Assembly: GCA_004321885.1 (NCBI GenBank)
Contig: SCQK01000007.1
Location: 96,001 to 160,000, forward strand
Reading direction: 5' to 3'
Origin: Patescibacteria group bacterium
Lineage (GTDB): Bacteria > Patescibacteriota > Patescibacteriia > Magasanikbacterales > GWA2-37-8
Length of the DNA stretch: 64,000 nt
Shown: one piece after another, positions 1-64,000 of the stretch
Numbering within the stretch: position 1 is the stretch's first letter
How the letters are laid out: the number at the start of each line of letters is the position of its first letter
Notes under the pieces: generated by a model
Database searches by the model: none
What the model saw: only the letters and a program-made list of their open reading frames with translations
Told to the model about the DNA's origin: nothing
Made by a program: the position numbers and the translations under genes

Positions 1-3000
1 AGGTGTCGCGGCCGCGGTAAATGTTGTCGCTTAAAACCTGGCCCGTGTATTCATGGTCAAAATCCACCCACTTTTTACAGTTGGTAATGTCGCCTTCCGC
101 GGCTTTTTCCGGGGCCTGGGCGCACCGGCCAATGCCGTCGCAGACTTCTTTGAACTTGCTTTCTTTTTCGCTCCACACGCGGTGCGATGACTTGCATTGC
201 AGCCACTCGCCGCACTCGCGGTCGCGCACCACTTTGAGCACGGTGTTGGCGTTGTTTACCCCGCCTTTCTTGGAAACATCTATGGGTTGAACCAGCGCGT
301 AATTTTTGGCCGCGCTGTCGGCATAGGTGGCGGCCGTGTCATAGAGCTTGTTTGGCCAGTCGGTTTTGTCAAATAAAACACAGCCGGCTTTTTCGCTCAC
401 TTGTCCAACGCATTCTTTAGCCGCGGATTTTAATTTTTCATCGTTGATGATGTAATAGGCCTTGTCGCTGTCGTTGTGGTCCACATACTCGGTGCAGCCG
501 CTTTGCTGAGCCGGACATTCGCCCACGAAATTTTTGTACCGGCCTTTGTCGCCGTAAGACCACAGGTCATAAAGATTCCCGGCTTTCAAATAATCCGGAT
601 AGCAGGGCGACAAATCCTTGTCAACGCATTTCGGGGTCGGGTCGGTCGGAGTTAGTGTGATGCCTTTGGCGCAATCGCTGTCGCTGACGCAATATTTTTC
701 CAGATTGGTCTTGCTGTTCCCGTCGCACTGGCCCACACCTTTCCAAAACCAGCCGCTCGCTTTATTGCCAGCTCCCCCGGGCAAGGTTACATCAGCGCGA
801 TAAGAACAAATTTTCTGCCCAATAACAACCGGGTCTTTGAAATAGACCGTGCCGTCCGGAGAATTATATTCGTCACAACCCTCGGCCTCGCTTTGGCAAA
901 GATTTTTGTCATAGCCATCGGGGTCGTTTTTTACAAGAACCGTTTCGTAAGCATCGCCAGACGGAGTGGATTTTTTCTTACCGGCGTAAGTACAGCCGAC
1001 GTCAATCTCGTTGCAGTGGGCTGATTTGTCCGCCACCAAATATATGGGCTTGTCGGCCCGGGTGTCGGGGGGAATGAAAACCGTGGAAGCGGTGACTGTT
1101 CCGCCCGCGGTTTTGATGTCAGCTAATTCATATCCAAACACATTGACATAACAGCCCTTTTCTCCGACTGGAACCTGACAGGAAAATTCCTGGCTGGCCT
1201 GGATTCCTGCTTGCGCAGGAATGACAATTTTTACCTTTGTCCCCTCGGCTCCGGACAGCCACACATTGTACGCGCGCGGGCCCGAGTCCTCGGGCGTGTT
1301 GTATGTGTCGTACAGCGCAGTACAGCCAATGGCGTTTTCGCGGCACAAATTGCTAAAGCCCGTGAGATAAAACGGCGTATTGCGGGAATTGGCGTAAGCT
1401 GAACAGCCCAGGGCTTCGCCCGGCAGATTATCCGTGGGGTCGCTGTCGCAAATCTGGTCAACCTTGAGGGTTTTTTTGACCAGATAAATATAGTCGGTAA
1501 CTTCTTTCAAAGAAATGTTGTCTAAAAATACGCTGCCGACGTTGGCAAAGGAAAAAGTAAGGCTGGCCGCGTCTGTCTCGTTGACTTCCACTGGGCCGAG
1601 ATGATAATAGCGCCAGACATCGCTGACGCTCACCGCGCCCAGCGCGAATGAGGCAGTCTTGCCCAAAGCAACCGCAAGAGTAAGCGCGCCCGAGGACTTG
1701 GCCCAGAAAGTCAAATCATAACTCTTGCCGGTTTTGAGCGCCACATCTTTTACCGCTGTGCCGGCTGTGCCGCCGCCTGAATTTAAGACAGAAAATCCCA
1801 ATGAGTGCCCGCCCGGCCTGGTTGACTCGGCAGAAATGGCAATGGAACTGTTGCCCCCCGCCCAGCCAGTCAGGGCCGCGGCCTGAACTCCGGCTTCAAA
1901 TTCTTCGTAAAACACATTGCGCGTATTGTTGCCGGCATTGCCCTTGTACTCGCGGCAGGAGTTGTGCTGGGCCTGGCACGATAGGCTGATGCCGGCGGTG
2001 TTGTAGGCCGAGCCAGGCAGGCCATAGTAAAAGCAGGCGCCGTCTTTGTATTCGCCGTTTTGAAAACAATTAGCGCCATTGTAAAATTCCGGCTCGTTTA
2101 GGCGATACGGGGCGCAGGACTTGTCCACCGGAATGGTTTTGGCCAGCAGGCGGTAATAGACCGCGCCCTTGTCATCGTTGAATTGACGGCAGTCGGCGTC
2201 GGCCGTGCCGGCCTTGTAAAGCGCTTCGCTGCATTTCGCGTCATAACCAGTCAATTCGGCCTGGGTTTTGTACCAGTACTTTGGCGCCCCGGCCGCGACC
2301 GCATCTTCCACCAGGGTGTAGGTTTTTAATTGAAACCCGCCATAGGTGGAGCCTTCGTAGGTAAAGAAAACCTTGCCCTTGTCTTTTTCGGGCAAAACGC
2401 ACGGCCGCAAATAGGAAAAAAATTCCACCTGCTCGGTAAGACCGGCCGTGGTGGTGGACAGATTGGTAAAACTAGCGCACCCGGTCGCGGCCGACGGGCA
2501 CGAGGCGCCGGAGGCAGGAATAATATAAGCCAGGTCTTGGCCGGCCGAATAATTGCTGGGCATCTCGCGATAGCTGGCATAGCCCACGCACTTGGCATCG
2601 CACTGGTCGTTCCAGGTGATTTCGCCCTCGGTAATTGTAGCGGCCGTAAACTGGCCGGGCACGCGGTCGCCTAAATAGCTTTGCGGGCTATACCAGTCGC
2701 ACCCCACTTCGCTGGGCAAACACACCTGGGCATAGTTAACGCAATCTTTCTCCGGTTTGATGTTGGTCAAGTCAGCCACGGTTTCGGGCCAGTCTGTTGG
2801 CGGGGTGCCCGGGTTGGCATCGTAGCACTTCAAATAGTACGGCGCTTTTTTTAGAGACAATTTTTCAGTGGTACTAACGGTCTTGAAAATGGCACAGCCG
2901 GCTGAATTGGCCGAACAGCCCGAGGAGCCGGAGGATAAATTTTTATTGAAATAAATCGCGGAATTTTCGCCGATAGTTAGGTCGTCTGTGTTTTGCGCCA

Positions 3001-4849
3001 GCCAGGTGGACGAGGCGGCCGGGGTCTCTGCGCTTTTTTTCAGGCTATAAGCAGAACAGCCCACATTGTCTTTTTCACAATAGCCCGTGTCCAAGGTGCG
3101 CTGTAAATAGGCTGTTTGCGCGCCCGTGGTTTTGTTGGTAAAGGCCAGACAGGTGCGGTTTTGCGGCTTGCATTGGCCCGCGTCAAAACGCCAGACATTT
3201 TTCTCGCGCGAGCAATAGCCATAGGTGGCACAGTTGCCGTCTTTGTCATAGGCCACGCACGCAGACAAGTCCACGCATTCTTCCATTCTTTCGGGGCCGT
3301 CGGCCATCAGCAGATTGGGGCCGCTGGCCAGGGCGTTACAGCGCGAGGCCGGCGCTTTCAGCACCCAGTTCGGGTCTATCAAACGGCAAAAAGGCTTATT
3401 CACCGGGTCGTTGTCAATGACTCCGGAGCTGTTTTTATTGCAGTCATTAAACCCGTCCACCACTTGTTTTAATGTCCAAGGCTTGTCCGGATTGCTGTTT
3501 AAGGCCGCGATTTCAAAACCAAGCGGCAGGACGCGCGCCTTGCGCAGTTTTTTGATGTTGGAATAGCAGTAGGCCTGCTGATAACAGGCACGGTCCGTGT
3601 CTAAGGAATTATCCGGCGGAATCAGCTTCCAGTCGCCGTGCAGGCCCGGCCCGCCGGCTCCTCTTTGCAGGGCTTCGGCAATGGTGAGGGGCTTGCCGCC
3701 GCTGGCCTCCTGGGCCGCGCCCACCAGGCCCTCGTCGGCCGCGCAATTGTTTTGCGCCGGAGATTCCGGACAGCTGGAGAGCTCGGCCAGGATGTTGTAG
3801 CGCTCTTGCACCGTGGTTTTGGGCGTGAGCAATTCGCTGTACATTGTCTCGGCTTGGCGGCGGTCGCTTTGCCCGCCCACCGCGATAAAGTTCTCCGCGC
3901 TTGGACCGGCGCCGCCACCGCCGCCCTCATCGTAGCCGATGCCAAACGGAAACATGCCCTTGGACAGAAAATTTTTCACCATTTCCCCGGCCAGGGTGTT
4001 TAAGAACATTGAGATGGTGGAAGGAATAATTTGGAAAGTGCCTGAACCAATGGCCTGGCCCGCCATTTGCTGGCTCATTTTTTGCTGTTCCGATGGGGTC
4101 AAATTTTCCATTGTTTTTTTGGTGGCCTGGGCCGGCGTTTTTATTGCTCCGGAAATTAAAGACTCCACTCCCTTCATACCCTGACCCTCCTGGCGCTTCA
4201 AAAGAGCTTCATTTTTTTCTTCCATTATTATATTATCTATTTTCGCCCTTGAATCCATGTAAAGGCCGAGGTCGGTTTCTTCCACTTTAAGCGAGGCGTT
4301 GAAAACCTGGTCAAAGTTGCCCTCGGCCAGACCGCCGTAGCGGCTTTTCCAGGCCTCGCCGCCCCAATTTTTGACAAAGGAATTGAAATCGCAGGCCGGT
4401 TTGGCCGGTTCGCCATATTGAAATTTCAGCCCGATGCGAAAAGCCAGGTCAATTTTTATGTCCGGAATTTTGCACAAATTCAAACCAAGGGGCTTGCCCA
4501 ATTCTTCTATGGCCTTGCCAAACGCGTTGCCCCCGACGTTTTTCATATAGCTTCCCCAGCCGTCTTTGAAAGCCAGGCCGCTTTGGCCCTTGCCCCCGGC
4601 GGCCAGATACACAGCCGTGTCATAAGCAATTTTGCGCATGAAATATGAGGTAGCTTGCATGGCCGCGCTCATCACAGCCACCTGGGTGCCCTTTATTATT
4701 TTATCTTTTATTTGTTTGGCCAAATCCGGAATGTCTTTGGTGATAATGGCGGGCCACGCGGCTTGGGCCGTGCGCGGAAACAAAAAAGAACCGGCGAGGG
4801 TGGTAGCCAGCAGAATTACTGCAAGTATTGTGGCGCTGATTTTTTTCAT
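1..4849 (-). CDS. Very large secreted Cys/Asp/Gly-rich protein (partial; continues beyond window start; >1616 aa)
   Basis: Minus-strand frame open from the ATG at 4847-4849 to the window edge; no stop-terminated ORF is listed in this frame and I checked by hand that codons at both ends are stop-free. N-terminus MKKISATILAVILLATTLAGSFLFPRTAQA/AWP is a signal peptide. Many Cys residues and no recognisable enzymatic motif. Confidence 0.6.
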   Translation of the reverse strand, partial: MKKISATILAVILLATTLAGSFLFPRTAQAAWPAIITKDIPDLAKQIKDKIIKGTQVAVMSAAMQATSYFMRKIAYDTAVYLAAGGKGQSGLAFKDGWGSYMKNVGGNAFGKAIEELGKPLGLNLCKIPDIKIDLAFRIGLKFQYGEPAKPACDFNSFVKNWGGEAWKSRYGGLAEGNFDQVFNASLKVEETDLGLYMDSRAKIDNIIMEEKNEALLKRQEGQGMKGVESLISGAIKTPAQATKKTMENLTPSEQQKMSQQMAGQAIGSGTFQIIPSTISMFLNTLAGEMVKNFLSKGMFPFGIGYDEGGGGGAGPSAENFIAVGGQSDRRQAETMYSELLTPKTTVQERYNILAELSSCPESPAQNNCAADEGLVGAAQEASGGKPLTIAEALQRGAGGPGLHGDWKLIPPDNSLDTDRACYQQAYCYSNIKKLRKARVLPLGFEIAALNSNPDKPWTLKQVVDGFNDCNKNSSGVIDNDPVNKPFCRLIDPNWVLKAPASRCNALASGPNLLMADGPERMEECVDLSACVAYDKDGNCATYGYCSREKNVWRFDAGQCKPQNRTCLAFTNKTTGAQTAYLQRTLDTGYCEKDNVGCSAYSLKKSAETPAASSTWLAQNTDDLTIGENSAIYFNKNLSSGSSGCSANSAGCAIFKTVSTTEKLSLKKAPYYLKCYDANPGTPPTDWPETVADLTNIKPEKDCVNYAQVCLPSEVGCDWYSPQSYLGDRVPGQFTAATITEGEITWNDQCDAKCVGYASYREMPSNYSAGQDLAYIIPASGASCPSAATGCASFTNLSTTTAGLTEQVEFFSYLRPCVLPEKDKGKVFFTYEGSTYGGFQLKTYTLVEDAVAAGAPKYWYKTQAELTGYDAKCSEALYKAGTADADCRQFNDDKGAVYYRLLAKTIPVDKSCAPYRLNEPEFYNGANCFQNGEYKDGACFYYGLPGSAYNTAGISLSCQAQHNSCREYKGNAGNNTRNVFYEEFEAGVQAAALTGWAGGNSSIAISAESTRPGGHSLGFSVLNSGGGTAGTAVKDVALKTGKSYDLTFWAKSSGALTLAVALGKTASFALGAVSVSDVWRYYHLGPVEVNETDAASLTFSFANVGSVFLDNISLKEVTDYIYLVKKTLKVDQICDSDPTDNLPGEALGCSAYANSRNTPFYLTGFSNLCRENAIGCTALYDTYNTPEDSGPRAYNVWLSGAEGTKVKIVIPAQAGIQASQEFSCQVPVGEKGCYVNVFGYELADIKTAGGTVTASTVFIPPDTRADKPIYLVADKSAHCNEIDVGCTYAGKKKSTPSGDAYETVLVKNDPDGYDKNLCQSEAEGCDEYNSPDGTVYFKDPVVIGQKICSYRADVTLPGGAGNKASGWFWKGVGQCDGNSKTNLEKYCVSDSDCAKGITLTPTDPTPKCVDKDLSPCYPDYLKAGNLYDLWSYGDKGRYKNFVGECPAQQSGCTEYVDHNDSDKAYYIINDEKLKSAAKECVGQVSEKAGCVLFDKTDWPNKLYDTAATYADSAAKNYALVQPIDVSKKGGVNNANTVLKVVRDRECGEWLQCKSSHRVWSEKESKFKEVCDGIGRCAQAPEKAAEGDITNCKKWVDFDHEYTGQVLSDNIYRGRDT

Positions 4850-4852
4850 ACA

Positions 4853-4937
4853 TTTGTCATTGCGAGGAGTGGAGCGACGAAGCAATCCCTTGCGTTATGT
4901 CTGGGATTGCTTCGGCCTTTCAGGCCTCGCAATGACA
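4853..4937. repeat. Family B MITE-like element (gtcattgcgagg...cctcgcaatgac, ~80 bp), intergenic copy
   Basis: Terminal inverted repeats gtcattgcgagg / cctcgcaatgac with an internal gggattgcttcg motif; further copies at 19833-19915, 20934-21008, 22239-22313, 36107-36197 and 59758-59838. Confidence 0.8.
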
Positions 4938-5561
4938 CTATTGTTTTAACATACTCGCCGCGGCGCTCGTGGTGGAATTCATTATTTCTTGCACTGTGGC
5001 GAGCAAGTCATTGTCGGAAATTTTATCCAATATGTCTTTGTCCATCCCGGCCGCTGTCAGCATTTCGCGCAATTGCTTGGGGTCGCTTAGGGCCTTGTTG
5101 ATATCAAGCAAAGCCGTGCTTGTGGCCGGCGGTTCGGCCCCCAAAGCCGCGGGCGCGGCCGGCAAGGCCTCGCCGGCGCTCATCAGAGAACAATCTTTGC
5201 CCTCGGCGCAATTTGGATTGGCGCCCTTGTCAATCTCTTGTTTGTCGCTGGCGCCGTCGGAATCGCTGTCGGCCAAATACGGGCTGGTTTGATAAATATA
5301 CAGCTCATCAAAATCGTTTAAGCCATCTTTGTCTGTGTCGCGAAAACGCAGGGTTTCTATGCTAATCGTGTCGTGCGCTTGAAAAGGAGGAATTTTGCTG
5401 TTTAAGGCAAACGGCGCCAGCATGGTATTGCGCAACTGCAAATAGCCAAGCCCCACGGCGAGAAGCGCAAAAATAGATAGCAGTAACAACCCTATCTTTT
5501 GGTGTCTGGATAAGTGTTTTTGAAAATCTACCGGCGATTGTTCGTCCGGCATAGTAATCAT
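4938..5561 (-). CDS. Membrane-anchored protein with calcium-binding (thrombospondin type 3-like DxDxDG) repeats
   Basis: N-terminal TM helix (IGLLLLSIFALLAVGLGYL) and motifs DTDKDGLNDFDE and DSDSDGASDKQE; a similar motif pair occurs in the L,D-transpeptidase at 16668-17306. Confidence 0.5.
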   Translation of the reverse strand: MITMPDEQSPVDFQKHLSRHQKIGLLLLSIFALLAVGLGYLQLRNTMLAPFALNSKIPPFQAHDTISIETLRFRDTDKDGLNDFDELYIYQTSPYLADSDSDGASDKQEIDKGANPNCAEGKDCSLMSAGEALPAAPAALGAEPPATSTALLDINKALSDPKQLREMLTAAGMDKDILDKISDNDLLATVQEIMNSTTSAAASMLKQ

Positions 5562-5564
5562 CTG

Positions 5565-5628
5565 TCATGCTGAACTTGTTTCAGCATCTCCACTGGGGAT
5601 CCTGAAACAAGTTCAGGATGACAATGGT
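5565..5628. repeat. Family F palindromic repeat (ggatcctgaaacaagttcaggatgac)
   Basis: Inverted repeat ctgaacttgtttcag flanked by gtcat/atgac; copies at 13718-13748 (inside a CDS), 43140-43175 and within 61545-61590. Confidence 0.7.
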
Positions 5629-5636
5629 TTACATTA

Positions 5637-6662
5637 TTATACCACAAAATTGTCTCGCAGTAATGTGGATAACTGTTTCCACTGCTCTACGGATAATTCT
5701 TGAGCGCGAATGTTTGGGCCAATACCCATTTCAGTAAAAATTTTTTCCAATTTTTCTTTAGCGCCCTCATTGTCATTCCCCCGACTAAGTACGGGGGAAT
5801 CCAGCAACGGCTGTAAATTCTTTATCAATAATTTGCGTTTTTGCGCGAATCCGGCTTTGACCACTTTGAAGAACCACTGTTCATTGTCATCATCGCTGTC
5901 ATCGCTGGCTCCATAGTCCCCCAAAGGGGGCTGTGGAGCCAGAGTGCCGGCCGACATCACGGCTCCATAATCCCGGTCGCCTGCGGCGACCGTGGAACTA
6001 TGGAGCCAGCGATGTTGCTCCATTCCTCGCAATGACAATTTTATCACCGCGCTGTCCACCTTGGGTTCGGGCCAAAAAAATGTTTTCGGCACTTTCATTA
6101 TTATTTCCGGCTCGGCGTAATATTGAACGGAAACAGCAAGCAAAGACATATCCCCCGGCCCAGCGCAAATTCTTTCGGCCACTTCTTTTTGCACCATGAG
6201 TACCATCACGGACGGACTGTCCGCTTCTCCCGCAACAGCGGGATCCCGCTCGCCGCGGGACAAAAATTTACGCAACACGTTGGAAGTGATTTGATACGGC
6301 AGATTGGCCACAACTTTGTATTCTTTATTCCCCATTCCTAATTCTCTATTTTTCAACACATTTCCCCACGCAATTTCCACGTTCTTATGTTTCTTCACTT
6401 GCTCTTCCCAATACGGCTGGAGTTTTTTTTCAATTTCATAGGCAATGACTTTGCCGGCGCGCTCGGCCAGCGCAAAGGTGAGCGCGCCAAAACCCGGGCC
6501 GATTTCAACCACCGTGTCTTTTTTGGAAATTTCCGCCGCCGCGAGCATCTTTTCTATTGGCTCTTCGCGCAACAAAAAATTCTGCCCGTATCGTTTGCTG
6601 GGAGTGAGGCGATACTTGGAGCAGAGATATTTTAAGTGTGAGGTAGCAAATAAGATGGACAT
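5637..6662 (-). CDS. rsmA: 16S rRNA (adenine1518/1519-N6)-dimethyltransferase RsmA/KsgA, carrying three in-frame repeat insertions
   Basis: GQNFL start motif, SAM-binding VVEIGPGFGALT, NLPYQITS and VLMVQKEVAERI motifs. The C-terminal half contains repeat-derived segments (family E about 5925-6035, family A 5771-5804). Confidence 0.85.
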   Translation of the reverse strand: MSILFATSHLKYLCSKYRLTPSKRYGQNFLLREEPIEKMLAAAEISKKDTVVEIGPGFGALTFALAERAGKVIAYEIEKKLQPYWEEQVKKHKNVEIAWGNVLKNRELGMGNKEYKVVANLPYQITSNVLRKFLSRGERDPAVAGEADSPSVMVLMVQKEVAERICAGPGDMSLLAVSVQYYAEPEIIMKVPKTFFWPEPKVDSAVIKLSLRGMEQHRWLHSSTVAAGDRDYGAVMSAGTLAPQPPLGDYGASDDSDDDNEQWFFKVVKAGFAQKRKLLIKNLQPLLDSPVLSRGNDNEGAKEKLEKIFTEMGIGPNIRAQELSVEQWKQLSTLLRDNFVV

Positions 6663-6752
6663 AAGCGATAGGCGATATTCACTTTGCCCCGCCCTTCAAC
6701 CAGCAATCCGAAATATACCTATTAATAAAACTTTTGATATTGAACCATACTT

Positions 6753-7376
6753 CTATCGCTTATCGCTTATCTTCACGCACCCTTGCCTGATAATTTTAAT
6801 TTTTTCAAACTTCACGCTTACTATCGTACTTGGTTTTCTGCGCGGCAGTTTGCCGGCGTCCAGCAAAAAATCCGGCGCGTATTTTTTGCCGGCGAACTTT
6901 TTTATGATATCGCTACTATTATATATATCCCCTTCTCCGCCTATATTGGCCGAGGTGGCGACGAGCGGCCGGCCGAGCGCGGCGCATAATTTTTTGGCCA
7001 ATGGATGCGACGTGACGCGCAGGGCGAGGGTGTTGTTTGATACGACACCGGCGGCCAGACGAAAAGGGATTCCTCGCCGCGCTCGGAATGACAATGAAGC
7101 GACAATCGTGAGCGGGTCGTGCCAATATTGTTTTGCCAATTTTCCAATCGTCTTGTTCCAAACTAAATATTCTTTCGCCATGGCGACAGAAGACGCGACA
7201 ACCAAAAGCGGTTTGCTCTTTGGCCGCTTTTTTATCTTAAAAATTTTATCCACTGCTTTTTGATTCGCCGCGTCGCAACCCAAACCATACGAGGTCTCGG
7301 TGGGGAAAACGACAATTTGACCACTCTTCAAGGCAATAAAAATTTTTTCTATCTCACTTTTTTTCAAGATTATCAT
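6753..7376 (-). CDS. tsaC: L-threonylcarbamoyladenylate synthase (TsaC/YrdC/Sua5 family)
   Basis: YrdC-fold motifs VFPTETSYGLGCDA and LLVATSANIGGEG; contains a short repeat-derived insert (gggattcctcgccgcgctcggaatgaca around 7060-7095). Confidence 0.8.
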   Translation of the reverse strand: MIILKKSEIEKIFIALKSGQIVVFPTETSYGLGCDAANQKAVDKIFKIKKRPKSKPLLVVASSVAMAKEYLVWNKTIGKLAKQYWHDPLTIVASLSFRARRGIPFRLAAGVVSNNTLALRVTSHPLAKKLCAALGRPLVATSANIGGEGDIYNSSDIIKKFAGKKYAPDFLLDAGKLPRRKPSTIVSVKFEKIKIIRQGCVKISDKR

Positions 7377-7436
7377 AATCGATTAGATAAGCGATACGCG
7401 ATAGGCGAAGAGCAAATATCGCATATCGCTTATCGC

Positions 7437-8507
7437 TTATTTTTTAATCCACCTCAAATACGCCTCGCAGAGCGGCAGCAGCTCCCCTTCCAGCACCCCC
7501 TCAGGGTCGCTGGATTCGTACTCGGTGCGGTGGTCTTTTACCATGTGATAGGGGTGCAAAACATACGAGCGTATCTGATTCCCCCACTCGGCCGATTTAT
7601 ACTCCCCGCGCAATTCCTGTTTTTCTTTCGCCAGCTTCTCCTGCTCCAGCCGGTGCAGTTTCGCTTTCAAAACCTTCATGGCCGTTTCCTTATTCTGTTG
7701 TTGCGAGCGTTCGTTCTGGCACTGCACGCTGATGCCGGTGGGCGCGTGCACAATGCGCACGGCTGAATAAGTGGTGTTGACGCTTTGGCCCCCGTGCCCG
7801 CCGGACATAAAAGTATCAATGCGCAAATCCTTGGGGTCAATGGCAATTCTTACATCCTCGTCCAACTCGGGCAAAACCTCCACCAGGGCGAAAGAAGTGT
7901 GGCGCATTTTCTCGGCGTCAAAAGGCGAAATGCGCACCAGCCGGTGCACGCCGTGTTCGGATTTTAGATAGCCATAGCCGTAGCGGCCTTTCACTTCAAA
8001 CATGACTGACTTAAAGCCGGCTTCGGCCCCGCGCGATTCTTCCAATACTTTTGTTTTCCAGCCGCGCTTTTCGCAAAAACGCAGCAGCATGCGCGTGAGC
8101 ATGGCGGCCCAGTCCTGGGCCTCGGTGCCGCCGCTGCCGGCATGTATGGCAACGATGGCGTTGTTCTTGTCATAAAGGCCGGAGAGCAGTAAATAAAATT
8201 CATACTCGGTGAAATCTTTTTCCAACTGCGCGGTTTGCTTTTCCACTTCTTCGGTTAGCGAATCATCGGCCGAGAGTTCAAGCAAATCATCGGCCTTGTT
8301 TTCTATCTGTTCCCACTTTTCCAATTCTTTTTTTATGTCCTGGTAATCCTGCGCCACGGCCTGGGCGTTTTCCTGGTCGCGCCAAAAATCCGGCGCCTCC
8401 ATTTGCGCCGCCAGCTTTTCGGACTTTTTTTTCAGCTCATTTAGTTTCAACAATTTTTTTGTCCGCCCTATTTTTTCTTTTAATTCCGATAATTTTTTAC
8501 TAACCAT
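7437..8507 (-). CDS. prfB: Peptide chain release factor 2 (uninterrupted ORF, no programmed frameshift)
   Basis: GGQ motif (MSGGHGGQSVNTT), SPF tripeptide typical of RF2 and RF-1 domain signature RIVHAPTGISVQCQNERSQ; a continuous 356-aa ORF. Confidence 0.85.
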   Translation of the reverse strand: MVSKKLSELKEKIGRTKKLLKLNELKKKSEKLAAQMEAPDFWRDQENAQAVAQDYQDIKKELEKWEQIENKADDLLELSADDSLTEEVEKQTAQLEKDFTEYEFYLLLSGLYDKNNAIVAIHAGSGGTEAQDWAAMLTRMLLRFCEKRGWKTKVLEESRGAEAGFKSVMFEVKGRYGYGYLKSEHGVHRLVRISPFDAEKMRHTSFALVEVLPELDEDVRIAIDPKDLRIDTFMSGGHGGQSVNTTYSAVRIVHAPTGISVQCQNERSQQQNKETAMKVLKAKLHRLEQEKLAKEKQELRGEYKSAEWGNQIRSYVLHPYHMVKDHRTEYESSDPEGVLEGELLPLCEAYLRWIKK

Positions 8508-8528
8508 AGAATAACTGACGGAATTTTT

Positions 8529-9014
8529 TTAAAAAATTTTATCCAGCCCGACGGTCAAAACCGCGATTACCAGATTGGCGATAACCGTACCGACAAAAAG
8601 ATAAGGCCATGATTTTTTGAAAGGCAAACCGAGAATAAAAGCGATGAGCGAAGCCGTATAGCCGCCGTTTACCGGCAGAGGAATGGCCATAAAAATCAAA
8701 AGGCCTATAAGTTCGTATTTTTGATAACGGGCAAATTTTTTTTGCGCATGGGCCAGCGCCTTCAGCCACGCTTTGCCAAAAAATCCGGAATTCTGCGAAA
8801 CCCATTTGTGAAATTTGTCGGCCACCAGCAGAATCGCCGTAATCGGAATCATATTTCCCGCGATAATCAAAATCATCGCTTCCCAAACGGGCAAGCGATA
8901 CGCGACTATCGCCACCGGCAAAGCCACTCTTTCCACGAGCGGCAAAGCGGACATGATGATAGTAGCCAGAACCGGCGGAAACGAGGAAAAAAAATGGATG
9001 AATGCTTGAGTCAT
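8529..9014 (-). CDS. Small integral membrane protein (COG2426 / small multidrug export-like)
   Basis: Four predicted TM helices across 161 aa; N-terminal LPLVERVALPVAIVA motif resembles the small multidrug export family. Product assignment is tentative. Confidence 0.45.
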   Translation of the reverse strand: MTQAFIHFFSSFPPVLATIIMSALPLVERVALPVAIVAYRLPVWEAMILIIAGNMIPITAILLVADKFHKWVSQNSGFFGKAWLKALAHAQKKFARYQKYELIGLLIFMAIPLPVNGGYTASLIAFILGLPFKKSWPYLFVGTVIANLVIAVLTVGLDKIF

Positions 9015-9055
9015 AAATCATGGCGACAGACCCATCATACATCAAAATATCCATA

Positions 9056-9084
9056 TTGACAATCAGGAACGATTGCCATACTAT
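9056..9084 (+). promoter_or_regulatory. Sigma70-like promoter (TTGACA-17-TACTAT)
   Basis: ttgaca at 9056-9061, a 17-nt spacer, tactat at 9079-9084; an AGGAGG Shine-Dalgarno at 9111-9116 follows, upstream of the small ORF at 9123. Confidence 0.5.
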
Positions 9085-9122
9085 ATTTGAAACTCAAGGC
9101 TCATTCCCCCAAGGAGGGATTA

Positions 9123-9287
9123 TATGAAAACTCTGTTGTGGGTGATAATGATGGGCGGGCCATTTCTGATTCTGTGTAAGGACAGGTGGCTCATCTTCGT
9201 TGGCGCCATGATTATCGGCGCCTGGATTGTCGGCATTCTGGGTGCGGGCGTGGCCAGCGGACGCTCGCCGCAAGACCCGGAATAGTC
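9123..9287 (+). CDS. Small hydrophobic membrane protein (54 aa)
   Basis: ATG preceded by aaggaggg; translation MKTLLWVIMMGGPFLILCKDRWLIFVGAMIIGAWIVGILGAGVASGRSPQDPE. It has its own promoter and terminator; not in the ORF track because it is under 60 aa. Confidence 0.45.
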
Positions 9288-9299
9288 TCTATCGTTCGT

Positions 9300-9330
9300 G
9301 CCTCGCGCCACCCCGCGAGGCGTTTTTTTT
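9300..9330 (+). terminator. Rho-independent terminator
   Basis: 8-bp GC stem gcctcgcg/cgcgaggc with loop ccaccc, followed by eight T. Confidence 0.6.
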
Positions 9331-9342
9331 AAATAAATATCC

Positions 9343-9368
9343 CTCCCCTTCTAGGGGAGGGATAGGGG
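9343..9368. repeat. Family D GGGGAGGG hairpin (ccctcccct-tcta-ggggaggg), probable terminator of groEL
   Basis: Perfect short palindrome immediately after the groEL stop on the minus strand; the family has more than 20 copies in the window. Confidence 0.7.
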
Positions 9369-9395
9369 GGAAGAGCGCCTTGTTTTCTGCTCTTG

Positions 9396-11066
<1,671 letters not shown>

Positions 11067-11075
11067 CATTAATTT

Positions 11076-11366
11076 TTATTCAACTATCGCCAAGATGTCC
11101 TCCTGGGATAAAATTTTATATTCTTCTTTGCCGAGCTCAACCTTGTCGCCGCCCCAGGTTTTGAAAATCACATGGTCGCCGACTTTCACTTCCATTTTGG
11201 AGCGCTCACCGGATTCAAGCAGCTTGCCCGGGCCCACAGCTACCACATCGCCTTCGGCCTTTTTTCTTTCTTCCTCTGTCTTTGTTAAAACCAAACCAAA
11301 GGAAGTAACTTCTTCCTCTTTTGTCTGTTTGACCAATACATGGTCGCCTAATGGTTTTATCTGCAT
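11076..11366 (-). CDS. groS: Co-chaperonin GroES (Cpn10)
   Basis: 96 aa, MQIKPLGDHVLVK...VGPGK, typical Cpn10; immediately upstream of groEL. Confidence 0.9.
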   Translation of the reverse strand: MQIKPLGDHVLVKQTKEEEVTSFGLVLTKTEEERKKAEGDVVAVGPGKLLESGERSKMEVKVGDHVIFKTWGGDKVELGKEEYKILSQEDILAIVE

Positions 11367-11432
11367 ATATTATTCTGTCATTCCCCCGACTAAGTCGGGG
11401 GAATCCAGTTATAATTAAAAAAAAGACGCATA

Positions 11433-11459
11433 TTATCACTCTAAATACCAGAGTGATAA
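11433..11459 (-). promoter_or_regulatory. CIRCE-like inverted repeat (HrcA operator) upstream of groES-groEL
   Basis: ttatcactc-N9-gagtgataa, compared with the CIRCE consensus TTAGCACTC-N9-GAGTGCTAA; positioned between a family A repeat and the groES start. Confidence 0.65.
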
Positions 11460-11494
11460 CTGTGCACCTCATCTTACCATTTTCTCAAAAAATG

Positions 11495-12889
11495 TCAAGA
11501 CCTTCTGCGCCCAACCACCAAACCCCACACTCCCCACCAAAAAACCTGTCCCACGTACAATGACCACAAAAAGTGTTCAAAGAGCGCGGCCGCGAGCAGA
11601 GTAGCCAACACCGGAATGAAGACGCGATTATTCGCTGAAACAAACTGGCAGAGTTTTCTGTGGATTAAATAAAAAATAATAAAACCGAACAAGCCCAGCT
11701 CGGCAAACACCAAAACATAAGTATTATGGACCGGCAAAGAGTACAGGCTATGCGTGGCCGCCGCCAACCTGATTGGGTAAAAACCGGGGCCAACACCAAA
11801 CAAAGGATATTTTTTAATAAAAGCAAAGGCGTATTCATATTGATTTTGACGCTCGGAAATGGAGCGGGTTTCCAGCCGGGTATTGGCGCGAATGCGGGTG
11901 GCGAAGACAGGCCATAAGATGATGACAAAAGCAAAAATAACAAGCAAGCTATATGTAATTTGCTTAAAAATAAGCGAGGGGATTCTTCCGCGCGCCCCTT
12001 CAGGGCCTGGTCGAAATAACACCACTAACCAAAAAACCATTCCAACTGCCGCGGCAATCCACGCCCCGCGCGAAAACGATAAAATCAATCCGCTCAAAAC
12101 AAACGTCTGCCCAATGGAAAAAAGGATTTTGCGTCCGCCTTTTTCTATACGCGAATACAATACCAACCCCAGCACAAAAATCACCGCCAAATAAATTCCA
12201 AAAGGATTTGGCCCGCCCAAACTGCCGTACGGACGCAGAAGACGCGCGCCGGCAAACTCAATCACTCCGGCCCCGACGTCATAAGACGCGTGCCCTGCAA
12301 TTCCCAGCCACTTGCTCGCGAACACCCCTTGAACACAAAATTGATACAAGCCCAAAATCGCTTGCCCCACCCCGCCGAGCCATAACGCGCCCAGTGCCCC
12401 CCCCTTTATACTTCGTATTTGCTTGTTCGCTCGGAAGAAAAACTTCATTTTTCTTCTCTCGCTCACTTCGCAAATAAGGGGGGGCGACGGGGGGGTAAAG
12501 GCGACGACCACCCCGAGCGCCATGGCCTCAAGTAATTTGAAAACAAAATAAAAAGAAATACCCTTGTCAAAACTCTTCAAAACGCCGATTCCCAAAATAG
12601 CCAAAAAAATAATTAAATATAAAAGCGCTCGTTTTCTATTTTTCGCCCGCGCAAAAAAATCCCGTCGCGCTTCCTTGCTCCAAAATTTCTCCAGTAAAAA
12701 CAAAAGCAAAATAATCCAGAACAAAATTTCCGTGGCGTATAAGCTCACGGTTCCATATTCCCAAAATTGCCCGTTCAGTTCCCCGTATTTCCAGATATAA
12801 CGGGTTTGCCAAGGCAGGAGAAAGAAGAAAAGGAGTAAGAGGTAATACCGAATTCGTGAAATTAACATAAACAGAATGGCAAAATCCAA
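11495..12889 (-). CDS. Polytopic membrane protein, O-antigen ligase/polymerase (Wzy_C)-like
   Basis: 464 aa with about 10-12 TM helices and a large loop; the general architecture resembles O-antigen ligase family proteins. Tentative. Confidence 0.5.
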   Translation of the reverse strand: MDFAILFMLISRIRYYLLLLFFFLLPWQTRYIWKYGELNGQFWEYGTVSLYATEILFWIILLLFLLEKFWSKEARRDFFARAKNRKRALLYLIIFLAILGIGVLKSFDKGISFYFVFKLLEAMALGVVVAFTPPSPPLICEVSERRKMKFFFRANKQIRSIKGGALGALWLGGVGQAILGLYQFCVQGVFASKWLGIAGHASYDVGAGVIEFAGARLLRPYGSLGGPNPFGIYLAVIFVLGLVLYSRIEKGGRKILFSIGQTFVLSGLILSFSRGAWIAAAVGMVFWLVVLFRPGPEGARGRIPSLIFKQITYSLLVIFAFVIILWPVFATRIRANTRLETRSISERQNQYEYAFAFIKKYPLFGVGPGFYPIRLAAATHSLYSLPVHNTYVLVFAELGLFGFIIFYLIHRKLCQFVSANNRVFIPVLATLLAAALFEHFLWSLYVGQVFWWGVWGLVVGRRRS

Positions 12890-12934
12890 ATGCTTAAATT
12901 TGACATTGGGAATTGAATATTGGACATTGATTGG

Positions 12935-13972
12935 TCATTGGTAATTGGTAATTTTTAATTTCCACTCTTCTCTATATTTCGCCCTGGTGTCATTCTCGTG
13001 AAATTTCAAAATGCCGTCGGAAATCACCACGCTCTTGTCGCCCGCGGCGGCTTTTTCTTTCAAAGAGAACATAAGCCGAGCCATCTGAAGCGCTTTTACC
13101 TGCCCTTCAATCAAATCGCCATACGTTCCGGCCCACATTTTTTCCCAAATTGTTTTCCAAATTTTGCCAAGCCGTGAATCGCGCAAACGCAAGCGCGAAA
13201 CAACTTCAAATCGCGCCAAGGCATTGGGCAAGTATTTTTTTGTCCACGAATTCGCGGCCAAAAAATTGGCGTAATAATTGCCGGGGTCGTATATCGGAAT
13301 CATCTGGTGTATCCAATAAGCAAAATGTATGTCATCATCGGCCACGCGTAAATTTTCCAAATTTAAGTGTTCGCTGTCCGCGTAAAACGACAAACAGACG
13401 CGATTTTTGTGCTTTTGGCCATACACGCGCAAACCCCACAATCGCAAAATTAAATTGGTAAAAAACCGCGCCAACCAGACGCGGCGCGGGGCGGCGACGA
13501 TGAAAAAATCAATGTCGCTTTCTTCCTTCGCCTGCTCCATACCCACGCTGTTGCAGACAAAAACCGCTTTCACAAACGGCGCCGAACGGATTTTTTTGGC
13601 GGCCCGGCGCGCGATTTTTAATTTCTTCTCCGTTTCCGCCAGCCGCGCCCGCCGCGCCTCAACTGTCCCCGCTCGCCCGGGAAGAAAATAATAACTGAAT
13701 TTTGTTTCAACCTTTCTGTCATCCTGAACTTGCTTCAGGATCTCTAAAAATTGCGCAAACCCCATCGCCGGCGCCTGCCCCCACACCAAAGAATTTGGTG
13801 TGGGGGGCGTCCACAAAAAAGAATACACCTCTTCGCGCGTCAGAGGATAATCGGCCGAATCAAAATAAGCCAGAGTTTTCTGAATACTTTCAAGAAGAGC
13901 TTTTTCCATAGGGCTCTTTGTCTGAAATTTCCGCCGCACAAATTGCCAAGCCCTTGTTGCCAATTTCCACAA
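12935..13972 (-). CDS. Hypothetical protein (possible nucleotidyltransferase-fold; carries a family F repeat in frame)
   Basis: 345-aa ORF; GMEQAKEESDIDFFIV resembles a nucleotidyltransferase hG[GS]...D.D motif. 13718-13748 is a family F repeat translated as FAQFLEILKQVQDD. The start may instead be the Met at 13909, since the upstream gene ends at 13890. Confidence 0.45.
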   Translation of the reverse strand: MWKLATRAWQFVRRKFQTKSPMEKALLESIQKTLAYFDSADYPLTREEVYSFLWTPPTPNSLVWGQAPAMGFAQFLEILKQVQDDRKVETKFSYYFLPGRAGTVEARRARLAETEKKLKIARRAAKKIRSAPFVKAVFVCNSVGMEQAKEESDIDFFIVAAPRRVWLARFFTNLILRLWGLRVYGQKHKNRVCLSFYADSEHLNLENLRVADDDIHFAYWIHQMIPIYDPGNYYANFLAANSWTKKYLPNALARFEVVSRLRLRDSRLGKIWKTIWEKMWAGTYGDLIEGQVKALQMARLMFSLKEKAAAGDKSVVISDGILKFHENDTRAKYREEWKLKITNYQ

Positions 13973-14546
13973 GTGTTACGCCTTCAATCGTACCACTGAC
14001 GGTATGCCCGTTTTTCTTCAGCATATCCACAATTTTTTTCGCCTCAGCCGGATCTGTGACAAAAAAACGTTCTGCCGGCCTATTTTGCGGGTTTCCTGAT
14101 AGGCTTGTGTTAAGTTTGGAATTTTGGAACAATTCTTTGAATTTCGGAACATTGAAATCCGAAATATTTTTTAATTCAAAAATTTTTGACGTTTGCGAGT
14201 TTTTGAAAACAGACGGATTGGTTAAATTCAACATTTCATTTTCAAATTCAATCAGGCCCTTTGTCGCTTCGGCTGATTTTAATGTCGCCTTCTTGGCCAA
14301 CTCCCCTTTTTCTTCAACGCTGAATTTTGATCTGCCGAAGGAATTAACTACGTTTTGTTCGGTTTCCTGGACTTTGCCGCTAATCTGGCCCAGCAGTTTA
14401 ACGTAATCTTTCGGGTTTACGGGCTTAACATCCATTTTCTGACCGGCTACTGTCGCGAACCAACTGCCGCTCACAGTCGTTTCAGCCGCTTTTCCCGGCG
14501 CTCTTTCCTTTTCAAATTTTTTAATCCCTTCTCCTCTCTCCAGCAT
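13890..14546 (-). CDS. Hypothetical protein
   Basis: 218-aa ORF co-directional with the yidC/nusA operon; no recognisable motifs. The antisense ORF at 13918-14406 is less protein-like. Confidence 0.4.
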   Translation of the reverse strand: MLERGEGIKKFEKERAPGKAAETTVSGSWFATVAGQKMDVKPVNPKDYVKLLGQISGKVQETEQNVVNSFGRSKFSVEEKGELAKKATLKSAEATKGLIEFENEMLNLTNPSVFKNSQTSKIFELKNISDFNVPKFKELFQNSKLNTSLSGNPQNRPAERFFVTDPAEAKKIVDMLKKNGHTVSGTIEGVTLVEIGNKGLAICAAEISDKEPYGKSSS

Positions 14547-14555
14547 AAAATTTTC

Positions 14556-15314
14556 TTAAACCACCTTTCCTTCGATGACATTGGGCGAAGCCGGTGGATT
14601 TTTCTTGAAGAGATAAACTTGTTGAAGAGCCATCAGCAGGGTGCTGAAAAACCAATACAAAGTAAGACCGGCCGGCAAACTCATGCCGATAAGCACGGTC
14701 ATCAGCGGCATAAAATACAGCATCTGCTTATTCATCATGCTCATCATGGCTTCATCTTTGCTGCCGACTCCGGCGCCGGCCGGAGGCTTCTTGCCCTTGT
14801 TCATTGTCTTGGCCTGCCAAAACTGGGCCGCGCCGGCCAATACCGCCAAAATCACATTGGGCTTGGCCATATCAAAAAACCCGAAAGAAATCGGATTGAT
14901 TTTTCCCGGATTGGACACGAACGGATAAAGCCATTGACCCAAGTTGGCCGAAACCAAAGCATCGCGCAGAACCATGTACAAGGCGATTAAAATTGGCAGT
15001 TGGATAAGAATCGGCAAACACGAAGCGAACGGGTTCACTTTGTTGGTTTTGTACAATTCCATTATGGCCTGGGTCTGTTTTTGCTTGTCATCGGCGTACT
15101 GTTTTTTTATGGCCTCCATTCTCGGCTGAAGCTCTTGCAAAGAGCGCTGGGCCCTGATGGATGAAGTGGTAAGCGGCCACAAAGCCAGCCGCACCAAAAT
15201 CGTAATCGCCAAAATCACCAGACCGACGTCGTGGCCCGGCAGAATATCATAAAGGCCGACAAAGATATTGAAGATGGGCTGGTAAAGTACGGTGCGAAAG
15301 AGGGTGGAAAACAT
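14556..15314 (-). CDS. yidC: Membrane protein insertase YidC (short Oxa1-like form)
   Basis: 252 aa with five TM segments and the YidC/Oxa1 core (LWPLTTSSIRAQRSLQELQPRMEAIKKQY..., FASCLPILIQLPILIALY). Confidence 0.85.
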   Translation of the reverse strand: MFSTLFRTVLYQPIFNIFVGLYDILPGHDVGLVILAITILVRLALWPLTTSSIRAQRSLQELQPRMEAIKKQYADDKQKQTQAIMELYKTNKVNPFASCLPILIQLPILIALYMVLRDALVSANLGQWLYPFVSNPGKINPISFGFFDMAKPNVILAVLAGAAQFWQAKTMNKGKKPPAGAGVGSKDEAMMSMMNKQMLYFMPLMTVLIGMSLPAGLTLYWFFSTLLMALQQVYLFKKNPPASPNVIEGKVV

Positions 15315-15318
15315 ATTT

Positions 15319-16560
15319 TTATTCTTTAGTTTCTTCTACTGGCTCTTCTTTGCTTTCCCCAACCTTTTCCTCAATCGGTTCAGCCGCCGCTTCTTCGCTG
15401 GACATTTCCTGAGTGCCGCCCTTTTCTTTCACATTGATGCCCCAGCCCGTAAGCTGGGCCGCCAGGCGCACGTTTTGCCCGCCGCGGCCAATGGCCAAAG
15501 AAAACTGGTCCGGCGCGACATACGCCGAAGCCGTTTTGCTGGCTTCGTCCAATTCCACTTCCGCCACTTTGGCTGGAGACAGCGCGTTGGCAATATAGTT
15601 GACCGGACTTTCGCCATAACGGATGATATCTATTTTTTCTCCGCCCAGCTCTTCTATTATAGTATTGATGCGTCCACCGCGCTGGCCAATGCACGAACCG
15701 ATGGGGTCTATCTGCTCGTCGTTCGCGTCCACAGCCACCTTGGAACGGTAGCCGGGCTCGCGCGCGATGCCTTTTATTTCAATCAGTCCTTCTTTAAGCT
15801 CGGGAATTTCCTGCTTGAAAATTTCCCGCACCAAACCCGCGTCGGCGCGCGATAAAATTATCTCGGGTCCGCGCGGCCCCATCTGCACCGACTGCACCAA
15901 AAATTTCAGCTTGCTCCCGGAACGATAAAAATCGCGGCTGTTTTGCTGTTCCGCGGGCATAATGCCAGTAACTTTGCCCAAATCAACCAAAGTTTTTCTG
16001 CCTTCCACGCGCTGAATCGTGCCGACAATTACCTGACCTTCCTGACCCTTGAAGTCGTCAAACACCATACTGCGCTCGGCTTCGCGCACCTTTTGGATTA
16101 TCACCTGCTTGGCGGTCTGCGCGGCCATGCGTCCGAAATCGCCCCCAGCCTCCAGCTCAATTTCCAGCACCTCGCCGGCCCGGGCGCCTTTTTTGATTTT
16201 TTTCGCCTCCGAGAGCATCATTTCCAGCTTGGGATTAAAGCGCGGCAAATCAGCCACTTCTTCCTCGGTGAGCTCGCGGCCTTCCTCTTTGGCCTTTTCA
16301 CGCCGCTTGGTCAATTCTTCCTGGGCCGCGACCAGCGCCTCCTCGGCAGTATCTTCCACCACGATTTTCACGTCCCACGCTTTCATATCGCCGGTCTCGG
16401 GGTCAAATTTCACCTTGATGTTCTGTTGTTTGTTGCCAAAATCCTTGCGATAAGCCGCGGCCAGCGCCACTTCTATGGCCTCAAGCACCGCCTCGTAGGG
16501 CAGATTTTTTTCCTCGCACAAAAATTGTATGGCCTTGCTGATTTCCGACATAGTTGTCAT
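15319..16560 (-). CDS. nusA: Transcription termination/antitermination factor NusA
   Basis: N-terminal NusA domain, S1 domain and two KH domains (IGSCIGQRGGRI and IGRGGQNVRLAAQLTG). The start codon ATG lies inside the family A repeat at 16554-16589. Confidence 0.9.
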   Translation of the reverse strand: MTTMSEISKAIQFLCEEKNLPYEAVLEAIEVALAAAYRKDFGNKQQNIKVKFDPETGDMKAWDVKIVVEDTAEEALVAAQEELTKRREKAKEEGRELTEEEVADLPRFNPKLEMMLSEAKKIKKGARAGEVLEIELEAGGDFGRMAAQTAKQVIIQKVREAERSMVFDDFKGQEGQVIVGTIQRVEGRKTLVDLGKVTGIMPAEQQNSRDFYRSGSKLKFLVQSVQMGPRGPEIILSRADAGLVREIFKQEIPELKEGLIEIKGIAREPGYRSKVAVDANDEQIDPIGSCIGQRGGRINTIIEELGGEKIDIIRYGESPVNYIANALSPAKVAEVELDEASKTASAYVAPDQFSLAIGRGGQNVRLAAQLTGWGINVKEKGGTQEMSSEEAAAEPIEEKVGESKEEPVEETKE

Positions 16561-16667
16561 TCCCCCGACTTAGTCGGGGGAATCCAGTTATATTAAATTA
16601 AAGAGCCCTTCTTCCGAAGCGCTCTCTTAACAATCAAACCTTGGAATTAAGCATACACCTGTCTGAT

Positions 16668-17306
16668 TCAAATGTCAAGGGCCTTGGCGATATTTTGCGG
16701 CACATGGTGCGGGGTTTTGCCAAATACAACCACTTCATCGCCCGCTTCCAAAAAATTATATAATTTTTCCGCGTTTTTGTAAGCGATGTTCACACAGCCG
16801 TGACTCATGGGTTTTTTGCCAAACTGGTTGTGCCAATACGCGCCGTGGAGATAATAGTGCCTTTTGAATTCCAAATTCCACTTGGTATTGGGCAGGTTGT
16901 AACCGGGCCCGATATAATTCACCACCGGGACTTTGCGCATTATCGTGAATTTGCCCTTGGGCGTGGGCATGCTAACCAGACCGGTGGAAACCGGCATGGC
17001 GCCGATTTTTACATTATTGTAAAAATAATATAACTGCTGTTTGGCCAAATCTACCTCCACGCGGCGCGCGGAGGTTTTTTCTTTGTCCGGCGACAGCGGG
17101 TCGTGTCCGGTGTAAACCTCTTGTCCGTCTTTATAGCCGTCGGCGTCCGAGTCCGGATTGTTCAAATCCGTGCCCAAAGATGTCTCCAGCGCATCGGACA
17201 GGCCGTCTTTGTCTATATCCAAAACGGCCGCGAAAGTGGAGATGGGCAGTAGAATAAAGAATATAATGATTAATATTGTGTACCGCATAAAATTTTCAAT
17301 TACCAA
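16668..17306 (-). CDS. L,D-transpeptidase (YkuD domain) with N-terminal calcium-binding repeats
   Basis: Signal/TM N-terminus, DIDKDGLSDALE and DSDADGYKDGQE motifs, and a catalytic region with HGAYWH and SHGCVNI. Confidence 0.75.
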   Translation of the reverse strand: MVIENFMRYTILIIIFFILLPISTFAAVLDIDKDGLSDALETSLGTDLNNPDSDADGYKDGQEVYTGHDPLSPDKEKTSARRVEVDLAKQQLYYFYNNVKIGAMPVSTGLVSMPTPKGKFTIMRKVPVVNYIGPGYNLPNTKWNLEFKRHYYLHGAYWHNQFGKKPMSHGCVNIAYKNAEKLYNFLEAGDEVVVFGKTPHHVPQNIAKALDI

Positions 17307-17396
17307 TGACCAATTTCCAATAAATGTTCAATATCCAATTCCCGATGTCAAAATTTGACATTTGAACTTTATTATTGATTTGACATTTGTAATTTG

Positions 17397-18290
17397 TCAT
17401 TTCATAATTATATCTCCAATTTCGTCCGTTCGTAAAATTTCCGCGGCCGCACGTTCTAATTTTTTCAACACTCGCAAAGAGGGATGACCGTACCTATTTT
17501 TTCCCACGGAAATTATCGCTTTATCCGCGTTTACGGCTCGCAAAAACTCGGCGCTGGTGGAACTATCGCTGCCATGATGCCCGACTTTCAAAATATCGGA
17601 CCTCAACGCTGTACACCCCTCCCCTATTAGGGGAGGAACAGGGGGAGGGGTATTTTGGCTAGAACAATACTTCGCCAGCAACGCCTGCTCCAGCGGTTCC
17701 TCCATATCGCCGGTAAACATTATAGTCGTACTCGCTCTGGAAAGCCGGAAAACAATTGAACGATTGTTATAATCCCCATCTTTTGTATCTATGCCCAGGG
17801 CCGGGTCCGGGGCCAAAAAATTCAGCTCTGAACCGGCGAACGCCAGCTCTTTCGGGCCGCTTATCACGCTTGCAACCGCCCTCTCTTCCTGCTGGTATCT
17901 GTACCAAACCTGCCAGTACGCGTCAAATTCTTTCTTGGCTCCATTGGTGATAATATTTTTTACCTCGTATCTTTTTAAAACATCCGCACAGCCGCCGTAA
18001 TGGTCCAGGTCAGGATGCGTAATCAGCAAATAATCAATGGTGCGGTCGTAAAACGGCAGATACTTGCCCAGTTTAGTCAGCACTTTGCGATTGGGTCCGC
18101 AATCCACCAGCATTTTTGCGCCGTCATCAAACTGTATCAGCGCCGAGTCGCCCTGACCCACGTCAAAAAAAATAACGCGAAAACCTTTTTCCGCGAAAAA
18201 AAACAAATTAAAAAGCAAACCGAGAATTATTATCAGGCAACCAACCAGGGCCGAAACTACTTTCTTGCGCATAAAATCTGATTCACCCAC
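17397..18290 (-). CDS. comEC: ComEC/Rec2 C-terminal metallo-beta-lactamase domain protein
   Basis: MBL motifs FFDVGQGDS, LLITHPDLDHYGG, KVGHHGS and NRYGHP, with an N-terminal TM segment. Contains an in-frame family D hairpin (17612-17650, translated PPPVPPLIGEG). Confidence 0.8.
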   Translation of the reverse strand: MGESDFMRKKVVSALVGCLIIILGLLFNLFFFAEKGFRVIFFDVGQGDSALIQFDDGAKMLVDCGPNRKVLTKLGKYLPFYDRTIDYLLITHPDLDHYGGCADVLKRYEVKNIITNGAKKEFDAYWQVWYRYQQEERAVASVISGPKELAFAGSELNFLAPDPALGIDTKDGDYNNRSIVFRLSRASTTIMFTGDMEEPLEQALLAKYCSSQNTPPPVPPLIGEGCTALRSDILKVGHHGSDSSTSAEFLRAVNADKAIISVGKNRYGHPSLRVLKKLERAAAEILRTDEIGDIIMK

Positions 18291-18928
18291 TGTTCGTTTT
18301 CTTTGACAAAAATTTCTTTTTCCACGCCAAAAGATAGCTCTTCCAAGAACGCGCGGATTTTTTCCGGACGATGATAATATGATTCAATGAGCACTTCCAC
18401 CCCGCCGGTTTTCACGAGCGGCGGGTCTTTTTGGTTGATATTGGTCACCACAAAAATTCCGCCGTCTTTGAGCACGCGATAGACCTCGTCAAAAAACCGG
18501 CGCGGATCTTTTAGGTGCGCGATAAGAAAAGCGGCCAGCACGATGTCAAAGGTTTCGTTTGCAAACGGCAAATTTTCCGCGTCGCCCACCACTGTCGTAA
18601 TGTCATACTGAATTTGTTTCATTATCTCCGGTCGCAAAATTTTTCGCTTCAGCATCTCCAGCATCTTGGGCGAGATGTCCAAAGCGGTCACGCACGCTCC
18701 CCGCTTGGCCAAATACAAAGAGGCCCGCCCGGTGCCCGCGCCGACATCCAAAATTTTTTTGCCCGCCACCACACCAAAATTTTTAGTGTGGTGGCCGGAC
18801 ACGTCGCCGAGCATGGAAAATAATTTTCCCTGTTCAAAACTGTTCAGGTATTTTTCTTTTTCATCGTAATACTTGGCCGCCAAATTATATCCTTCGGCCG
18901 ATGACAGAACCTGTATTTTTTTGGTCAT
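18257..18928 (-). CDS. Class I SAM-dependent methyltransferase
   Basis: Motif I ILDVGAGTGRASLYLA, an acidic residue after beta2 (VTALDIS) and motif post-I FDIVLAAFL. Confidence 0.75.
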   Translation of the reverse strand: MTKKIQVLSSAEGYNLAAKYYDEKEKYLNSFEQGKLFSMLGDVSGHHTKNFGVVAGKKILDVGAGTGRASLYLAKRGACVTALDISPKMLEMLKRKILRPEIMKQIQYDITTVVGDAENLPFANETFDIVLAAFLIAHLKDPRRFFDEVYRVLKDGGIFVVTNINQKDPPLVKTGGVEVLIESYYHRPEKIRAFLEELSFGVEKEIFVKENEQWVNQILCARK

Positions 18929-20463
18929 AGATGTTTACCCCTCCCTAACCCTCCCCTTATAAAGGGGAGGGCAATAATAATATACAACAATATCGTCATC
19001 CACCAGCTGATTCGTATTTCCAGCGCGGCCCAGCCCTGTTTTCCAAACCATTCCACTAACATTATAACATACCCAAGTCCGACGCCAACAATCCAGGCCA
19101 CTATCTGTCCCAAAGGAAAAAATATGAAACCGAGCATGACCGCGGCGAATCCAAAAAGCATCAGCCACGGGATAATCCACAGCACCAGCAAATTCACGAG
19201 CGGCGCAACGATAGAGAGGCGGCCGAATTGAAACAGCATCAAAGGCAAAGTGGCGATGATGGCGGAAAGGGTTTGCACCAATGTTTGAAAGAAAAAATTA
19301 ATACTGTCATTGCGAGGAGCCGGAAGCGACGAAGCAATCCCAAGCGATAAATATACGAGTCCCAAAGTCGCTAAAAAAGACAGTTGAAACCCCGCGTCCC
19401 ACACCAGCACGTACGGATTAAAAAGCAACATCAGCGCCGCGGTCAGCGCCAGCACATTGCCCACGCGCGACAAGCGACCCATTTGTTGCGCCAGCAAAAC
19501 AATCACGCCCATTATTCCGGCGCGCACCACCGAAGCCGAGGCGCCGGTAAAGAGCACGAATAAAATTATGCCAACGACCACGGCCCAAAACGCGCGAGGG
19601 CGCGACAGCCCGGCCAGAATAAAAAAACTCATCAGCGCCAAGGCGATGATACTAATGTTGTATCCGGATATGGCGATAATATGAGTGATGCCCGAACGAT
19701 TAAAATCCTCCAGCAGCTCCGTCGGCAGGCCGCTACGCGCGCCGTAGAGCAGTCCGGCCATCAAACTGCTCTTCGGCTCTGGCCAAAGTTTGTCCACCTG
19801 ATTCGCGACAGCCGATTTAAGGCGTAACATGTCATTGCGAGCGACCGTAGGGAGCGCGGCAATCCCATTCTTTGCAAGGGATTGCTTCGTCGTTTCACTC
19901 CTCGCAATGACAGGATTCCCGCACACCGACCAAATCCCATAGCGCGCCAAATACTGGTCATAGCGAAATCCGTCCGGGCTCGCTTTTGGCTCTTGCAATA
20001 CACAAGACAAATTCAACTCCTCTCCATACTCATAGCGCGGATACAGTGGCAGCCAAAAAATAATTTTACCGGAAATATTTTTTGGACAAACAAACGACTG
20101 CCCCGCGCAACTTTTTACTTTCGCCACGTATTTCACGTTGCTTATCCCCGCTTCCGGCTCTTCGCTTACAGCCGCCGTCACTTCCATTTTCTCGCCGTTG
20201 TAATATTTGATACTGCTCGGCGTGATTTTCGGCACGCTGATTAAAAAACGCAAGCCGCCCAAAATAAAAAACAACGCGCAAAGCAGGGCGAAGCGCCAAA
20301 CTTTTTTCTGCCACAGCATTACGGCGAAAAAAAGCGCGGCAAACGCCGCGATAAACAAAGGAAACTGCCAATCACTATTTTCCTGAAGCGAAAACAAACT
20401 CACGCCGGCTATAAAACAAAAGCAAAACGCGAGAAACGTTTTGCTTTTAGAGTGCATTGTCAT
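18925..20463 (-). CDS. comEC: ComEC/Rec2 competence protein, N-terminal (DUF4131) plus polytopic competence-channel domain
   Basis: Competence-domain signature GLPTELLEDFNRSGITHIIAISGYNIS and multiple TM helices. I trimmed the start to MTMHSKSK (20463/20457) because the longer ORF (20697) overlaps leuS. Contains in-frame family B insertions (19300-19345 and 19833-19915). Confidence 0.75.
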   Translation of the reverse strand: MTMHSKSKTFLAFCFCFIAGVSLFSLQENSDWQFPLFIAAFAALFFAVMLWQKKVWRFALLCALFFILGGLRFLISVPKITPSSIKYYNGEKMEVTAAVSEEPEAGISNVKYVAKVKSCAGQSFVCPKNISGKIIFWLPLYPRYEYGEELNLSCVLQEPKASPDGFRYDQYLARYGIWSVCGNPVIARSETTKQSLAKNGIAALPTVARNDMLRLKSAVANQVDKLWPEPKSSLMAGLLYGARSGLPTELLEDFNRSGITHIIAISGYNISIIALALMSFFILAGLSRPRAFWAVVVGIILFVLFTGASASVVRAGIMGVIVLLAQQMGRLSRVGNVLALTAALMLLFNPYVLVWDAGFQLSFLATLGLVYLSLGIASSLPAPRNDSINFFFQTLVQTLSAIIATLPLMLFQFGRLSIVAPLVNLLVLWIIPWLMLFGFAAVMLGFIFFPLGQIVAWIVGVGLGYVIMLVEWFGKQGWAALEIRISWWMTILLYIIIALPFIRGGLGRGKHL

Positions 20464-20474
20464 TTTAAACACGC

Positions 20475-23012
20475 TCACACAACTATACTCACCAACTTTC
20501 CTTTCACGTAAATCACTTTCTTGGGTTGTTTGCCTTCCAGCCATCTCTGAATTTTTTCGCTGGCGAGCGCGCGGCTCTTCGCCTCTTCTTCGGAGATTCC
20601 CGCCACCACTTCCAAAGTGTCGCGCAACTTGCCATTCACCTGCACGGCCAGAGTGATTTCTTTTTCTTTGGCCAGCTCGGGGTCGTACTTCGGCCACGGT
20701 TCAAATGTGATGGATTTTTTATGTCCCAATAGCGACCACAACTCTTCGCACATGTGCGGAGCGAAGGGCGAAAGAATTTTTACGAATAATTCAAAATTCG
20801 CGATGGAAATTTTTGCCTGCTTTGAAAATTCATTACTCAATTCCATCATTTTCGCTATGGCCGTATTAAATCTCATCGCTTCAATATCTTCGGTGACTTT
20901 TTTGATTGTTTGGTGAAGTAGCTGCGTCATGCTGTCATTGCGAGGAGCCGAAGGCGACGTGGCAATCCCTTTCTTTGTTTGGGATTGCTTCGCTTCGCTC
21001 GCAATGACATTGAGCCCCCACACCCTCTCCAAAAACCTACGCACCCCTATCAATCCATTCGTATCCCACTCCACGGCCTGGTCAAACGGCCCCATGAACA
21101 TTATATACGTGCGCAAAGAATCCGCGCCGAATTTTTCCACCATTTCGTCCGGGTTTACCACGTTGCCTTTTGATTTACTCATTTTTTCTCCGCCTTTGGC
21201 TAAAATCATGCCGTGGCTGGTGCGTTTTTTGTACGGCTCACGCGTGGGCACAGCGCCGATGTCAAACAAAAACTGATTCCAAAAACGGGAATACAACAAA
21301 TGTAGAACCGTGTGCTCCATGCCGCCATTATACCAATCCACGCCGCCTTCGCCCGGCTTCGCGGGCTTCGGCGGGCAAAGCCAATATTTTAGCTTTTCCA
21401 TTGAGGCCAATTTCTTATCGTTTTTCGGGTCGCAGTAGCGCAAAAAATACCAACTGCTTCCGGCCCAATTCGGCATGGTGTCTGTTTCGCGCCGAGCCGG
21501 GCCGCCACATTTCGGGCATTTTGTTTTCACCCATTTTTCCATCGCGGCCAAGGGCGATTCGCCTGTGTCGGTCGGCTCATATTTTTTCACTTTCGGCAAT
21601 TCCAAAGGCAAATCTTCTTCCGCCAGCGGAATCCATCCTGGATTCAATCGCTCACCATCGTTTGGAAATTGGAAATTGGAAATTGGAAATTCCGCTTGTT
21701 TTTCGCACGCGGGACAAAAAACAAGCGGGATGGGTTCGCCCCAATAGCGCTGTCGCGAAAACACCCAATCGCGGAGTTTGTATTGCACTTTTTTCTCGCC
21801 AATCTTTTTTTCTTCCAGCCACTTCATTATTTTTTCCATCGGCTCGGGCACGATTTCCTTTATCGGCAAATTAAATTTCTTGGCAAACTCACTGTCGCGC
21901 TCGTCGTGCGCGGGCACGGCCATAATGGCGCCGGTGCCATAACCGGCCAAAACATAATCCGCTACCCACACCGGAATTTCCTTACCCGTGGCCGGGTTAA
22001 TCGCTTTGATACCCTTCAATTCCACGCCTGTTTTCTCTTTTTGAAGCTCTGTCCTCTCTAAATCCGATTTTTTCTTAGCTGATTCAACATATTTTTTTAC
22101 TTCGTCTATATTTGGAAATTGGAAATTGGAAATTGGAAATTTGAGGAGCGAAGCGACGAGTTCATGTTCGGGCGCGACAACCATGTACGTGGCGCCGAAG
22201 AGAGTGTCGGGGCGAGTGGTGAAGACCTCAAGCACACTGTCATTGCGAGGAGCCGAAGGCGACGTGGCAATCCCTTTCTTTGTTTGGGATTGCTTCACTT
22301 CGTTCGCAATGACAAATTTAATCATCGCGCCTTCGCTTCTGCCAATCCAATTTTCCTGCTGGACTTTTGCGCGTTCAATATAATCCACCTCTTTCAAGCC
22401 CTCCAGTAATTTATCCGCGTACTTGGTAATCGCCAGCATCCATTGCTCCTTATTGCGCCGCTCCACCGGCGTACCACAGCGCTCGCACTTGCCGTCCACC
22501 ACTTCCTCGTTGGCTAAGCCGATTTTACACGACGGGCACCAGTTTATGGGCATGGCTTTTTTGTAAGCCAAACCGTGCTTGAAAAGCTGTAAAAAAATCC
22601 ACTGGGTCCATTTGTAATATTTCGGGTCCGTGGTATCCACCTGCCGCGACCAATCAAAACTTAAACCGAGCGATTTTAGCTGGCGCGTGAAATTGGAGAT
22701 GTTTTTTTTCGTCACCTCGGCCGGGGGTTTGCCGGTCTTGATAGCAAAATTTTCCGTCGGCAGGCCGAAAGCGTCAAATCCAATAGGATACAAAACATTG
22801 TAGCCCTCCATGCGGCGCTTGCGCGAAATAATATCCATGGCCGTGTAGGCGCGCGGATGTCCCACGTGCAAACCCTCGCCGCTCGGATACGGAAACTCAA
22901 TCAAAGAATAAAACTTCTTTTTTTTCTTATCTTCTTTAACCTCAAAAGTCCCGTTCTCTTCCCAAAACTTCTGCCACTTTTTTTCAATTTTTTTCGGGTC
23001 GTATTTTGGCAT
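20475..23012 (-). CDS. leuS: Leucyl-tRNA synthetase, with four in-frame repeat insertions
   Basis: HVGH (HIGH-type) motif near the N-terminus, KMSKS, and editing domain. Two family B insertions (both translated ...[20 protein letters not shown]...) and two GGAAATT microsatellite insertions (FPISNFQFP). Confidence 0.9.
20934..21008. repeat. Family B element inserted in frame in leuS
   Basis: gtcattgcgaggagccgaaggcgacgtggcaatccctttctttgtttgggattgcttcgcttcgctcgcaatgac; an identical copy at 22239-22313 lies also inside leuS. Confidence 0.85.
22114..22141. repeat. Family C GGAAATT heptamer microsatellite (4 copies) inside leuS
   Basis: ggaaatt x4; other arrays at 21663-21683, 36368-36398, 58432-58460, 60418-60452, 60885-60915 and intergenic 17300-17345. 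Confidence 0.85.
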
Positions 23013-23013
23013 A

Positions 23014-23790
23014 TTATTTAAACAACTCCAATAATTTTTTATGCAAAACCGGATTGGCGACTATAATATCACACTCGCCTCTCTTCCACTCCTCTCCAAA
23101 ACTGTTTGTCCATTTGGCTCCGGCTTCGGTGGCGATAACATACGGCGCCAAAAAATCATGATAAAAACCGGCGTTGGTCACGACCGCGTCTATGCGGCCC
23201 GCGGCCAAATGGCACATGGTTAAAATTGTCCCCATATTATGTAGCCAGCACCCGGTGTCGCCGTTTATATTATTCCAAAAACGCACATAATCCTTAAATC
23301 TTTTTTGCCCGTTTCCGCAACCCACCGCGCCCTGGCTGAAAATCAAAAAACAATGCTCCACCTTATCGTAATTTCCAACTTTAATCCGCTCCCCGTTCAA
23401 GTACGCCCCCTCGCCTTTTTGCGCCCAAAACAATTCATCATTCATGGCATCGTAAATCGCGCTCAAGTATGGCGTTCCATTTTTTGTCAGGCCGACCATC
23501 ACGCACCACATCGCCACATGGTTGGCGAAGTTACGTGTGCCGTCTATTGGGTCTATCACCCAGGTATGCTCGGCCCCCGGATTTATTTCCTCTTTTCGTT
23601 CTTCGGAAATTATTCCGTGGTCCGGATATTTTTCCAAGATTTTTTCTATCAAAAATTTCTCCACTTCCGTGTCCGCTTCGGTAATTACGTCCGACGGATT
23701 TGATTTGACGCCGCTTTTGACCCCTTTCAAATAATATCCCTTGGCCAAATACCCGGCTTCTTTAATGGTGGATTTTACAAATTCAAGCAT
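23014..23790 (-). CDS. Inositol monophosphatase family protein (SuhB/CysQ-like)
   Basis: IMPase motifs [12 protein letters not shown] and the metal-binding region; 258 aa. Confidence 0.8.
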
Positions 23791-23895
23791 ACTTTATACC
23801 CCACCCTGTGTCCCTCCCCTAAAAGGGGAGGGGAATGTTTGCGTGCCTACATTTTATCGCAAACAGGGCTAAAAATCAAATTACGCCCGGATAAA

Positions 23896-23924
23896 TTGAC
23901 CTAACTGCCCAGTTCGTTTATACT
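23896..23924 (+). promoter_or_regulatory. Strong sigma70-like promoter (TTGACC-17-TATACT) of an orphan ~250-nt transcription unit
   Basis: ttgacc at 23896-23901, a 17-nt spacer, tatact at 23919-23924. Confidence 0.55.
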
Positions 23925-24000
23925 ATTGCTAAGCGTGGTGTGCTGTCTGTCGCTTATCAGCGGCTGAAAGCCCCACACAACACTCCAACGAGGAGGAACA

Positions 24001-24057
24001 ATGAAAGTCGGCAACAGAGCAGGCCCGGCCCAGAGCCGAGCCAACAACACGCGCTGA
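24001..24057 (+). CDS. Putative 18-aa small ORF (MKVGNRAGPAQSRANNTR) with a strong Shine-Dalgarno
   Basis: gaggagg sits 5 nt upstream of the ATG; it lies between the promoter at 23896 and the terminator at 24152. Coding status is uncertain and the transcript may instead be an sRNA. Confidence 0.3.
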   Translation: MKVGNRAGPAQSRANNTR

Positions 24058-24151
24058 TCGCAGAAGCCAACCGCCTCTTCGGGGCAGGAGGTGAAAATGC
24101 ACTGGCCGTGACAAACACGGACGGCGTAGGCACTGTGACGGAGCAGGACCA

Positions 24152-24182
24152 GGGGGCGGTCTCGACGACGCCCCTTTTTTTA
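24152..24182 (+). terminator. Rho-independent terminator
   Basis: Stem ggggcg/cgcccc with a 10-nt loop (gtctcgacga), followed by seven T. Confidence 0.6.
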
Positions 24183-24190
24183 ATCTCAGC

Positions 24191-24316
24191 TAAATTAAAA
24201 CGGAGGGTATATATAATTTTTGTAGCGGCCATCGCACCCCCGCGGGGCAGCGGTCGCCGCAGGCGACCCTGTTTGGCCGCAAAAAAATTATATATACCCT
24301 CCGTTGTTTTAATTTA
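24191..24316. repeat. Long perfect AT-rich palindrome (about 33-bp arms) enclosing a conserved 57-nt GC-rich structured core, copy 1 (downstream of trxA)
   Basis: Arms taaattaaaacggagggtatatataatttttg / caaaaaaattatatataccctccgttgttttaattta; core gcggccatcgcacccccgcggggcagcggtcgccgcaggcgaccctgtttggccgc. The right arm overlaps the trxA stop codon. Confidence 0.8.
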
Positions 24317-24634
24317 CGCGTACTTCTCCAGCATCTCTTTCAACTTCTCTTTCTGCACCCCGCCCGTCAGCTGGTCCACTATCTGGCCGTCCTTGAAAAC
24401 CATAAACGAAGGGATACTCAACACACTATACTGCGCGGCCGTGTCGCCGTTCTCGTCCACATTCATCTTGCCGATTTTAATGTTCTTGCCCTCAAATTCC
24501 TTGGCCAATTCTTCCACTATCGGCCCCATCATCTGGCACGGCCCGCACCACGGCGCCCAAAAATCCACAAACACCGGCTGTTTGGATTGCAAAACCTCCT
24601 CGTTAAAATTTTTGTCGGTAAACACGTTGTCCAT
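24314..24634 (-). CDS. trxA: Thioredoxin
   Basis: 106 aa with the WCGPC active site (FWAPWCGPCQMMGP). Confidence 0.9.
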   Translation of the reverse strand: MDNVFTDKNFNEEVLQSKQPVFVDFWAPWCGPCQMMGPIVEELAKEFEGKNIKIGKMNVDENGDTAAQYSVLSIPSFMVFKDGQIVDQLTGGVQKEKLKEMLEKYA

Positions 24635-24698
24635 ATTTATTTTTTTCTGGATTCCCCCGTACTTAGTCGGGGGAATGACAGCTTGTGTTTAATTATTA

Positions 24699-24803
24699 GC
24701 AAAGTTTTGTGATTTTTTTCGCAGCGGCCATCGCACCCCCAAGGGGCAGTGGTCGCCGCAGGCGACCCTGTTTGGCCGCAAAAAAAAATTCACAAAACTT
24801 TGC
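24699..24803. repeat. Copy 2 of the conserved 57-nt core in a different perfect palindrome (about 22-bp arms), upstream of trxA
   Basis: Arms gcaaagttttgtgatttttttc / gaaaaaaaaattcacaaaactttgc; core gcagcggccatcgcacccccaaggggcagtggtcgccgcaggcgaccctgtttggccgc, in the same orientation as copy 1. Confidence 0.8.
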
Positions 24804-24805
24804 CT

Positions 24806-26824
24806 TTAACTTAACACCAACTTTTTCTCCTTTTCCTCTTCCTTGTAACACTCCAGCACATCATCTATCTCCAATTTTAATTTACCCTCAAACTGCGCCC
24901 CGCACTCGCTACCCTCGGGCACTTCGTTCAAAATCTGCTTGGCCACCTGCAACTGCGACAACTTACCCAAGCCGATAATCTCTTCCCCGCGCTTTACTCG
25001 CGCTTTACAGCCCTTCTGCAGTTTGCCCTGTTCCACGCGGCCGCCGACTATCATATTGCCCTTGCCGGTGCGGAAAATCGCCACCACCTTGAACACCCCG
25101 AGTTCAGTAGTAATTTTTTCCGGACTCAACAACTTGCCCATTTCTTCTTTGACGAAATCCAGCAGGTCGTAAATTATTTTGTACTCATTATACACTAATT
25201 TTTTATCGCGCGCCATTTCTTGCGCCACCGGGTTGATGGTAACATTAAAAGCAAAAAGCATGGCGCCGGCGGCTTCGGCCTTGGCCACGTCATCTACCGT
25301 CACATTGCCCAGGCCCTTGCCCACCACGCGCACGCCCACCTCGTCATTTTTAATTTTTCCCAGCGAACCGATAATCGCTTCCAGCGAGCCGAGCGTATCG
25401 CCCTTCACCACCACGTTCAAAACCTTCTTTTGCTCGTCGCTTTCAGCCGCGCCCAGGGCAAAAGTTTCTTTTTCCGCGCCCATCTGCTTATTTTTTTTCT
25501 CTTTTATGTCAATGGCCTTGGCCCCGGCGGCCGCGGCCACGTCCAAAATATCCCCCACGGCCGGCGCCACCTTAAATCCCAGAATGCGCGCCGGACAGCT
25601 GGGCGGGGCCGTCAGCAAATTTTCTCCTTTGTGATTTTTCATGGCCCGCACCTTGCCGTAAATCTCGCCGTTTATCACCAGCGGGTCGTTCACGCGCAAA
25701 GTGCCGGTCTGCACCAAAATCGTGGCCACCGGGCCTTCGCCCTTGTCCACGTGCGCCTCAATGACCGTGCCCGCGGCCGAGCGGTCCGGATTGGCTTTAA
25801 TGCTGTCGGCATGCACGTCGGCCACTAAAAGCAACACATCAAGTAGCTTATCTATGTGCAAATTCTGTTTGGCGGAAATTTCCACCATGGGCGTGTCCCC
25901 GCCCCACTCCTCGCCTATCACTCCGTTTTGCGACAAATCAACGCGCACCTTTTGCGGGTCAGCTCCCTCTTTGTCAATTTTATTGAGCGCCACCACGGTC
26001 GGAATTTTGGCGGCCTTGATAATGTTTATCGCTTCCAAGGTTTGGGGCTTGACGCTGTCGTCGGCCGCCACCACCAGAATGGCGATGTCAGCCACCTTGG
26101 TGCCGCGGCTGCGCATCACCGTAAAGGCCTCGTGCCCGGGAGTGTCTATAAATGTCAGGGGGGATTTTTCTTTGGTTTTGGGATTGGTCCAAATCACCTG
26201 ATAAGCGCCGATGTGCTGGGTAATGCCACCAGCCTCGGATTCCATGACATTGGTGCGTCGAATAGCGTCTAACAATTTTGTTTTACCGTGGTCAACGTGC
26301 CCCATCACCACGATAACGGGCGGGCGGCGCGTGGTAGCGTCCGCGGCCAAAATTGATTCCAAATTATTTTCGTGCGCCGAGACTGCTTCGGTTTTTTGCT
26401 CGGGTTCGCGCACGGTAAAACCGAATTCCTGCGCCATCAGCACGGCCGTGTCATGGTCCAGGCGCTCGTTTTGCGCAGCCAAAATTCCGTTTTTCATGAG
26501 TTCAACGATAAGGCCGGTAACCGGCATCTGCAAAATATCGGCGAATTGGCGCACGGTCAGCTGGTTTGGTATGGCCACGCTGGCGCCGCTCGTCTGGCGC
26601 GCCTCTTTTTCCAGCTCTTTTTGTTTTTCTTTTTCCTTGCGCTCGCGCTCTTCCAGCACGAACTTTATCCGTTTCCAGGCGCGCTGAATCTGCTGGGCCA
26701 CGCGGTCATCCACTTTCACGGCCCGAGCGCCGATATCAAAACCAAACTCTGGCAAAATTTGCAAAAGTTTTTGGGGGTGGACTCGGAGTTGTCTGGCCAG
26801 TTCGCTTACGTTCATAAAGCTCAA
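24806..26824 (-). CDS. infB: Translation initiation factor IF-2
   Basis: GTPase domain (GHVDHGKTKLLD, DTPGHEAF, NKIDK), then IF-2 domains II-IV; 672 aa. Confidence 0.9.
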   Translation of the reverse strand: MSFMNVSELARQLRVHPQKLLQILPEFGFDIGARAVKVDDRVAQQIQRAWKRIKFVLEERERKEKEKQKELEKEARQTSGASVAIPNQLTVRQFADILQMPVTGLIVELMKNGILAAQNERLDHDTAVLMAQEFGFTVREPEQKTEAVSAHENNLESILAADATTRRPPVIVVMGHVDHGKTKLLDAIRRTNVMESEAGGITQHIGAYQVIWTNPKTKEKSPLTFIDTPGHEAFTVMRSRGTKVADIAILVVAADDSVKPQTLEAINIIKAAKIPTVVALNKIDKEGADPQKVRVDLSQNGVIGEEWGGDTPMVEISAKQNLHIDKLLDVLLLVADVHADSIKANPDRSAAGTVIEAHVDKGEGPVATILVQTGTLRVNDPLVINGEIYGKVRAMKNHKGENLLTAPPSCPARILGFKVAPAVGDILDVAAAAGAKAIDIKEKKNKQMGAEKETFALGAAESDEQKKVLNVVVKGDTLGSLEAIIGSLGKIKNDEVGVRVVGKGLGNVTVDDVAKAEAAGAMLFAFNVTINPVAQEMARDKKLVYNEYKIIYDLLDFVKEEMGKLLSPEKITTELGVFKVVAIFRTGKGNMIVGGRVEQGKLQKGCKARVKRGEEIIGLGKLSQLQVAKQILNEVPEGSECGAQFEGKLKLEIDDVLECYKEEEKEKKLVLS

Positions 26825-26826
26825 CT

Positions 26827-27240
26827 ACCCTCTCCTGTTAGGGGAGGGATAAAGGGATGGGGTATCCACTCAATATCCCTAAAATCTTACTCTCTTACAC
26901 TGAATTAGTCAAATACGGGAATATCGCTGGCTCCATAGTGCCCGACTTAGTCGGGGCTGTGGAGCCGTAATGCACTCTGGCTCCACGCACAGCATGGAGC
27001 CAGCGACATTTGACACGCGCCCGATTTTGTGATAAAGTGATTTCACAATTAAAATAATAATTCTGGATTCCCCCGACTTAGTCGGGGGAATGACAGATGA
27101 GATTTTTGAGGGAATTTTTTAAGAGGAAACTCGTATGGCTCGTGCGGCTGAAACTGCCAAAAATACGCTAACGAAAACACTTTCAAGCGCTATCCGTGTG
27201 TGGGTTCCCCCGTACTTAGTCGGGGGAATGACAAACGAAT
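26827..27240. repeat. Intergenic repeat hotspot with a family D hairpin, a family E element and two family A copies
   Basis: 26827-26862 (D), 26925-27010 (E: ggctccatagtgcccgacttagtcggggctgtggagcc...), 27063-27098 (A), 27203-27238 (A); a 500-bp spacer between infB and rny. Confidence 0.8.
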
Positions 27241-27332
27241 CGGCCATCACTTCGGCTTTGTTTGCGTTCGTAAAATAAACAAGGCCTCTCTTCTTAAAAT
27301 TTTCGCCCGCAAAAATCGCGGAAATTTTTTGT

Positions 27333-28862
27333 ATGACTAAAGAACTGCTCTGGGCGGTTATAACCGCTCTAATTACCGGCGCCGGCATCGCGCTCGGCTA
27401 TTTTTTGCGCAAAAAAATCGCCCAGGCCCAGGCCAATTCCATAGAAGCCAAGGCGGAAAAAATTCTGACCGAGGCCAAAACTAAACAACAAGAATTTATC
27501 CTGCAGGCCAAGGAAAAAGCCGAACATATCATAGACGAAGCCAAGCGCGAAGAAAAACAACTCCGCGCCGAATTGCACAACCTGCAACAGCGGCTGGAGC
27601 GGCGCGAAAGCATGTTTGACCAAAAACTTTTGGAATTTCAGGACAAACAGCAAAAGTTGCAGGAAAAGGTGGAGCGCGTCCAGCAGATAAAGCAAGAATT
27701 GGAACGAGCGCGCGAACAGGAAATGGTGAAATTACAGGAGCTGGCCGGCCTGACGCGCGATGAAGCCAAAACCGAATTGCTGAACCGCGTGGAACAGCAA
27801 AGCAAAGACGACCTGATGTTGCGCATAATGAAGCTGGAAAAAGAAAACAACGACGCCTTCCAGGAAAAAGCCAGGGATATAATCACCGAGGCCATTCAAC
27901 GTTGCGCGTCTTCGCACGCGGCCGACATCACTTCCACGACAGTAGCGCTGCCGAGCGAAGACATGAAAGGCCGAATCATCGGCAAGGAAGGCCGCAACAT
28001 CAAGACCATAGAAAAACTGACCGGTTGCGAACTGGTAATAGACGACAGCCCGGACACGATTATGGTTTCGGGCTTCTCGCCCATCCGCCGGCAAATCGCC
28101 AAGCTGGCGCTGGAAAAGCTGATGGCCGACGGCCGCATCCAGCCGGCGCGCATTGAAGAATTTATAGAAAAAGCCAAGCAGGATTTGGCTTTGGACATAA
28201 AAAAGGCGGGCGAAGAGGCCCTGTATAAAATGGGCATCACCGGCATTGACCCCAAACTGGTCGGCATCGTGGGACGGCTGAAATACCGTACCAGCTACGG
28301 CCAAAACATCCTAAACCATTCTATGGAAGTAGGCTACTTGTCGGGCCTTATCGCCAGCGAGCTGGGGCTGGACGCGGCCAAAGCCAAAAAGTGCGGCTTT
28401 TTCCATGACATCGGCAAGTCCGTGGACCAGGAAACCCAGGGCACTCACCCGGAAATCGGCGGGGTTATTCTGAAGAAATTCAACATGGACGAGGACCTGG
28501 TGCAGGCCGCGCAAACCCACCACAACGACAAACCATACAATATCTATTCTTCCATCGTCAAAGCCGCCGATGCCATTTCCGGCGCGCGCGTCGGGGCGCG
28601 CAAAGACAGCTACGAAGCCTTTGTGGCGCGCCTGGAAGAGCTGGAAAAAACCGCCGCGGCTTTTCCGGGCATTGAAAAAGTCTACGCCATTCAGGCCGGA
28701 CGCGAGGTGCGCGTGTTTGTGAAGCCCAATGAAATAGACGACTACTCGGCTTTTCAGCTGGCCAAAGACATTGCCCGCAAGATTGAGCAGGACTTGCAGT
28801 ACCCGGGCGAAATCCGCGTCAGCATTATCCGCGAAACCCGCGTGGTGGAATACGCCAGATAA
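27333..28862 (+). CDS. rny: Ribonuclease Y
   Basis: N-terminal TM anchor, coiled coil, KH domain (IIGKEGRNIKTIEKLTG) and HD domain (HSMEV...FFHDIGK...THH); 509 aa. Confidence 0.85.
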   Translation: MTKELLWAVITALITGAGIALGYFLRKKIAQAQANSIEAKAEKILTEAKTKQQEFILQAKEKAEHIIDEAKREEKQLRAELHNLQQRLERRESMFDQKLLEFQDKQQKLQEKVERVQQIKQELERAREQEMVKLQELAGLTRDEAKTELLNRVEQQSKDDLMLRIMKLEKENNDAFQEKARDIITEAIQRCASSHAADITSTTVALPSEDMKGRIIGKEGRNIKTIEKLTGCELVIDDSPDTIMVSGFSPIRRQIAKLALEKLMADGRIQPARIEEFIEKAKQDLALDIKKAGEEALYKMGITGIDPKLVGIVGRLKYRTSYGQNILNHSMEVGYLSGLIASELGLDAAKAKKCGFFHDIGKSVDQETQGTHPEIGGVILKKFNMDEDLVQAAQTHHNDKPYNIYSSIVKAADAISGARVGARKDSYEAFVARLEELEKTAAAFPGIEKVYAIQAGREVRVFVKPNEIDDYSAFQLAKDIARKIEQDLQYPGEIRVSIIRETRVVEYAR

Positions 28863-28984
28863 TCAACTGTCATTTCACGGCCTTTACTGTCATTCCAGCG
28901 CAGGCGGGAATCCACGGTGGTCAAAACAATTATTTTGTGTTAGAGTTATCCATATGCCTAACTTCAACCGAAAGGGGGTGACTT

Positions 28985-29263
28985 ATGAATAAAGCAGAAT
29001 TAGCCCAGAAACTGGCGGAAAAATTGAATGTCGCCAAGAAACAGGCCGAAGATATGTTGAATACTTTCACTGACCTGGTTACCGAAGCGCTCAAAAAAGG
29101 CGAAGAGGTGGTGCTTACTGGTTTCGGCGCTTTCAGCGCCAAACAGCGCGCCGCCCGCCAAGGCGTCAATCCGCAGAACCCTTCGCAGAAAATCAGCATC
29201 CCGGCTGTCACCGTGCCGAAATTCAAAGCCGGCAAGGCCCTGAAAGACGCTTTGAAACAGTGA
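28985..29263 (+). CDS. hup: DNA-binding protein HU
   Basis: 92 aa with HU/IHF signatures (GFGAFSAKQRAARQGVNPQN...IPAVTVPKFKAGKALKDA); GGGGGTG Shine-Dalgarno upstream. Confidence 0.85.
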   Translation: MNKAELAQKLAEKLNVAKKQAEDMLNTFTDLVTEALKKGEEVVLTGFGAFSAKQRAARQGVNPQNPSQKISIPAVTVPKFKAGKALKDALKQ

Positions 29264-29307
29264 TTATTTTGAGCAAAAAGGCCCCCGCCGCAAACGGAGG
29301 GCTTTAT

Positions 29308-29379
29308 GGCCCCATCGTCTAATGGTTAGGACGCTGCCCTTTCAAGGCGGAAATCCGGGTTCGATTCCCGGTAGGGTCA
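29308..29379 (+). tRNA. tRNA-Glu (anticodon UUC); CCA not encoded
   Basis: Manual fold: acceptor ggcccca/tagggtc (one C-A mismatch), D arm gtct-aatggttag-gacg, anticodon stem ctgcc/ggcgg with loop ctTTCaa, T arm ccggg-ttcgatt-cccgg. Confidence 0.75.
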
Positions 29380-29456
29380 CACACTTCAATACTTCAAATT
29401 GTAAAATTATTGTACAGCTGATATAATACATATATTAATATATCATCAGTACAAAT

Positions 29457-30149
29457 ATGCGCAAGCTAAAAAAACAGCAGGCTATTTTGTTACGGCGACA
29501 AGGAAAAAGCTACAACGAAATAAGGAAGATCCTCGATCTCCCCTCAAAAGGAACACTGAGCGTCTGGTTCAAAGATATGGCGCTGTCGCCGGAAGCCAAA
29601 AAGAGATTGGCACGCAATGTAAATCTGGCGCGCAAACGAGGACTGTTTCGTTTCAATCGAGAACGCACCAAACTTTGTCAGGCCGAAAACAAACGCTTGA
29701 GGAAAGAAGCTCAAAAAGTCATCAGGAAACTTACCCCGCGAGAACTCTTGCTAACTTGTGTGGCCCTTTATTGGGGTGAGGGGTATAAAAGTCACAATCA
29801 GCCGAAATTAAGCCTGACCAATACCGAACCTGAACTCATTGCTTTGTTCATGCGTTTTATCCGCGAAATCCTACGAATTCCGGACGAACGCATTCGCACG
29901 CATATTCATATCCATCCCAACGTTAATATCCAGAGGGCAATAAAATTTTGGTCGCAAGTGACCCGATTGCCAATGGAAAATTTTCGCGTAATAATGGCGG
30001 CAAGTCGTGCTAGCCTAGGTAAACGTCCTGTTAATTCTCTGCCTTACGGAACACTTGATGTTCGTGTGCATGCCAGACAAACTTTTTTTACCATGATGGG
30101 CTATATTGATTCGCTCAAAAAAGAAAGTAAAATTAGCAAAATCCATTAA
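29457..30149 (+). CDS. HTH-domain protein with a possible LAGLIDADG-like endonuclease domain (tentative)
   Basis: N-terminal helix-turn-helix (ILLRRQGKSYNEIRKILDL); the central VALYWGEGYKS...ELIALFMRFIREIL loosely resembles a LAGLIDADG helix/beta region. Lower GC than its neighbours and adjacent to tRNA-Glu. Confidence 0.35.
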   Translation: MRKLKKQQAILLRRQGKSYNEIRKILDLPSKGTLSVWFKDMALSPEAKKRLARNVNLARKRGLFRFNRERTKLCQAENKRLRKEAQKVIRKLTPRELLLTCVALYWGEGYKSHNQPKLSLTNTEPELIALFMRFIREILRIPDERIRTHIHIHPNVNIQRAIKFWSQVTRLPMENFRVIMAASRASLGKRPVNSLPYGTLDVRVHARQTFFTMMGYIDSLKKESKISKIH

Positions 30150-30295
30150 TCGTTTCTGCTATCTATCAGGCATTGGTTGCTCTAGGGAATCGAACGCCGG
30201 AGCGATGTCGCGCGAGCTTGCGGGCGAGCGCGACCGCGAGGCGGTGGCCAGCCCGAGCGAGCGGAAGCGAGCGAGAGGCGAGGCCGATTCCCGTT

Positions 30296-30330
30296 GGGGC
30301 TACGAAAAAATCCCCCCGATTAAATCGGAG
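30296..30330. terminator. Bidirectional intrinsic terminator-like hairpin (A-run / stem / T-run)
   Basis: aaaaaatccccccgattaaatcggagggattttttt between convergent genes. Confidence 0.5.
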
Positions 30331-30351
30331 GGATTTTTTTGCCAGAAATTA

Positions 30352-31332
30352 TTATTGGCAGTTGGCTTTGACCGTCAAACTGTTATCTTCTTTTGTGGTT
30401 TCTTTTATAAAATCGTCTTTTGCCACTTGCACCCCCACATCCGCCCCACAAACCGCTTTCTTCCAGGTAAACTCAAACTCCTGCTTTTGACCAGGCCCCA
30501 GGGCCATAAAAATATAATACCATGTGCTCACATAGCCATTGACATACATGGTCGCGCCCGGTCCTTTTTTAGTGTTAAAATTTAACCCGCCCACGGCGTA
30601 AGCCGCTCCTTCGTTTGTCACGGTCGCGATTACTTTAACTTTTTGGCCTTCGCTAAATTGACTCGGTTCAAACCTGATATCGGTTAAAACCAAATTAGGC
30701 AATAATTCAATTTTGGAGAAATCAACCAAACCGCTTATCAACCTCGCGTACCAAGGCCGCTTCACCGTCGTTATGGCGTTGGTATCGGCCGCGATATCCA
30801 CCCGGCTTTTCACCTTGAAAGGAATAAAACCAAATAGCTTGCCTTCTTCTTCCACCCTGGCTCTATAAATCGGTTTATTATTTTCCACTTTCAATTCCAG
30901 GCCTTTGAGCGCGCCGCCCGGCAACCCCTTCTTTTCCACCACCTTATTTAAACTTTTGTAGACAACGGCCGGCTCCATTTTTAAGGTATAAGTGGCGCTG
31001 TTGATTTCACCGCTCAAAATCAAACTGCCGTTCTTCACGGCTACATCTGTTTCCGCTTCTATGTTTTTCAACTCGGCGCTTTTTAGCTGGTTATCAGACG
31101 GCGTTGGGGACGGCGGCGGATCAGGGTCGCCAAGTTCCGTTAGCAAGGCGGGGTTTGACCGCGCCGCGCCGGGCAATGGCGGCTCCGGCTGAGGATTGAG
31201 CTGATTTCCTTCCACCGGTGCCACGGTCTTGGCCGGCGTTACGGACCGAACCGGAGTGAGATAAACCGCGCTGGCGGCTGACGTCGCGCCAAAAAGCAAT
31301 CCCGCGACAATTAGAACTTGTATTTTATGCAT
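30352..31332 (-). CDS. Secreted protein with Pro-rich linker and C-terminal CARDB-like domain
   Basis: Signal peptide MHKIQVLIVAGLLFGATSAASA; C-terminal KVKVIATVTNEGAAYAVGG, typical of CARDB/Ig-like adhesion domains. Confidence 0.55.
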   Translation of the reverse strand: MHKIQVLIVAGLLFGATSAASAVYLTPVRSVTPAKTVAPVEGNQLNPQPEPPLPGAARSNPALLTELGDPDPPPSPTPSDNQLKSAELKNIEAETDVAVKNGSLILSGEINSATYTLKMEPAVVYKSLNKVVEKKGLPGGALKGLELKVENNKPIYRARVEEEGKLFGFIPFKVKSRVDIAADTNAITTVKRPWYARLISGLVDFSKIELLPNLVLTDIRFEPSQFSEGQKVKVIATVTNEGAAYAVGGLNFNTKKGPGATMYVNGYVSTWYYIFMALGPGQKQEFEFTWKKAVCGADVGVQVAKDDFIKETTKEDNSLTVKANCQ

Positions 31333-31540
31333 ACAAAATTATTTAACATTTGCGGAGCGTAAGCATCCGCTATCCGCAGGTATCTTAACACAAATGGATT
31401 AAATACGCTACTTTCAAGTATAACATGGTATAAAAAATTCCGCTGAATGGAGCTTGTGGACTGTTAAAAAAAACTGTAATTGGTCAACAAATAAAAATAG
31501 TGGTATAATATAGAAAATTAATTTAAATAATTAAATTATT

Positions 31541-34264
31541 ATGCCAAAACTAAAACCCCAGCTACTCCTCATTGCTTTAGCAACTATTTTAATATCGTCT
31601 GGTTTTGTTTTTGCGGTAAAAAAAATTCTAACTGTATCTGCAGTCAATAAGACGGCTTCTCTTGCCGAATTTAGCCCTCTTATTCCAACTTCTTCAGCGC
31701 AAGCGGATATCCCCACGGAACAAATACAAAAACTCCAGATTAAGAATTTTAAGAATGGAGCGAAATCTATCGAGCAAGATATTAAAGTGTTAAAAAAACA
31801 ACTATCTGCGTTGGCGCGGCGGAAAGTGGCCATACCATCGTTTTCTCCCGAAGGTATTTCAAATAACTTAACTAAACTGAAAACGCTAATTAAACAAATT
31901 AAAGCCATGCAAAGTTGGGGGGAATTAAATGTGTTAAAGCGGGAGATGAGTGAGCCGATGCGCCAACTATCTATAGATAGCCATCAAGTAGAGGTTTTAG
32001 CGCGCTGGCCGGATGCCTTAAAGCTATTAAATCAGGAACTAAACCGGCTAGTTCGCGAGGTTAAGCGCGCCAAACCGATTATTGAACGGCTATTTAAGAA
32101 GGAAGCTGATTTAACTGATGCTTATCGTGAATTTGACGCGGATGTCAACAAGATAAAACTAACCTTGGCAGAAGCAAATACCAAGATATCGGCCGGCGAT
32201 TTAGAAGCCGCTTTTAGCATTATTGAAATTGATTTTTTTGATCAAATAGATAACGTGGAACAAAATTACCGCTCCATAATTATCATAAGCAATTTAGGCC
32301 GCTTTGCTTCCTATCTTAAACAAAACATTACCACAAGCCAAAACGAAATTAAGTCGTTGAAGAAAAAAGGCATTGATGCGAGCGAACTTCAGGATTTGTT
32401 AAGTCATATCAAGACCAACGGCAACGATGTTTTGGCATTGATAAAAGCCAAACCCATTGACGAGGATGCGATTCTTTCCGGAATTCAAGAGATGGACGAA
32501 TTAAAACAGGATTTTTCCGACAAAGTAAGCGAAGTTACCGATGGAGAAGAGATGTCGTGGGGTAAAGATGGCAGTTTTTTTTCTAAAACAGAACTATCTT
32601 CAAAGGCTGTAGAAGCAATAAGTTGGCTACAGAAACAAGTTAACTGGACCGCCTCTGTTCCTGTAACGAGCATGGATGTTCCATCAAGTGAAACAACATT
32701 GACCGCGCCTCAGTCTGGTAATCAATCAACCTCAACACCTTCAAGCGCCACACCGGCAACACCAGCCACTCCAGCGGTCTCTTCTTCTGTCAGCGCCGCC
32801 CCGGCTTCACCGGCGGTTCCAGCCACGCCCGCACAACCAGCATTAACCGCAGACACGACGGTTCCTTCCACGCCCACAAATCTAACCGCTAATTCTTCCA
32901 GTTCTGTTCAAATTAATCTGGCTTGGACCGCTTCAACAGATAATGTTGGTGTGACTGGTTATCGCATCTATCGCGGAGGCGTCCAAATGGGCACTTCAAA
33001 TACCACTAATTATTCCGATACAGGACTTTCTTCGTTAACTACTTATTCTTATACTGTGGCGGCTTATGATGCGGCTGGTAATGTTTCTCCTCAATCAACT
33101 TCGGCAAGCGCCACAACACAGGCATTAGACACAACTCCGCCTGTCATCTCCTCGGTTTCAGTATCTCTTACCTCCGATTCTGCCACCATTACTTGGACAA
33201 CCAATGAATCTTCTGATTCACAAGCGAGTTATGGGTTGACATCCTCATATGGCAATACAACTCCATTGAACTCTTCTCCGGTTGTTTGGCATTCTGTTTC
33301 GCTTTCAAATTTAACTGGTGGCACAACTTTTCATTACAAAGTAATCTCCACAGATGGTTCAGGGAATAAAACCGAAAGCGGAGATGCAACTTTTACAACA
33401 ACATCTTCTGTCTTGCCAGCACCGAGTTTTCTTACGAAATGGGGTTCTCGGGGTTCTGATAATGGACAGTTTAATTCTCCTTTCGGTATCGCCGTAGATG
33501 CCAGTGGCAATGTTTATGTGGTGGACAGCCACAATCACCGTATTCAGAAATTCACCAGCAATGGCGTGTTTACCACCAAGTGGGGCTCTTCGGGTTCTGG
33601 CGACGGGCAGTTTTCTTACCCTTTCAGCATCGCCGTAAATGCCAGTGGTAATATTTATGTGACGGATGACAATAAGCATATTCAAAAATTTACCAACGAC
33701 GGCACCTTTATCCTCAAATGGGGCTCTTATGGTTCTGGTAATGAGCAGTTTTCTAGTCCTGAGGCTATCGCCGTAGATGCCGGTGGCAATGTTTATGTGG
33801 TGGACAGACCTAATAACCGCGTCCAAAAATTTACTGGGGATGGCACATTTATTACTAAGTGGGGCTCTTCGGGTTCTGGCGACGGGCAGTTTCAAGATCC
33901 TCGTGGTATCGCCATAGATGGTAGTGGCAATGTTTATGTGGTGGATTCCTCCAATAGCCGTGTCCAAAAATTTACTAGCGATGGCGCTTTTATCACTAAG
34001 TGGGGCTCTTCGGGTTCTGGCGATGGACAGTTTTTTACTCCTTTCAATATCGCCGTAGATGCCAGTGGCAATGTTTATGTGGCGGACGGCTACAATAATC
34101 GTGTTCAAAAATTTACCAGCAATGGCGTGTTTATCACCAAGTGGGGCTCTTCGGGTTCTGGCGATGGACAGTTTTCCCTTCCTCGTGGTATCGCCATAGA
34201 TGGTAGTGGCAATGCCTACGTGACGGAAGCCGACAACAGCCGCGTCCAAAAATTCGCTCCGTAA
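31541..34264 (+). CDS. Large secreted protein: coiled-coil region, Ser/Thr/Pro linker, two fibronectin type III domains and a six-bladed NHL-repeat beta-propeller
   Basis: Signal/TM N-terminus; FN3-like segments (LTANSSSSVQINLAWTAS...YSYTVAAYD); six NHL repeats of the form GxGxGQFxxPxGIAVDxSGNVYVxDxxNxRVQKF. Confidence 0.75.
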   Translation: MPKLKPQLLLIALATILISSGFVFAVKKILTVSAVNKTASLAEFSPLIPTSSAQADIPTEQIQKLQIKNFKNGAKSIEQDIKVLKKQLSALARRKVAIPSFSPEGISNNLTKLKTLIKQIKAMQSWGELNVLKREMSEPMRQLSIDSHQVEVLARWPDALKLLNQELNRLVREVKRAKPIIERLFKKEADLTDAYREFDADVNKIKLTLAEANTKISAGDLEAAFSIIEIDFFDQIDNVEQNYRSIIIISNLGRFASYLKQNITTSQNEIKSLKKKGIDASELQDLLSHIKTNGNDVLALIKAKPIDEDAILSGIQEMDELKQDFSDKVSEVTDGEEMSWGKDGSFFSKTELSSKAVEAISWLQKQVNWTASVPVTSMDVPSSETTLTAPQSGNQSTSTPSSATPATPATPAVSSSVSAAPASPAVPATPAQPALTADTTVPSTPTNLTANSSSSVQINLAWTASTDNVGVTGYRIYRGGVQMGTSNTTNYSDTGLSSLTTYSYTVAAYDAAGNVSPQSTSASATTQALDTTPPVISSVSVSLTSDSATITWTTNESSDSQASYGLTSSYGNTTPLNSSPVVWHSVSLSNLTGGTTFHYKVISTDGSGNKTESGDATFTTTSSVLPAPSFLTKWGSRGSDNGQFNSPFGIAVDASGNVYVVDSHNHRIQKFTSNGVFTTKWGSSGSGDGQFSYPFSIAVNASGNIYVTDDNKHIQKFTNDGTFILKWGSYGSGNEQFSSPEAIAVDAGGNVYVVDRPNNRVQKFTGDGTFITKWGSSGSGDGQFQDPRGIAIDGSGNVYVVDSSNSRVQKFTSDGAFITKWGSSGSGDGQFFTPFNIAVDASGNVYVADGYNNRVQKFTSNGVFITKWGSSGSGDGQFSLPRGIAIDGSGNAYVTEADNSRVQKFAP

Positions 34265-34406
34265 AACAATTAGACCGTTATTAACAAAAAAATTCCGCTT
34301 AAACGGGGCTTGTGGACTGTTTACTTCCAAATAGCCAATGTTTGTGGTATAATAAATCCAGTTAATTCTTAACTTGGGCTTGCGCCCTGCGCGGCCCGCA
34401 ATATAT

Positions 34407-34688
34407 ATGGCAGGTTTGACGAAGTCAGCCCTGTTGTCCGCCCTGGCGGAGACAACCGGTCTGGCCAAGAAAGACGTCGTCGGCCTCATGGACGCCATGA
34501 TGGAATTGGCGTACAAAGAGGTCAAGAAAAGCGGGGTATTCGTGGTGCCCGGCTTGGGCAAGCTGGTAAAGGTGCATCGCGCCGCGCGCGAAGGCCGCAA
34601 TCCGGCTACCGGAGCGAGCATCCATATTCCGGCAAAAACCGTGGTGAAATTCCGCGTGGCCAAGGCCGCCAAAGAAGCGGTACTGTAA
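34407..34688 (+). CDS. DNA-binding protein HU/IHF family (second copy)
   Basis: MAGLTKSALLSALAETTGLAKKDV...GRNPATGASIHIPAKTVVKFRVAKAAKEA. I trimmed the start from 34374 to the Met at 34407, which matches the HU N-terminus. Confidence 0.7.
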   Translation: MAGLTKSALLSALAETTGLAKKDVVGLMDAMMELAYKEVKKSGVFVVPGLGKLVKVHRAAREGRNPATGASIHIPAKTVVKFRVAKAAKEAVL

Positions 34689-34706
34689 AAATTACGTAAA
34701 TTAAAA

Positions 34707-34735
34707 AGACCTCGATTTAACCGGGGTCTTTTTAA
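34707..34735. terminator. Hairpin with flanking A/T runs (bidirectional terminator-like)
   Basis: aaaaagacctcgatttaaccggggtctttttaa between convergent genes. Confidence 0.45.
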
Positions 34736-34742
34736 TTTGTTG

Positions 34743-35138
34743 CTAAAATTTGAATTTCTCTCCGTATTGGCCGAGAAGCGGCAGTGGTTCTTGTTTCCCG
34801 CCCAAAGCGTTCATGATGCCCAAAATCAAGAGAATCAACAAACCAATGGAAGCCAACCAGCCCACCACCCAACCGATAAAAGGAATCATAGCGATAATCC
34901 AGGTAACGACCCAGCCAAGGAACAAAGTCAGCCCCTGCTTCACGTGATATTTCACGAACGGATCATTCTTCGCGTCCGTGAGCAGAGGCACGAAGAAAAT
35001 AAGATAAGCGACCACGGCCATGCCGGTATTTTTTTGCGCCTGATTGGGCTGCGGCGGCTGTGCCGGCGGTTGAGGCGGCGGCGTTGGCTGCGGCTGTGGC
35101 GCCGAGGTCGGCGTTTGTCCCATTTGGTTCTCGTCCAT
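34743..35138 (-). CDS. DUF4870-like membrane protein with Pro/Gln-rich N-terminus
   Basis: VVAYLIFFVPLLTDAKNDPFVKYHVKQGLTLFLGWVV matches the DUF4870 architecture; about three TM segments. Confidence 0.55.
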   Translation of the reverse strand: MDENQMGQTPTSAPQPQPTPPPQPPAQPPQPNQAQKNTGMAVVAYLIFFVPLLTDAKNDPFVKYHVKQGLTLFLGWVVTWIIAMIPFIGWVVGWLASIGLLILLILGIMNALGGKQEPLPLLGQYGEKFKF

Positions 35139-35255
35139 AGAGGAAAAAATTAATGACTAAGATAGAGATATGATACACCTTGAACAAAAAACGGGCAATA
35201 GCAAATACCGAGCGCGTTGACATCAGCCCTTTTTTTAGGGTATTATTAAGCCAAT

Positions 35256-35441
35256 GTCAGGGTAGCTCAGTTGGTAAGAGCACAGGATTCACCCTCCCAC
35301 CAAAATGGCTGGGTAGCTCAGTTGGTAAGAGCACGGGATTCATAACCCCGAGGTCGGCAGTTCGATTCTGCCCCCAGTCACGATTGTTTGGTGGGAGGGT
35401 GAATAACCCTGAGGTCGAGGGTTCGACTCCCTCCCCTGACA
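35256..35441 (+). tRNA. tRNA(CAU)-like gene interrupted in the anticodon loop by a 112-bp insertion (candidate intron or pseudogene)
   Basis: Perfect acceptor gtcaggg/ccctgac, D arm gctc-agttggtaa-gagc, T arm gaggg-ttcgact-ccctc. The anticodon stem cagga/ccctg is split by caccctcccacc...ggtgggagggtg (a 14-bp helix) that encloses the tRNA at 35307-35380. Removing 35292-35403 yields the loop ttCATaa. Confidence 0.5.
35307..35380 (+). tRNA. tRNA-Met/Ile2 (anticodon CAU), elongator type; CCA not encoded; nested inside the interrupted tRNA
   Basis: Acceptor ggctggg/cccagtc (G-U at 2:71), D arm gctc-agttggtaa-gagc, anticodon stem cggga/ccccg with loop ttCATaa, variable loop aggtc, T arm ggcag-ttcgatt-ctgcc. 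G1-C72 argues against an initiator. Confidence 0.8.
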
Positions 35442-35443
35442 CT

Positions 35444-36529
35444 ATGCTTCTGTTAGGCATAGAGTCATCTTGCGACGATACTTCAGTGGCCCTGGTCGCC
35501 TGCGGCGAACGGGGCTGTTTTGTGGTTGCCGAAAAAACCGCTTCGCAAACCGCGCTCCATAAAAAATACGGGGGCGTGGTGCCGGAAATAGCCGGGCGGG
35601 CGCACGCGGAAAAAATCGTGCCCCTGATTGAGGCGGTTCTGCGAGGAAAAAAGCCGGATGTTATCGCCGTAACCGCCGGACCCGGATTGATTACCGGTTT
35701 GCTGGTTGGCGTGGAAGCGGCGCGCGTTTTGTCATACGCGTGGAATGTGCCGCTATTGGCGGTAAATCATATTGAAGGGCACATCTATTCCGTGGAATTG
35801 GAAAACGAAAAAATCAAGTTCCCCGCTCTCGCGCTTATTGCCAGCGGTGGTCATACCGAGCTGATTTTTATGAAAAACCACGGCCAGCACAAACTGCTTG
35901 GCGCCACGCGCGACGACGCGGCCGGCGAATGTTTTGACAAGGTCGCCAAACTGCTCGGTCTCCCCTACCCGGGCGGTCCGGAAATTTCTCGGCTGGCGAT
36001 TGGCGGCGACCCGGGCGCCATAAAATTTCCGCGGCCGATGATAGAAAGCGATAATTACGACTTCAGTTTTGCCGGATTAAAAACCGCGGCGCTGTATTGG
36101 TTAAGGGATAATGTCATTGCGAGGCCTGAAAGGCCGAAGCAATCCCCCACAATCAAGCAAGGGATTGCTTCGCTTCGTTCCACTTCGCTCGCAATGACAA
36201 TGAATGATTTCTGCGCCAGTTTTGAGCAAGCGATAGTAGACGTCTTGGTCGCGAAAACTCTGAAAGCGGCCAGACAATACAAACCGAAAACCGTTATTCT
36301 TGCTGGCGGGGTTTCGGCGAACAAGAAACTTCGCTCTGCGCTTGAAAAGGCAATAAAAACTCTCGCTCCAATTACCAATTTCCAATTACCAATTTCCAAT
36401 TATTGTATGGACAACGCGGCCATGCTCGCCGTGGCCGGATATTATCGCGCGAAGAAAAAAAATTTCACTGATTGGAAAAAAATCCAAGCTGACCCGAATT
36501 GGACGATTTCTGGATTCCCCCGTACTTAG
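35444..36529 (+). CDS. tsaD: tRNA N6-adenosine threonylcarbamoyltransferase TsaD (Kae1/YgjD family) with in-frame repeat insertions
   Basis: MLLLGIESSCDDTSVAL start, HIEGH metal-binding motif and GGVSAN. I trimmed the start from 35180 because that ORF runs through the tRNA genes. Insertions: family B (36107-36197), GGAAATT-type (36368-36398) and family A at the 3' end (36512-36546). Confidence 0.85.
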   Translation: MLLLGIESSCDDTSVALVACGERGCFVVAEKTASQTALHKKYGGVVPEIAGRAHAEKIVPLIEAVLRGKKPDVIAVTAGPGLITGLLVGVEAARVLSYAWNVPLLAVNHIEGHIYSVELENEKIKFPALALIASGGHTELIFMKNHGQHKLLGATRDDAAGECFDKVAKLLGLPYPGGPEISRLAIGGDPGAIKFPRPMIESDNYDFSFAGLKTAALYWLRDNVIARPERPKQSPTIKQGIASLRSTSLAMTMNDFCASFEQAIVDVLVAKTLKAARQYKPKTVILAGGVSANKKLRSALEKAIKTLAPITNFQLPISNYCMDNAAMLAVAGYYRAKKKNFTDWKKIQADPNWTISGFPRT

Positions 36530-36551
36530 TCGGGGGAATGACAAACTTGCG

Positions 36552-39500
36552 TTAAATATTCACCCGCGGGCCCAGCACAGTGCCCCTGCCCAAAAGCGCT
36601 TCCAGTTCTTCCAGTAAATTTTCTTTGAGCTCCACCGAATACGAGGTCTTGATAATTTTATGACTAACGGACAAAAATACTTTTCTGTTCCCCGGATACT
36701 TTGCTAAAATCGCTTTGATGACGTTGGCTTTTTCTTTGAGCACACTTTTATCCACTGATATTTTCAAACCATCCAGCGCCTCTTCGCCAACGCGCGGCCG
36801 CACCTCGCTGGCAATCTCTTCCTCGGGCGCATAGCGGCGCACCGAGGGATAGGCGTGGTTTACTAATAGCTGTCCGGCCAAATCTTTGGCGTTTTCTTTG
36901 GTAAGCAAATAGGCCTTTTCCACGAACAGCTTGTCATCACCCTCTTCTTTGGAGGTCCGGCCCACCACGGCCACGGGCTTGCCTTCCTGCCACACCTCTT
37001 TGGTGCTTTCCAACGTGCGCGGGAAAACCAATAATTCCAGATTGCCGCTCGTGTCGCCGATGGTAACAAAAAGCATGGGCTGGCCCTGGCGCGTGATTTT
37101 TTTCTTCACACTTTCCACCATGCCGCCCACTGTTACCCAACTGTCGCGCGGCTGGCCGCCGAGCTCGCGAACCGGCGTCAGCGCCCTGGTCATCTCTTCG
37201 GCGAAATACGCGAACGGATGGGCGGTAACGTACAAACCGAGCAGTTCTTTTTCCCAGGATAATTTTTCTTCCTCGGTGGCTACCAGCGCCGGAGCCAGTG
37301 TTACTTTGGCGGCCAATTCAATGGCCGTGCCCATAAACAGCGAATTTTGGTTAGATACGCGCTTTTCCTGCGTTTGCTTGATGAAGCTCAATAAATTTTC
37401 AATGTTGGCCAAAAGTAATCCCCGGTCGTGGCCAAAGCAATCAAGCGCCCCGCATTTGAGCAAACTCTCCAATGATTTTTTGTTCAAATCCTTGTCTTGC
37501 ACGCGCGACAAAAAGTTTTCCAAATTTTCGTAGCGGCCGTTGTTCTTTCGTTCGCGATAAATCACCTCGGCGATATGCTCTCCCAAATTTTTGATGCCGT
37601 TGAGACCGAAACGGATATGGGCTTTTGTTTCGCCCTCAGACGCAATCATCGCGAAACTCTTAAAGCTCTCGTTTATATCCGGCGGCAAAACCTTGAGCCC
37701 CATGCGCTCGCACTCGGCGATGATTTCCGGCACCTTGTCTATGTCTCCGCTTTCGGCGATTAAAACTGCGGTCATGTACTGAATCGGAAAATTCGCTTTC
37801 ATGTAGGCGGTCTGGTACGCGACTATCGCGTAACTTGCGGCATGGCTTTTATTGAATCCGTAAGCCGCGAACGGCTCTATCAATTCCCACAAACGGTGAA
37901 TTTTTATCTCTTTGATTTTGCCGTGCTCCACACAGCCCTTAAAAAACTTATCCTTTTGCTTGGCCATTTCCGCCGGAATTTTTTTGCCCATGGCTTTTCT
38001 GAACTTATCGGCCTCTTCCCAATTATAGCCGGCTAAATTTATAGCTGTGAGCAAGACATCGTCCTGATAAACAATCAGGCCCAGCGATTGGTCCAAATAG
38101 TCCTTCATGCGCGGGTCAAGGTAATCTATCAGCTCGGGATGATTTTTGCGCCGGATATATTCGGGAATTGATTCCATTGGGCCCGGACGGAAAAGCGCCA
38201 CCATGGCCATGATGTCAAAAATTGATTCGGGCTTTAGCTCTTTCAAATAGCGCGTCATGCCCGAGCCGGAAAGCTGGAACACGCCCACGGTTTCCCCGCG
38301 CGCCAGCATTTCGTAAGTTTTCTTATCGTTCCAGGGATACAAATTTTCCAGGTTGATTTTTTGCCCGGTGGTTTTTTCCACGATTTCCACGGCATGCCCC
38401 AAAATGGAAAGATTGCGGATGCCCAAAAAGTCCATTTTAAGCAGGCCGGCCGCTTCCACAGAATGCATTTCATACTGAGTGGTCACGCGCTCGCCGCCGG
38501 TCTCTCTTTGCACCGGCGTAAAGTCGGTCAGCGGGGTCGGAGCGATGACTACGCCGGCCGCGTGGATGGAAGTATGCCGGCCGCACCCCTCTATTTTTTG
38601 CGCCAAATCCAACAGCCGTTTGGCCTCGGCATTTTTGTCATACAATTCTTTCAACGCCGGTTCCAGCTCTATGGCGCGCGCGATAGTCATGTGAAACCCC
38701 TGGGCGCCAAAGGGAATAAGCTTAGCCACCTGGTCGCAAAAAGAATAGGAGTAGCCCAGGGCCCGGCCCACGTCGCGCACAGCCCCGCGCGCGAGCATGG
38801 TGCCGAAGGTGATAATCTGCGCCACCTTGTCGGCCCCGTATTTTTGCGTGACATAGGCAATCATTTCGTCGCGGCGATCGTCGGCAAAATCCGCGTCAAT
38901 ATCGGGCGGGCTGGGACGGAATGGATTTAAGAAACGTTCAAAAGGCAGTTTGAAAAAAAGCGGATTGGCATTGACAATACCCATGGCATAGGACACGATG
39001 GAGCCGGCGGCCGAGCCCCTGGTGGTTTCAATTATCCCGTGCTCGTGCGCGTAATTCACATAATCGGCCACAGCCAAAAAATACGGCGAATAACCTTTTT
39101 TGCAAATCACATCTAACTCATATTCCACGCGCGTTTTTACTTCAGCCGTAATTTCTAAGAGCTTGGGCAGGCGCTCGTACACCTGTTCGCGCAAATACTG
39201 GTCGGCTGTTTTACCCTCCGGGATGACAATGGGCGGAAAATGCCATTTATTCAGCTGTAATTTCAGGTCCACCCGCTCAGCGATTTTGACGGTATTGGCC
39301 AGGGCCTCGGGCGCGTGGCGAAAGCGGCTCGCGATTTCTTCGGCCGGGCACAGCGACAAATCCATTCCCGCCATGGTGCGGCGGTTCGGTTCGTCCAGGG
39401 TTTTACCGTCGCGGATGCAGGTCACAATATCCTGGGCCTCGGCGTCCGCGGGGTTAAGGTAGTGCGCGTCGCGCGTTACGATAAGCCCTACGCCGGTGTC

Positions 39501-40085
39501 GGCCGACAGTTGAACAAGTTTTGTGTTCAAGTCCATCTGCCCTTCCAAAGCCGGCAAATCCATCAGCTCCAGATAAAAATTCTCTTTGCCAAAAATAGCT
39601 TCGTATTCCAGCGCGGTCTTTTTCGCCTTTTCGTAATTGTTTTCTTTGAGCAAATTATGCGCCACCTCGCCGTGCATGCAAGCCGAAGCCGCCAGCAGGC
39701 CATCGTGATACTGGCGCAGGAGTTCTTTGTCCAGCCGCGGTTTGTAATAAAAGCCCTCCAAATGTCCCAGCGAGGACAGCTTCATTAAATTTTTGTAGCC
39801 GGCGTAATTTAACGCCAGAAGCAGAAGGTGAAAATATTTTTGGTCATTGGGATTTTTTTCAAAACGGCTGTTGGGCGCCAAATACGCTTCCATGCCAATG
39901 ATGGGCTTGATGCCCTCTTTGCGGCAGGCCTCGTAGAATTCAATGGCCCCGTACATGTTGCCGTGGTCCGTCAGAGCGAGTGCCGAAAAACCGCGCGCCT
40001 TGGCGGTTTTCACCAGCTCATCTATTTTCGGCAGACCATCCAACAGCGAATAATGGGAGTGGACGTGGAGGTGGACAAAAGACAT
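36552..40085 (-). CDS. dnaE: DNA polymerase III alpha subunit
   Basis: 1177 aa; N-terminal PHP domain (HLHVHSHYSLLDGL), polymerase core and OB fold. Confidence 0.9.
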   Translation of the reverse strand: MSFVHLHVHSHYSLLDGLPKIDELVKTAKARGFSALALTDHGNMYGAIEFYEACRKEGIKPIIGMEAYLAPNSRFEKNPNDQKYFHLLLLALNYAGYKNLMKLSSLGHLEGFYYKPRLDKELLRQYHDGLLAASACMHGEVAHNLLKENNYEKAKKTALEYEAIFGKENFYLELMDLPALEGQMDLNTKLVQLSADTGVGLIVTRDAHYLNPADAEAQDIVTCIRDGKTLDEPNRRTMAGMDLSLCPAEEIASRFRHAPEALANTVKIAERVDLKLQLNKWHFPPIVIPEGKTADQYLREQVYERLPKLLEITAEVKTRVEYELDVICKKGYSPYFLAVADYVNYAHEHGIIETTRGSAAGSIVSYAMGIVNANPLFFKLPFERFLNPFRPSPPDIDADFADDRRDEMIAYVTQKYGADKVAQIITFGTMLARGAVRDVGRALGYSYSFCDQVAKLIPFGAQGFHMTIARAIELEPALKELYDKNAEAKRLLDLAQKIEGCGRHTSIHAAGVVIAPTPLTDFTPVQRETGGERVTTQYEMHSVEAAGLLKMDFLGIRNLSILGHAVEIVEKTTGQKINLENLYPWNDKKTYEMLARGETVGVFQLSGSGMTRYLKELKPESIFDIMAMVALFRPGPMESIPEYIRRKNHPELIDYLDPRMKDYLDQSLGLIVYQDDVLLTAINLAGYNWEEADKFRKAMGKKIPAEMAKQKDKFFKGCVEHGKIKEIKIHRLWELIEPFAAYGFNKSHAASYAIVAYQTAYMKANFPIQYMTAVLIAESGDIDKVPEIIAECERMGLKVLPPDINESFKSFAMIASEGETKAHIRFGLNGIKNLGEHIAEVIYRERKNNGRYENLENFLSRVQDKDLNKKSLESLLKCGALDCFGHDRGLLLANIENLLSFIKQTQEKRVSNQNSLFMGTAIELAAKVTLAPALVATEEEKLSWEKELLGLYVTAHPFAYFAEEMTRALTPVRELGGQPRDSWVTVGGMVESVKKKITRQGQPMLFVTIGDTSGNLELLVFPRTLESTKEVWQEGKPVAVVGRTSKEEGDDKLFVEKAYLLTKENAKDLAGQLLVNHAYPSVRRYAPEEEIASEVRPRVGEEALDGLKISVDKSVLKEKANVIKAILAKYPGNRKVFLSVSHKIIKTSYSVELKENLLEELEALLGRGTVLGPRVNI

Positions 40086-40219
40086 ATTTGTGTAAAAGTC
40101 CCCTCCCTAATAGGGGAGGGATAAAGGGTGGGGTTAAATCGCCACTATGTTACCTCAACTATTCTTTTTTATCAAACAAAAATCCCTCCCTTTTAGGGGA
40201 GGGACAGGAGCGGGCTAAA

Positions 40220-40606
40220 TCACTTCCTGAACGCGTCGGCGGCTTTATGCATGCCCTTGGCCGTGGCTTCCACTGCTTTGTCCACCGCTTCTTTGGCCGC
40301 GTGGTCAAAATTTTTGGCCCCCTGATGCGCCCAGTGCCGGGCCTTATTTTTGACAAAATTCTTCACATACCCGGCCGCGCCGTGGCCGGCCATGGAAAGC
40401 AGGCCGGAAATCTGCTCCACCTTGCGGCGGATATACGTGACCGTGTCGGTGAGCCCCTGCAAGCGGGTGCGGAACTCTTCCACGATTTGGCTGGTATTGC
40501 GCAACAAACGCGCCAGATAATAAAACATCCAGCACATAAAGCCAGTTACCCACAGCACGCAAAATGCCAGCACCAGATACAAAATATCTTTGGAGTTTTC
40601 AAACAT
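40220..40606 (-). CDS. Hypothetical membrane-anchored protein (DUF948-like architecture)
   Basis: N-terminal TM helix followed by a helical, basic C-terminal region; 128 aa. Confidence 0.45.
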   Translation of the reverse strand: MFENSKDILYLVLAFCVLWVTGFMCWMFYYLARLLRNTSQIVEEFRTRLQGLTDTVTYIRRKVEQISGLLSMAGHGAAGYVKNFVKNKARHWAHQGAKNFDHAAKEAVDKAVEATAKGMHKAADAFRK

Positions 40607-40656
40607 ACTATGTTAATGAAAAATAACGACGGATATAGTATACCACAATTTTCTCA

Positions 40657-43137
40657 CTAACGCATCTTGGCGCCAAACTTTTCTTCCAAAATTTTCCTCG
40701 CTTTCTCGCACGCCGCGTCCACCTCGGCCGAGGTCAGGGTTTTTTCCGCGTCCCCGTAGGTCAAGTGGTAGGCCATACTTTTGGAATCCGCGGCCAACTC
40801 ATTGCCCTCGTAAACATCAAACAACTCAACTTTTTTTAGCAAGACATCGGCGCCTTTGAGAGCGTCCAAAATTTCACCGTGAGCCGTTTCTTTCTTCACC
40901 GTGAAAGCAATATCACGCTCCGATTCCGGATAAACCGGCACCGGCGCGTAGGCGGATTTTGAACGAAAAATTTTTTCCGACAGTTTGGTCAAATTTATCC
41001 GCAAGACACCCACCCGTTTGTCCAAGCCGTAATTTGCCCCGACCGACGGATTTAATTCGCAAACAACTCCGACCATTGCGCCGCCATGGGAAAACAAAGA
41101 TAGCCGCGTCGGATGCTCCCAAGGCAAAACCTTATCTATTTTCGCCAGTTCAAATTGCCTGCCCAAAGACGCAAACACAACCTCCAGCGCGCGCCGCGCT
41201 TCCCAATAACCAGCATTGGTTTTTTTGTCAACGCAAACCGCGGTCAACCAAGTATCCTGATGCGGCAAGAGCTGACTGCTGTTTTTAGCCGCGCGCGGAC
41301 CGGATTCTTCGGACATAAACACCTGCCCGGTTTCAAAAATTTTCACCGAGGAATAACGCTCCAGATTGGCGGCCAGATTATCCAATAAATTCGGCAATAA
41401 ATTGCGGCGCAAATACGGTTTTTCTTTGGACAACGGATTATCCAGTTCAATATATTTGGCCATATCATCGCCCAAATTTTTTATCTGCGCTTCGCTGACA
41501 AATGAATAATTGTAGACCTCGCTGTAGCCCAACTCTCTCACGAGTGTTTCGCCGGCTTTCCTTTCCAAAACACGCAAACGATTGGCTTCAGACGGCGCCA
41601 CTGAAAAAGCAGGCAGAGACGGCGGAATATTGTTGAAACCGTAAAAGCGCGCCACTTCTTCCACCAAATCCTCGGCCGAAGAGATGTCTTTGGTCGCGCG
41701 CCAGGTGGGCGCCAATACCGACAAAACATCTTTTTTCGTTTTAACCACAAAACCCAACCGTTCCAAAATTTTGATGGTTTCTTTTTTGTTCAATTCCACG
41801 CCCAGCCGCTTGGCCGCGAAGGCTAAAGGCAATTCAATAGGCCCGCGCTTGGATTTGAAGTCCGCCGCGTCAGCGATATTGCTCGCCACGCGGCTGGCCG
41901 GACACAATTCCAACGTCAGCTGAACCGCGCGGCGCAGAGCCAGTTCGGCTAGATTCGGGTCCAACGACTTTTCAAAACGCGCCGATGACTCGGTGCGCAG
42001 ACCCAATTTGCCGGCGGTTTTGCGAATCGAGCCGGCGTCAAAATTGGCTGATTCAAAAATAATGGTTGAGGTGCTGTCGGTAACGCCGCTGTTTAACCCG
42101 CCCATCACCCCGGCAATCGCCACCGGTTCTTTTTCGTCGGCGATCACAAGCATGCTTGAATACAATTTGTGTTCAGTGCCGTCAAGGGTCGTGAACTTTT
42201 CTCCTTCTTTGGCCGGCCGCACCACAATCTTTTTTTCCTTGAAACGCGCCGCGTCAAACGCGTGCATGGGCTGTCCCAAATCCAGCATCACGTAATTGGT
42301 AATATCAACGACGTTGTTTATGGGCCGCACGCCGGCCGCGAGCAATCGCTTTTTCAGCCAGCCCGGCGATGATTTGATGTCCACTCCTTCTATGGCCGCG
42401 GCCATGTAGCGCGGACACAGCTTTTTGCCTGTCCTCACACCAAAATCTTTGGTGTGGGGGTCTTTCACTTCCACGCGCAAACTGATTTTTTTGCCTCCGC
42501 CTCGGGCGGATATTTTGGGCGGGGTATAACCACCAAATTCTTTACGATAAAGCGCCGCTACTTCGCGGGCGATGCCGTAGTGGCCCCACAAGTCAGGCCG
42601 ATGCGACAAAGATTTGTTGTCCACTTCCAGCACCGCGTCGTCCAAACCCAAAGCGACGGAGAGCGGCCTGCCGACCTGCGCCTTGACGCCGGTCAAATCA
42701 ATTATTTCTTTTTCTTCGCGCAAGGGAAACATTTCTTCCAAACCGATTTCCGTGGCCGAACAAATCATGCCCTGCGAATCCACGCCGCGAATGGCGGCCG
42801 GTTGTAATTCCACCGGCTCCCCGGCTCCGTGCCAGCGCACCCTGGCGCCCGCTTTGGCCAGGGCCACCAGCATTTTTTCGCGCACGTTACTACCGCCGCA
42901 AACGATTTTTAATTTCTTTTCGCCCACGTCAACCACGCAAACTTTTAATTTGTCAGCGTTGGGGTGTTTCTCCACTTTCAGCACTTTGCCCACCACAATA
43001 TTTTCCAAACTTTTTTCCTGCCGCTCCACTTTCTCCACTTCCACCACGCTCATTTTCAGTTTCTCAGCCACATCTTCTGGCGTCACCGAATCGGGCAAAC
43101 GCACGTAATCTTTTAACCACTTATATGAAATCAACAT
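40657..43137 (-). CDS. pheT: Phenylalanyl-tRNA synthetase beta subunit
   Basis: 826 aa; N-terminal tRNA-binding domain (MLISYKWLKDY), B3/B4 and B5 domains, C-terminal FDX-ACB domain. Confidence 0.9.
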   Translation of the reverse strand: MLISYKWLKDYVRLPDSVTPEDVAEKLKMSVVEVEKVERQEKSLENIVVGKVLKVEKHPNADKLKVCVVDVGEKKLKIVCGGSNVREKMLVALAKAGARVRWHGAGEPVELQPAAIRGVDSQGMICSATEIGLEEMFPLREEKEIIDLTGVKAQVGRPLSVALGLDDAVLEVDNKSLSHRPDLWGHYGIAREVAALYRKEFGGYTPPKISARGGGKKISLRVEVKDPHTKDFGVRTGKKLCPRYMAAAIEGVDIKSSPGWLKKRLLAAGVRPINNVVDITNYVMLDLGQPMHAFDAARFKEKKIVVRPAKEGEKFTTLDGTEHKLYSSMLVIADEKEPVAIAGVMGGLNSGVTDSTSTIIFESANFDAGSIRKTAGKLGLRTESSARFEKSLDPNLAELALRRAVQLTLELCPASRVASNIADAADFKSKRGPIELPLAFAAKRLGVELNKKETIKILERLGFVVKTKKDVLSVLAPTWRATKDISSAEDLVEEVARFYGFNNIPPSLPAFSVAPSEANRLRVLERKAGETLVRELGYSEVYNYSFVSEAQIKNLGDDMAKYIELDNPLSKEKPYLRRNLLPNLLDNLAANLERYSSVKIFETGQVFMSEESGPRAAKNSSQLLPHQDTWLTAVCVDKKTNAGYWEARRALEVVFASLGRQFELAKIDKVLPWEHPTRLSLFSHGGAMVGVVCELNPSVGANYGLDKRVGVLRINLTKLSEKIFRSKSAYAPVPVYPESERDIAFTVKKETAHGEILDALKGADVLLKKVELFDVYEGNELAADSKSMAYHLTYGDAEKTLTSAEVDAACEKARKILEEKFGAKMR

Positions 43138-43172
43138 AAACGGGGATCCTGAAACAAGTTCAGGATGACAAT

Positions 43173-44204
43173 TTAAAACTGTTTTATGAATCGCAAATCT
43201 CCGCTCTCCAAATGGCGAACGTCTTCAATGCCGTATTTAAGCATGACCAAACGGGTAAGGCCGAAACCAAACGCGAACCCGGAATAAATTTTTGGGTCAA
43301 CACCGCCTTCTCTGAGCACATTAGGGTGAATCATTCCTCCAGGCATCACTTCAAGCCATCCGGTATTTTTGCACACTCGACATCCTTTTCCGTGACACAA
43401 AAAACAAGTCAATTCTCCGCGCACGCCCGGTTCTACGAATGGATAAAATTTCGGCATTAAGCGCAGCTCGGTACCGACGCCAAATAAATGATCCGCGACT
43501 GCCTGCATCACGCCTTTCATGTGAGCAAAGCTGATATTTTTATCTATTACTATTCCTTCAAGTTGATAAAATGTATGCTCATGCCTTGGGTCAGTAGCTT
43601 CATTCCGATAACATTTGCCCGGAACAATCGCCCGCAGGGGCACCCCGTATTTTTGCATGGCCCGCACCTGCACCGAAGAAGTATGCGTGCGCAAAACCCA
43701 ATCCGAATGCCCTTTGATGTAAAAAGTGTCCTGCATGTCGCGCGCCGGATGCTCGGGTGGAATATTAACGGCCGTAAAATTGTAATAATCGCTTTCAAGT
43801 TCCGGCCCGTCCAAAACCATAAAACCCATGGAGGTAAACAAATCTTCCAAGTCCTTTTGCACCAAAGTATTGGGATGAAAATGCCCGCGTTCCTCCACAG
43901 GCAAAGCCGGCTGGGTGACATCCACCCGCTCTTTTTCCAAACTGTTCTTCCACTCCCCTGTCATCAGTTCGGATTTTTTCGCCGCCAGCGCCTTTTCTAT
44001 CGCCCCCTTCACCTCGTTCGCCAATTGTCCGGCGCTTTTTTTCTCTTCATCGCTCAAATTTTTCAACCCCTTCAAAAGCAAAGTCAGCTCGCCGCTCTTG
44101 CGGCCCAGCAATTTTATTTCTAACTGTTCCAATTCGCCCGCGCTTTTGGTCGCCCCGATCTCGCGCAAGGCCGATTCCTTTAATTGAACAAGTTTGTCTA
44201 TCAT
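43173..44204 (-). CDS. pheS: Phenylalanyl-tRNA synthetase alpha subunit
   Basis: Class II aaRS motifs (FRNE, GLERL-like); start trimmed to MIDKLVQLKE (44204), because the longer ORF to 44261 overlaps the upstream gene. Confidence 0.85.
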   Translation of the reverse strand: MIDKLVQLKESALREIGATKSAGELEQLEIKLLGRKSGELTLLLKGLKNLSDEEKKSAGQLANEVKGAIEKALAAKKSELMTGEWKNSLEKERVDVTQPALPVEERGHFHPNTLVQKDLEDLFTSMGFMVLDGPELESDYYNFTAVNIPPEHPARDMQDTFYIKGHSDWVLRTHTSSVQVRAMQKYGVPLRAIVPGKCYRNEATDPRHEHTFYQLEGIVIDKNISFAHMKGVMQAVADHLFGVGTELRLMPKFYPFVEPGVRGELTCFLCHGKGCRVCKNTGWLEVMPGGMIHPNVLREGGVDPKIYSGFAFGFGLTRLVMLKYGIEDVRHLESGDLRFIKQF

Positions 44205-44227
44205 ACTGAAATAAAAAAATTTATAAT

Positions 44228-44752
44228 TTATTTCCACCACCGCGGCAAATGTTCCGAACATGCCTTAAAAAGCTCTTCTGATACAAGGTTGCGGTGATTA
44301 CGCATAATAAATGGCAAATTTCTGACATGCGCGCCCGGATAAATGCCAACTATCTTGGCGTCTTTATCGGCGATCGTGATGACGGATTTTTTCATGTCCG
44401 CTCCAGCGTCGCGAAGACCATAATCAAATTCTTCTGTTACTATATTATATGCCGAAATCCAGCCACCGAGACAATCAATAAATTTACCGCCTAAGCCGCA
44501 ACCGTCTTCAATGCACATTGGTAAATCGTTTATCACATACACATAAAAATACGATGGGGTCACGATATCAAAAGGCGGGTGCCGGACAGTATGAGTCCCG
44601 GCTCCTTCCGCCGCCTTCATGCCAAGAGCTATGGTCTCGTACTGTTTGACACCAAAAGGATACTTTTGCCAGACAAAAATGCCGACACCGACAAAAATAG
44701 TCGCGAGAAGCGCCAAAATTATTTTTTTTCTATGGCGCAATACAAAACTCAT
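44228..44752 (-). CDS. Hypothetical membrane-anchored (N-in, periplasmic domain) protein; possible immunity partner of the upstream gene
   Basis: TM helix ILALLATIFVGVGIFVW and about 140 aa of extracytoplasmic domain with four Cys; separated by only 2 nt from the upstream gene. Confidence 0.45.
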   Translation of the reverse strand: MSFVLRHRKKIILALLATIFVGVGIFVWQKYPFGVKQYETIALGMKAAEGAGTHTVRHPPFDIVTPSYFYVYVINDLPMCIEDGCGLGGKFIDCLGGWISAYNIVTEEFDYGLRDAGADMKKSVITIADKDAKIVGIYPGAHVRNLPFIMRNHRNLVSEELFKACSEHLPRWWK

Positions 44753-44754
44753 AC

Positions 44755-45732
44755 TTAATCCACTATTTCCAGCACGCCGACGCTCATAAAATCGCCCTTG
44801 CGCGCTTTGATTAATGAATCATAAATTTCCATCCAGCGTTTAACTTCAATAATAGTCATGCAGCCGCGCGAATGCCCACCTGCGTGGAGATATCTTTCGC
44901 CGCTATGACCAATCTTAAACCAAGTCATGGCCCGTTTTGATTCATCCATATAACTCTCACCGCCCTTATGTGCGTAATCCGGAATTTCAATATCATATAA
45001 CCCTTTTTCCCAAGGCATATCCGGATAATCAGTTGCTTGATATTTTTTATCTTTCAAGAAGAAAACTTTTTGGGAGATGGAATACTTGGCGCGAATCATC
45101 GGCTTGTGATTAACGCCGGAAATAAACCAGGAGGAACCGTTGTCGCGCAATTTGATGGATGCCATTTTACCGCGATACGGACCTTCTAAGATAATAAAAT
45201 ACTCTCTTTCGTTAGATACTCGTTCCGGTTTTAGTTTTAAAAAAGCGGGCACTGGTCTTACTAACTTACTATCTTCAATCCTCACAATTAAAAACCCTTG
45301 CGAACCGTCTATATCAGGCACATAACGCACCGCATCAGAGACAACTGCTTCCAAGATTATTTCAAAAAGCGCGGTTTTTGAACCCCATGATTTGCCCCAA
45401 ATTGAACGGGTTTCTTTTATTTGAACCTCAAAAGGAAACTTTTGGGGTTTATTGTCGGAGGTATCAATTTTTATAGTGCTTTGCGCCCTGCCGACGTCGT
45501 TAAATAAAATATCTTTTTCAATAACGGTAACCGTAACCTCGGTTTTAAATTGCTGTTGATCGGTTTCAATTTTCCTCATTTCGCTGTCTATTTTCTCTGT
45601 CGTGCCGGCTTTAATTCTTTTATCCACGCGCAAAAACTTTCCCAGTATTTCAATTTCTATACGGATATCGTCGCCGATAGAATCGCCGCTGTATTTTATT
45701 TTTGTCAGTTTTAGCTGAACGGATTTAAGCAT
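44755..45732 (-). CDS. Hypothetical protein with C-terminal L,D-transpeptidase-like (YkuD/DUF2778, Tlde1-like) motif and no signal peptide
   Basis: C-terminal IGHSGERYLHAGGHSRGCMTI resembles the H-x-G...S-x-G-C catalytic signature of L,D-transpeptidase-fold proteins; the N-terminal 200 aa are of unknown function and carry no secretion signal. Confidence 0.45.
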   Translation of the reverse strand: MLKSVQLKLTKIKYSGDSIGDDIRIEIEILGKFLRVDKRIKAGTTEKIDSEMRKIETDQQQFKTEVTVTVIEKDILFNDVGRAQSTIKIDTSDNKPQKFPFEVQIKETRSIWGKSWGSKTALFEIILEAVVSDAVRYVPDIDGSQGFLIVRIEDSKLVRPVPAFLKLKPERVSNEREYFIILEGPYRGKMASIKLRDNGSSWFISGVNHKPMIRAKYSISQKVFFLKDKKYQATDYPDMPWEKGLYDIEIPDYAHKGGESYMDESKRAMTWFKIGHSGERYLHAGGHSRGCMTIIEVKRWMEIYDSLIKARKGDFMSVGVLEIVD

Positions 45733-45747
45733 AAATTTTTTGGCCTT

Positions 45748-46851
45748 TTAAAAAATCTTTTGGAAAAACGCGCCGATGGCGCCGCTAAAACGGCCGATAT
45801 CTTTTACGGTCACCAGCACCACCAGCAACATCAGCAAAACAAATCCAACTGTATGCGCGACTTGCTCGTAGCGCGGCGTAATCGGCCGCCGCAAAATTTT
45901 GCTGAGCCCCAAAAACAGCAAACGCCCGCCATCCAAAGCCGGAATCGGCAAGATGTTGATAATCGCGAGATTCAAAGAAAGCAAAGCGACGAAGTTTATC
46001 ATATAGGCCCAACCCATACGCGCCACCTGCCCGGTCATCACCGCGATACCCACCGGGCCGGATACTGCTTCACCAACAGGCTCGCCCGCGAACAGACCGC
46101 GAATTAACAAATAAAACGCGAGCACAATTTCTTTTAAATAATATCCGGTGGCCAGTATGCCTTCCGAAATGGCCTTATACCACGGATATTTAACAGTGCC
46201 GATTTCGGCCAACCCCACGCCAATGCCGGCGCGGCCCGATTCATAAACAAACGGCTTGATTTTTTTGGTGATTGTTTCCGTGCCGCGCTTCACCGTGACC
46301 GAGATTTCTTTATCCTTGTTGGCGGCCACGTATTCCTGCATCTGTTTTAACCGCGGCTGTTCTATGGCGTCAAGACGCGTGATGGAATCACCGGGTTTGA
46401 GTCCGGCGGCCTCGGCCGGTTTGCCCGAAATTACCTGGGCTATCTGCAACTGTCTGTCTTTTACACCTTCCACGGACGCGAACGAATCCACGGCCTGCGG
46501 CATGCCGACAGCGAAACCGATGGAAAGCAGGACCGCGGCCAAAACCACATTCATTCCAACTCCGGCAAACAAGGTAATCGCGCGCTTCCACATTTTTTGC
46601 GCGCCAAAACTATCCGGACCGGTTTCATCCGCGTCTTCACCTTTAATCTTCACAAACCCGCCGAGTGGAATCAAATTAAAGGAATACATTACGCCGGATT
46701 TTTTGCTTGTATATTTGAAAAGCCGCGGCGGAAAACCGAAACCGAATTCATACACCTTCATGCCGCTTTTGCGCGCAACAATAAAATGCCCGAATTCGTG
46801 GGAGAGGACCAAAATTGCCAAAACAGCGAGGAAGATTAACAAAGTTAACAT
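45748..46851 (-). CDS. rseP: Site-2 protease RseP (zinc metalloprotease with PDZ domain)
   Basis: HEFGHF (HExxH) in TM1, a PDZ domain and the C-terminal LDGG motif (IPALDGGRLLF). Confidence 0.85.
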   Translation of the reverse strand: MLTLLIFLAVLAILVLSHEFGHFIVARKSGMKVYEFGFGFPPRLFKYTSKKSGVMYSFNLIPLGGFVKIKGEDADETGPDSFGAQKMWKRAITLFAGVGMNVVLAAVLLSIGFAVGMPQAVDSFASVEGVKDRQLQIAQVISGKPAEAAGLKPGDSITRLDAIEQPRLKQMQEYVAANKDKEISVTVKRGTETITKKIKPFVYESGRAGIGVGLAEIGTVKYPWYKAISEGILATGYYLKEIVLAFYLLIRGLFAGEPVGEAVSGPVGIAVMTGQVARMGWAYMINFVALLSLNLAIINILPIPALDGGRLLFLGLSKILRRPITPRYEQVAHTVGFVLLMLLVVLVTVKDIGRFSGAIGAFFQKIF

Positions 46852-46929
46852 ACCTTTATTAGCTATTGCTCAAATTCCGCTTATTATATACAATATATAA
46901 TGTAATTTATTCTTAAACCAACGCGAAGT

Positions 46930-47496
46930 ATGATGATACTTTACATCATTTTGCCGGTAGTGGCAATAGTGGCGGTGTGGCTGATTGCCACGTATAACGG
47001 GCTTATCCGCTCCAAAAACCGCGTGGATGAGGCATTCTCTGACATAGACGTGCAACTTAAACGCCGCTATGATTTGATTCCGAATCTGGTGGAAACCGTG
47101 AAGGGCTACATGACGCACGAGCAGAATACGCTGGTGAAATTGACCGAAGCGCGCGCCGCGGCCATGTCCGCGCATGATAATAAAAACGCTTCGCTGGCCG
47201 ACAAGGAAAAAGCCGAGAACATGTTAAGCGAAACATTAAAAAGTTTGTTCGCGGTGACGGAAAATTATCCGGACCTCAAGGCCAGCCAGAACTTCTTGCA
47301 GTTGCAGGATGAATTGAGCGATACGGAAAACAAAATTCAGGCCTCACGCCGCTTTTACAACGGCAACGTGCGCGACTTCAACACCAAGATTCAGGTGTTC
47401 CCCACCAATATGGTGGCCGGTTGGTTGAAATTCGTGAAATACGAATTTTTCCAAGCCGCCGAGGGTGAAAGACAAAACGTACAGGTGAAATTTTAA
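46930..47496 (+). CDS. lemA: LemA family protein
   Basis: N-terminal TM helix plus the conserved LemA core (YNGLIRSKNRVDEAFSDIDVQLKRRYDLIPNLVETVKGY). Confidence 0.8.
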   Translation: MMILYIILPVVAIVAVWLIATYNGLIRSKNRVDEAFSDIDVQLKRRYDLIPNLVETVKGYMTHEQNTLVKLTEARAAAMSAHDNKNASLADKEKAENMLSETLKSLFAVTENYPDLKASQNFLQLQDELSDTENKIQASRRFYNGNVRDFNTKIQVFPTNMVAGWLKFVKYEFFQAAEGERQNVQVKF

Positions 47497-47502
47497 TGGC
47501 GT

Positions 47503-48393
47503 ATGTACTCCCAAATAGATTCCAACAAGCGCAAAAGCGTCTTCTTGATGATGATATTTATCGCCTTCATCATTGTTTTGGGTTATGTCTTTGATAAGGT
47601 ATGGGGCGCGCCGGGCGCGTATAGCGGTGTGTTTTTCGCTATCTTTATTTCGCTCCTCATGACCATGATTTCATATTTTAGCGGCGACAAAATCGCGCTC
47701 CTCACCACCGGCGCCAAACCGATAATAAAAGAAGAAAACCGCTACCTGTACAACATGGTGGAAAATCTCTGCATCACATCGGGTATGCCCGTGCCGAAAA
47801 TATATATCATTGAAGACGAGGCAATAAACGCTTTCGCCACCGGGCGCAAACCGGAGTTGTCTTCCATCGCTGTAACTACCGGGGCAATAAAAAAATTGGC
47901 CAACGAGGAGCTGGAAGGGGTGCTGGCGCACGAATTGTCGCATATAAAAAATTACGACATCCGCTTCATGATGCTGGTGGCGGTGATGGTGGGCTCCATA
48001 GCTATTCTCTCGGATATTTTTATGCGCGCGCGCTGGTTTGGCGGCGGACGGCGTTCTGATTCAGACCGCGGAGGACAAGCCGGCTCTATTTTGCTTATTG
48101 CCGGCGTGATTCTGGCCATTCTCTCGCCCTTAATCGCCGAACTGATCAAGCTGTCTATTTCACGCAAACGCGAATATCTGGCCGACGCCTCGGGTTCTCT
48201 GCTCACCCGCTACCCCGAAGGTCTAGCGCGGGCTCTGGAAAAAATAGCGTCCGAAAACCGGCCCATGGCGCACGCCTCCAAGGCCACGGCTCACCTTTTT
48301 ATCGCCAATCCTTTCAGCGGCCGCAAAGTGGCCGCCTTGTTCTCCACCCATCCGCCGATTGAGGAAAGAATAAAAATCCTGCGGGGAATGTAA
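47503..48393 (+). CDS. htpX: Zinc metalloprotease HtpX (peptidase M48)
   Basis: HELSHIKNYD (HExxH) plus a downstream Glu (EYLADASG) and four TM segments; the classic lemA-htpX pairing. Confidence 0.85.
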   Translation: MYSQIDSNKRKSVFLMMIFIAFIIVLGYVFDKVWGAPGAYSGVFFAIFISLLMTMISYFSGDKIALLTTGAKPIIKEENRYLYNMVENLCITSGMPVPKIYIIEDEAINAFATGRKPELSSIAVTTGAIKKLANEELEGVLAHELSHIKNYDIRFMMLVAVMVGSIAILSDIFMRARWFGGGRRSDSDRGGQAGSILLIAGVILAILSPLIAELIKLSISRKREYLADASGSLLTRYPEGLARALEKIASENRPMAHASKATAHLFIANPFSGRKVAALFSTHPPIEERIKILRGM

Positions 48394-48436
48394 TTTCCCT
48401 CCCCTTTATAAGGGGAGGGATAGGGAGGGGTAAATT

Positions 48437-48943
48437 ATGCTTTCCATCAAACTCCATCGCCAAAAACCCGGACTGTGCGGACCGGCTTGCCTGAAAATGG
48501 CGCTGGAATTTTTTTCGGCCAAAGGCCGACCCGCCTTTGGCGGGGGCAAAAGCGAAGCCGAATTGACGCGACTGGCCAAAGGCACAAAAAACAAAGGCAC
48601 AAACGCGGCTGATTTACTGGGCGTGGCGCGCTCACTCGGGTTTGATGGATTTATTAAGGACTCCGCGGAAATAAAAGACATAAAAAAATTTGTTGTAAAC
48701 AACAAAATCCCCGTTATAGTGGATTGGTTTTCTCGCGACGACGGCCATTACAGCGTGGTCGTTGACGTTGATAACAAAAATATTTTTCTGGCCGACCCGG
48801 AAACGGCGAAAATAAAAAAGATTGATTTAAAAACTTTCAAACGCGTCTGGTTTGATTTCCCGGGCGATTTTCTAAAAACCAAAAACGAAATTATTATCCG
48901 AAGGATGATTGTCATTTGGCCGACCAATTTCCTCTCCCCTTGA
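48437..48943 (+). CDS. Papain-like peptidase C39-like domain protein
   Basis: Catalytic Cys in GLCGPACLKMAL and a His in DGHYSVVVDV, typical of the C39 / peptidase_C39_2 fold; no ABC transporter partner nearby. Confidence 0.5.
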   Translation: MLSIKLHRQKPGLCGPACLKMALEFFSAKGRPAFGGGKSEAELTRLAKGTKNKGTNAADLLGVARSLGFDGFIKDSAEIKDIKKFVVNNKIPVIVDWFSRDDGHYSVVVDVDNKNIFLADPETAKIKKIDLKTFKRVWFDFPGDFLKTKNEIIIRRMIVIWPTNFLSP

Positions 48944-49045
48944 TAAGAGGAGAGCGAGAGAGGGGTATCGCGGTTTCCCCTCCCCTTTTTAAGGGGAGGG
49001 TGAGGGATGAGTAATCGTCAATTCCCCCGCCCCTTTATAAGGGGC
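48935..49045. repeat. Three tandem family D GGGGAGGG hairpins
   Basis: cctctccccttgataagaggagag, cccctcccctttttaaggggaggg and cccccgcccctttataaggggcgggcggggg variants. Confidence 0.8.
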
Positions 49046-49074
49046 GGGCGGGGGTGGGGTAAACAATCGCCAGT

Positions 49075-49509
49075 ATGCCAACAAAATTTTACAACAAACC
49101 GATTCTTAAAAAAATCAGGAGCAAACTTCGTAATGAGATGACAAGGGGAGAAAAAATTTTGTGGTCAAAATTGCGAAGAAAAAATTTAGAATTCAAATTC
49201 CGCAGACAATACGGAATAGGAAATTACGTTCTTGATTTTTACTGTGTAGAATTGAAACTGGCGATTGAAATTGACGGGCTTTCGCACCACAGCGAGAAAG
49301 CGTTTGAAGAGGATTGCAAACGACAAAAATATTTGGAATCGTTGGGAATAACTGTAATGAGATACAACAGCGAAGATGTTTTTAAAAAATTGGAGCAGGT
49401 GGCCGAGCAAATTTATCAGACGTGTCAGAACTTAAACGCGAAATTGCCTACCCCCACCTCGCCTCCCCCTTATAAAGGGGGAGAAAGTCGGCGATTTCTC
49501 TCCCCTTGA
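49075..49509 (+). CDS. DUF559 / Vsr-like endonuclease domain protein
   Basis: LRRKNLEFKFRRQYGIGNYVLDFYCVELKLAIEIDGLSHH...D..R...LESLGITVMRYNSEDV is a classic DUF559 (PD-(D/E)xK, Vsr-like) signature; the C-terminal tail is translated from a GGGGAGGG hairpin. Confidence 0.7.
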   Translation: MPTKFYNKPILKKIRSKLRNEMTRGEKILWSKLRRKNLEFKFRRQYGIGNYVLDFYCVELKLAIEIDGLSHHSEKAFEEDCKRQKYLESLGITVMRYNSEDVFKKLEQVAEQIYQTCQNLNAKLPTPTSPPPYKGGESRRFLSP

Positions 49510-49554
49510 TAAGGGGAGAGCGAGAGAGGGGTAAACACTCTTACTCACACTAAA

Positions 49555-49833
49555 TTATTTTTTCTTCCACGGGTCTTCTACATCCGATAAAGACGGAATT
49601 TTTTTATGTTTTTTAGCAATTGCAGCAGCTGCTCGCTTCAAATCTTCTGTAGCGTCAGGCATTTCGTTTACAGAAGGGACCTGGACCCTAAGAAGTTGAA
49701 TGTCTTTATATAACGTTCCGTCACTGGTTCTAACTGCGTAGTAAGTAAAAGCATTCGGATCTGGATATTTTTTTGGTTGTATAACCCTGACCTCTACGAT
49801 TGTCCCTAAACTTTGGCCGTTTACGACGATCAT
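49555..49833 (-). CDS. Hypothetical small protein (92 aa)
   Basis: The only ORF of any length in a 570-bp gap, and its composition is protein-like; no motif recognised. Confidence 0.35.
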   Translation of the reverse strand: MIVVNGQSLGTIVEVRVIQPKKYPDPNAFTYYAVRTSDGTLYKDIQLLRVQVPSVNEMPDATEDLKRAAAAIAKKHKKIPSLSDVEDPWKKK

Positions 49834-50121
49834 TTCTTTTCCGATCTCGGGAACATCTTTTACATAGATTGTCCCTTCTACGTATTCGCGCGGTGGTTGA
49901 TGTTCTGGTATATTAGTATTGAATTAATTTTATATAAAGTTGACCCTCATAACTAACCGCGTAGACTGATATTATACAGGCCTCATGTTTTACGGTCAAT
50001 TGGAGTTCTGCAAGACAATCTTACTCCACCCCACCTCGCCTCCCCCTTGGAGAGGAAACAACGATTACCCCTCCCCAACCCTCCCCTTATAAATGACGAT
50101 TACCCCTCTCTAACTCTCCCC

Positions 50122-51516
50122 TTATAAAGGGGAGAGAAACGACGACACTTCTTTTGTCTTATCGGTCATCAGCGACTCTGAACGCGCTTCCAAGTTGAGG
50201 CGCATTTTGTTTTCGGTGTTTGACGCGCGCACGTTAAACCACCAGTCCGGCCATTCAAAAGACAGCCCGTCAAAGTCATATTTCAAATTCGCGCCATACT
50301 TTTCCCGCAAAGCAACGAACACCGCCTGCTTGTCTTCCACCGCGAAATTGATTTCACCCGAATGAAAATACTTATACAAAGGCGCGCAATACTCGCTTAT
50401 CGTCTTCCCGCTCTCGGACAGCTCCTGCAAAATCTTCAAGAGCATTATCTCCGGCGCCTCAAAAGTGCCGTGCGGCATTTTCAAGAAAAAATGCCCGGAT
50501 GATTCGCCGGCGAACACAGCTCCGGTCTCGGCCATCTTTTCTTTTATCAGCGAATGCCCCACTTTGGTCACCATTGGTTTGCCGCCGGCCTCCACGATCA
50601 TGTCCTCGGTGATTTTGCCAGGCCGAACATCGTAGCAAATTGTCGCGCCCGGATACTCGCGCAAAAATATCTGCGCCAAAATGCCACGCACTATGGCCGG
50701 CTCTATTGTCTTGCCTTTTTCGTCAACAAAAAATACTCGGTCCGCGTCGCCATCAAGAGCCACGCCCAAATCAGCGCCGGTTTCAACAACTTTTTCTTGA
50801 AGCGCGCGGTTGTTTACATCTTTCAAAGGATCGGCCTCGTGATTTGGAAAATTACCGTCCAGTTCAAAATACAAAGGCACTAACTCGCACGGTAAATGTT
50901 TGAATAATTCTTCCATCAAAGGTCCGCCCATACCGTTGGCCGAATCAACCACCACTTTGAGTGGATTAATTTTCTTCACGTCCGCCTGGGTGAGAGCGAA
51001 GGCGATGTGATCCGCGATGACGTTTTCTTTTTTTGACAATACCCCCTTCTCACCTCCCCCTTGTAAAGGGGGAGGGATTGCGCCACCCGCGATCATATCG
51101 CGGATTTCCATTATTCCGGTATCTCCACTTATCGGACCGGCCGCGGCGCGCACCATCTTAAACCCGTTATACTTCGCCGGATTGTGTGAGGCCGATACTT
51201 GCAAGCCGCCGTCATAGCCGTAATGGGCCACGGAAAAATAAAAAGTCGGCGTGGAAACCAAACCAACGTCAATCACGTTCACGCCTTGCTCCAAAATTCC
51301 TTTGATAACCGCGTTTGCCAAAACCGGAGAAGAAGCGCGCATGTCGCGGCCCACAACGACTGTTACCCCTCCCTCACCCTCCCCTTGTAAAGGGGAGGGA
51401 GTGCGCCTGATAAACTCCGCGAACGCCCGCCCCACCTTAAAAGCCAAACCCTCGTTTAATTCATCCGGATACACCCCCCTGATGTCATAGGCCTTAAAAA
51501 TTTGTGCTGGAAACAT
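50122..51516 (-). CDS. Phosphoglucomutase/phosphomannomutase (alpha-D-phosphohexomutase family) with two in-frame GGGGAGGG hairpin insertions
   Basis: Active-site SASHNPAKYNGFK, metal-binding GDADRVFFVDEKG and sugar-binding GESSGH. Hairpins at 51050-51078 and 51378-51400 are translated as PPLQGGGEKG and SPLQGEGEGG. Confidence 0.85.
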   Translation of the reverse strand: MFPAQIFKAYDIRGVYPDELNEGLAFKVGRAFAEFIRRTPSPLQGEGEGGVTVVVGRDMRASSPVLANAVIKGILEQGVNVIDVGLVSTPTFYFSVAHYGYDGGLQVSASHNPAKYNGFKMVRAAAGPISGDTGIMEIRDMIAGGAIPPPLQGGGEKGVLSKKENVIADHIAFALTQADVKKINPLKVVVDSANGMGGPLMEELFKHLPCELVPLYFELDGNFPNHEADPLKDVNNRALQEKVVETGADLGVALDGDADRVFFVDEKGKTIEPAIVRGILAQIFLREYPGATICYDVRPGKITEDMIVEAGGKPMVTKVGHSLIKEKMAETGAVFAGESSGHFFLKMPHGTFEAPEIMLLKILQELSESGKTISEYCAPLYKYFHSGEINFAVEDKQAVFVALREKYGANLKYDFDGLSFEWPDWWFNVRASNTENKMRLNLEARSESLMTDKTKEVSSFLSPL

Positions 51517-51637
51517 AATTTTGCTTGAAATATTAATGCAAGTACTATATAATAATAATGTAAATTGGGCAAGGTTTATTTCTGGATTCCCGCTCCCTGT
51601 TCAGAGCCAGGGACAAGTTTCGTGGGAATAACAAACT

Positions 51638-54022
51638 ATGAACATCATGGACCGTTTTTCCACTCATCTGCGCGAGGCGCTGGTGCGCGGCATCCGCCTG
51701 GCCACCGAGCTGGGCAACGAACAGGTAGAGCCCGCGCATTTGTTGTTCGCGCTCTTTACCCAAAAAGGGTCCGTGGCCGCCGAAATGCTGGTCAAATTCA
51801 AGATTGATTCCAAAACTATTGAACGCGCCATCATGGACCTGCCCTCCAGAAAAAGCGAACGTCAGGAAGGATTCAACGCGCAAATCATCATCACCCCCCT
51901 CTCGGCCGGCGCCAAAGCAGCTATGGAAAAGGCCATCTTATCCGCCCAGGAAAACAGCCACAACTACATCGGCACCGAGCATTTGCTTTACGCGCTTATA
52001 AAAATCAAAGACAATATTTTGGAAAATATTTTCTCCGCCAGCAACACCGACGAGCGCGAACTGTTGGCGCAAGTGGAATCCTTGCTCGCCAACTCCACCA
52101 AATTTCCGGCCATCAGCGAAATGGCCGACATCTTTGAAAAAATCCAAGAAAATTTGGAAGAAAATTTTCTGCCGCCGTCCGCTCCGCGGCCAAACGACAA
52201 AAATAAAAATAAGAAAAAAAACGGGGCCCTGGAATATTTTGCCGCCAATCTCACCAGCCCCGACATCCAAAAATACATTGACCCGGTCATCGGCCGCCAA
52301 GCCGAAATAGAACGTCTGGAGCATATCCTTTGCCGCCGCACCAAAAACAACCCCATCTTGCTCGGCGACCCTGGTGTGGGCAAGACCGCCATTGTGGAAG
52401 GCATGGCCAAAAAAATCCTGGCCAACGACGTGCCTGACATACTGCTGAACAAAAAAATCTATTCGCTGGATATGGGCCTCCTCATCGCCGGCACCATTTA
52501 TCGCGGCGAGTTTGAGGCGCGCATCAAGCAAATCATAGACGAGGTAGCGGCCAATCCCGACATCATTCTTTTCATAGATGAAATCCACAACATCGTGGGC
52601 ACCGGCTCCAATCAGGGCACCATGGACGCGGCCAATATCCTAAAACCGGCCCTGGCCCGCGGGCAAATCCGCTGTATCGGCGCCACCACCCCGGGCGAAT
52701 ACAAAAAATACATTGAAAGCGACCCGGCCCTGGAGCGCCGCTTCCAGCCCATCTACATCAAACAGCCGAGCGTGGAAGAAACTATCAAAATTTTAAGCGG
52801 GGTGCGCAAAAATTACGAACAGTACCACAATCTTAAAATCACCAACTCGGCCATAGAAGCGGCCGTAAAACTCTCCGACCGTTTTATCGCCAATAAACTT
52901 TTGCCGGACAAGGCCATAGATTTACTGGATGAAACCGGCGCGGCCAAGCGTCTGAAAACGCGCTTGCCGCTGGCGGAAAAAATTCATCGCTTCGGCATTA
53001 TTACGGCCGACGACGTAGCCAGACAGCTGGCCAAAATCATCCAAACGCCGGTTGATTCATTGTTGTTAAACGAAAAAGAAAGGCTGGTCTCGCTGGAAGA
53101 CGAGCTGAAAAAATATATCGTGGGCCAAGACGAAACCATCGGCGGGGTGAGCAAGTTTATCCGGCAGGCGCAACTGCAGTTGTCTAATCCCAACCGGCCC
53201 ATGGCTTCGTTTCTGTTTGTCGGCGAAAGCGGGGTGGGCAAAACCGAGCTGGCCAAAGTGATGGCGCAGGCGCTTTATCCCGGCCGCGAGGCGCTCATTA
53301 AGCTGGACATGAGCGAATTCAGCGAAAGCCACAGCGTTTCCAAACTCTTGGGCTCGCCGGCCGGCTATGTGGGCTATCGCGAAAGCAACCAATTGATAGA
53401 CGCGCTAAAAATAAACCCGTACAGCGTGATTTTGTTTGATGAAATAGACAAAGCGCACAAAGACGTTTCCAAATTGCTTTTGCAAATGCTGGAAAACGGC
53501 GAGGCCACTGATTCTTCGGGCAAAAAAGTTTCACTAAAACATTCTGTCATAGTGCTCACCACTTCCTGGGGAGCGCAGGATATCAAAAAATCCGCTTTCG
53601 GATTCAGTGGTAGTAAAACGGACAACAACTGTCATTCCCGCGAAAGCGGGAATCCAGTCGCCAAGGAAACCGAATCCCGCCTCAAAGAAAAACTGAAAGA
53701 ATTTTTCTCGGCCGAACTCATCAATCGGCTGGACAAAATCTTCTTGTTTAATAATTTATCGGCCGAAGATCTCGGTAAAATCGGCCAAATGGAAATTGAA
53801 CGGCTGAACGAACGCCTGAAAAGATACAAAACCGCGGTGGCGGCCGAGCCGGAATTTTTGGACTGGCTTACGCGGGTATCGGCCAAAAACAGCAACGCGC
53901 GCGATGTGCGTCAGGAGGTGCGCGGGGCCATAGAAAACCTGATGGCTGAAATTATTCTCGCCGAAAACATCAAAGACGGCTACTCGCTTTTTGTGGAAGA
54001 AGACCGAATAAGAATACGGTAA
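51638..54022 (+). CDS. clpC: ATP-dependent Clp protease ATP-binding subunit (ClpC-like AAA+ with two nucleotide-binding domains)
   Basis: Clp_N repeats, Walker A1 [13 protein letters not shown] and Walker A2 [12 protein letters not shown], ClpB/ClpC D2 small domain; an in-frame repeat (53629-53657) is translated [10 protein letters not shown]. Confidence 0.85.
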
Positions 54023-54108
54023 ACCGCGCGAACCCCCTCCCCTATTAGGGGAGGGGGAACCCAATTACTCCTCCCCCTTTTAGGGGGAGGATAAAGGAGG
54101 GGGTATTT

Positions 54109-54705
54109 ATGCCACAACAAAACTATGCACAACCATTAGTACAAGAACAGCCCGACCCAATGGCGCCTGATGTCTATGGCGAAGGACCCGCGCGCGCAAC
54201 TGAATCGGAAGAATCCGACGAGCAAAAAGCCGCGCGCGAAGCCGAAGAGGAAGAACGGGAAAACGACCTCGCGCAAAAACGGCAAAAAGACCGCGTGGGC
54301 ACTGGCGTTCGCGGAGCCGTCAATCAAAGCAAGTTCGCCCAAAAAGCTATGGAAATAAAAAATTTTCGCAAAATTAAAAATATAAAAAAAGAAATTCAAG
54401 AAAATGAAAAGGAGAAAACCAAGAAAGAAAAAGAAATAAAAAAAATCAGAAGAAAAATTTTCTGGGGCTGGGTCAGAACCATTGGACTGGTGATAATTAC
54501 GGGCGGCGTAGGCACTTTCATGCTTTTGAAAAAAATGTGGGATTCAAAATCTGAACAGGATAAAATTAAAAAATTAAAAAAGGAAATAAAAGATTTGGAG
54601 AAAAAAATGAAAGAAAAAGAAGAGCAGGTTCAGGATTTAATGATAATTTGGAAGAAAAAACAGCGCGAACAGCCGCAGGAATTTGATAACGCTCCGGCGT
54701 ATTAA
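54109..54705 (+). CDS. Hypothetical Lys/Glu-rich protein with one TM helix
   Basis: Acidic N-terminus, a central TM helix (WVRTIGLVIITGGVGTFMLL) and K/E-rich coiled-coil-like flanks; good Shine-Dalgarno (aaggagggggt). Confidence 0.5.
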   Translation: MPQQNYAQPLVQEQPDPMAPDVYGEGPARATESEESDEQKAAREAEEEERENDLAQKRQKDRVGTGVRGAVNQSKFAQKAMEIKNFRKIKNIKKEIQENEKEKTKKEKEIKKIRRKIFWGWVRTIGLVIITGGVGTFMLLKKMWDSKSEQDKIKKLKKEIKDLEKKMKEKEEQVQDLMIIWKKKQREQPQEFDNAPAY

Positions 54706-54731
54706 ATAAAATTTTATTGTATTCATAAAGC

Positions 54732-55961
54732 TTGTCAATGAATATGTCCGTCAAAAAAATTTTCCTCATCGTCCTCCTGCTTCTGGTGGCGGTTCTTATC
54801 GGTATCGGGCTTTATAAAATGTTTATTGGCGCCAAGCCGGCCGCCAAAATCCCCTATCAACCGCCCGCACCCATTACCCCGGGCGTACTGCCGCCCTCGG
54901 GCGCGCGCACTACGACCGGCGCGGGCGTTCCCGCGGGCGCCATTTTGCCTTCGGCCGGTTTTATGGTGCAAACCTCCACCCCGGCCGGATTCTACAAAGC
55001 CGAGCCAGTCACCCAAATCAGCGCCGACTACGCGGTTTATCCTTCACTGAACCAAACCGGCGGCTTCCGTTATTACAACGCGGCCGACGGCAAATTTTAC
55101 GACATCCGAAACGGCAAAATTACTCCCCTTTCGGACCAGGTCTTTTACAACGCTTCAAACGTCACCTGGGCCAAAAACCGTGACATTGTCGTGATAGAAT
55201 ATCCGGACCAGTCAAAAATCATCTACAATTTTGAAACCGAAAAGCAGGTAACTTTGCCCAAACACTGGAGCGAATTTTCTTTTTCTCCCGAAGGCAAAGA
55301 GATCGCGGCCAAAAGCATTGGCCTGGCCCCGGAAAATCGCTGGTTGGTTACCACGCGAGACGACGGCACCGGCACCAAAACCATAGAACCCATGGGAAAC
55401 AACGCCGACCGCGTGCTGGTGGACTGGTCTCCCAGCCGGCAAGCCGTGGCTTTTTCGCGCACCGGCGAGCCCCTTGGCGCCGAACGCCAGGAAATTTTGC
55501 TCGTTGGCCTGAACGGCGAAAATTTCAAATCCTTGGTGGTTGAGGGCGAAAACTTTTTGCCCAAATGGTCTACCACCGGCAAAAAATTATTATACAGCGT
55601 GGACAGTTCGCGCACGGATTTTAATCCCGAACTCTGGATAAGCGACGCCTATGGCGACCGCATCGGCGATAACAGACAAACCTTAAAATTAAACACCTGG
55701 GCCGACAAGTGCGCTTTCGCGAGCGACGATGCTTTGTACTGCGCCGTGCCCAAAGAATTGCCCCAGGGCGCGGGCATGGCGCGCGACATTGCCAACGGCC
55801 TGGCCGACGAATTGTACAAAATTGACCTGCGCACCGGTCTCAAAACAGTCGTGCCCCTGGGCGGCGATTACAATATCACCAATATTTCTTTTGATGCCGC
55901 CAAATCCGCGTTGTATTTCACGGATTTAAATAAGAGCGGGGTGTTTGAAAGCAAATTATGA
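54732..55961 (+). CDS. Membrane-anchored protein with PD40/TolB-like beta-propeller region
   Basis: N-terminal TM helix, a Pro-rich linker, then repeated motifs resembling TolB/PD40 blades. Confidence 0.45.
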   Translation: MSMNMSVKKIFLIVLLLLVAVLIGIGLYKMFIGAKPAAKIPYQPPAPITPGVLPPSGARTTTGAGVPAGAILPSAGFMVQTSTPAGFYKAEPVTQISADYAVYPSLNQTGGFRYYNAADGKFYDIRNGKITPLSDQVFYNASNVTWAKNRDIVVIEYPDQSKIIYNFETEKQVTLPKHWSEFSFSPEGKEIAAKSIGLAPENRWLVTTRDDGTGTKTIEPMGNNADRVLVDWSPSRQAVAFSRTGEPLGAERQEILLVGLNGENFKSLVVEGENFLPKWSTTGKKLLYSVDSSRTDFNPELWISDAYGDRIGDNRQTLKLNTWADKCAFASDDALYCAVPKELPQGAGMARDIANGLADELYKIDLRTGLKTVVPLGGDYNITNISFDAAKSALYFTDLNKSGVFESKL

Positions 55962-56611
55962 CCAAAAAATTTTTCTTGGTGCTCGGCTTAATTCTTATTG
56001 CGACCGGTCTTTTATTCTACAAGCAAATCCGCCGCGCCCTCGGCATTACTGTCACGCCCAATGCCCTGCCGCTTATTGAATTTACCAGCGTCAATATTCC
56101 AGAAGGCGGTTTCACTCCTGTTTTGGGCAACCCGGGCGCGGACATCACCGTAGTGGAATTCGCGGACTTTGCCTGCGGCGAGTGTAAAAAAATTCATTAC
56201 GGTTTAAGCGATTACATCGCAAAAAACCCGCAAAAGGCGCGCCTGATTTGGCGAGGCGTGCCGGCCGGAAAATGGTACGCGGCCGGAAACACACTATCTC
56301 ACCAGGCCTCTTATTGCGCCGACAAGCAGGGCAAATTTTGGCAATTCGCGGCCATGGCCATGTCTGATAAAAATAATCTAACCGAAGCCGGACTGAAAAA
56401 AATGGCTGAGGGTTTGAATCTAAATTTGGTTGCCTGGGGGCGCTGTGCCAACTCCGAAGAAGCCAAACAGGCGGTAACAGCGAACTCCGACATTGCCGCC
56501 GGTCTCGGCATCCGCGCGCTGCCGGGCATTTTTATTAACAACCGCCGCATCAATCTGGACGCCCAGGCCGACATCGTGGAAATTCTCAAAAAATTCGTGG
56601 AAAAAGAATAA
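55958..56611 (+). CDS. DsbA-like thiol:disulfide oxidoreductase (thioredoxin fold, membrane-anchored)
   Basis: N-terminal TM helix and the CxxC active site in FADFACGECKKIHYG. Confidence 0.7.
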   Translation: MTKKFFLVLGLILIATGLLFYKQIRRALGITVTPNALPLIEFTSVNIPEGGFTPVLGNPGADITVVEFADFACGECKKIHYGLSDYIAKNPQKARLIWRGVPAGKWYAAGNTLSHQASYCADKQGKFWQFAAMAMSDKNNLTEAGLKKMAEGLNLNLVAWGRCANSEEAKQAVTANSDIAAGLGIRALPGIFINNRRINLDAQADIVEILKKFVEKE

Positions 56612-56728
56612 AATTGCTGGGGCTCCATAGTCCGAAGTCTCGCCGCTGGCTCCATACTGTGTGTGGAGCCACAATGCACCCTGGCTCCATAGTCCCCGAC
56701 TCAATCGGGGCTGTGGAGCCAGCCATCA
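56612..56728. repeat. Family E repeat cluster (ggctccatagtcc...ggctgtggagcc)
   Basis: Three or four tandem imperfect copies, one with the ccccgactcaatcgggg core; related copies at 26925-27010 and inside rsmA (5925-6035). Confidence 0.8.
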
Positions 56729-56731
56729 ATT

Positions 56732-58231
56732 ATGTCCCGTAAAATTTTTCTCACAATCTTTCTCGCCGCGCTTTTGTTTTCTTTTGCCAGCGCTGATTTC
56801 ACGCTGGCGGCGGATTATTGCCGCGTAAAATTAGATGTGACTGCTGTCAGTAAAACCACTCTTGCTTGCTACGACATTAGCGCTTTATCAAATTATCCAA
56901 AGTTCAAAGGAAAAGAGGCGGGAGATATCTGCAATGAATTTTACGGCGACTTGGAAAACCAGGAACCGACCGTTAAAAACTATACAGCCCATGAATGTGT
57001 TTCGGCAGAGTCTTTGGAAGAGTGCAAAAAAGGAAATGAAGCGCCGGCCTGCCCCAAAACAAAACTGGAAGTAATCACAAAATTAACAGCTGAACTAAGA
57101 CCGCCGGCCACGGCTATCCGCATTCCCGGGCTTTCTTTCAGCGAGATAAACAAAAATATTACCGAAGACGCGGCGGGAAATAAATATCTCAACATCCCCT
57201 GGATAGGTGAAATGCTTACAGCCGTGTACAAATTCGCCATCACCATTGTCAGCATCGTGGCCGTGATAATGATTATCATTCAGGGCGCGCGGGTGGTGAC
57301 ATCCGGCGGAGGCGAAGCCAAAATGGACGCGTACAAAAAAATCATTCAGGCCATCATCGGCCTGGCCATCGCCTGGGGTTCTTACGCGATTTTATATAAC
57401 ATCAATCCGGATTTGGTGACCTTCAAGGCGTTGAAGGTGAGATATATCCAACCCATACCAATGCCAGAATTCGCGGATGATTTACAAACCACAAAAAATG
57501 ATACAACCAGTGATTCAAGCGGGTATTCTTCTGTGTTTGCAAATTGTCCAATAACTCTATCAGCTCCATTTTCGCCAAGTGGAAACCCCGCAAACGAAGC
57601 GCGAACAAAAGAATTTTATGACAAAATAAATTCGGTTATTAAGGGTACTACTTTAAGCGACAAAATATTACAAATCGCCGAAGCCGCTTCAAAATGTCAG
57701 ATTCATTTTGGCTCATGCGGAAGAACAATAGGAACTGTTTATACACTGGCTGGTATTACTACAAAAAGTTACGGCAGTGATTGCTTAACAAAACCAAAAG
57801 GATGCTGGACGCATGAACAGTCAAAACAACTTAACACCATATCAAGTAGCTTGATAAAATCATTTCCAAACTACCGTTGCGGACGAGATTGTAAAGGAAA
57901 CAAAGACAGCCCGAGCGGCTGTGCTAATTCGGACAAGGAAGCGAGAAAAAAAATGTTGAGCACTCTGCTATCTGACTCCAACTTGACCAGTAAAGGGTGG
58001 CCGGATACTTGGGCTAATGATTTAAAACCTGGAGATACATTCTGGGTTTACAATGGGAATACGAGTTGTTCCGGATTGCATACCGCGTTATTTTTAGGGT
58101 GGGCGTCAGATGGCGTCGCAAAAGTTATCCAAGGAGCAGCTGGCAAAGCGGTTGGTATGGGGTCCATTTGCATCAAAAAAAGTTGTGGGGAAAGAATGAA
58201 TCCTTTAATAAAAACTTTTCGGCCACAATGA
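56732..58231 (+). CDS. Secreted/membrane Cys-rich protein with a VirB2/TrbC-pilin-like double TM hairpin and a C-terminal Cys/His-containing domain (possibly a CHAP/NlpC-like hydrolase)
   Basis: Signal peptide, then LTAVYKFAITIVSIVAVIMIIIQGARVVTSGGGEAKMDAYKKIIQAIIGLAIAWGSYAIL (two TM helices joined by a short loop), then a domain with about 14 Cys and a GLHTALFLGW motif. Domain assignments are speculative. Confidence 0.5.
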   Translation: MSRKIFLTIFLAALLFSFASADFTLAADYCRVKLDVTAVSKTTLACYDISALSNYPKFKGKEAGDICNEFYGDLENQEPTVKNYTAHECVSAESLEECKKGNEAPACPKTKLEVITKLTAELRPPATAIRIPGLSFSEINKNITEDAAGNKYLNIPWIGEMLTAVYKFAITIVSIVAVIMIIIQGARVVTSGGGEAKMDAYKKIIQAIIGLAIAWGSYAILYNINPDLVTFKALKVRYIQPIPMPEFADDLQTTKNDTTSDSSGYSSVFANCPITLSAPFSPSGNPANEARTKEFYDKINSVIKGTTLSDKILQIAEAASKCQIHFGSCGRTIGTVYTLAGITTKSYGSDCLTKPKGCWTHEQSKQLNTISSSLIKSFPNYRCGRDCKGNKDSPSGCANSDKEARKKMLSTLLSDSNLTSKGWPDTWANDLKPGDTFWVYNGNTSCSGLHTALFLGWASDGVAKVIQGAAGKAVGMGSICIKKSCGERMNPLIKTFRPQ

Positions 58232-58326
58232 AAAATCCAACTTCAACATTTTTTTGTTCCAACTGCGGCGCCCAGTTCATGAAGTGGACCGGACGGCCCA
58301 CCCACTTGAACTCGCAATATTTATGA
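58228..58326 (+). CDS. 32-codon upstream ORF mimicking the RadA N-terminus (MKNPTSTFFCSNCGAQFMKWTG...)
   Basis: Its ATG overlaps the stop of the upstream gene (ATGA) and its stop overlaps the radA ATG (ATGA). The peptide parallels RadA MKDGFKTIFICSNCDAQFTKWVG. Confidence 0.3.
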   Translation: MKNPTSTFFCSNCGAQFMKWTGRPTHLNSQYL

Positions 58327-59759
58327 AAGATGGCTTTAAAACAATTTTTATCTGCTCAAATTGCGACGCGCAATTTACCAAGTGGGTGGGTAAATGTTTG
58401 GAATGCGGGAAGTGGGGAACAATTGAAAAATCCCAATTTCCAATTTCCAATTTCCAATCAAATTCCAAACTCCAAAATCCAAACACCCAAAATTATCCAC
58501 CAGTAACGACGAAAAGACTTTCAGAGATAGACAGCGCGGAAGCCAAAAGGATAAAAACAAACATTGATGAATTAGACAGAGTGCTTGGAGGGGGGCTCGT
58601 GCCGGGCTCCCTTGTTTTATTGGGCGGCGAGCCGGGCATCGGCAAATCCACTTTGGCAGCGCAATTGGCGGCCGCGATTCCCAACACCTTATATATTTCC
58701 GGCGAAGAATCCGCCGAACAGATTAAATTGCGCTTTGAGCGATTGGGGATTCCGGGTCAAGCCCGGAATGACAATAATGAGACCTTGCGCTTCGCGAACG
58801 CGACGAGCGTGGAGAGTGTGATAGCGGCCATGGATTCCCCCGTACTTAGTCGGGGGAATGACAGTAAAAACGAGACGGTCGGAATGACAAAACCACAACT
58901 CGTTATTGTTGACTCAATTCAGACAACGAGATCAGACGAAGTAGAGGGCGAGGCCGGAAGTATAAACCAAGTGCGGGCCTGCGCGGTTAAACTCATGGAA
59001 GCGGCAAAATCCACGGGCGTACCGATTGTTTTAATCGGCCAAGTGACCAAAGACGGCGCCGTGGCCGGCCCCAAAACCCTGGAACATCTGGTGGACACTG
59101 TGCTCTATCTGGAAGGCGACCGCTTTCACCAATTCAGAATCTTGCGCGCCGCCAAAAATCGCTTTGGCTCAACCGATGAAGTCGGAATTTTTTCCATGGA
59201 AGAAAACGGCCTGCGAGAAGTGAAAAATCCATCGGCCGCGTTTTTGTCCGGACGCGAAGAAAATGTGCCCGGCTCTTGCGTTACCTGCCTGATGGAAGGC
59301 ACCCGTCCCCTGCTGATTGAAGTGCAGGCGCTCGTAACAAAAACTAACTTCGGCTATCCCCAGCGCCGGGCCTCGGGCTTTGACCTAAACCGCTTGCAAG
59401 TGCTTATCGGCGTGCTGACCAAACGCGCCGGACTGCCGCTGGACACTTATGATGTATTTTTGAATGTCGTGGGCGGGATAAGCGCCGAGGAACCGGCCGT
59501 GGACTTGGCCGTGGTGCTCTCCATCGCTTCGGCCACGAAAAACAAACAACTGCCCAAGGGGCTGGCCGCTTTTGGCGAAGTGGGTTTGGGCGGCGAAGTG
59601 CGCGCCGTCAGCCAAGCCAAAAAACGTCTGGATGAAATCAAAAAAATGGGATTTGAATTCGCCGTGGTGCCGGCTTCTTCCGAAGAATACAAAGCGGGCG
59701 GCATCAAAATCGCGCCGGTAAAAAATGTGAAAGAATTAGTAGAAAGGATTGTCTTGTGA
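58323..59759 (+). CDS. radA: DNA repair protein RadA/Sms with about 60 aa of repeat-derived in-frame insertions
   Basis: C4 zinc ribbon (CSNCDAQFTKWVGKCLECGKW), Walker A GGEPGIGKST, KNRFG motif and Lon-like C-terminal domain. Insertions: GGAAATT-type (58432-58460), family A variants (58748-58775 and 58833-58865). Confidence 0.9.
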   Translation: MKDGFKTIFICSNCDAQFTKWVGKCLECGKWGTIEKSQFPISNFQSNSKLQNPNTQNYPPVTTKRLSEIDSAEAKRIKTNIDELDRVLGGGLVPGSLVLLGGEPGIGKSTLAAQLAAAIPNTLYISGEESAEQIKLRFERLGIPGQARNDNNETLRFANATSVESVIAAMDSPVLSRGNDSKNETVGMTKPQLVIVDSIQTTRSDEVEGEAGSINQVRACAVKLMEAAKSTGVPIVLIGQVTKDGAVAGPKTLEHLVDTVLYLEGDRFHQFRILRAAKNRFGSTDEVGIFSMEENGLREVKNPSAAFLSGREENVPGSCVTCLMEGTRPLLIEVQALVTKTNFGYPQRRASGFDLNRLQVLIGVLTKRAGLPLDTYDVFLNVVGGISAEEPAVDLAVVLSIASATKNKQLPKGLAAFGEVGLGGEVRAVSQAKKRLDEIKKMGFEFAVVPASSEEYKAGGIKIAPVKNVKELVERIVL

Positions 59760-59838
59760 CTGTCATTGCGAGGCCTGAAAGGCCGAAGCAATCCCTTGCA
59801 ATGTGGGATGGGATTGCTTCGCTTCGCTTGCAATGACA
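59758..59838. repeat. Family B element exactly filling the radA/recG convergent spacer
   Basis: gtcattgcgaggcctgaaaggccgaagcaatcccttgcaatgtgggatgggattgcttcgcttcgcttgcaatgac. Confidence 0.85.
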
Positions 59839-62013
59839 TTACTCCAAATGCACTGCATTCTCCCACTCTTTAATCTTCGCCGTTAAGGTCGGAAATTTCC
59901 CCAATCTCGGCGCCACTTGCCGCGCCGCCTCGCGCGCTTTTTTTATTATCTCTTTATCCGTCAGCTTGGCCAAACGCAAATTCATAAACCCGCTCTGGGC
60001 CGTGCCATAGACCTCGCCGGGCCCGCGCATTTCCAAATCCTTTTCCGCCAGCTTGAACCCGTCGTTATTTTTTTCAAAAAATCGCAGGCGCTCCAGGGCG
60101 CGCGGCGACTCCTGCTCCACGAACAAAAAACAATATGACTGATGAACCGAACGCCCCACCCGGCCGCGAAATTGGTGTAACTGGGCCAATCCAAACCTCT
60201 CGGCCCCCTCTATCATCATCACGCTGGTGTTTGGAATATCCACACCCACCTCCACCACAGACGTGGAAACCAAAATATCCAACTCGCGCTTCCTGAATTT
60301 TTCCATTGTCCCGTCTTTTTCTTTTGGTTTGAGGCGTCCATGCAAATATCCCACCCGCAAATCCGGAAATATATTTTTTGAAAGTTTTTCAAATTCTGAA
60401 AGCACCGATTTCTTGTCGTCTTTTGGAAATTGGAAATTGGAAATTGGAAATTCTTCGTTGTTTGCCCCAATTAAAGGGCAAACAACGAAGCACTGCCTGC
60501 CTTTTTTTACTTGTTCGCGGATAAAAGTGTACGCCTTGACGCGATTTACCGGCTCCACCAGCCGCGTCAAAATTTTCTTGCGGCCCGGCGGCAATTCGTT
60601 GATAATGGAAACATCCAGGTCGCCGTAAACCATGAGGGCCAGAGAGCGCGGTATCGGCGTGGCGGTCATGCTCAAAAAATGCGCGCCGCCTCCCTTTTCT
60701 TTTATCGTCTTTCTCTGCCCCACCCCGAAACGATGCTGTTCATCCACAATCACCAAACCCAATCTTTCAAACTCCACTCCTTCTGTCAGTAAAGCATGTG
60801 TGCCAATAATAATTTGAATATTATTACTCTTGATCTTTTCCAAAAAATCTTTTTTATTAAATTTTGAAAATTGGTCATTGGTCATTGATTGGAAATTGGA
60901 AATTGGAAATTGGGATTTTGAACCAGTCAATAAGCCCACTTTAACTTTATGCCCAAGAAGATTAACGATTGAATTATAATGTTGCACCGCAAGTATCTCG
61001 GTGGGCGCCATCAGCACGGCTTGGTAGCCATTCAAAGCCGCGTTGTACATGGCCATAGCCGCCACCACGGTCTTGCCCGAACCGACATCGCCCGACAGCA
61101 GGCGATTCATCGGCGTGGTTTTTTGCAAGTCCTGTAAAATTTCCCAGGCCGAAATTTTTTGCGTTTTGGTTAGTGTAAAAGGCAAACTCGCCACAAATTC
61201 CTTGATGGCGTTTTCGTTAAAAGCGAGGGACGGGGCTTTGGCGTCGGCTTTTTCCAGCCGCGACAGTTCGGCTTTAAGCTGAATCAAAAATAACTCATCA
61301 AATTTCAGACGCTCGGTGCTTTTGGCCAAATCAATTTCATCTTTGGGAAAGTGAATACCCTGCAAAGCCGATGATAAAGGCGCTAAATCATACTTGTCTA
61401 AAATTTCATCAGGCAGCCATTCTTGCATTGCGGCCGATAATACAATCACCTGGCTAACCAAAAAACGAATCTGTTTTTGGGTCAGCCCGGCCGTAAGCGG
61501 ATACATCGGCACCAGTCGCGCCGTGTGGGTCGTATACAAACCCTCCCCTTTCAGAGCCTGCCCTGAACTTGTTTCAGGGGGAGGGACAGAGGGTGGGGTA
61601 TTCACTCGCTCATACACCGGCCCAATCATCTGCGCCCCCAACATATCGGTCCGCGCCTTGCCCGACAAAAAAACCTCGTCCCCGGGCCTAAGCGTCTTGC
61701 CAATAAACGGCTGATTAAACCAGACCACGCGCAAACTACCGCTCGCGTCCGAAACCAGCGCTTCGGTGATGTTTTTTCTCTGACGCGGACTGCGCTTGTT
61801 GGCGATGAGCTCAACTTTGGCGCGCACTGTCACCGCCTCCCCGTGTTTCAGGTCGGCGATTTTTACCACGCTCCGAAAATCCTCGTAACGGAAAGGAAAA
61901 TAAAAAAGAAGGTCGGCCGCCGTGGCCACACCCAAACGCTCCAGCCGCTTGGCCGTGGTCTTGCCCACTCGGGAAAGTTGTGAGATTGGGGTGTTTAAGT
62001 TCATAATCAGCAT
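59839..62013 (-). CDS. recG: ATP-dependent DNA helicase RecG with in-frame repeat insertions
   Basis: Wedge/OB domain, helicase motifs I GDVGSGKT, II DEQH and VI QFRGRVGRS. Insertions: two GGAAATT arrays (60418-60452 and 60885-60915; translated FPISNFQ) and a family D/F hybrid hairpin (61541-61590). Confidence 0.9.
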   Translation of the reverse strand: MLIMNLNTPISQLSRVGKTTAKRLERLGVATAADLLFYFPFRYEDFRSVVKIADLKHGEAVTVRAKVELIANKRSPRQRKNITEALVSDASGSLRVVWFNQPFIGKTLRPGDEVFLSGKARTDMLGAQMIGPVYERVNTPPSVPPPETSSGQALKGEGLYTTHTARLVPMYPLTAGLTQKQIRFLVSQVIVLSAAMQEWLPDEILDKYDLAPLSSALQGIHFPKDEIDLAKSTERLKFDELFLIQLKAELSRLEKADAKAPSLAFNENAIKEFVASLPFTLTKTQKISAWEILQDLQKTTPMNRLLSGDVGSGKTVVAAMAMYNAALNGYQAVLMAPTEILAVQHYNSIVNLLGHKVKVGLLTGSKSQFPISNFQSMTNDQFSKFNKKDFLEKIKSNNIQIIIGTHALLTEGVEFERLGLVIVDEQHRFGVGQRKTIKEKGGGAHFLSMTATPIPRSLALMVYGDLDVSIINELPPGRKKILTRLVEPVNRVKAYTFIREQVKKGRQCFVVCPLIGANNEEFPISNFQFPKDDKKSVLSEFEKLSKNIFPDLRVGYLHGRLKPKEKDGTMEKFRKRELDILVSTSVVEVGVDIPNTSVMMIEGAERFGLAQLHQFRGRVGRSVHQSYCFLFVEQESPRALERLRFFEKNNDGFKLAEKDLEMRGPGEVYGTAQSGFMNLRLAKLTDKEIIKKAREAARQVAPRLGKFPTLTAKIKEWENAVHLE

Positions 62014-62019
62014 TATACC

Positions 62020-62050
62020 AAAACCGGCCGCCTTTGGCGACCGGTCTTCA
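62020..62050 (-). terminator. Terminator hairpin for the upstream gene, followed on the minus strand by a TATAAT -10 box for recG
   Basis: Minus-strand read aagaccggtcgccaaaggcggccggtttt then ggtataatgctgatATG. Confidence 0.45.
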
Positions 62051-62057
62051 TTGATTA

Positions 62058-63461
62058 TTATTCATTGTCCTCTGCTATTCCTTTTCTTGCTCTCTCTCGT
62101 TCTTCTCTGGCGGCTTTTGACGAAAATGGTTTATGTGTAACTATATCTATCCCTCCTGCTCCTTTTGCAACATGACTTTCAATTTTTTTGTATGGCTTGG
62201 GTGTTTTTGGTTTATCAATCACAGGCGCCGCATATTGCTCCATCACAAACGGTTTCTTTTCCGGCGGTATAAATACTTGCGCCCGCGGACGCTTATTCCT
62301 GAATATTGTTTTTGTTTTGTCTACTACTACATCTGTTTCATCTACTACTACATCCTTTTCACTTATCGCTTCTTCTTCGCCCGCCTGAAATTCGGCTATC
62401 TCGTGCGCCGCACGCTTTTTCGCCTGATAATTCGCCGCTTCCTGCGCCCCGACAGCGCTCATCGCCAATCCGGCCGCGGCCACGCCAGTAGCCAGCTTGC
62501 CTATTTTTCTTCCAACTTTTTTACCCAGGTCCGGTACTGTCTTATCCGGCGCCACCTCCCGAGCTCGCTCCGTCTGTGGAATATCCTCTATCCTCTTCTC
62601 TGTCTTTTGTGCAGACAATAACTCTTCTTGTATCTGTAGTTCCAGATTAACTATGTCAGCCTTAAGTTGGGCTTTTTGTGCGCGCTTTTCTTTGCTGAAT
62701 ATGGAAAACACGCCAAACCTCGCCAGCTCCGCTTTCTTGGCCGCGATTTGCGCCGACAATTTATCCATCACGTCGCCCTGTTTAAACCATTTCTTGTCCT
62801 CATACGAAAAATCATCTTCCAACAAATTTTCATCAATACTCGTCGGCGCGCCATTAGCCTCTTGGTGGACAGCCGCCCACTCCTCCATATCTTTCGCTTT
62901 CACGAATGTTTCTTTCGGCTTTTTGTATATCGCCTTGCCAACTGTTTTCAGCTCTTTTGTTCCTGCCCTATATTCCGCTATTTTATCCTTAAATTCATCC
63001 AATTTTTTCCCTAATTCATCCACTTCCTTCTTGGTTGCTACAACATCAAAAAATTTTTCCAAAATTTTAACATCTAAATCAAACTCTTTCTTTTCTTCTT
63101 TTGACAAACCGCTTTTTGCTTCAACAAATTCATTTCTTGCTCTATCTAATTCTCGCTTTCTATGTGTTTCTTCCAAGACACCTCTTCCAATCAGTTCCTC
63201 AACTTCTTCATCTTCGCTAACAATATCTGTGTCCTTTATTCCTTTTTCCCTGGCCCATGGGACGCGTTGTTCTTGAGTAGACGGCGGTAACTCTCTACTT
63301 TCTTGAACTTCAAACATATCCCCTTCGTCTAATTCAATGTCGTTATCTTCGGTTGGAACGGGTGGCATTTTCGCTCGTTTTTTATCCGCTATCAAACGCC
63401 CTAATTCTTCGGAGCTTAATCTGCGGGCTAAGCCGCCTTCGCCTCTTCTTGGCATATACAA
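62058..63461 (-). CDS. Hypothetical Glu/Lys-rich coiled-coil protein with one TM helix near the C-terminal third
   Basis: 467-aa ORF of low complexity (K/E-rich), with a TM segment (GKLATGVAAAGLAMSAVGA). Confidence 0.5.
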   Translation of the reverse strand: MYMPRRGEGGLARRLSSEELGRLIADKKRAKMPPVPTEDNDIELDEGDMFEVQESRELPPSTQEQRVPWAREKGIKDTDIVSEDEEVEELIGRGVLEETHRKRELDRARNEFVEAKSGLSKEEKKEFDLDVKILEKFFDVVATKKEVDELGKKLDEFKDKIAEYRAGTKELKTVGKAIYKKPKETFVKAKDMEEWAAVHQEANGAPTSIDENLLEDDFSYEDKKWFKQGDVMDKLSAQIAAKKAELARFGVFSIFSKEKRAQKAQLKADIVNLELQIQEELLSAQKTEKRIEDIPQTERAREVAPDKTVPDLGKKVGRKIGKLATGVAAAGLAMSAVGAQEAANYQAKKRAAHEIAEFQAGEEEAISEKDVVVDETDVVVDKTKTIFRNKRPRAQVFIPPEKKPFVMEQYAAPVIDKPKTPKPYKKIESHVAKGAGGIDIVTHKPFSSKAAREERERARKGIAEDNE

Positions 63462-63524
63462 AATGGTTAATTGTTTTTAATGTCTGCTCTCTTTTTAATA
63501 TTATACACCAAATCCAAACGTCAA

Positions 63525-64000
63525 TCAATCCTTCTTTATCTCCAGCACAAGCGGCTCGGACAGGTTGCGATAGCCGCCGCTGTTGTATAGCTGCAAATCC
63601 GGAAATTTTATTTTAGCGCCATTTTCGCTCAACTCGTAGAGCACGCCCTTGGCGGCGGTTTCCAGAGCGACCGCGCCCGCGGACACGTTCGCGGTCTTGC
63701 CGGAAAGCAAATTCTTGGCGCTCCAGCCGGCCGTGCTGAATTGACCCGCTGTCATCTTCACCGCGAAAGTCCCGTCTTTCAAAACACCGGCCCCGCCCAA
63801 ATCAAACTCCAATTCGTGGTCGTAATTAAAATCCATGGCGCTGACAGCCGCCTGCCCGGCAATATATTGGGGCGGAAATTTTTCCCGGTACTTCACTTTT
63901 ACTTTCCACTTGCCCAGATACGGATACTTGGCGCCCTTGGCGGCGGGCCCGGTCATTTCCCCATCAGCGGCAAAATCAAGCGCGCCTTTGTAATTGGCCG
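63525..64000 (-). CDS. Hypothetical protein (5' partial; continues beyond window end)
   Basis: The reading frame stays open upstream of the Met at 63956 to the window edge (...ANYKGALDFAADGEMTGPAAKG...). Confidence 0.4.
   Translation of the reverse strand, partial: ANYKGALDFAADGEMTGPAAKGAKYPYLGKWKVKVKYREKFPPQYIAGQAAVSAMDFNYDHELEFDLGGAGVLKDGTFAVKMTAGQFSTAGWSAKNLLSGKTANVSAGAVALETAAKGVLYELSENGAKIKFPDLQLYNSGGYRNLSEPLVLEIKKD

Follow-up and report, generated by a model that had tools for sequence, protein, structure and literature searches.

In-frame palindromic repeats in the rsmA gene of a Patescibacteria group bacterium

In a 64-kb stretch of DNA from an uncultured Patescibacteria group bacterium of groundwater type, here called the window, a working rsmA gene, the product of which is an essential enzyme that modifies the ribosome, has very probably been colonized at least three times by short, nonautonomous palindromic repeats. 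Judging from their sequence, most of the short palindromes in the window, family A and an arm of family B among them, are members of the CGTC/TGTC-tagged REP superfamily. The third type of insert, family E, is a palindrome of greater length based on GGCTCCA/TGGAGCC arms. About 60 extra residues of RsmA are repeat encoded, and a first-pass annotation of this DNA, which had traced them to copies of family E, the end of a family B element, and a family A palindrome, had located these pieces correctly. The annotation was also right that the gene (rsmA/ksgA, positions 5637 to 6662, minus strand) remains an intact open reading frame (ORF) of 341 amino acids despite its repeats. Three families are indeed present, but its description of the C-terminal half as a mosaic of them was overstated, as all four C-domain helices consist of native sequence.

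RESULTS

Repeats inserted within rsmA and next to it

A TGTC-tagged REP of family A, 34 nt long and recognized by repeat identity, hairpin search, and folding, lies at positions 5771 to 5804 (plus strand) with the layout TGTC-ATTCCCCCG-ACTAAGTA-CGGGGGAAT-CCAG (full 34-mer, TGTCATTCCCCCGACTAAGTACGGGGGAATCCAG). Its translation on the rsmA strand is L-DSPVLSRGND-(N), at residues about 286 to 298, in the loop that joins the C-domain helices of residues 279 to 287 and 301 to 312, and the alignment leaves a gap of 8 aa opposite it in B. subtilis KsgA. This insert sits only about 4 to 5 residues past N282 and adjoins a helix whose counterpart in E. coli KsgA touches h24/h27, and such proximity to an rRNA-contact helix may have a functional cost or effect.

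The family E and family B pieces are best described as one composite palindrome of 141 nt, or 47 codons (5897 to 6037, minus strand), which is supported by RNA folding, alignment with the closest ortholog (L001) and with B. subtilis, and pLDDT. It occupies the linker between the Rossmann and C-terminal domains (about residues 209 to 256), where the first-pass annotation had seen its pieces separately, and consists of outer arms TGTCATTGCGAG and GCGATGACA together with two inner hairpins on GGCTCCA/TGGAGCC. Relative to L001 rsmA it is an insertion of 123 nt (41 aa); 44 linker residues are unmatched in B. subtilis KsgA, and the AF2 pLDDT is below 50 at residues 222 to 254. The family E element within the composite (115 nt, 5900 to 6014) is bounded by perfect terminal inverted repeats of 18 nt, CATCGCTGGCTCCATAGT and ACTATGGAGCCAGCGATG, without a mismatch; the string GGTCGCCTGCGGCGACC inside it also occurs at 24251, 24751, and 35494, and family E relatives are found in the window at 26923 to 27006 and 56621 to 56722. 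The family B arm, TTGTCATTGCGAGGAATGGAGC (6017 to 6038, minus strand), is identical in 21 of 22 nt to positions 4854 to 4875 and is the end of a TGTC REP that bears the tag. Within the peptide that had earlier been read as repeat encoded, the NEGA residues are native sequence.

The earlier inventory of families A, E, and B was correct but missed a 30-nt hairpin insert (6232 to 6261), which encodes SRGERDPAVA and is part of a degenerate, TGTC-tagged double mini-hairpin, TGTC-CCGCGGCGAGCGGGATCCCGCTGTTGCGG (6227 to 6262, minus strand), recognized by L001 alignment and folding. It is an insertion relative to L001, is placed in the loop leading from the post-NLPY helix to the strand of residues 152 to 158, faces a 7-aa gap in B. 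subtilis KsgA, and is unique among 120 RsmA orthologs. Comparison with KsgA, which had been put forward as the way to place the inserts, does place them. The insert sites are gaps in solved homologs and are modeled as loops, linker, or low-confidence segments. Relative to L001, two of the inserts measure 30 nt and 123 nt; relative to insert-free orthologs, family A adds about 33 nt. All of these lengths are multiples of 3, and no insert contains a stop codon. Immediately downstream of the rsmA stop codon, the 75-nt spacer contains an inverted doublet of TGTC REPs (TGTCATGCTGAAC... / ...GTTCAGGATGACA, 5563 to 5623), detected by hairpin search, that is missing from the orthologous spacer of L001.

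Repeat families and in-frame copies across the window

The family A 34-mer is 100% identical at 5771, 24647, and 36510 and has one mismatch at 58830 and two at 27200; these 5 matches in the window compare with 0.00 expected from 100 shuffles. Outside rsmA and radA, the family A copies of the window are an intergenic 33-nt form (11032 to 11064, plus strand), copies at 11376 to 11408 and 16555 to 16587 on the plus strand, and copies at 24647 to 24680, 27063 to 27095, 27200 to 27233, and 36510 to 36543 on the minus strand. A search for clean empty sites, from which the target of family A could have been derived, found none. The ORF between the copies at 11032 and 11376 was considered as a cargo gene and rejected, as the opposite strand reads by eye as groES. 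Region 1 to 4849 was likewise considered as noncoding and rejected, as it holds one ORF of at least 1,616 aa that runs off the window.

Strict TGTC-AT hairpins number 15 in the window, compared with about 0.2 in Markov shuffles, and lenient rules give 21 hairpins in the 64 kb, all 21 of which are tagged TGTC. The stem of family A (ATTCCCCCG) has 9 bp, other stems are ATTCCCGC, ATTCCTGC, ATTCCGGGC, and ATCCTGAAC, and that of family B is longer and imperfect. Loops measure 4 to 5 nt in the copies at 1200, 5563, 5596, 13717, 43143, 53630, and 58746 and 7 to 8 nt in family A, or 3 nt in its 33-nt form, where ACT and AGT pair. Tails read CCAG, CCAT, CCCC, CCCA, or CCCT, with the single-C exceptions CTCC (5563) and CTCT (13717). 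Inverted doublets occur at 4855 to 4937, 5563 to 5623, 20933 to 21009, 22238 to 22314, 36112 to 36203, and 59761 to 59840, and all of these except the one at 5563 are the complete copies of family B.

As the first-pass annotation had stated, DSPVLSRGND is also produced by a family A copy inside radA (58254 to 59759, plus strand). This copy (58830 to 58863, minus strand) has one mismatch to the 34-mer and encodes, in frame, M-DSPVLSRGND-S at residues about 194 to 204 of RadA, opposite a gap of 16 aa in the S. pneumoniae protein. The peptide DSPVLSRGND is also encoded at 24647 and 36510, by two short reading frames that are probably not genes. A second TGTC REP in radA, TGTC-ATTCCGGGC-TTGAC-CCGGAAT-CCCC (58746 to 58773, minus strand), encodes GIPGQARNDN opposite a 6-aa gap in S. 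pneumoniae RadA; another in the neighboring tsaC/sua5 (6753 to 7376) lies at 7066 to 7093 (minus strand) and encodes SLSFRARRGIPF, at which TsaC of the window is 7 aa longer than its L001 ortholog. The ClpC-like gene carries TGTC-ATTCCCGC-GAAA-GCGGGAAT-CCAG (53630 to 53656, plus strand), which encodes CHSRESGNP at the position of an 8-aa gap in a homolog. In-frame repeat segments correspond to gaps relative to homologs in TsaC, LeuRS, TsaD, the ClpC-like protein, RecG, and RadA. Of the roughly 46 genes in the 64 kb, at least 7 encode proteins in which alignment confirms in-frame repeats, and every copy inside a well-supported gene is stop free and keeps the reading frame.

Related genomes and the question of selected modules

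The recurrence of the peptide, on which its interpretation as element-derived coding sequence had been staked, extends beyond this genome. DSPVLSRGND or its other-frame or other-strand translation, VIPPTKYGGI, is found in unrelated proteins of the window and of related genomes: in addition to RadA, it is carried by MiaA-like and UvrD/PcrA-like ORFs of Hainich groundwater contigs (L105 and L106) and by an RluD-like ORF of a Patescibacteria MAG (L024), all three assigned by motifs only. LeuRS of other Patescibacteria also holds an in-frame repeat segment. The element-derived reading of shared peptides is further supported by the DNA, which is identical to that of other copies in the window, including intergenic ones.

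L001, whose rsmA is 79% identical at the DNA level and which shares the gene order tsaC then rsmA, lacks the three rsmA inserts of the window as well as the intergenic doublet, and its own rsmA carries, at another loop, a family E hairpin with a single difference in 37 nt, even though the synonymous divergence between the two genes is about 1.1. Other RsmA orthologs have different TGTC REPs at other loops, and one (L107) has family A at its C terminus. These differences in repeat position between related genomes are consistent with mobility. A metagenome scan with an exact 32-mer returned 2 contigs only, which is not enough for statistics on reading frame. Elsewhere, at more than 100 loci of other genomes, the unspecified flank is a near-invariant tGT, with cGT in some, and the CCA tail is near-invariant in other genomes even though the search pattern fixed only CC; the 22 specified stem and flank bases recur in MAGs labeled as at least 8 distant phyla.

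Inserts occur at the same few loops, above all the interdomain linker, in 34 of the 120 RsmA orthologs, and one site in the present protein adjoins the rRNA-binding helix, which might suggest that the inserts are selected protein modules, such as lineage-specific extensions that fit RsmA to the unusual ribosome of the group or to its assembly. We consider this very unlikely, as the peptides at any given loop are wholly different between orthologs, their DNA is identical to that of intergenic copies and of copies in unrelated proteins, the inserts are modeled as low-confidence coil, and a selection filter alone would give the recurrence at loops.

The rsmA gene looks functional

The product (NCBI TAN33552.1, from a Patescibacteria group MAG) is longer than its orthologs of about 275 to 290 aa and is predicted, from Pfam, motifs, an AF2 model, and structure matching, to be KsgA/RsmA, the dimethyltransferase of 16S rRNA residues A1518 and A1519. 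The three or four separate inserts in a gene of 1 kb might instead be taken as signs of a repeat-ridden pseudogene in decay, whose long ORF is accidental, as might the Pfam match to RrnaAD (PF00398; E = 3e-48), a single stretch confined to residues 23 to 213 (profile positions 6 to 192 of 263), that is, to the N-terminal two thirds. This reading is very improbable, as the invariant catalytic and RNA-binding residues are retained: the translation contains VVEIGPGFGALT (the SAM-binding GxGxG motif) and NLPYQIT (the NLPY motif), both invariant across the 120 orthologs, and KRK275-277, N282, and R319 are conserved in the same set, with R276, K277, N282, and R319 invariant. Through the B. subtilis KsgA alignment, these residues can be putatively equated with RRK221-223, N227, and R248, which contact rRNA in E. 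coli KsgA (PMC8216452). With the inserts left out, the C-terminal domain can be aligned to that of B. subtilis KsgA, and the AF2 model, with Rossmann N-terminal and helical C-terminal domains, is confident except at the inserts (pLDDT of 86.3 overall and above 90 in the core) and matches KsgA structures in Foldseek with target-normalized TM-scores of about 0.77 to 0.88, those for 6IFT, 3FUT, and 7V2P being about 0.8 to 0.88. Moreover, the rsmA core evolves under purifying selection, with a dN/dS of 0.14 over 239 codons at a dS of about 1.1 relative to L001, all inserts are stop free and multiples of 3 in length, and many essential genes show the same insert pattern. On the evidence of sequence and model, the gene looks functional.

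RNA structure and assembly

The palindromes would form very stable RNA structures, with predicted folding energies of −92.6 kcal/mol (z = −9.6) for the linker composite, closed by its outer arms, −20.5 kcal/mol for family A, and −27 kcal/mol (z = −3.3) for the mini-hairpin at 6227 to 6262. This could hint at their removal after transcription or translation, in the manner of introns or inteins, so that the mature protein lacks them, but we regard such removal as highly improbable. Rfam at gathering thresholds matched only two tRNAs in the whole window, and the palindromes thus belong to no curated RNA family; the elements are far below the size of self-splicing introns and inteins and are without their motifs, and stop-free frames and lengths in multiples of 3 would be needless. 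Rickettsia RPEs, furthermore, are reported to be retained in mRNA (Ogata et al. 2000).

Least credible is that the inserts are metagenome-assembly artifacts, chimeric joins through repeats, because even though the source is a MAG and short identical repeats are a classic cause of misassembly, rsmA is collinear and in frame on either side of every insert, the gene order is shared with L001, in-frame inserts of this kind are also present in independent assemblies of other samples, and reads are longer than a 34-nt repeat.

Search for a mobilizing enzyme

Pfam scans of 40 ORFs of the window found no transposase. When two Y1 transposase sequences were used as phmmer queries against 2,315 ORFs from the window and 108 loci, one match was obtained, at 4584 to 5138 of locus L063 (Pfam Y1_Tnp, E = 7e-8). 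No other Y1 transposase was found in the 779 kb of related loci, and this one was rejected as a mobilizer of TGTC REPs, as it is flanked by its own unrelated palindrome. No RAYT gene flanked by TGTC REPs was present in the window or in the 779 kb of related loci.

DISCUSSION

Our results lead us to propose that the repeat copies would spread as hairpin-forming DNA with an enzyme supplied in trans, a step that is conjecture because no transposase was found. Selection would then purge all insertions save those in tolerated, largely disordered, hydrophilic loops, and the surviving elements would therefore be transcribed and translated within the protein, as reported for Rickettsia RPEs, while the inserted peptides themselves would have no selected function. 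Gene conversion, rather than recent transposition, could lie behind the identical copies.

It is conceivable, although we consider it doubtful, that groundwater-lineage Patescibacteria are under active colonization by TGTC REPs, with a density in essential genes well above that of Rickettsia. The difference of 1 in 37 nt between family E hairpins at near-saturated synonymous sites and the recurrence in MAGs labeled as at least 8 phyla point in that direction. If true, this would imply that the CGTC REP superfamily has a mobilizing system, perhaps with horizontal spread, would make these small genomes a good place to find that system, and would make REP insertion a significant source of extra protein loops in the group.

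What is new is the host lineage of a known kind of element, as in-frame REP/RPE insertion has been described before (PMC3733652), a point that the first-pass annotation had not made. Our findings extend the phenomenon to the candidate phyla radiation (CPR), for which no description of it was found in the literature that could be searched; searches of the literature for links between CPR/Patescibacteria and REP, RPE, or MITE found nothing relevant, and a full-text search for the repeat-derived peptide strings found nothing. Core enzymes of translation, repair, and tRNA modification thus accommodate loops of repeat origin even in genomes that are supposedly streamlined. When a protein of this group is unusually long or contains odd, low-complexity peptides (CHSERSEES, RGND, VIPAx...), the explanation to adopt is an inserted repeat and not a new domain, and homology searches, the annotation of domains, and the prediction of structures can all be misled by such segments.

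Comparison with known systems

Family E resembles the MITEs found in coding sequences (Coxiella QMITEs, PMC5896051; review, PMC10969869) in size, inverted-repeat architecture, and in-frame location within a gene. The MITE criteria that we applied were a length of 70 to 300 nt, terminal inverted repeats of 15 to 30 nt, a target-site duplication, and a related insertion sequence; inspection of the family E flanks showed no target-site duplication, and no related or parent insertion sequence was found. The interior of family E, unlike that of MITEs, is a pair of hairpins, one of which recurs alone in L001. GTAG REPs/REPINs, which RAYT (TnpA-REP) transposases mobilize, are likewise short hairpins that are GC rich, bear an unpaired tetranucleotide tag, and form inverted doublets, and for them single-strand hairpin recognition is presumed, but the tag here is TGTC, and GTAG REPs are almost always extragenic.

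The RPEs of Rickettsia are also in-frame palindromes that encode short surface peptides in apparently functional proteins, with one peptide recurring in unrelated proteins. In contrast to RPEs, the repeats of the window occur in a host of another phylum and lifestyle, one linker contains several different families nested together, and the long RPE-1 type (about 100 to 150 nt) has no sequence relation to family E.

A close parallel in sequence is the CGTC-tagged REP superfamily (Di Nocera, De Gregorio and Rocco 2013, BMC Genomics 14:522; PMC3733652), whose given hosts are Proteobacteria, Chlorobi, Bacteroidetes, Spirochaetes, and Thermotogae and which includes RPE-6 (CGTC-1) and RPE-4 (CGTC-4). 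These REPs have a CGTC, often TGTC, tag, a stem of 8 to 9 bp with complementary A/T in the first two positions, a loop of 4 to 5 nt with exceptions, and an unpaired tail with the consensus CCA; copies often form inverted dimers, and some have been described in frame within genes (PMC3733652). The supplement of that study places a CGTC-1 dimer at the annotated N terminus of R. conorii dimethyladenosine transferase and lists CHSRESGNP among the insert peptides of R. conorii CGTC-1/RPE-6. CHSRESGNP is encoded at 53630 to 53656 of the window, a match at the peptide level, and VIPAQAGIQ and DSPVLSRGND of the window also match peptides in the supplement.

With their TGTC tag, AT-start stem, and CC(A) tail, the short palindromes of the window fit this superfamily. 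Shared features are the terminal unpaired tag, the inverted dimers, many subfamilies per genome, a location near gene 3' ends with some copies in frame in repair, aminoacyl-tRNA synthetase, and pseudouridine synthase genes, the same type of peptide (VIPAxAGI, SFPR...), and the lack of an associated transposase. Family E and the 30-nt rsmA insert, however, fit the tagged-REP plan imperfectly, and the loop of 7 to 8 nt in family A and the longer, imperfect stem of family B depart from the published families with their loops of 4 to 5 nt. In contrast to the hosts given for CGTC REPs, moreover, the host here is a member of the Patescibacteria (CPR), and the density of copies inside essential genes is much higher.

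An intact rsmA gene with repeats in its coding sequence

The rsmA gene (5637-6662, minus strand) is an intact open reading frame of 341 amino acids, and an identical protein is deposited at NCBI (TAN33552.1, [quoted passage not shown]) from a MAG contig of 214,539 nt. The Pfam RrnaAD profile matches it in a single stretch only (E=3e-48), which aligns residues 23-213 with positions 6-192 of the 263 in the profile. Since its nearest relatives, Magasanikbacteria-like RsmA proteins, are mostly about 270-290 aa, the window protein is some 60 residues too long.

The first-pass annotation had described the C-terminal half of the gene as a mosaic of three repeat families in an unbroken frame, and short-word BLAST of the gene against the whole window recovers these repeat pieces. 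The family A palindrome of 34 nt (TGTCATTCCCCCGACTAAGTACGGGGGAATCCAG, 5771-5804) recurs identically at 24647 and 36510, with one mismatch at 58830 and with two at 27200 (five window matches against none in 100 dinucleotide shuffles), and a 33-nt form occurs four further times. In the linker, a 115-nt family E element with perfect 18-nt terminal inverted repeats (5900-6014) has intergenic relatives at 26923-27006 and 56621-56722, and a family B arm (6017-6038) matches the tagged arm of a repeat that forms 80-nt inverted doublets elsewhere. On the gene strand, 5890-6045 folds with -92.6 kcal/mol (z = -9.6), and because the outer arms, TGTCATTGCGAG paired with GCGATGACA, close the whole fold, these two linker pieces are better treated as a single composite palindrome of 141 nt (5897-6037), equal to 47 codons. 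Family E is a longer palindrome of a type other than the TGTC REPs, MITE-like in size and inverted repeats; no target-site duplication was seen at the element. Another element, of 107 nt (24199-24305) and bounded by long terminal inverted repeats (AACGGAGGGTATATATAATTTTT...), contains GGTCGCCGCAGGCGACC, present also within the rsmA linker insert, and has a partial second copy 500 nt away (24723-24786, 93% identical); the 250-aa ORF around it (23940-24692), for which Pfam gives no match, is unlikely to be a real gene.

The closest ortholog (P0002, 291 aa) is on Logan contig L001, which shares the tsaC-rsmA gene order and is 79% identical in rsmA DNA. Relative to it, the window gene has three insertions, namely 30 nt, 123 nt in the linker, and the family A palindrome. 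The first, at 6232-6261, had been overlooked in the first-pass annotation; it encodes SRGERDPAVA and carries a mini-hairpin pair after a TGTC. At the family A position L001 has another element instead, whose hairpin (GGCTCCACAGCCCCCTTCGGGGGACTATGGAGCC) differs at 1 of 37 nt from one in the window rsmA linker, and therefore a near-same element is found at two different rsmA sites in two genomes. Over 239 codons of the rsmA core, dN/dS is 0.14, at about 1.1 synonymous substitutions per site between the two genomes; purifying selection acts on the gene, and it is unlikely to be a pseudogene. Either the repeats are conserved far beyond neutral sites, or they arose long after the two genomes separated.

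Placement of the inserts in the RsmA structure

Alignment with B. subtilis KsgA (6IFS), a check that had been proposed from the sequence, places the inserts at gaps: RsmA residues 213-256 are without counterpart, and the loops with DSPVLSRG and SRGERDPAVAGEA exceed those of the B. subtilis protein by 8 and 7 residues, respectively. An AlphaFold2 model with 120 orthologs as input (mean pLDDT 86.3, pTM 0.84) has a core above 90, residues 222-254 below 50, and dips at 131-150 and 291-300, and in Foldseek searches it retrieves KsgA structures with target-normalised TM-scores of about 0.77-0.88. In this model, the linker insert is predicted to lie between the last Rossmann-domain strand (204-211) and the first C-terminal-domain helix (256-271), the family A insert between C-domain helices 279-287 and 301-312, and SRGERDPAVA between strand 152-158 and the helix that follows NLPY (123-134). 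E. coli KsgA is reported to contact h24/h27 through RRK221-223, N227, and R248 (PMC8216452), which by alignment probably correspond to KRK275-277, N282, and R319 here. R276, K277, N282, and R319 are invariant among the 120 RsmA sequences, and the family A insert begins only 4-5 residues past N282.

Repeat-encoded segments in other window proteins

The family A copy at 58830 in radA (58254-59759) is in frame (MDSPVLSRGNDS), as the first-pass annotation had claimed for the DSPVLSRGND peptide, and falls where S. pneumoniae RadA has a gap of 16 residues; a second tagged hairpin (58746-58773, GIPGQARNDN) coincides with a gap of 6 residues. The zinc-finger linker of radA holds a short-period (~6-7 nt) GGAAATT-type tandem repeat. 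Repeats of this period (TTGGAAATTGGAAATTGG...) are located at 21661-21692, 22111-22141, 36370-36401, 58427-58461, 60422-60453, and 60885-60919, in frame in LeuRS, TsaD, RadA, and RecG, with their peptides at gaps relative to solved homologs.

When window proteins are aligned with solved homologs or with the ortholog in L001, repeat-encoded segments opposite gaps are present in at least 7 of about 46 window genes: LeuRS (four segments), TsaD (27 aa), a ClpC-like protein, RecG (two), TsaC (7 aa longer), RadA, and RsmA. The ClpC-like gene encodes CHSRESGNP exactly at 53630-53656. More in-frame copies occur in ComEC and in a large minus-strand ORF (1-4849), where a TGTC REP at 1200-1226 encodes VIPAQAGIQ; this ORF of at least 1616 aa starts at 4849 with an N-terminal signal-like sequence and continues past the window end.

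Several neighboring features were also recorded. A family A copy (16555-16587) overlaps the annotated start codon of nusA (15319-16560), whose N-terminal domain has 158 residues against a 119-position Pfam profile, about 40 extra. Ahead of a tRNA-Met (CAT) gene at 35307-35381, its 5' half is present a second time, nearly identical, as 32 nt at 35260-35291. The nominal tsaD ORF of 449 aa includes both, which means that tsaD must really begin further downstream, near 35500. The 141-nt tandem repeats at 33391-34233 encode the blades of an NHL beta-propeller in a surface-type protein of 907 aa (31541-34264), ordinary protein-level repeats with no relation to the palindromes. A further family of palindromes (CCCCTCCCCTTATAAAGGGGAGGG, followed by the tail TACCCC) forms a cluster at 48394-51400 between small peptidase and unannotated genes, occurs also at 9334, 17610, 18934, 26821, 40093, and 54034, and overlaps the comEC 3' end and the 5' part of a phosphoglucomutase-like gene.

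Distribution in other genomes

Scanning species-representative genomes for CATTCCCCCG-N6-9-CGGGGGAATCC returned at least 103 loci. Among the matches listed, MAG labels include Calditrichia, Gammaproteobacteria, Nitrospirota, Dehalococcoidales, Endomicrobiales, PVC, Ignavibacterium, Bacteroidetes, and several Patescibacteria; copies per genome are often many, the unspecified flanks tGT and CCA(g/t) are nearly invariant, and loops are lineage-specific. Near-identical TGTC-ATTCCCCCG hairpins occur in many copies in MAGs that carry the labels of very distant phyla in TPA assemblies (L002-L104). Their loop is AGTACT in Calditrichia and CSMAG_2693, whereas one MAG labeled "Gammaproteobacteria" has AACGCTTT and the Patescibacteria have ACTAAGT(A).

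In most genomes among these matches the copies are outside long ORFs, several loci have copies inside, and the long-ORF copies inspected are in Patescibacteria. An RluD-like protein (L024, identified by sequence motifs) carries the doublet VIPPTKYGGIH...LDSPVLSRGND; DSPVLSRGND recurs here as in RadA, contrary to the outcome that would have refuted the first-pass reading. A Kerfeldbacteria LeuRS (L090) contains ALDSPDRHRGNDNG. The exact family A 32-mer is present in two Hainich groundwater contigs, in a MiaA-like and a UvrD/PcrA-like ORF (both by motifs), the latter with three REPs.

Among RsmA orthologs, 34/120 have at least one insert of at least 7 aa, concentrated in the interdomain linker (16 sequences), past residues ~87-89 (8), past residue ~108 (6), and in the 286-297 loop (5). 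In the DNA of three of these orthologs (L107-L109), TGTC-tagged hairpins are at such sites, including a family A copy at the C-terminus of one. An assembly artefact is an unlikely source of the window inserts. The insert peptides are not the same between orthologs, and we consider it unlikely that they are selected protein modules.

Proposed spread of the elements and comparison with known systems

The elements are multi-copy, their positions are not the same between related genomes, every copy within a gene keeps the reading frame and brings in no stop codon, and the RsmA inserts are at loop or linker positions. Our results lead us to propose that the elements may spread as hairpin DNA with an enzyme supplied in trans, that selection would keep only tolerated loop insertions, and that the inserts are probably translated; their post-transcriptional or post-translational removal is unlikely. 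Altogether, the original observation is confirmed and its reading as element-derived coding sequence is supported.

No transposase was found in the 64-kb window, in agreement with the published lack of a dedicated transposase for CGTC-tagged REPs, and 779 kb of related loci hold a single Y1 transposase, flanked by an unrelated palindrome. This RAYT-like gene ("bacterium SM23_31", L063 4540-5200; Pfam Y1_Tnp E=7e-8) is located between inverted copies of its own palindrome GGTGGCACACCCAAACTTGTTTGGGGGTGT, the classic REPtron arrangement, with no relation to the TGTC REPs that this contig also carries.

A strict scan of the window for hairpins behind a TGTC or CGTC tag, with a stem beginning AT, returned 15 elements against about 0.2 in Markov shuffles, and lenient rules gave 21. 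They fall into several sequence sub-families with one common plan, TGTC / AT-stem / loop / stem-AT / CC(A), which is the definition of the CGTC-tagged REP superfamily given by Di Nocera et al. 2013. Members of this superfamily have a CCA tail consensus, which the window tails fit, are mostly inverted dimers without a dedicated transposase, include R. conorii RPE-6 and RPE-4, and have in-frame intragenic copies in repair genes, aminoacyl-tRNA synthetases, and pseudouridine synthases (PMC3733652). The supplement of that study gives encoded peptides, CHSRESGNP among them, to which the window peptides VIPAQAGIQ, DSPVLSRGND, and, letter for letter, CHSRESGNP correspond, and family A differs from the published CGTC families only in its longer loop. 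Within the literature library searched, no paper ties Patescibacteria or CPR to REPs, RPEs, or MITEs. The phenomenon is the already known in-frame insertion of CGTC-type REPs and RPEs; its novelty here is that it occurs in this host lineage, that it reaches such a density in essential genes, and that a single linker holds several families nested together.

What the first reader, a model, noticed from the sequence alone, without database searches (positions are those of the whole stretch)
20475..23012. Essential gene leuS carries four in-frame insertions from two different repeat families
Two copies of the ~75-bp family B element (20934-21008 and 22239-22313, both translated ...[20 protein letters not shown]...) and two GGAAATT heptamer arrays (21663-21683 and 22114-22141, translated FPISNFQFP) sit inside the leucyl-tRNA synthetase ORF without breaking the frame. 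The same behaviour is seen in recG, radA, rsmA, tsaC, tsaD, the phosphohexomutase, ComEC and ClpC in this window. In-frame colonisation of housekeeping proteins by palindromic elements is known from Rickettsia RPEs but is otherwise rare. Here it affects about a third of the recognisable housekeeping genes and involves at least four element families.
Basis: seen in the sequence. Interest (0 to 1): 0.78.

Follow-up and report, generated by a model that had tools for sequence, protein, structure and literature searches.

The report
Dispersed repeats translated inside leucyl-tRNA synthetase
In this uncultured Patescibacteria genome the essential leucyl-tRNA synthetase gene, like about a third of its neighbours, carries short dispersed DNA repeats in frame in loops between folded parts of the protein. 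This is a denser version of what is known from Rickettsia, and it includes a four-unit heptamer repeat that I could not find described.

Summary
leuS (20475-23012, minus strand, 845 aa) is intact, with its HIGH and KMSKS motifs. It contains two 77-bp palindromic elements (20933-21009 and 22238-22314, 97% identical) and two 30-bp (AATTTCC)x4.3 arrays (21662-21691 and 22112-22141). The first array's coordinates in the finding were slightly short.

The closest orthologs (77-80% identical, syntenic) lack all four segments. They fall in low-confidence or coil regions of an AlphaFold model that otherwise matches solved LeuRS structures.

The 77-bp element is an inverted doublet of TGTC-tagged hairpin units. 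[quoted passage not shown] Other Patescibacteria carry their own element variants in the same two LeuS loops. Eleven of 31 recognisable genes in the window carry such repeats.

The heptamer array is widespread in metagenomes and mostly lies inside ORFs. It is often preceded by a hairpin whose 3' arm is an inverted copy of the gene's own upstream codons. I found no description of this.

Translation of the inserts and the way they are inserted are inferred, not shown.

The parts
20475..23012 (-). leuS, 845 aa, intact ORF with HIGH and KMSKS motifs
   Evidence: (the exact protein is in NCBI as leucine--tRNA ligase of a Patescibacteria group bacterium)
22238..22314 (-). Family B element, N-terminal copy. 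It encodes V234-D258 at the first beta-hairpin of the editing domain (site 1). It consists of two inverted TGTC-ATTGC...GCAAT-CCC units with the tags facing outward.
   Evidence: (pLDDT<50 at 239-257, between strands 225-237 and 260-265)
20933..21009 (-). Family B element, C-terminal copy. It encodes V669-D693 in the linker before the anticodon-binding domain (site 4).
   Evidence: (pLDDT<50 at 681-691)
22112..22141 (-). (AATTTCC)x4.3 heptamer array encoding F292-N301 in the editing domain (site 2)
   Evidence: coil between helices 284-291 and 302-313
21662..21691 (-). (AATTTCC)x4.3 heptamer array encoding F442-N451, just after the CxxC zinc knuckle (site 3)
21692..21728 (-). Hairpin that abuts the site-3 array: CCGCTTGTTTTT-[13 nt]-AAAAACAAGCGG. 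The 5' arm encodes the conserved P-L-V-F, the loop encodes CPAC, and the 3' arm encodes EKQA(E).
   Evidence: the same arms occur in three other array-bearing orthologs, with a compensatory change in P0069; absent in the array-less P0022
21342..21377 (-). Fifth lineage-variable extra segment ([12 protein letters not shown], aa 546-557), a low-complexity 9-10-nt periodic stretch. It is not one of the dispersed families.
   Evidence: pLDDT<50 at 548-555
19830..19912 (-). Family B element in ComEC (VIARSETTKQSLAKNGIAALPTVARND). A half copy lies at 19305-19350.
   Evidence: absent from the syntenic L002 ortholog
36112..36199 (+). Family B element (88 bp) in TsaD. A heptamer array also lies in TsaD at 36367-36402.
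4855..4937 (.). Intergenic family B copy. A second intergenic copy lies at 59761-59838.
53630..53656 (+). Canonical TGTC-tagged REP singlet in ClpC: TGTC-ATTCCCGC-gaaa-GCGGGAAT-CCAG, read as CHSRESGNP
60423..60490 (-). RecG heptamer array (60423-60452) plus its abutting 15-bp-stem hairpin (60453-60490). The hairpin's 5' arm encodes the conserved FVVCP. A second array lies at 60888-60913.
58746..58863 (+). Two TGTC REP singlets in RadA (58746-58773 and 58831-58863). A heptamer array lies at 58433-58458.
5771..5803 (-). TGTC REP singlet (family A) in RsmA. A degenerate unit lies in TsaC at 7066-7093.
18601..18802 (-). Methyltransferase with two inserts: a TGTC unit at 18601-18628 and a family E palindrome at 18761-18802
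   Evidence: both absent from the L002 and L004 orthologs

Best explanation
leuS is a working gene whose product carries four lineage-specific peptide segments encoded by two kinds of dispersed genomic repeat.

(1) Two copies of a 77-bp hairpin element. Each copy is an inverted doublet of TGTC-tagged stem-loop units with the tags facing outward. This makes it a REPIN-like relative of the CGTC/TGTC-tagged REP superfamily. It spreads as non-autonomous DNA through an enzyme supplied in trans, which has not been identified. The spreading mechanism is inferred.

(2) Two 30-bp arrays of four AATTTCC heptamers.

Insertions land throughout a genome that is 87% coding. Selection keeps only those that preserve the frame, lack stop codons and fall in tolerant loops. 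The 77-bp element is open in 3-4 of its 6 frames and the heptamer array in all 6. The surviving inserts are translated as loop extensions between secondary-structure elements, disordered in the case of the two 77-bp elements. Translation is inferred.

The same LeuS loops have accepted other element variants in other Patescibacteria, so these loops act as permissive landing sites.

For at least some heptamer arrays the insertion also includes an inverted copy of 11-15 nt of the upstream gene sequence. That points to fold-back or template-switch synthesis rather than simple slippage. This last step is a hypothesis.
For: Shown by tool results:
- The ORF is intact with its catalytic motifs.
- The model has pTM 0.73 and matches solved LeuRS structures at TM 0.80-0.83.
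- The nearest orthologs P0003 and P0005 lack all four segments. The window's LeuS groups with them in an NJ tree.
- Their contigs, including 22 kb of synteny, hold no copy of any of the families.
- The two family B inserts have pLDDT<50. The two arrays lie in coil between helices.
- The window holds 31 TGTC-tagged units against about 1 in shuffles. Eighteen lie inside ORFs.
- That is fewer than the 87% coding fraction predicts (p=5e-5), but complete family B copies are coding far more often than in a cross-phylum sample: 4/6 against 8/128, Fisher p=5e-4.
- Frame openness was checked directly.
- In P0007, P0068 and P0115, LeuS sites 1 and 4 carry TGTCAT...ATGACA palindromes of each genome's own subfamily. 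Three metagenome contigs have the heptamer array at site 1.
- ComEC and methyltransferase inserts are absent from syntenic orthologs.
- Of 120 (AATTTCC)4 arrays in metagenomes, 78 lie inside long ORFs and lengths peak at 30-33 bp.
- A hairpin abuts the 5' side of 23/114 arrays, against 1/114 on the 3' side and 1.2% of control positions.
- Hairpin arms were examined in LeuS and RecG.
Against: - No empty-site allele of the same species exists. The nearest LeuS is only about 80% identical, so exact insertion boundaries and timing are unknown.
- Net length gains are +19, +16 and +6 aa, which do not equal the element lengths of 25-26 and 10 aa.
- The six family B copies have no target-site duplication. 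There is no transposase or RAYT gene in the 64 kb. Mobility is therefore inferred only from dispersal and from presence/absence between lineages.
- There are no expression or proteomic data, so translation of the inserts rests on frame preservation alone.
- Nucleotide identity along leuS is mosaic between lineages. Shared occupancy of a loop could therefore reflect recombination or old insertions, rather than repeated independent hits.
Confidence: 0.75

Rival explanations
1. The inserts have been recruited for a function. They might act as RNA or DNA structures inside the gene that tune translation, mRNA stability or replication. Alternatively they might be new protein loops, for example for partner binding in an epibiotic cell. 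On this view they are kept by positive selection, not just tolerated.
For: The same loops are occupied in several lineages. The site-3 hairpin stays perfectly paired in four orthologs, including a compensatory CCG/GCG to CCC/GGG change in P0069. Array length is sharply fixed near 30 bp.
Against: Close relatives do without any of the inserts. Peptide sequences at the same loop differ completely between lineages. The family B peptides are predicted to be disordered. The same elements sit in unrelated proteins and in intergenic DNA. The compensatory change could equally arise from templated copying.
Confidence: 0.12
2. The heptamer arrays are ordinary microsatellites that expanded in place by polymerase slippage from a single local heptamer. 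They would not be a dispersed or inserted element.
For: Net gains at LeuS site 3 relative to the long-form ortholog P0022 (estimated by eye from the alignment) and in RecG are close to 21 nt, that is three units. Orthologs have K-I-S-N-F at site 2, which resembles a proto-unit. Array-bearing orthologs have different units at site 3. Heptamer repeats are known to be over-represented in bacteria (PMC4692102).
Against: Stepwise slippage would pass through frameshifted intermediates in essential genes. The identical unit and the identical 30-bp length recur at five loci in the window and in more than 120 unrelated contigs. Arrays longer than about 39 bp are almost absent in coding DNA. The one-sided, flank-derived hairpin is not something slippage predicts.
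Confidence: 0.15
3. The inserts are not translated. They would be removed or skipped, as introns, inteins, or translational bypass elements such as T4 gene 60 or the mitochondrial byp elements.
For: The family B element forms a strong hairpin inside the mRNA. Bypass elements in yeast mitochondria are also small mobile palindromes; this last point is from my own knowledge.
Against: Every intragenic copy keeps the frame and lacks stops in the frame used, which skipping would not require. No gene in the window is split or frameshifted at an element. Inserts of 10-26 aa are far too short for inteins or for group I/II introns. Rfam finds no RNA family there.
Confidence: 0.04
4. The repeats are assembly artefacts or chimeric joins in a metagenome-assembled genome.
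For: Short dispersed repeats can mislead short-read assemblers. The protein cluster holds one sequence from one contig.
Against: Four separate inserts all preserve an 845-codon frame. Analogous inserts at the same loops occur in independent assemblies from NCBI, JGI and ENA. The heptamer array sits inside intact ORFs of housekeeping genes in dozens of unrelated contigs.
Confidence: 0.02

Closest known systems
CGTC/TGTC-tagged REP superfamily (Di Nocera, De Gregorio & Rocco 2013, PMC3733652). It includes Neisseria dRS3 and Rickettsia RPE-4 and RPE-6.
   Same: The units have an unpaired TGTC tag, a stem that starts with A-T, a short loop and a CCA-type tail. An example is TGTC-ATTCCCGC-gaaa-GCGGGAAT-CCAG in ClpC. 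Some units are intragenic and in frame, including in tRNA synthetase and DNA repair genes. No dedicated transposase is known for the superfamily, and none is seen here.
   Different: The leuS element is a tags-outward doublet. Its half-units have only 5-bp stems and 12-22-nt loops, outside the published 8-9 bp and 4-5 nt. In the paper, tags-outward dimers are rare for CGTC families. The host phylum, Patescibacteria, was not in that survey. The coding fraction is much higher: 18 of 31 units.
Rickettsia palindromic elements (RPE-1 and relatives; Ogata et al. 2000, recalled from my own knowledge; listed in PMC3184786)
   Same: Palindromic repeats are inserted in frame into housekeeping ORFs, are apparently tolerated in loops between folded parts of the protein, and sometimes occur twice in one gene.
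   Different: RPE-1 is 105-146 bp with an unrelated sequence. The hosts are intracellular Alphaproteobacteria. Here several families act together, and 35% of recognisable genes in the window are affected.
REPINs mobilised by RAYT transposases (Bertels & Rainey 2011, PMC3116915)
   Same: Two inverted REP units separated by a short spacer fold as one long hairpin and behave as a non-autonomous unit.
   Different: REPINs carry GTAG tags and pair with a RAYT gene flanked by REPs. Here the tag is TGTC and no RAYT-like gene is in the window. REPINs are extragenic.
Four-unit G-rich heptamer repeats GGGAATC / GGGGAYT of Xanthomonas and Nostoc (Rehm et al. 2015, PMC4692102); cyanobacterial STRR and Beggiatoa TAACTGA heptamers (PMC4679880)
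   Same: [quoted passage not shown] The unit has a G-run plus A/T make-up (GGAAATT on the G strand). Four G-tracts is the minimum needed for a quadruplex.
   Different: The published repeats avoid coding regions and vary from 2 to 26 units. Here 65% of sampled arrays lie inside long ORFs and length is held near 30 bp. Only GG tracts are present. A flank-derived hairpin abuts one side.
Coding palindromes in Nematomorpha mitochondrial genes (PMC6649704, seen)
   Same: Long inverted repeats are embedded in, and translated with, essential protein-coding genes.
   Different: Those are organelle genomes, with locally generated perfect palindromes up to 284 bp rather than members of a dispersed family. 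I did not read that paper beyond its abstract.

Membership tests
CGTC/TGTC-tagged REP superfamily | Unpaired 4-nt tag CGTC (variants TGTC, CCTC) at one end of the unit | tested here: met
   All 31 units found carry TGTC directly before the stem. That includes the four half-units in leuS. Shuffled sequence gives about 1 unit.
CGTC/TGTC-tagged REP superfamily | Stem of 8-9 bp whose first two positions are A and T | tested here: inconclusive
   The A-T start was required by the search, so it is not an independent observation. Stem length is 8 bp in the singlets in ClpC, RadA (58746), the giant ORF (1200) and the ATCCTGAA family. It is 9-11 bp in family A. It is only 5 bp (ATTGC/GCAAT) in the family B half-units that make up the leuS elements.
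CGTC/TGTC-tagged REP superfamily | Loop of 4-5 nt | tested here: not met
   The leuS (family B) half-units have loops of 12 and 20 nt. The canonical singlets elsewhere in the window have 4-5 nt.
CGTC/TGTC-tagged REP superfamily | Three-base unpaired tail, consensus CCA | tested here: met
   The tail is CCAG in family A and the ClpC unit, and CCC(T/A) in the family B half-units.
CGTC/TGTC-tagged REP superfamily | No dedicated transposase gene associated | tested here: met
   No transposase or Y1/HUH domain appears in any of 41 window ORFs at Pfam E<=1e-5, nor in the 10 unassigned ORFs at E<=1. Only 64 kb was examined.
Rickettsia palindromic elements | Sequence similarity to an RPE consensus | not tested
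The link rests on the paper's statement that RPE-4 and RPE-6 are CGTC-4 and CGTC-1 members.
Rickettsia palindromic elements | In-frame copies inside functional ORFs, at positions compatible with the fold | tested here: met
REPIN / RAYT system | Two inverted REP units forming one hairpin | tested here: met
   Family B folds as one hairpin with z-scores from -4.9 to -8.4. Its doublet structure is shown.
REPIN / RAYT system | GTAG tag and a cognate RAYT gene flanked by REPs | tested here: not met
   The tag is TGTC and there is no RAYT in the window. The rest of the genome could not be read.
MITE derived from an insertion sequence | Terminal inverted repeats plus a target-site duplication | tested here: not met
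   12-bp terminal inverted repeats are present, but the bases flanking the six full copies share no direct repeat.
Phase-variable simple sequence repeat (contingency locus) | Variable copy number, located where frameshifts switch a non-essential gene | tested here: not met
   Arrays are fixed near 4.3 units in the window and in 120 metagenome examples. They sit mid-gene in essential genes.
Four-unit G-rich heptamer repeats (GGGNATC type) | Preference for four units | tested here: met
   The modal perfect length is 30 bp, and few arrays exceed 36 bp. The search itself required at least four units, so shorter arrays were not sampled.
Four-unit G-rich heptamer repeats (GGGNATC type) | Bias to non-coding DNA; G3-4 tracts able to form stable quadruplexes | tested here: not met
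   78 of 120 arrays lie inside long ORFs and the unit has only GG. Quadruplex formation cannot be tested with these tools.
Intein / intron / translational bypass element | Removal signals, and no need for frame or stop-codon preservation | tested here: not met
   All intragenic copies are stop-free in the frame used. Their sizes of 30-88 nt and the lack of any Rfam match argue against this class.

The most novel reading that the evidence does not exclude
The four-heptad arrays may be the product of an undescribed DNA insertion or repair process that is common in Patescibacteria. The process would lay down an inverted copy of 7-15 nt of the upstream flank, creating a locus-specific hairpin, and then about four heptamers. 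It would do this repeatedly inside housekeeping genes (LeuS, RecG, RadA, TsaD, PheS, TopA, GuaA, Tgt and others), writing loops of about 10-14 residues into proteins. Together with the TGTC-tagged doublets, this would make protein loops the main place where selfish or templated DNA accumulates in these very compact genomes.
Probability: 0.3. Interest if true: 0.8.

Novelty: new variant of a known kind. Interest (0 to 1): 0.64.

Why it matters
It extends 'selfish DNA inside proteins', best known from Rickettsia, to the Candidate Phyla Radiation, and at a density of about one recognisable gene in three. It also gives a simple reason for that density. With 87% of the DNA coding, tolerant protein loops are among the few places where repeats can persist.

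It has practical consequences too. Such inserts inflate and distort alignments of marker proteins used for CPR phylogeny. They also generate spurious antisense ORFs; in this window some ORFs begin MEIGNWK.

The recurrent use of the same LeuS loops maps, without any experiment, where a class I synthetase tolerates 10-26 extra residues.

The flank-templated hairpin next to four-unit heptamer arrays is a concrete sequence signature. It could lead to an unrecognised mechanism of templated insertion.

Tried and rejected
- **Rfam.** The whole window at gathering thresholds gave only two tRNAs. The gene-free kilobase 23780-24820 gave nothing at E<=0.1.
- **Transposase search.** Pfam scans of 41 ORFs found none. 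I suspected the 207-aa ORF at 4938-5561, which is flanked on both sides by TGTCAT palindromes, of being the mobilising enzyme. It is a membrane or secreted protein with a weak, sub-threshold TSP3-repeat match, so I rejected it.
- **Empty-site allele.** The closest LeuS in 5.8 billion proteins is about 80% identical, so a search for an unoccupied site was pointless.
- **Target-site duplications.** None flank the family B copies.
- **One heptamer unit per genome.** This idea would imply a single genomic template. I rejected it because L006 and L248 each hold two different units in leuS.
- **Independent insertion versus shared descent at the same loops.** An NJ tree places the window with insert-free orthologs and far from P0007. 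However, sliding-window identity shows that leuS is mosaic between lineages. The question stays open.
- **Literature.** Seven full-text searches found no paper on in-frame repeats in CPR, on the TGTCATTGCGAG termini, or on the AATTTCC array and its peptides.
Full report
**The gene.**
The window holds an uninterrupted 845-codon ORF at 20475-23012 on the minus strand. Its product matches Thermus thermophilus LeuRS at E=4e-206 and the Pfam catalytic, editing and anticodon-binding domains. H49-V50-G51-H52 and K610-M611-S612-K613-S614 are invariant alignment columns. The identical protein is on record as leucine--tRNA ligase of a 'Patescibacteria group bacterium', on a 214,539-bp contig. The gene order around it (IMPase, LeuS, ComEC, methyltransferase, metallo-beta-lactamase, YkuD) recurs in relatives.

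**The observation.**
Two 77-bp copies of one element lie at 20933-21009 and 22238-22314. They are 97% identical and are read in the same orientation and frame, as VIA(S/N)E(A/V)[19 protein letters not shown]. Two perfect 30-bp arrays of the heptamer AATTTCC lie at 21662-21691 and 22112-22141. Each has 4.3 units on the coding strand and encodes [10 protein letters not shown]. Neither repeat type can be chance. The heptamer pattern has 12 matches against 0 in 100 shuffles. The element's 12-nt terminus occurs 13 times exactly.

**Are they insertions?**
I aligned the protein with 37 orthologs of 60-70% BLASTP identity, or 65-80% over aligned columns. I also made a codon alignment with the two closest orthologs, P0003 and P0005, which are 80% and 77% identical.
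- Both close orthologs lack all four segments. They also lack a fifth low-complexity stretch ([12 protein letters not shown], aa 546-557).
- In an NJ tree on 735 ungapped columns the window's LeuS groups with these two.
- Their contigs, including 22 kb of conserved synteny from a 963-kb contig, contain no copy of any repeat family in the window.
- Net gains are +19 aa (site 1), +6 (site 2), +21 for the whole site-3 loop, and +16 (site 4). These differ from the element lengths. Either loop residues were replaced on insertion or the ancestral loops differed. With relatives this distant the exact boundaries cannot be recovered.

**Where they sit in the protein.**
An AlphaFold2 model built on the ortholog alignment has mean pLDDT 80.7 and pTM 0.73. 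It superposes on solved LeuRS structures at TM 0.80-0.83. Confidence falls below 50 at 239-257, 548-555 and 681-691, plus two short runs (517-519 and 562-566). The three long runs are the two family B inserts and the fifth segment.
- The first B insert extends the turn between strands 225-237 and 260-265, at the entry to the editing domain.
- The second B insert lies between helices 651-680 and 693-711, ahead of the anticodon-binding domain.
- The two arrays lie in coil between helices. One follows the CxxC zinc knuckle directly.

That these positions are solvent-exposed and away from the active sites is inference from the fold. I did not measure it.

**What the 77-bp element is.**
It folds as one long hairpin, at -27 and -22 kcal/mol with DNA parameters (z = -8.3 and -4.9). 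A scan for tagged hairpins resolves it into two inverted half-units of the form TGTC-ATTGC-(12 or 20 nt)-GCAAT-CCC, with the tags on the outside. The same scan finds 31 such units in the window against about 1 in shuffled sequence. They include textbook singlets such as TGTC-ATTCCCGC-gaaa-GCGGGAAT-CCAG inside ClpC.

This anatomy matches the CGTC-tagged REP superfamily of Di Nocera et al. 2013: a CGTC or TGTC tag, a stem starting with A-T, a 4-5-nt loop and a CCA tail. According to that paper the superfamily includes Neisseria dRS3 and Rickettsia RPE-4 and RPE-6. It has intragenic members in tRNA synthetase and repair genes and lacks a known transposase (PMC3733652).

The singlets in the window meet the definition. 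The leuS doublet shares the tag, the A-T start and the tail. It fails on stem length (5 bp) and loop length (12-22 nt), and it has the rarer tags-outward arrangement. I therefore call it a REPIN-like relative of that superfamily, not a proven member.

**Distribution of the element.**
The hits came from Bacteroidota, Chloroflexota, Planctomycetota, Proteobacteria, Cyanobacteria, Nitrospirae, Verrucomicrobia, Patescibacteria and others. Of 128 elements in that sample, only 8 are spanned by an ORF open for at least 60 codons on both sides. In the window 4 of 6 complete copies are (Fisher p=5e-4). So the element type is widespread and normally extragenic. What is unusual here is where it sits.

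**Extent in the window.**
Pfam assigns 31 genes. Eleven carry internal repeats: RsmA, TsaC, a methyltransferase, ComEC, LeuS, TsaD, PheT, the phosphohexomutase, ClpC, RadA and RecG. At least five families are involved: TGTC singlets, TGTC doublets, two other palindromes and the heptamer arrays. Comparison with syntenic orthologs confirms the ComEC insert and both methyltransferase inserts as lineage-specific.

The window is 87% coding and 18 of 31 TGTC units lie in ORFs. That is fewer than random placement would give (p=5e-5) but many times the usual share. This fits random landing followed by removal of harmful copies. The elements ease survival because family B is stop-free in 3-4 of 6 frames and the heptamer array in all 6. 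No gene in the window is split or frameshifted at an element, which argues that the inserts are read through rather than skipped.

**Recurrence at the same loops.**
DNA of three other LeuS genes (P0007, P0068, P0115) shows TGTCAT...ATGACA palindromes at both site 1 and site 4. Each belongs to that genome's own subfamily. L004's leuS holds six tagged units. Three metagenome contigs carry the heptamer array at site 1. Relatives range from 0 to 11 tagged units per 10 kb.

I cannot decide whether the shared occupancy reflects repeated hits, old insertions overwritten by local copies, or exchange of gene segments. The tree favours independent gains. However, identity along leuS is mosaic: the window is closer to P0007 around and after site 4.

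**The heptamer arrays.**
- Of the 120 arrays, 78 lie inside long ORFs: 53 read as FPISNFQ and 25 on the other strand as GNWKLEI (binomial p=0.002).
- Perfect length peaks at 30-33 bp.
- In AATTTCC orientation the left edge is sharp, and the right edge often decays into degenerate heptamers.
- A locus-specific hairpin abuts the left edge in 23 of 114 arrays (score >=8). The figure is 1 of 114 on the right edge and 1.2% at control positions (p about 1e-21). Rates are similar in sense, antisense and non-coding cases.

In leuS the hairpin is CCGCTTGTTTTT-[13 nt]-AAAAACAAGCGG. The 5' arm encodes the conserved P-L-V-F, the loop encodes the CxxC, and the 3' arm encodes EKQA(E).
- Three other array-bearing orthologs have the same arms followed by four units of a different heptamer: AATATCC, AAATCAG or AAATCCG.
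- P0069 shows a paired CCC/GGG change that keeps the stem perfect.
- The array-less P0022 has no hairpin.

In RecG the 5' arm encodes the conserved FVVCP. Compared with T. maritima RecG, the window has PLI[GANN]EE[[11 protein letters not shown]]DKKS where RecG has PLIEESDKLNVKS. That is +11 aa, which equals a 12-nt inverted copy plus 21 nt. Two TsaD genes carry the array at one site, each with arms made from its own codons.

The simplest reading is that the 3' arm is copied from the gene itself when the array arises. That points to fold-back or template-switch synthesis, or to later correction towards a perfect palindrome. This is a hypothesis.

The nearest published parallels are the four-unit G-rich heptamers of Xanthomonas and Nostoc, which avoid coding DNA (PMC4692102), and the TAACTGA and STRR heptamers (PMC4679880). 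No paper in the searchable library mentions the AATTTCC array or its peptides.

**Verdict.**
The palindromic part is a new host and a denser, doublet-form variant of a known phenomenon, intragenic REP/RPE elements. The heptamer-plus-hairpin part has no description that I could find, and it is the more interesting lead. Still inferred and not shown: that the inserts are translated, that they are neutral, how either repeat moves, and whether the shared loops reflect independent events.

Noticed in passing
window 35253-35291 and 35304-35342: A 39-nt near-copy of the 5' half of tRNA-Met lies directly upstream of the real tRNA-Met gene (35307-35381). It may be the scar of an integration at the tRNA.
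   Followed up: no
window 26923-27005 and 56644-56726: Two 83-nt copies of a structured repeat (GCTGGCTCCATAG...TGGAGCCAGCG) in opposite orientation, both intergenic. This is a further repeat family that I did not characterise.
   Followed up: no
window 23791-24805: About 1 kb without a credible gene lies between the IMPase gene and infB. It contains two 71-nt direct repeats (24217-24287 and 24716-24786, 93% identical). Rfam finds nothing there at E<=0.1.
   Followed up: partly
window 21342-21377 (LeuS aa 546-557): A fifth extra segment, [12 protein letters not shown], with 9-10-nt periodicity. Variants of it are shared with P0022, P0033, P0040, P0049 and P0088, but it is absent from the nearest orthologs and from Thermus LeuRS.
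   Followed up: partly
leuS of window compared with L001, L002, L004, L005, L006, L247-L249: Nucleotide identity along leuS is mosaic. In the editing domain the window resembles P0003, P0005 and P0050. At aa 512-602 it resembles P0022 and P0068. Around aa 663-730 it resembles P0007. This suggests recombination between lineages.
   Followed up: partly
L006 2799-2828 and L248 2532-2561: Sister LeuS genes share a second 30-bp heptamer array of a different unit, (AAAAGTC)x4.3, at what looks like the same site. So arrays can persist across speciation.
   Followed up: no
LeuS homologs P0002-P0120: Many Patescibacteria LeuS proteins are 950-1358 aa long. They carry Nudix, alpha/beta-hydrolase or HAD domains within the same polypeptide as the synthetase. 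L148 shows a Nudix-like segment inside the editing region.
   Followed up: no
window 18939-18975, 48393-49537, 50056-50139, 51040-51407; and 13773-13814, 18761-18802, 42427-42468: There are two more palindrome families, CCCTCCCCTTATAAAGGGGAGGG and CCCACACCAAAGAATTTGGTGTGGG. Both occur between genes and in frame: in the phosphohexomutase (twice), ComEC's C-terminus, the methyltransferase, PheT and a hypothetical protein.
   Followed up: partly
window 1-4850, minus strand: An ORF of more than 1631 codons with an N-terminal signal-like sequence runs off the left end. It also contains a canonical TGTC unit at 1200-1226.
   Followed up: no
window 33437-34254: 141/282-nt tandem repeats encode the NHL beta-propeller blades of a 907-aa surface-type protein. 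This looks like an ordinary repeat protein, unrelated to the dispersed families.
   Followed up: no
window plus strand opposite leuS, e.g. 21669-22061, 22119-22409, 22126-22383: The repeats create long antisense ORFs that begin MEIGNWK... or contain [12 protein letters not shown]... Automated annotation of such genomes could call these as spurious hypothetical proteins.
   Followed up: no

Follow-up and report, generated by a model that had tools for sequence, protein, structure and literature searches.

The region described here lies in a 64,000-nucleotide stretch of patescibacterial DNA, which was analysed at its full length and is referred to as the window. The source organism is an uncultured bacterium near Candidatus Magasanikbacteria, judging by the sources of its protein homologues. 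The window has a G+C content of 49% and is about 90% coding. From 4938 to 26824 all genes are carried by the minus strand, bar one small plus-strand gene at 9124-9285. Within this array, a 523-bp gap (23791-24313) separates an inositol-monophosphatase-family gene (IMPase) from trxA. This gap is among the larger ones of the window, and it is wholly filled by recognisable parts, namely the promoter and leader of the IMPase gene, an orphan unit on the plus strand and a palindromic element. Beyond the unit's terminator at 24181 the palindromic element follows, and then the antisense strand of trxA and infB; the first plus-strand gene starts only at 27333. The surroundings of the unit are made up of the following features.

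20475-23012, minus strand: leuS, the LeuRS gene
23014-23790, minus strand: IMPase gene
23812-23832, no strand assigned: hairpin CCCTCCCC-N5-GGGGAGGG in the IMPase 5' leader, one of seven copies in the window
23851-23879, minus strand: divergent promoter-like site of the IMPase gene, TTGATT-17-TAAAAT, 9 of 12 positions matching
24199-24305, no strand assigned: palindromic element of 107 bp with perfect 23-bp arms, between the terminator and the trxA stop
24314-24634, minus strand: trxA
24806-26824, minus strand: infB

The unit itself is delimited by a promoter and an intrinsic terminator and contains two short ORFs, each preceded by an SD-like motif. A mechanical ORF runs through the same region.

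23896-23924, plus strand: sigma-70-type promoter TTGACC-17-TATACT, 10 of 12 positions matching the consensus (-35 at 23896-23901, -10 at 23919-23924)
23931-24181, plus strand: predicted primary transcript of about 250 nt, deduced from the positions of promoter and terminator
23990-23996, plus strand: SD GAGGAGG, 4 nt upstream of the ATG at 24001
24001-24057, plus strand: 18-codon ORF MKVGNRAGPAQSRANNTR with stop TGA, containing the rare codons GCA, CGA, AGA and GTC
24086-24094, plus strand: second SD-like motif AGGAGGTGA, 5 nt upstream of the ATG at 24097
24097-24111, plus strand: 4-codon ORF MHWP-stop (ATGCACTGGCCGTGA), its AUG partly paired in the predicted Y-shaped domain described below
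24152-24181, plus strand: intrinsic terminator, composed of the GC hairpin GGGGCGGTCTCGACGACGCCCC (24153-24174) and a T7 run (24175-24181)
23940-24692, plus strand: mechanical ORF of 250 aa with a GTG start and no SD, antisense through trxA

Promoter, SDs, both ORFs and the hairpin with its T7 run had been placed by an earlier note on this DNA, and direct reading confirmed all of them at those positions. The 18-codon ORF had also been called the only one of the transcript. This holds for ORFs led by an ATG and an SD. It does not hold for mechanical ORFs, as the 250-aa plus-strand frame and minus-strand frames of 91, 61 and 49 aa, none with an SD or a homologue, overlap the region.

Transcription is predicted to start near A23931, from a promoter that has the optimal 17-nt spacer and stands back-to-back with the promoter-like site of the IMPase gene at a distance of 16 bp. 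The weight of such a match was estimated from the whole window. Promoter-like sites with at least 10 of 12 matching positions were found 32 times, vs 7.8 ± 2.4 in sequences simulated with a first-order Markov model, which is an about four-fold excess. Fifteen of these 32 sites fall in the intergenic 10% of the window (about eight-fold vs genic DNA), and the intergenic ones mostly lie just upstream of genes in the correct orientation. Therefore, the sigma-70 consensus is informative in this organism. When the 523-bp gap was shuffled, the probability of at least one site of this quality on either strand was P = 0.047.

The terminator hairpin reached -12.2 kcal/mol in our own hairpin-plus-T scan and -15.0 kcal/mol (z -2.9) by folding. 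A standard terminator scan missed it because of the way stems and loops are counted there. Read on the minus strand, the hairpin precedes CUGGUCC and not a U-run; the terminator is therefore specific for the plus strand. Compact intergenic GC hairpins with at least seven T residues are found at three places in the 64 kb, at 9323 (plus), at 24175 (plus) and as a bidirectional pair at 30310/30334, which lies between convergent genes. As all genes near the unit are on the minus strand (4938-26824, bar 9124-9285), a plus-strand terminator at this position implies a plus-strand transcript.

The lone plus-strand gene of the array served as an internal control.

9056-9330, plus strand: control small-protein unit, with promoter TTGACA-17-TACTAT, SD AAGGAGGG, a 53-aa ORF (9124-9285) and a hairpin followed by T8

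The 53-aa product has a clear membrane-protein character. The SD spacing is 6 nt, the leader is about 30 nt long and the terminator follows 14 nt past the stop codon. Since this unit lies alone on the plus strand within a minus-strand array, the genome does insert small plus-strand units that reach from promoter to terminator. The orphan unit resembles it in being a lone plus-strand unit, and the two have in common the promoter type TTGAC(A/C)-17-TA...T, an SD of the GGAGG type and a terminator in which seven to eight T residues follow a compact GC hairpin. It differs in its hydrophilic 18-codon ORF, the 4-nt spacing and the long structured flanks. Thus the signals exist and are statistically enriched, and the same signals are used by the genome for a bona fide small gene. 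We infer transcription of the unit from them, and likewise its fold and any regulatory role from the sequence. It is likely that the plus strand yields a discrete transcript of about 250 nt (approximately 23931-24181), divergent from the IMPase gene, because the signals exceed chance and the control unit employs the same ones. To this extent, sequence statistics and the control support the earlier proposal of a self-contained unit, about 250 nt long, that has the IMPase gene on one side and the palindromic element on the other.

The coding potential of the unit was examined in several ways. The 18-aa peptide is hydrophilic and of low complexity, with no signal or membrane character. A structured leader of about 70 nt precedes its 57-nt ORF, and a structured trailer of 95 nt follows it. 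The 4-codon ORF shares the reading frame of the 18-codon ORF, and the frame that opens at ATG 24001 meets an in-frame TGA, a second TGA and a TAG before the terminator is reached. TGA ends 14 of the 46 genes of the window; thus the genetic code is standard and the in-frame TGA codons are real stops. On the same ground an alternative genetic code was ruled out. The distances of 4 and 5 nt between SD and ATG in the unit compare with 6-11 nt for window genes with a GGAGG-containing motif. The GGAGG sequence occurs in 39 and 58 copies on the two strands of the window. Five frame translations of the region gave no Pfam match, the open plus-strand frame had no match among 1.84 billion representatives (phmmer), and the minus-strand 91-aa ORF had none in a word-indexed protein search. 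These protein negatives concern the longer frames, the 18-aa peptide being below the length limits of the searches.

Folding of the whole transcript gave an MFE of -95.1 kcal/mol, with a z score of -1.45 for the plus strand vs -0.05 for the minus strand; as a whole, the transcript is thus not unusually stable. The following elements are predicted.

23933-23978, plus strand: 5' stem-loop with the apical stem GUCGCU-UAUC-AGCGGC (-20.5 kcal/mol, z -3.3)
23983-23995, plus strand: small hairpin CUCC-AACGA-GGAG, pairing part of the first SD GAGGAGG
24022-24042, plus strand: hairpin within the 18-codon ORF in the MFE fold
24051-24145, plus strand: Y-shaped three-way-junction domain (-39.9 kcal/mol, z -3.0, 40% of the ensemble)
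24072-24093, plus strand: 8-bp hairpin in the MFE pairing, between CGCCUCUU (anti-SD-like, 24072-24079) and AGGAGGUG (second SD, 24086-24093)

The 5' stem-loop folds as well on the minus strand and therefore carries no strand information. The Y-shaped domain, whose base overlaps with the stop codon that ends the 18-codon ORF, shows a strong strand asymmetry, as the same region on the minus strand yields only -27.7 kcal/mol (z +0.2). By the pairing of CGCCUCUU with AGGAGGUG, the second SD would be fully sequestered by an anti-SD-like tract. Folding weakly supports the plus strand and does not prove a structured RNA, because the borders of the fold modules were picked after the fold had been seen and 9.5% of arbitrary 97-nt windows of the genome match the z score of the Y-shaped domain (about -2.4 to -3).

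We compared the unit with known RNA families, for which the earlier note had suggested an Rfam scan. At gathering score, Rfam 15 returned only two tRNAs for the whole window, and the unit matched no family. With the threshold relaxed to E ≤ 10, the region 23780-24330 gave only isrD and Xoo2, both of which are terminator-like noise. The isrD match (RF01388; 19.5 bits vs a gathering score of 37, E 0.24) lies in the neighbouring palindromic element and not in the unit, the Xoo2 match (RF02241) reaches 12.8 bits vs 45 (E 8.1), and neither indicates membership. Both alignments rest on a GC hairpin and a U-run, which is the generic shape of a terminator. ARAGORN found no tmRNA or tRNA at the unit. 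Three further families were considered by eye. RNase P, considered for GAAAGUC and GGUGAAA-like strings, was ruled out as there is no 3' strand of P4, SRP RNA as there is no GNRA-capped domain IV, and 6S RNA as the 5' and 3' ends are unpaired.

One other sequencing run, SRR8426592, holds the same organism with 100% identity across the whole gap and is uninformative. Among 5.8 billion protein clusters, the nearest sampled relatives have IMPase proteins that are 69% and TrxA proteins that are 80% identical. With IMPase and TrxA homologues as bait, the loci of 12 relatives (within L003-L013, L085 and L086) were fetched. The nearest of them, L003, has the same gene order infB-trxA-IMPase-leuS and a trxA-IMPase gap of 201 bp, in which the unit is absent and an unrelated palindromic element is found. 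In other relatives the trxA-IMPase junction has the following content.

L005, L009 and L010: gdh
L007: DUF4349, gdh and an opposite-strand gene of 258 aa
L011: two ORFs of no known kind
L085 and L086: no IMPase gene at all

This variation among relatives marks the junction as a gain-and-loss hot spot. In the 12 loci, no homologue of the unit was found by nhmmer, blastn or tblastx, and a covariance model of the Y-shaped domain had no match across 144 kb of relatives' loci. Plasmids and phages gave no match to the unit by blastn. Pattern scans of metagenomes returned no match to a 21-mer and 71 to a 17-mer, all of them seed-only chance hits, and scans of viral contigs returned 0, 0 and 4 chance matches. 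A scan of genome contigs with IMPase matched only an unrelated archaeon. Within the window the unit has neither a paralogue nor a match to a repeat family. Since no homologue was found anywhere searched, covariation and conservation lend the unit no support, and as far as can be seen from the sequences compared it is unique to the source organism. The earlier note had stated that absence of the region from close relatives would speak against the unit. It is formally absent from L003, yet with an IMPase that is only 69% identical, L003 is too distant to refute it.

Which product the transcript might have was weighed on these data. An RNA is weakly favoured over a peptide because of the short SD spacings, the pairing of both SDs, the frequent occurrence of GGAGG, the rare codons, the hydrophilic peptide and the structured flanks. 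The opposite reading is a small-protein mRNA or a dual-function RNA, in which the 18-codon and perhaps also the 4-codon ORF would be translated and the peptide would be the functional product. It draws on the fact that GAGGAGG and AGGAGGTGA each precede an ATG, and on the existence in this genome of at least one small-protein unit that reaches from promoter to terminator (9056-9330). Most genes of the window, however, lack a canonical SD, and those with a GGAGG-containing motif keep the longer spacing given above; GGAGG is not rare, and both SDs of the unit are predicted to be paired. The several rare codons and the low complexity of the hydrophilic peptide count against translation as well. 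So does the architecture, with a leader of about 70 nt and a trailer of 95 nt as opposed to the 14 nt between stop codon and terminator in the control. We regard this reading as improbable. An 18-aa small protein, which the earlier note had listed among the possible products, is accordingly somewhat disfavoured by the 4-nt SD spacing, the rare codons and the 95-nt untranslated tail. The leader peptide or riboregulator on the same list fared worse if taken to control a gene farther downstream: leader-peptide or riboswitch control of this kind was ruled out, as no plus-strand gene is met before 27333. What remains as the best of the earlier suggestions is an sRNA, albeit with no comparative support.

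The main rival to an sRNA gene is a decayed remnant. The unit would then be the leftover of a small plus-strand gene, or of a lost gene's promoter and leader, in a place that is prone to rearrangement in this lineage. It might still be transcribed without having a function of its own. The high variability of the trxA-IMPase junction among relatives is in line with this, as is the layout of promoter, SD, ATG and terminator, which matches that of the intact small-gene unit at 9056-9330. Further points in its favour are that TGA, TGA and TAG interrupt the frame opening at ATG 24001 ahead of the terminator, that the second SD and ATG open just four codons, and that the unit is absent from every other genome sampled. 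On the other hand, no residual similarity to gdh, DUF4349 or other junction genes was found; a tblastn comparison of the relatives' junction genes with 23791-24313 gave noise only (no E value below 0.07, although the search space was tiny), and a remnant of these genes was rejected. Protein homologues are missing for the open plus-strand frame and for the minus-strand 91-aa ORF. Moreover, promoter and terminator are still near consensus; in a genome that is 90% coding, this would not be expected of DNA that decayed long ago. We consider a remnant unlikely, while taking it as the most serious of the rivals. A further reading does without a discrete transcript. Promoter-like hexamers and a hairpin with a T-run would stand 230 nt apart by chance, and the GC-rich filler would be spacer or repeat debris. 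Orphan promoter-like sites with no obvious gene do occur elsewhere (e.g. 54738-54711 and 9148-9119, both minus strand), hairpins are common in this repeat-rich genome, and no conservation was found among the relatives searched. Yet it is improbable that a promoter with 10 of 12 matches and a 17-nt spacer should lie, correctly oriented, 230 nt ahead of one of the three clean terminators in intergenic DNA (P ≤ ~0.05 for the promoter alone), and no repeat family of the window matches the region. Coincidence is quite unlikely in our judgement.

As another reading, the unit could be a translation-coupled attenuator that gates plus-strand read-through into antisense RNA to trxA-infB. A ribosome on the leader ORF or at SD2 would free ACCGCCUC (24070-24077), which would then pair with GGGGCGGU (24153-24160), the terminator's 5' arm. 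This alternative 8-bp pairing does exist, the stop codon of the leader ORF sits in the base of the Y-shaped domain, and with its leader ORF, sequestered SD2 and terminator the unit resembles attenuators of the erm/cat and trp types. The likeness to erm/cat leader-peptide attenuators consists in a short SD-led leader ORF, followed by a second SD and AUG sequestered by an anti-SD-like tract. In contrast to these, the second AUG of the unit opens a 4-codon ORF, no resistance gene or other gene follows, and the terminator ends the element. A terminator/antiterminator switch was rejected because the alternative fold falls short of the MFE fold by 12.5 kcal/mol. In addition, no plus-strand ORF follows, the downstream 107-bp palindromic element with its U-rich flanks would itself stop read-through, and comparative support is lacking. 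We deem an attenuator the least probable of all readings, to the point of hardly being credible.

A stand-alone, lineage-restricted small RNA gene is the explanation that we prefer, and we do so tentatively. RNA polymerase would start at about 23931, at a sigma-70-type promoter placed back-to-back with that of the IMPase gene. About 250 nt would be made on the plus strand, with the neighbouring genes all on the other strand, and synthesis would stop at the terminator at 24152-24181. In the predicted fold of the RNA, a 5' hairpin is followed by a short CA-rich linker, the Y-shaped domain and the terminator hairpin, and both SD-like purine tracts are predicted to pair with CU-rich anti-SD-like tracts. 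Its function is probably regulatory. Most likely the RNA would regulate without coding for much, and the tiny ORFs would be incidental or at most weakly translated. A more specific version of the small RNA reading is very unlikely, in our view. Here the unit would be a CPR-specific riboregulator with two perfect SD mimics, each held by an anti-SD mimic. It might decoy 30S subunits or anti-SD-like sequences in a switchable manner, or it might work as a translation-coupled gate of antisense transcription into trxA-infB. A scan for target duplexes in the 46 translation-initiation regions of the window gave a best value of -47.6 kcal/mol, which lies within the null range of -43.6 to -52.8 kcal/mol obtained with shuffled sRNA.

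The unit can be set beside free-standing sRNAs, including dual-function ones with a tiny ORF such as SgrS/SgrT, RNAIII/hld and SR1/SR1P. It shares with these a predicted length of about 250 nt, a sigma-70-type promoter of its own and a 3' end formed by an intrinsic terminator. Also in common are the intergenic position, the divergent orientation relative to the neighbouring gene, the modular stem-loops and a short SD-led ORF in a mostly untranslated RNA. Unlike those sRNAs it has no Rfam match, its conservation is limited to one organism, no seed or target is identifiable, and the host belongs to the CPR. The unit is at best one more orphan among bacterial sRNAs or small transcription units, and it comes from a single genome. 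A full-text literature search found no paper on regulatory sRNAs in Patescibacteria (CPR). Provided that it is transcribed and functional, the unit would rank with the earliest candidates for regulatory sRNAs in this group. Its predicted ends are unusually clean, and with its length of about 250 nt it is a well-delimited candidate to look for in metatranscriptomes.

Two further observations concern the repeats around the unit. Most genes of the window, being devoid of a canonical SD, carry repeated hairpin elements directly upstream of their start codons instead. The genome as a whole is full of strongly folding palindromic repeats, so that hairpins are common in it, and the 71-nt core of the palindromic element next to the unit has a second copy on the other side of trxA, at 24716-24786.

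In the lineage, the segment from trxA to leuS was found to be a variable cassette site, as judged from eight relatives' loci retrieved through IMPase and TrxA homologues (L003, L005, L007, L009, L010, L011, L085 and L086). Some of these relatives have the IMPase gene and others are without it. Depending on the relative, the trxA-IMPase interval holds nothing, gdh, DUF4349 with gdh and a 258-aa ORF on the opposite strand, or two unknown ORFs.

Palindromic elements were observed on both sides of trxA, at 24199-24305 and 24680-24822. The former has perfect 23-bp AT-rich arms, and both share a 71-nt GC-rich core (24217-24287 vs 24716-24786, 93% identical). A search of the window for more copies of this element returned none beyond the two. 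Palindromes are present at the same position after trxA in the nearest relative, L003, and in L085; these are unrelated to those of the window.

Two families of short hairpins were detected, with copies at the following positions:

9341-9361, 18949-18971, 23812-23832, 48397-48419, 48978-49000, 51377-51399 and 54035-54055: hairpin CCCTCCCC-N5-7-GGGGAGGG
5777, 11038, 11382, 16561, 24653, 27069, 27206, 36516 and 58836: hairpin TCCCCCG-(ACTTAGT)-CGGGGGA

The first hairpin occurs seven times in the window, with 0 copies expected by chance, and most copies are intergenic. After several of them comes a GGGAGGGGTAA or GGGTGGGGTA motif, positioned a few nucleotides 5' of a start codon, for example at the IMPase gene and at the genes with starts at 18928 (-), 48437 and 54109. 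This hairpin looks like a repeated element that provides the ribosome-binding region. The second family counts nine copies, often with ATGACA after them. Start codons lie directly downstream of many of these, including those of trxA and of the genes that begin at 11021, 11366 and 16560. A canonical SD is missing from most genes of the window.

Repeats were also found within a coding sequence. In the LeuRS ORF (20475-23012, minus strand), a 78-nt palindromic element is present twice, in frame, at 20932-21009 and at 22237-22314 (97% identical), and its translation includes a 20-residue stretch. The same ORF contains (GGAAATT)n heptamers in two arrays, one at 21661-21691 and one at 22111-22141, translated as 10 residues. 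Both kinds of repeat appear to be insertions that an essential gene tolerates.

A gap of 508 bp (26825-27332) separates infB from the RNase Y gene and contains two TCCCCCG...CGGGGGA elements, inverted relative to each other. In the background scan of arbitrary 97-nt segments, the strongest folding fell in this gap (z -6 to -7, both strands). The gap gave no match to Rfam families. Signals here and further downstream were:

27010-27038, plus strand: promoter-like site, TTGACA-17-TAAAGT
30288-30340, both strands: bidirectional intrinsic terminator, TCCCCCCGATTAAATCGGAGGGA between A- and T-runs

The terminator separates the convergent genes 29457-30149 (+) and 30352-31332 (-).

The minus-strand gene array also harbours a second lone plus-strand unit, at 9056-9330, with these features:

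plus strand: promoter, TTGACA-17-TACTAT
plus strand: SD, AAGGAGGG
9124-9285, plus strand: ORF of 53 aa, hydrophobic, sequence MKTLLWVIMMGGPFLILCKDRWLIFVGAMIIGAWIVGILGAGVASGRSPQDPE
plus strand: terminator, GCCTCGCG-CCACCC-CGCGAGGC, then T8

This unit is likely a gene for a small membrane protein.
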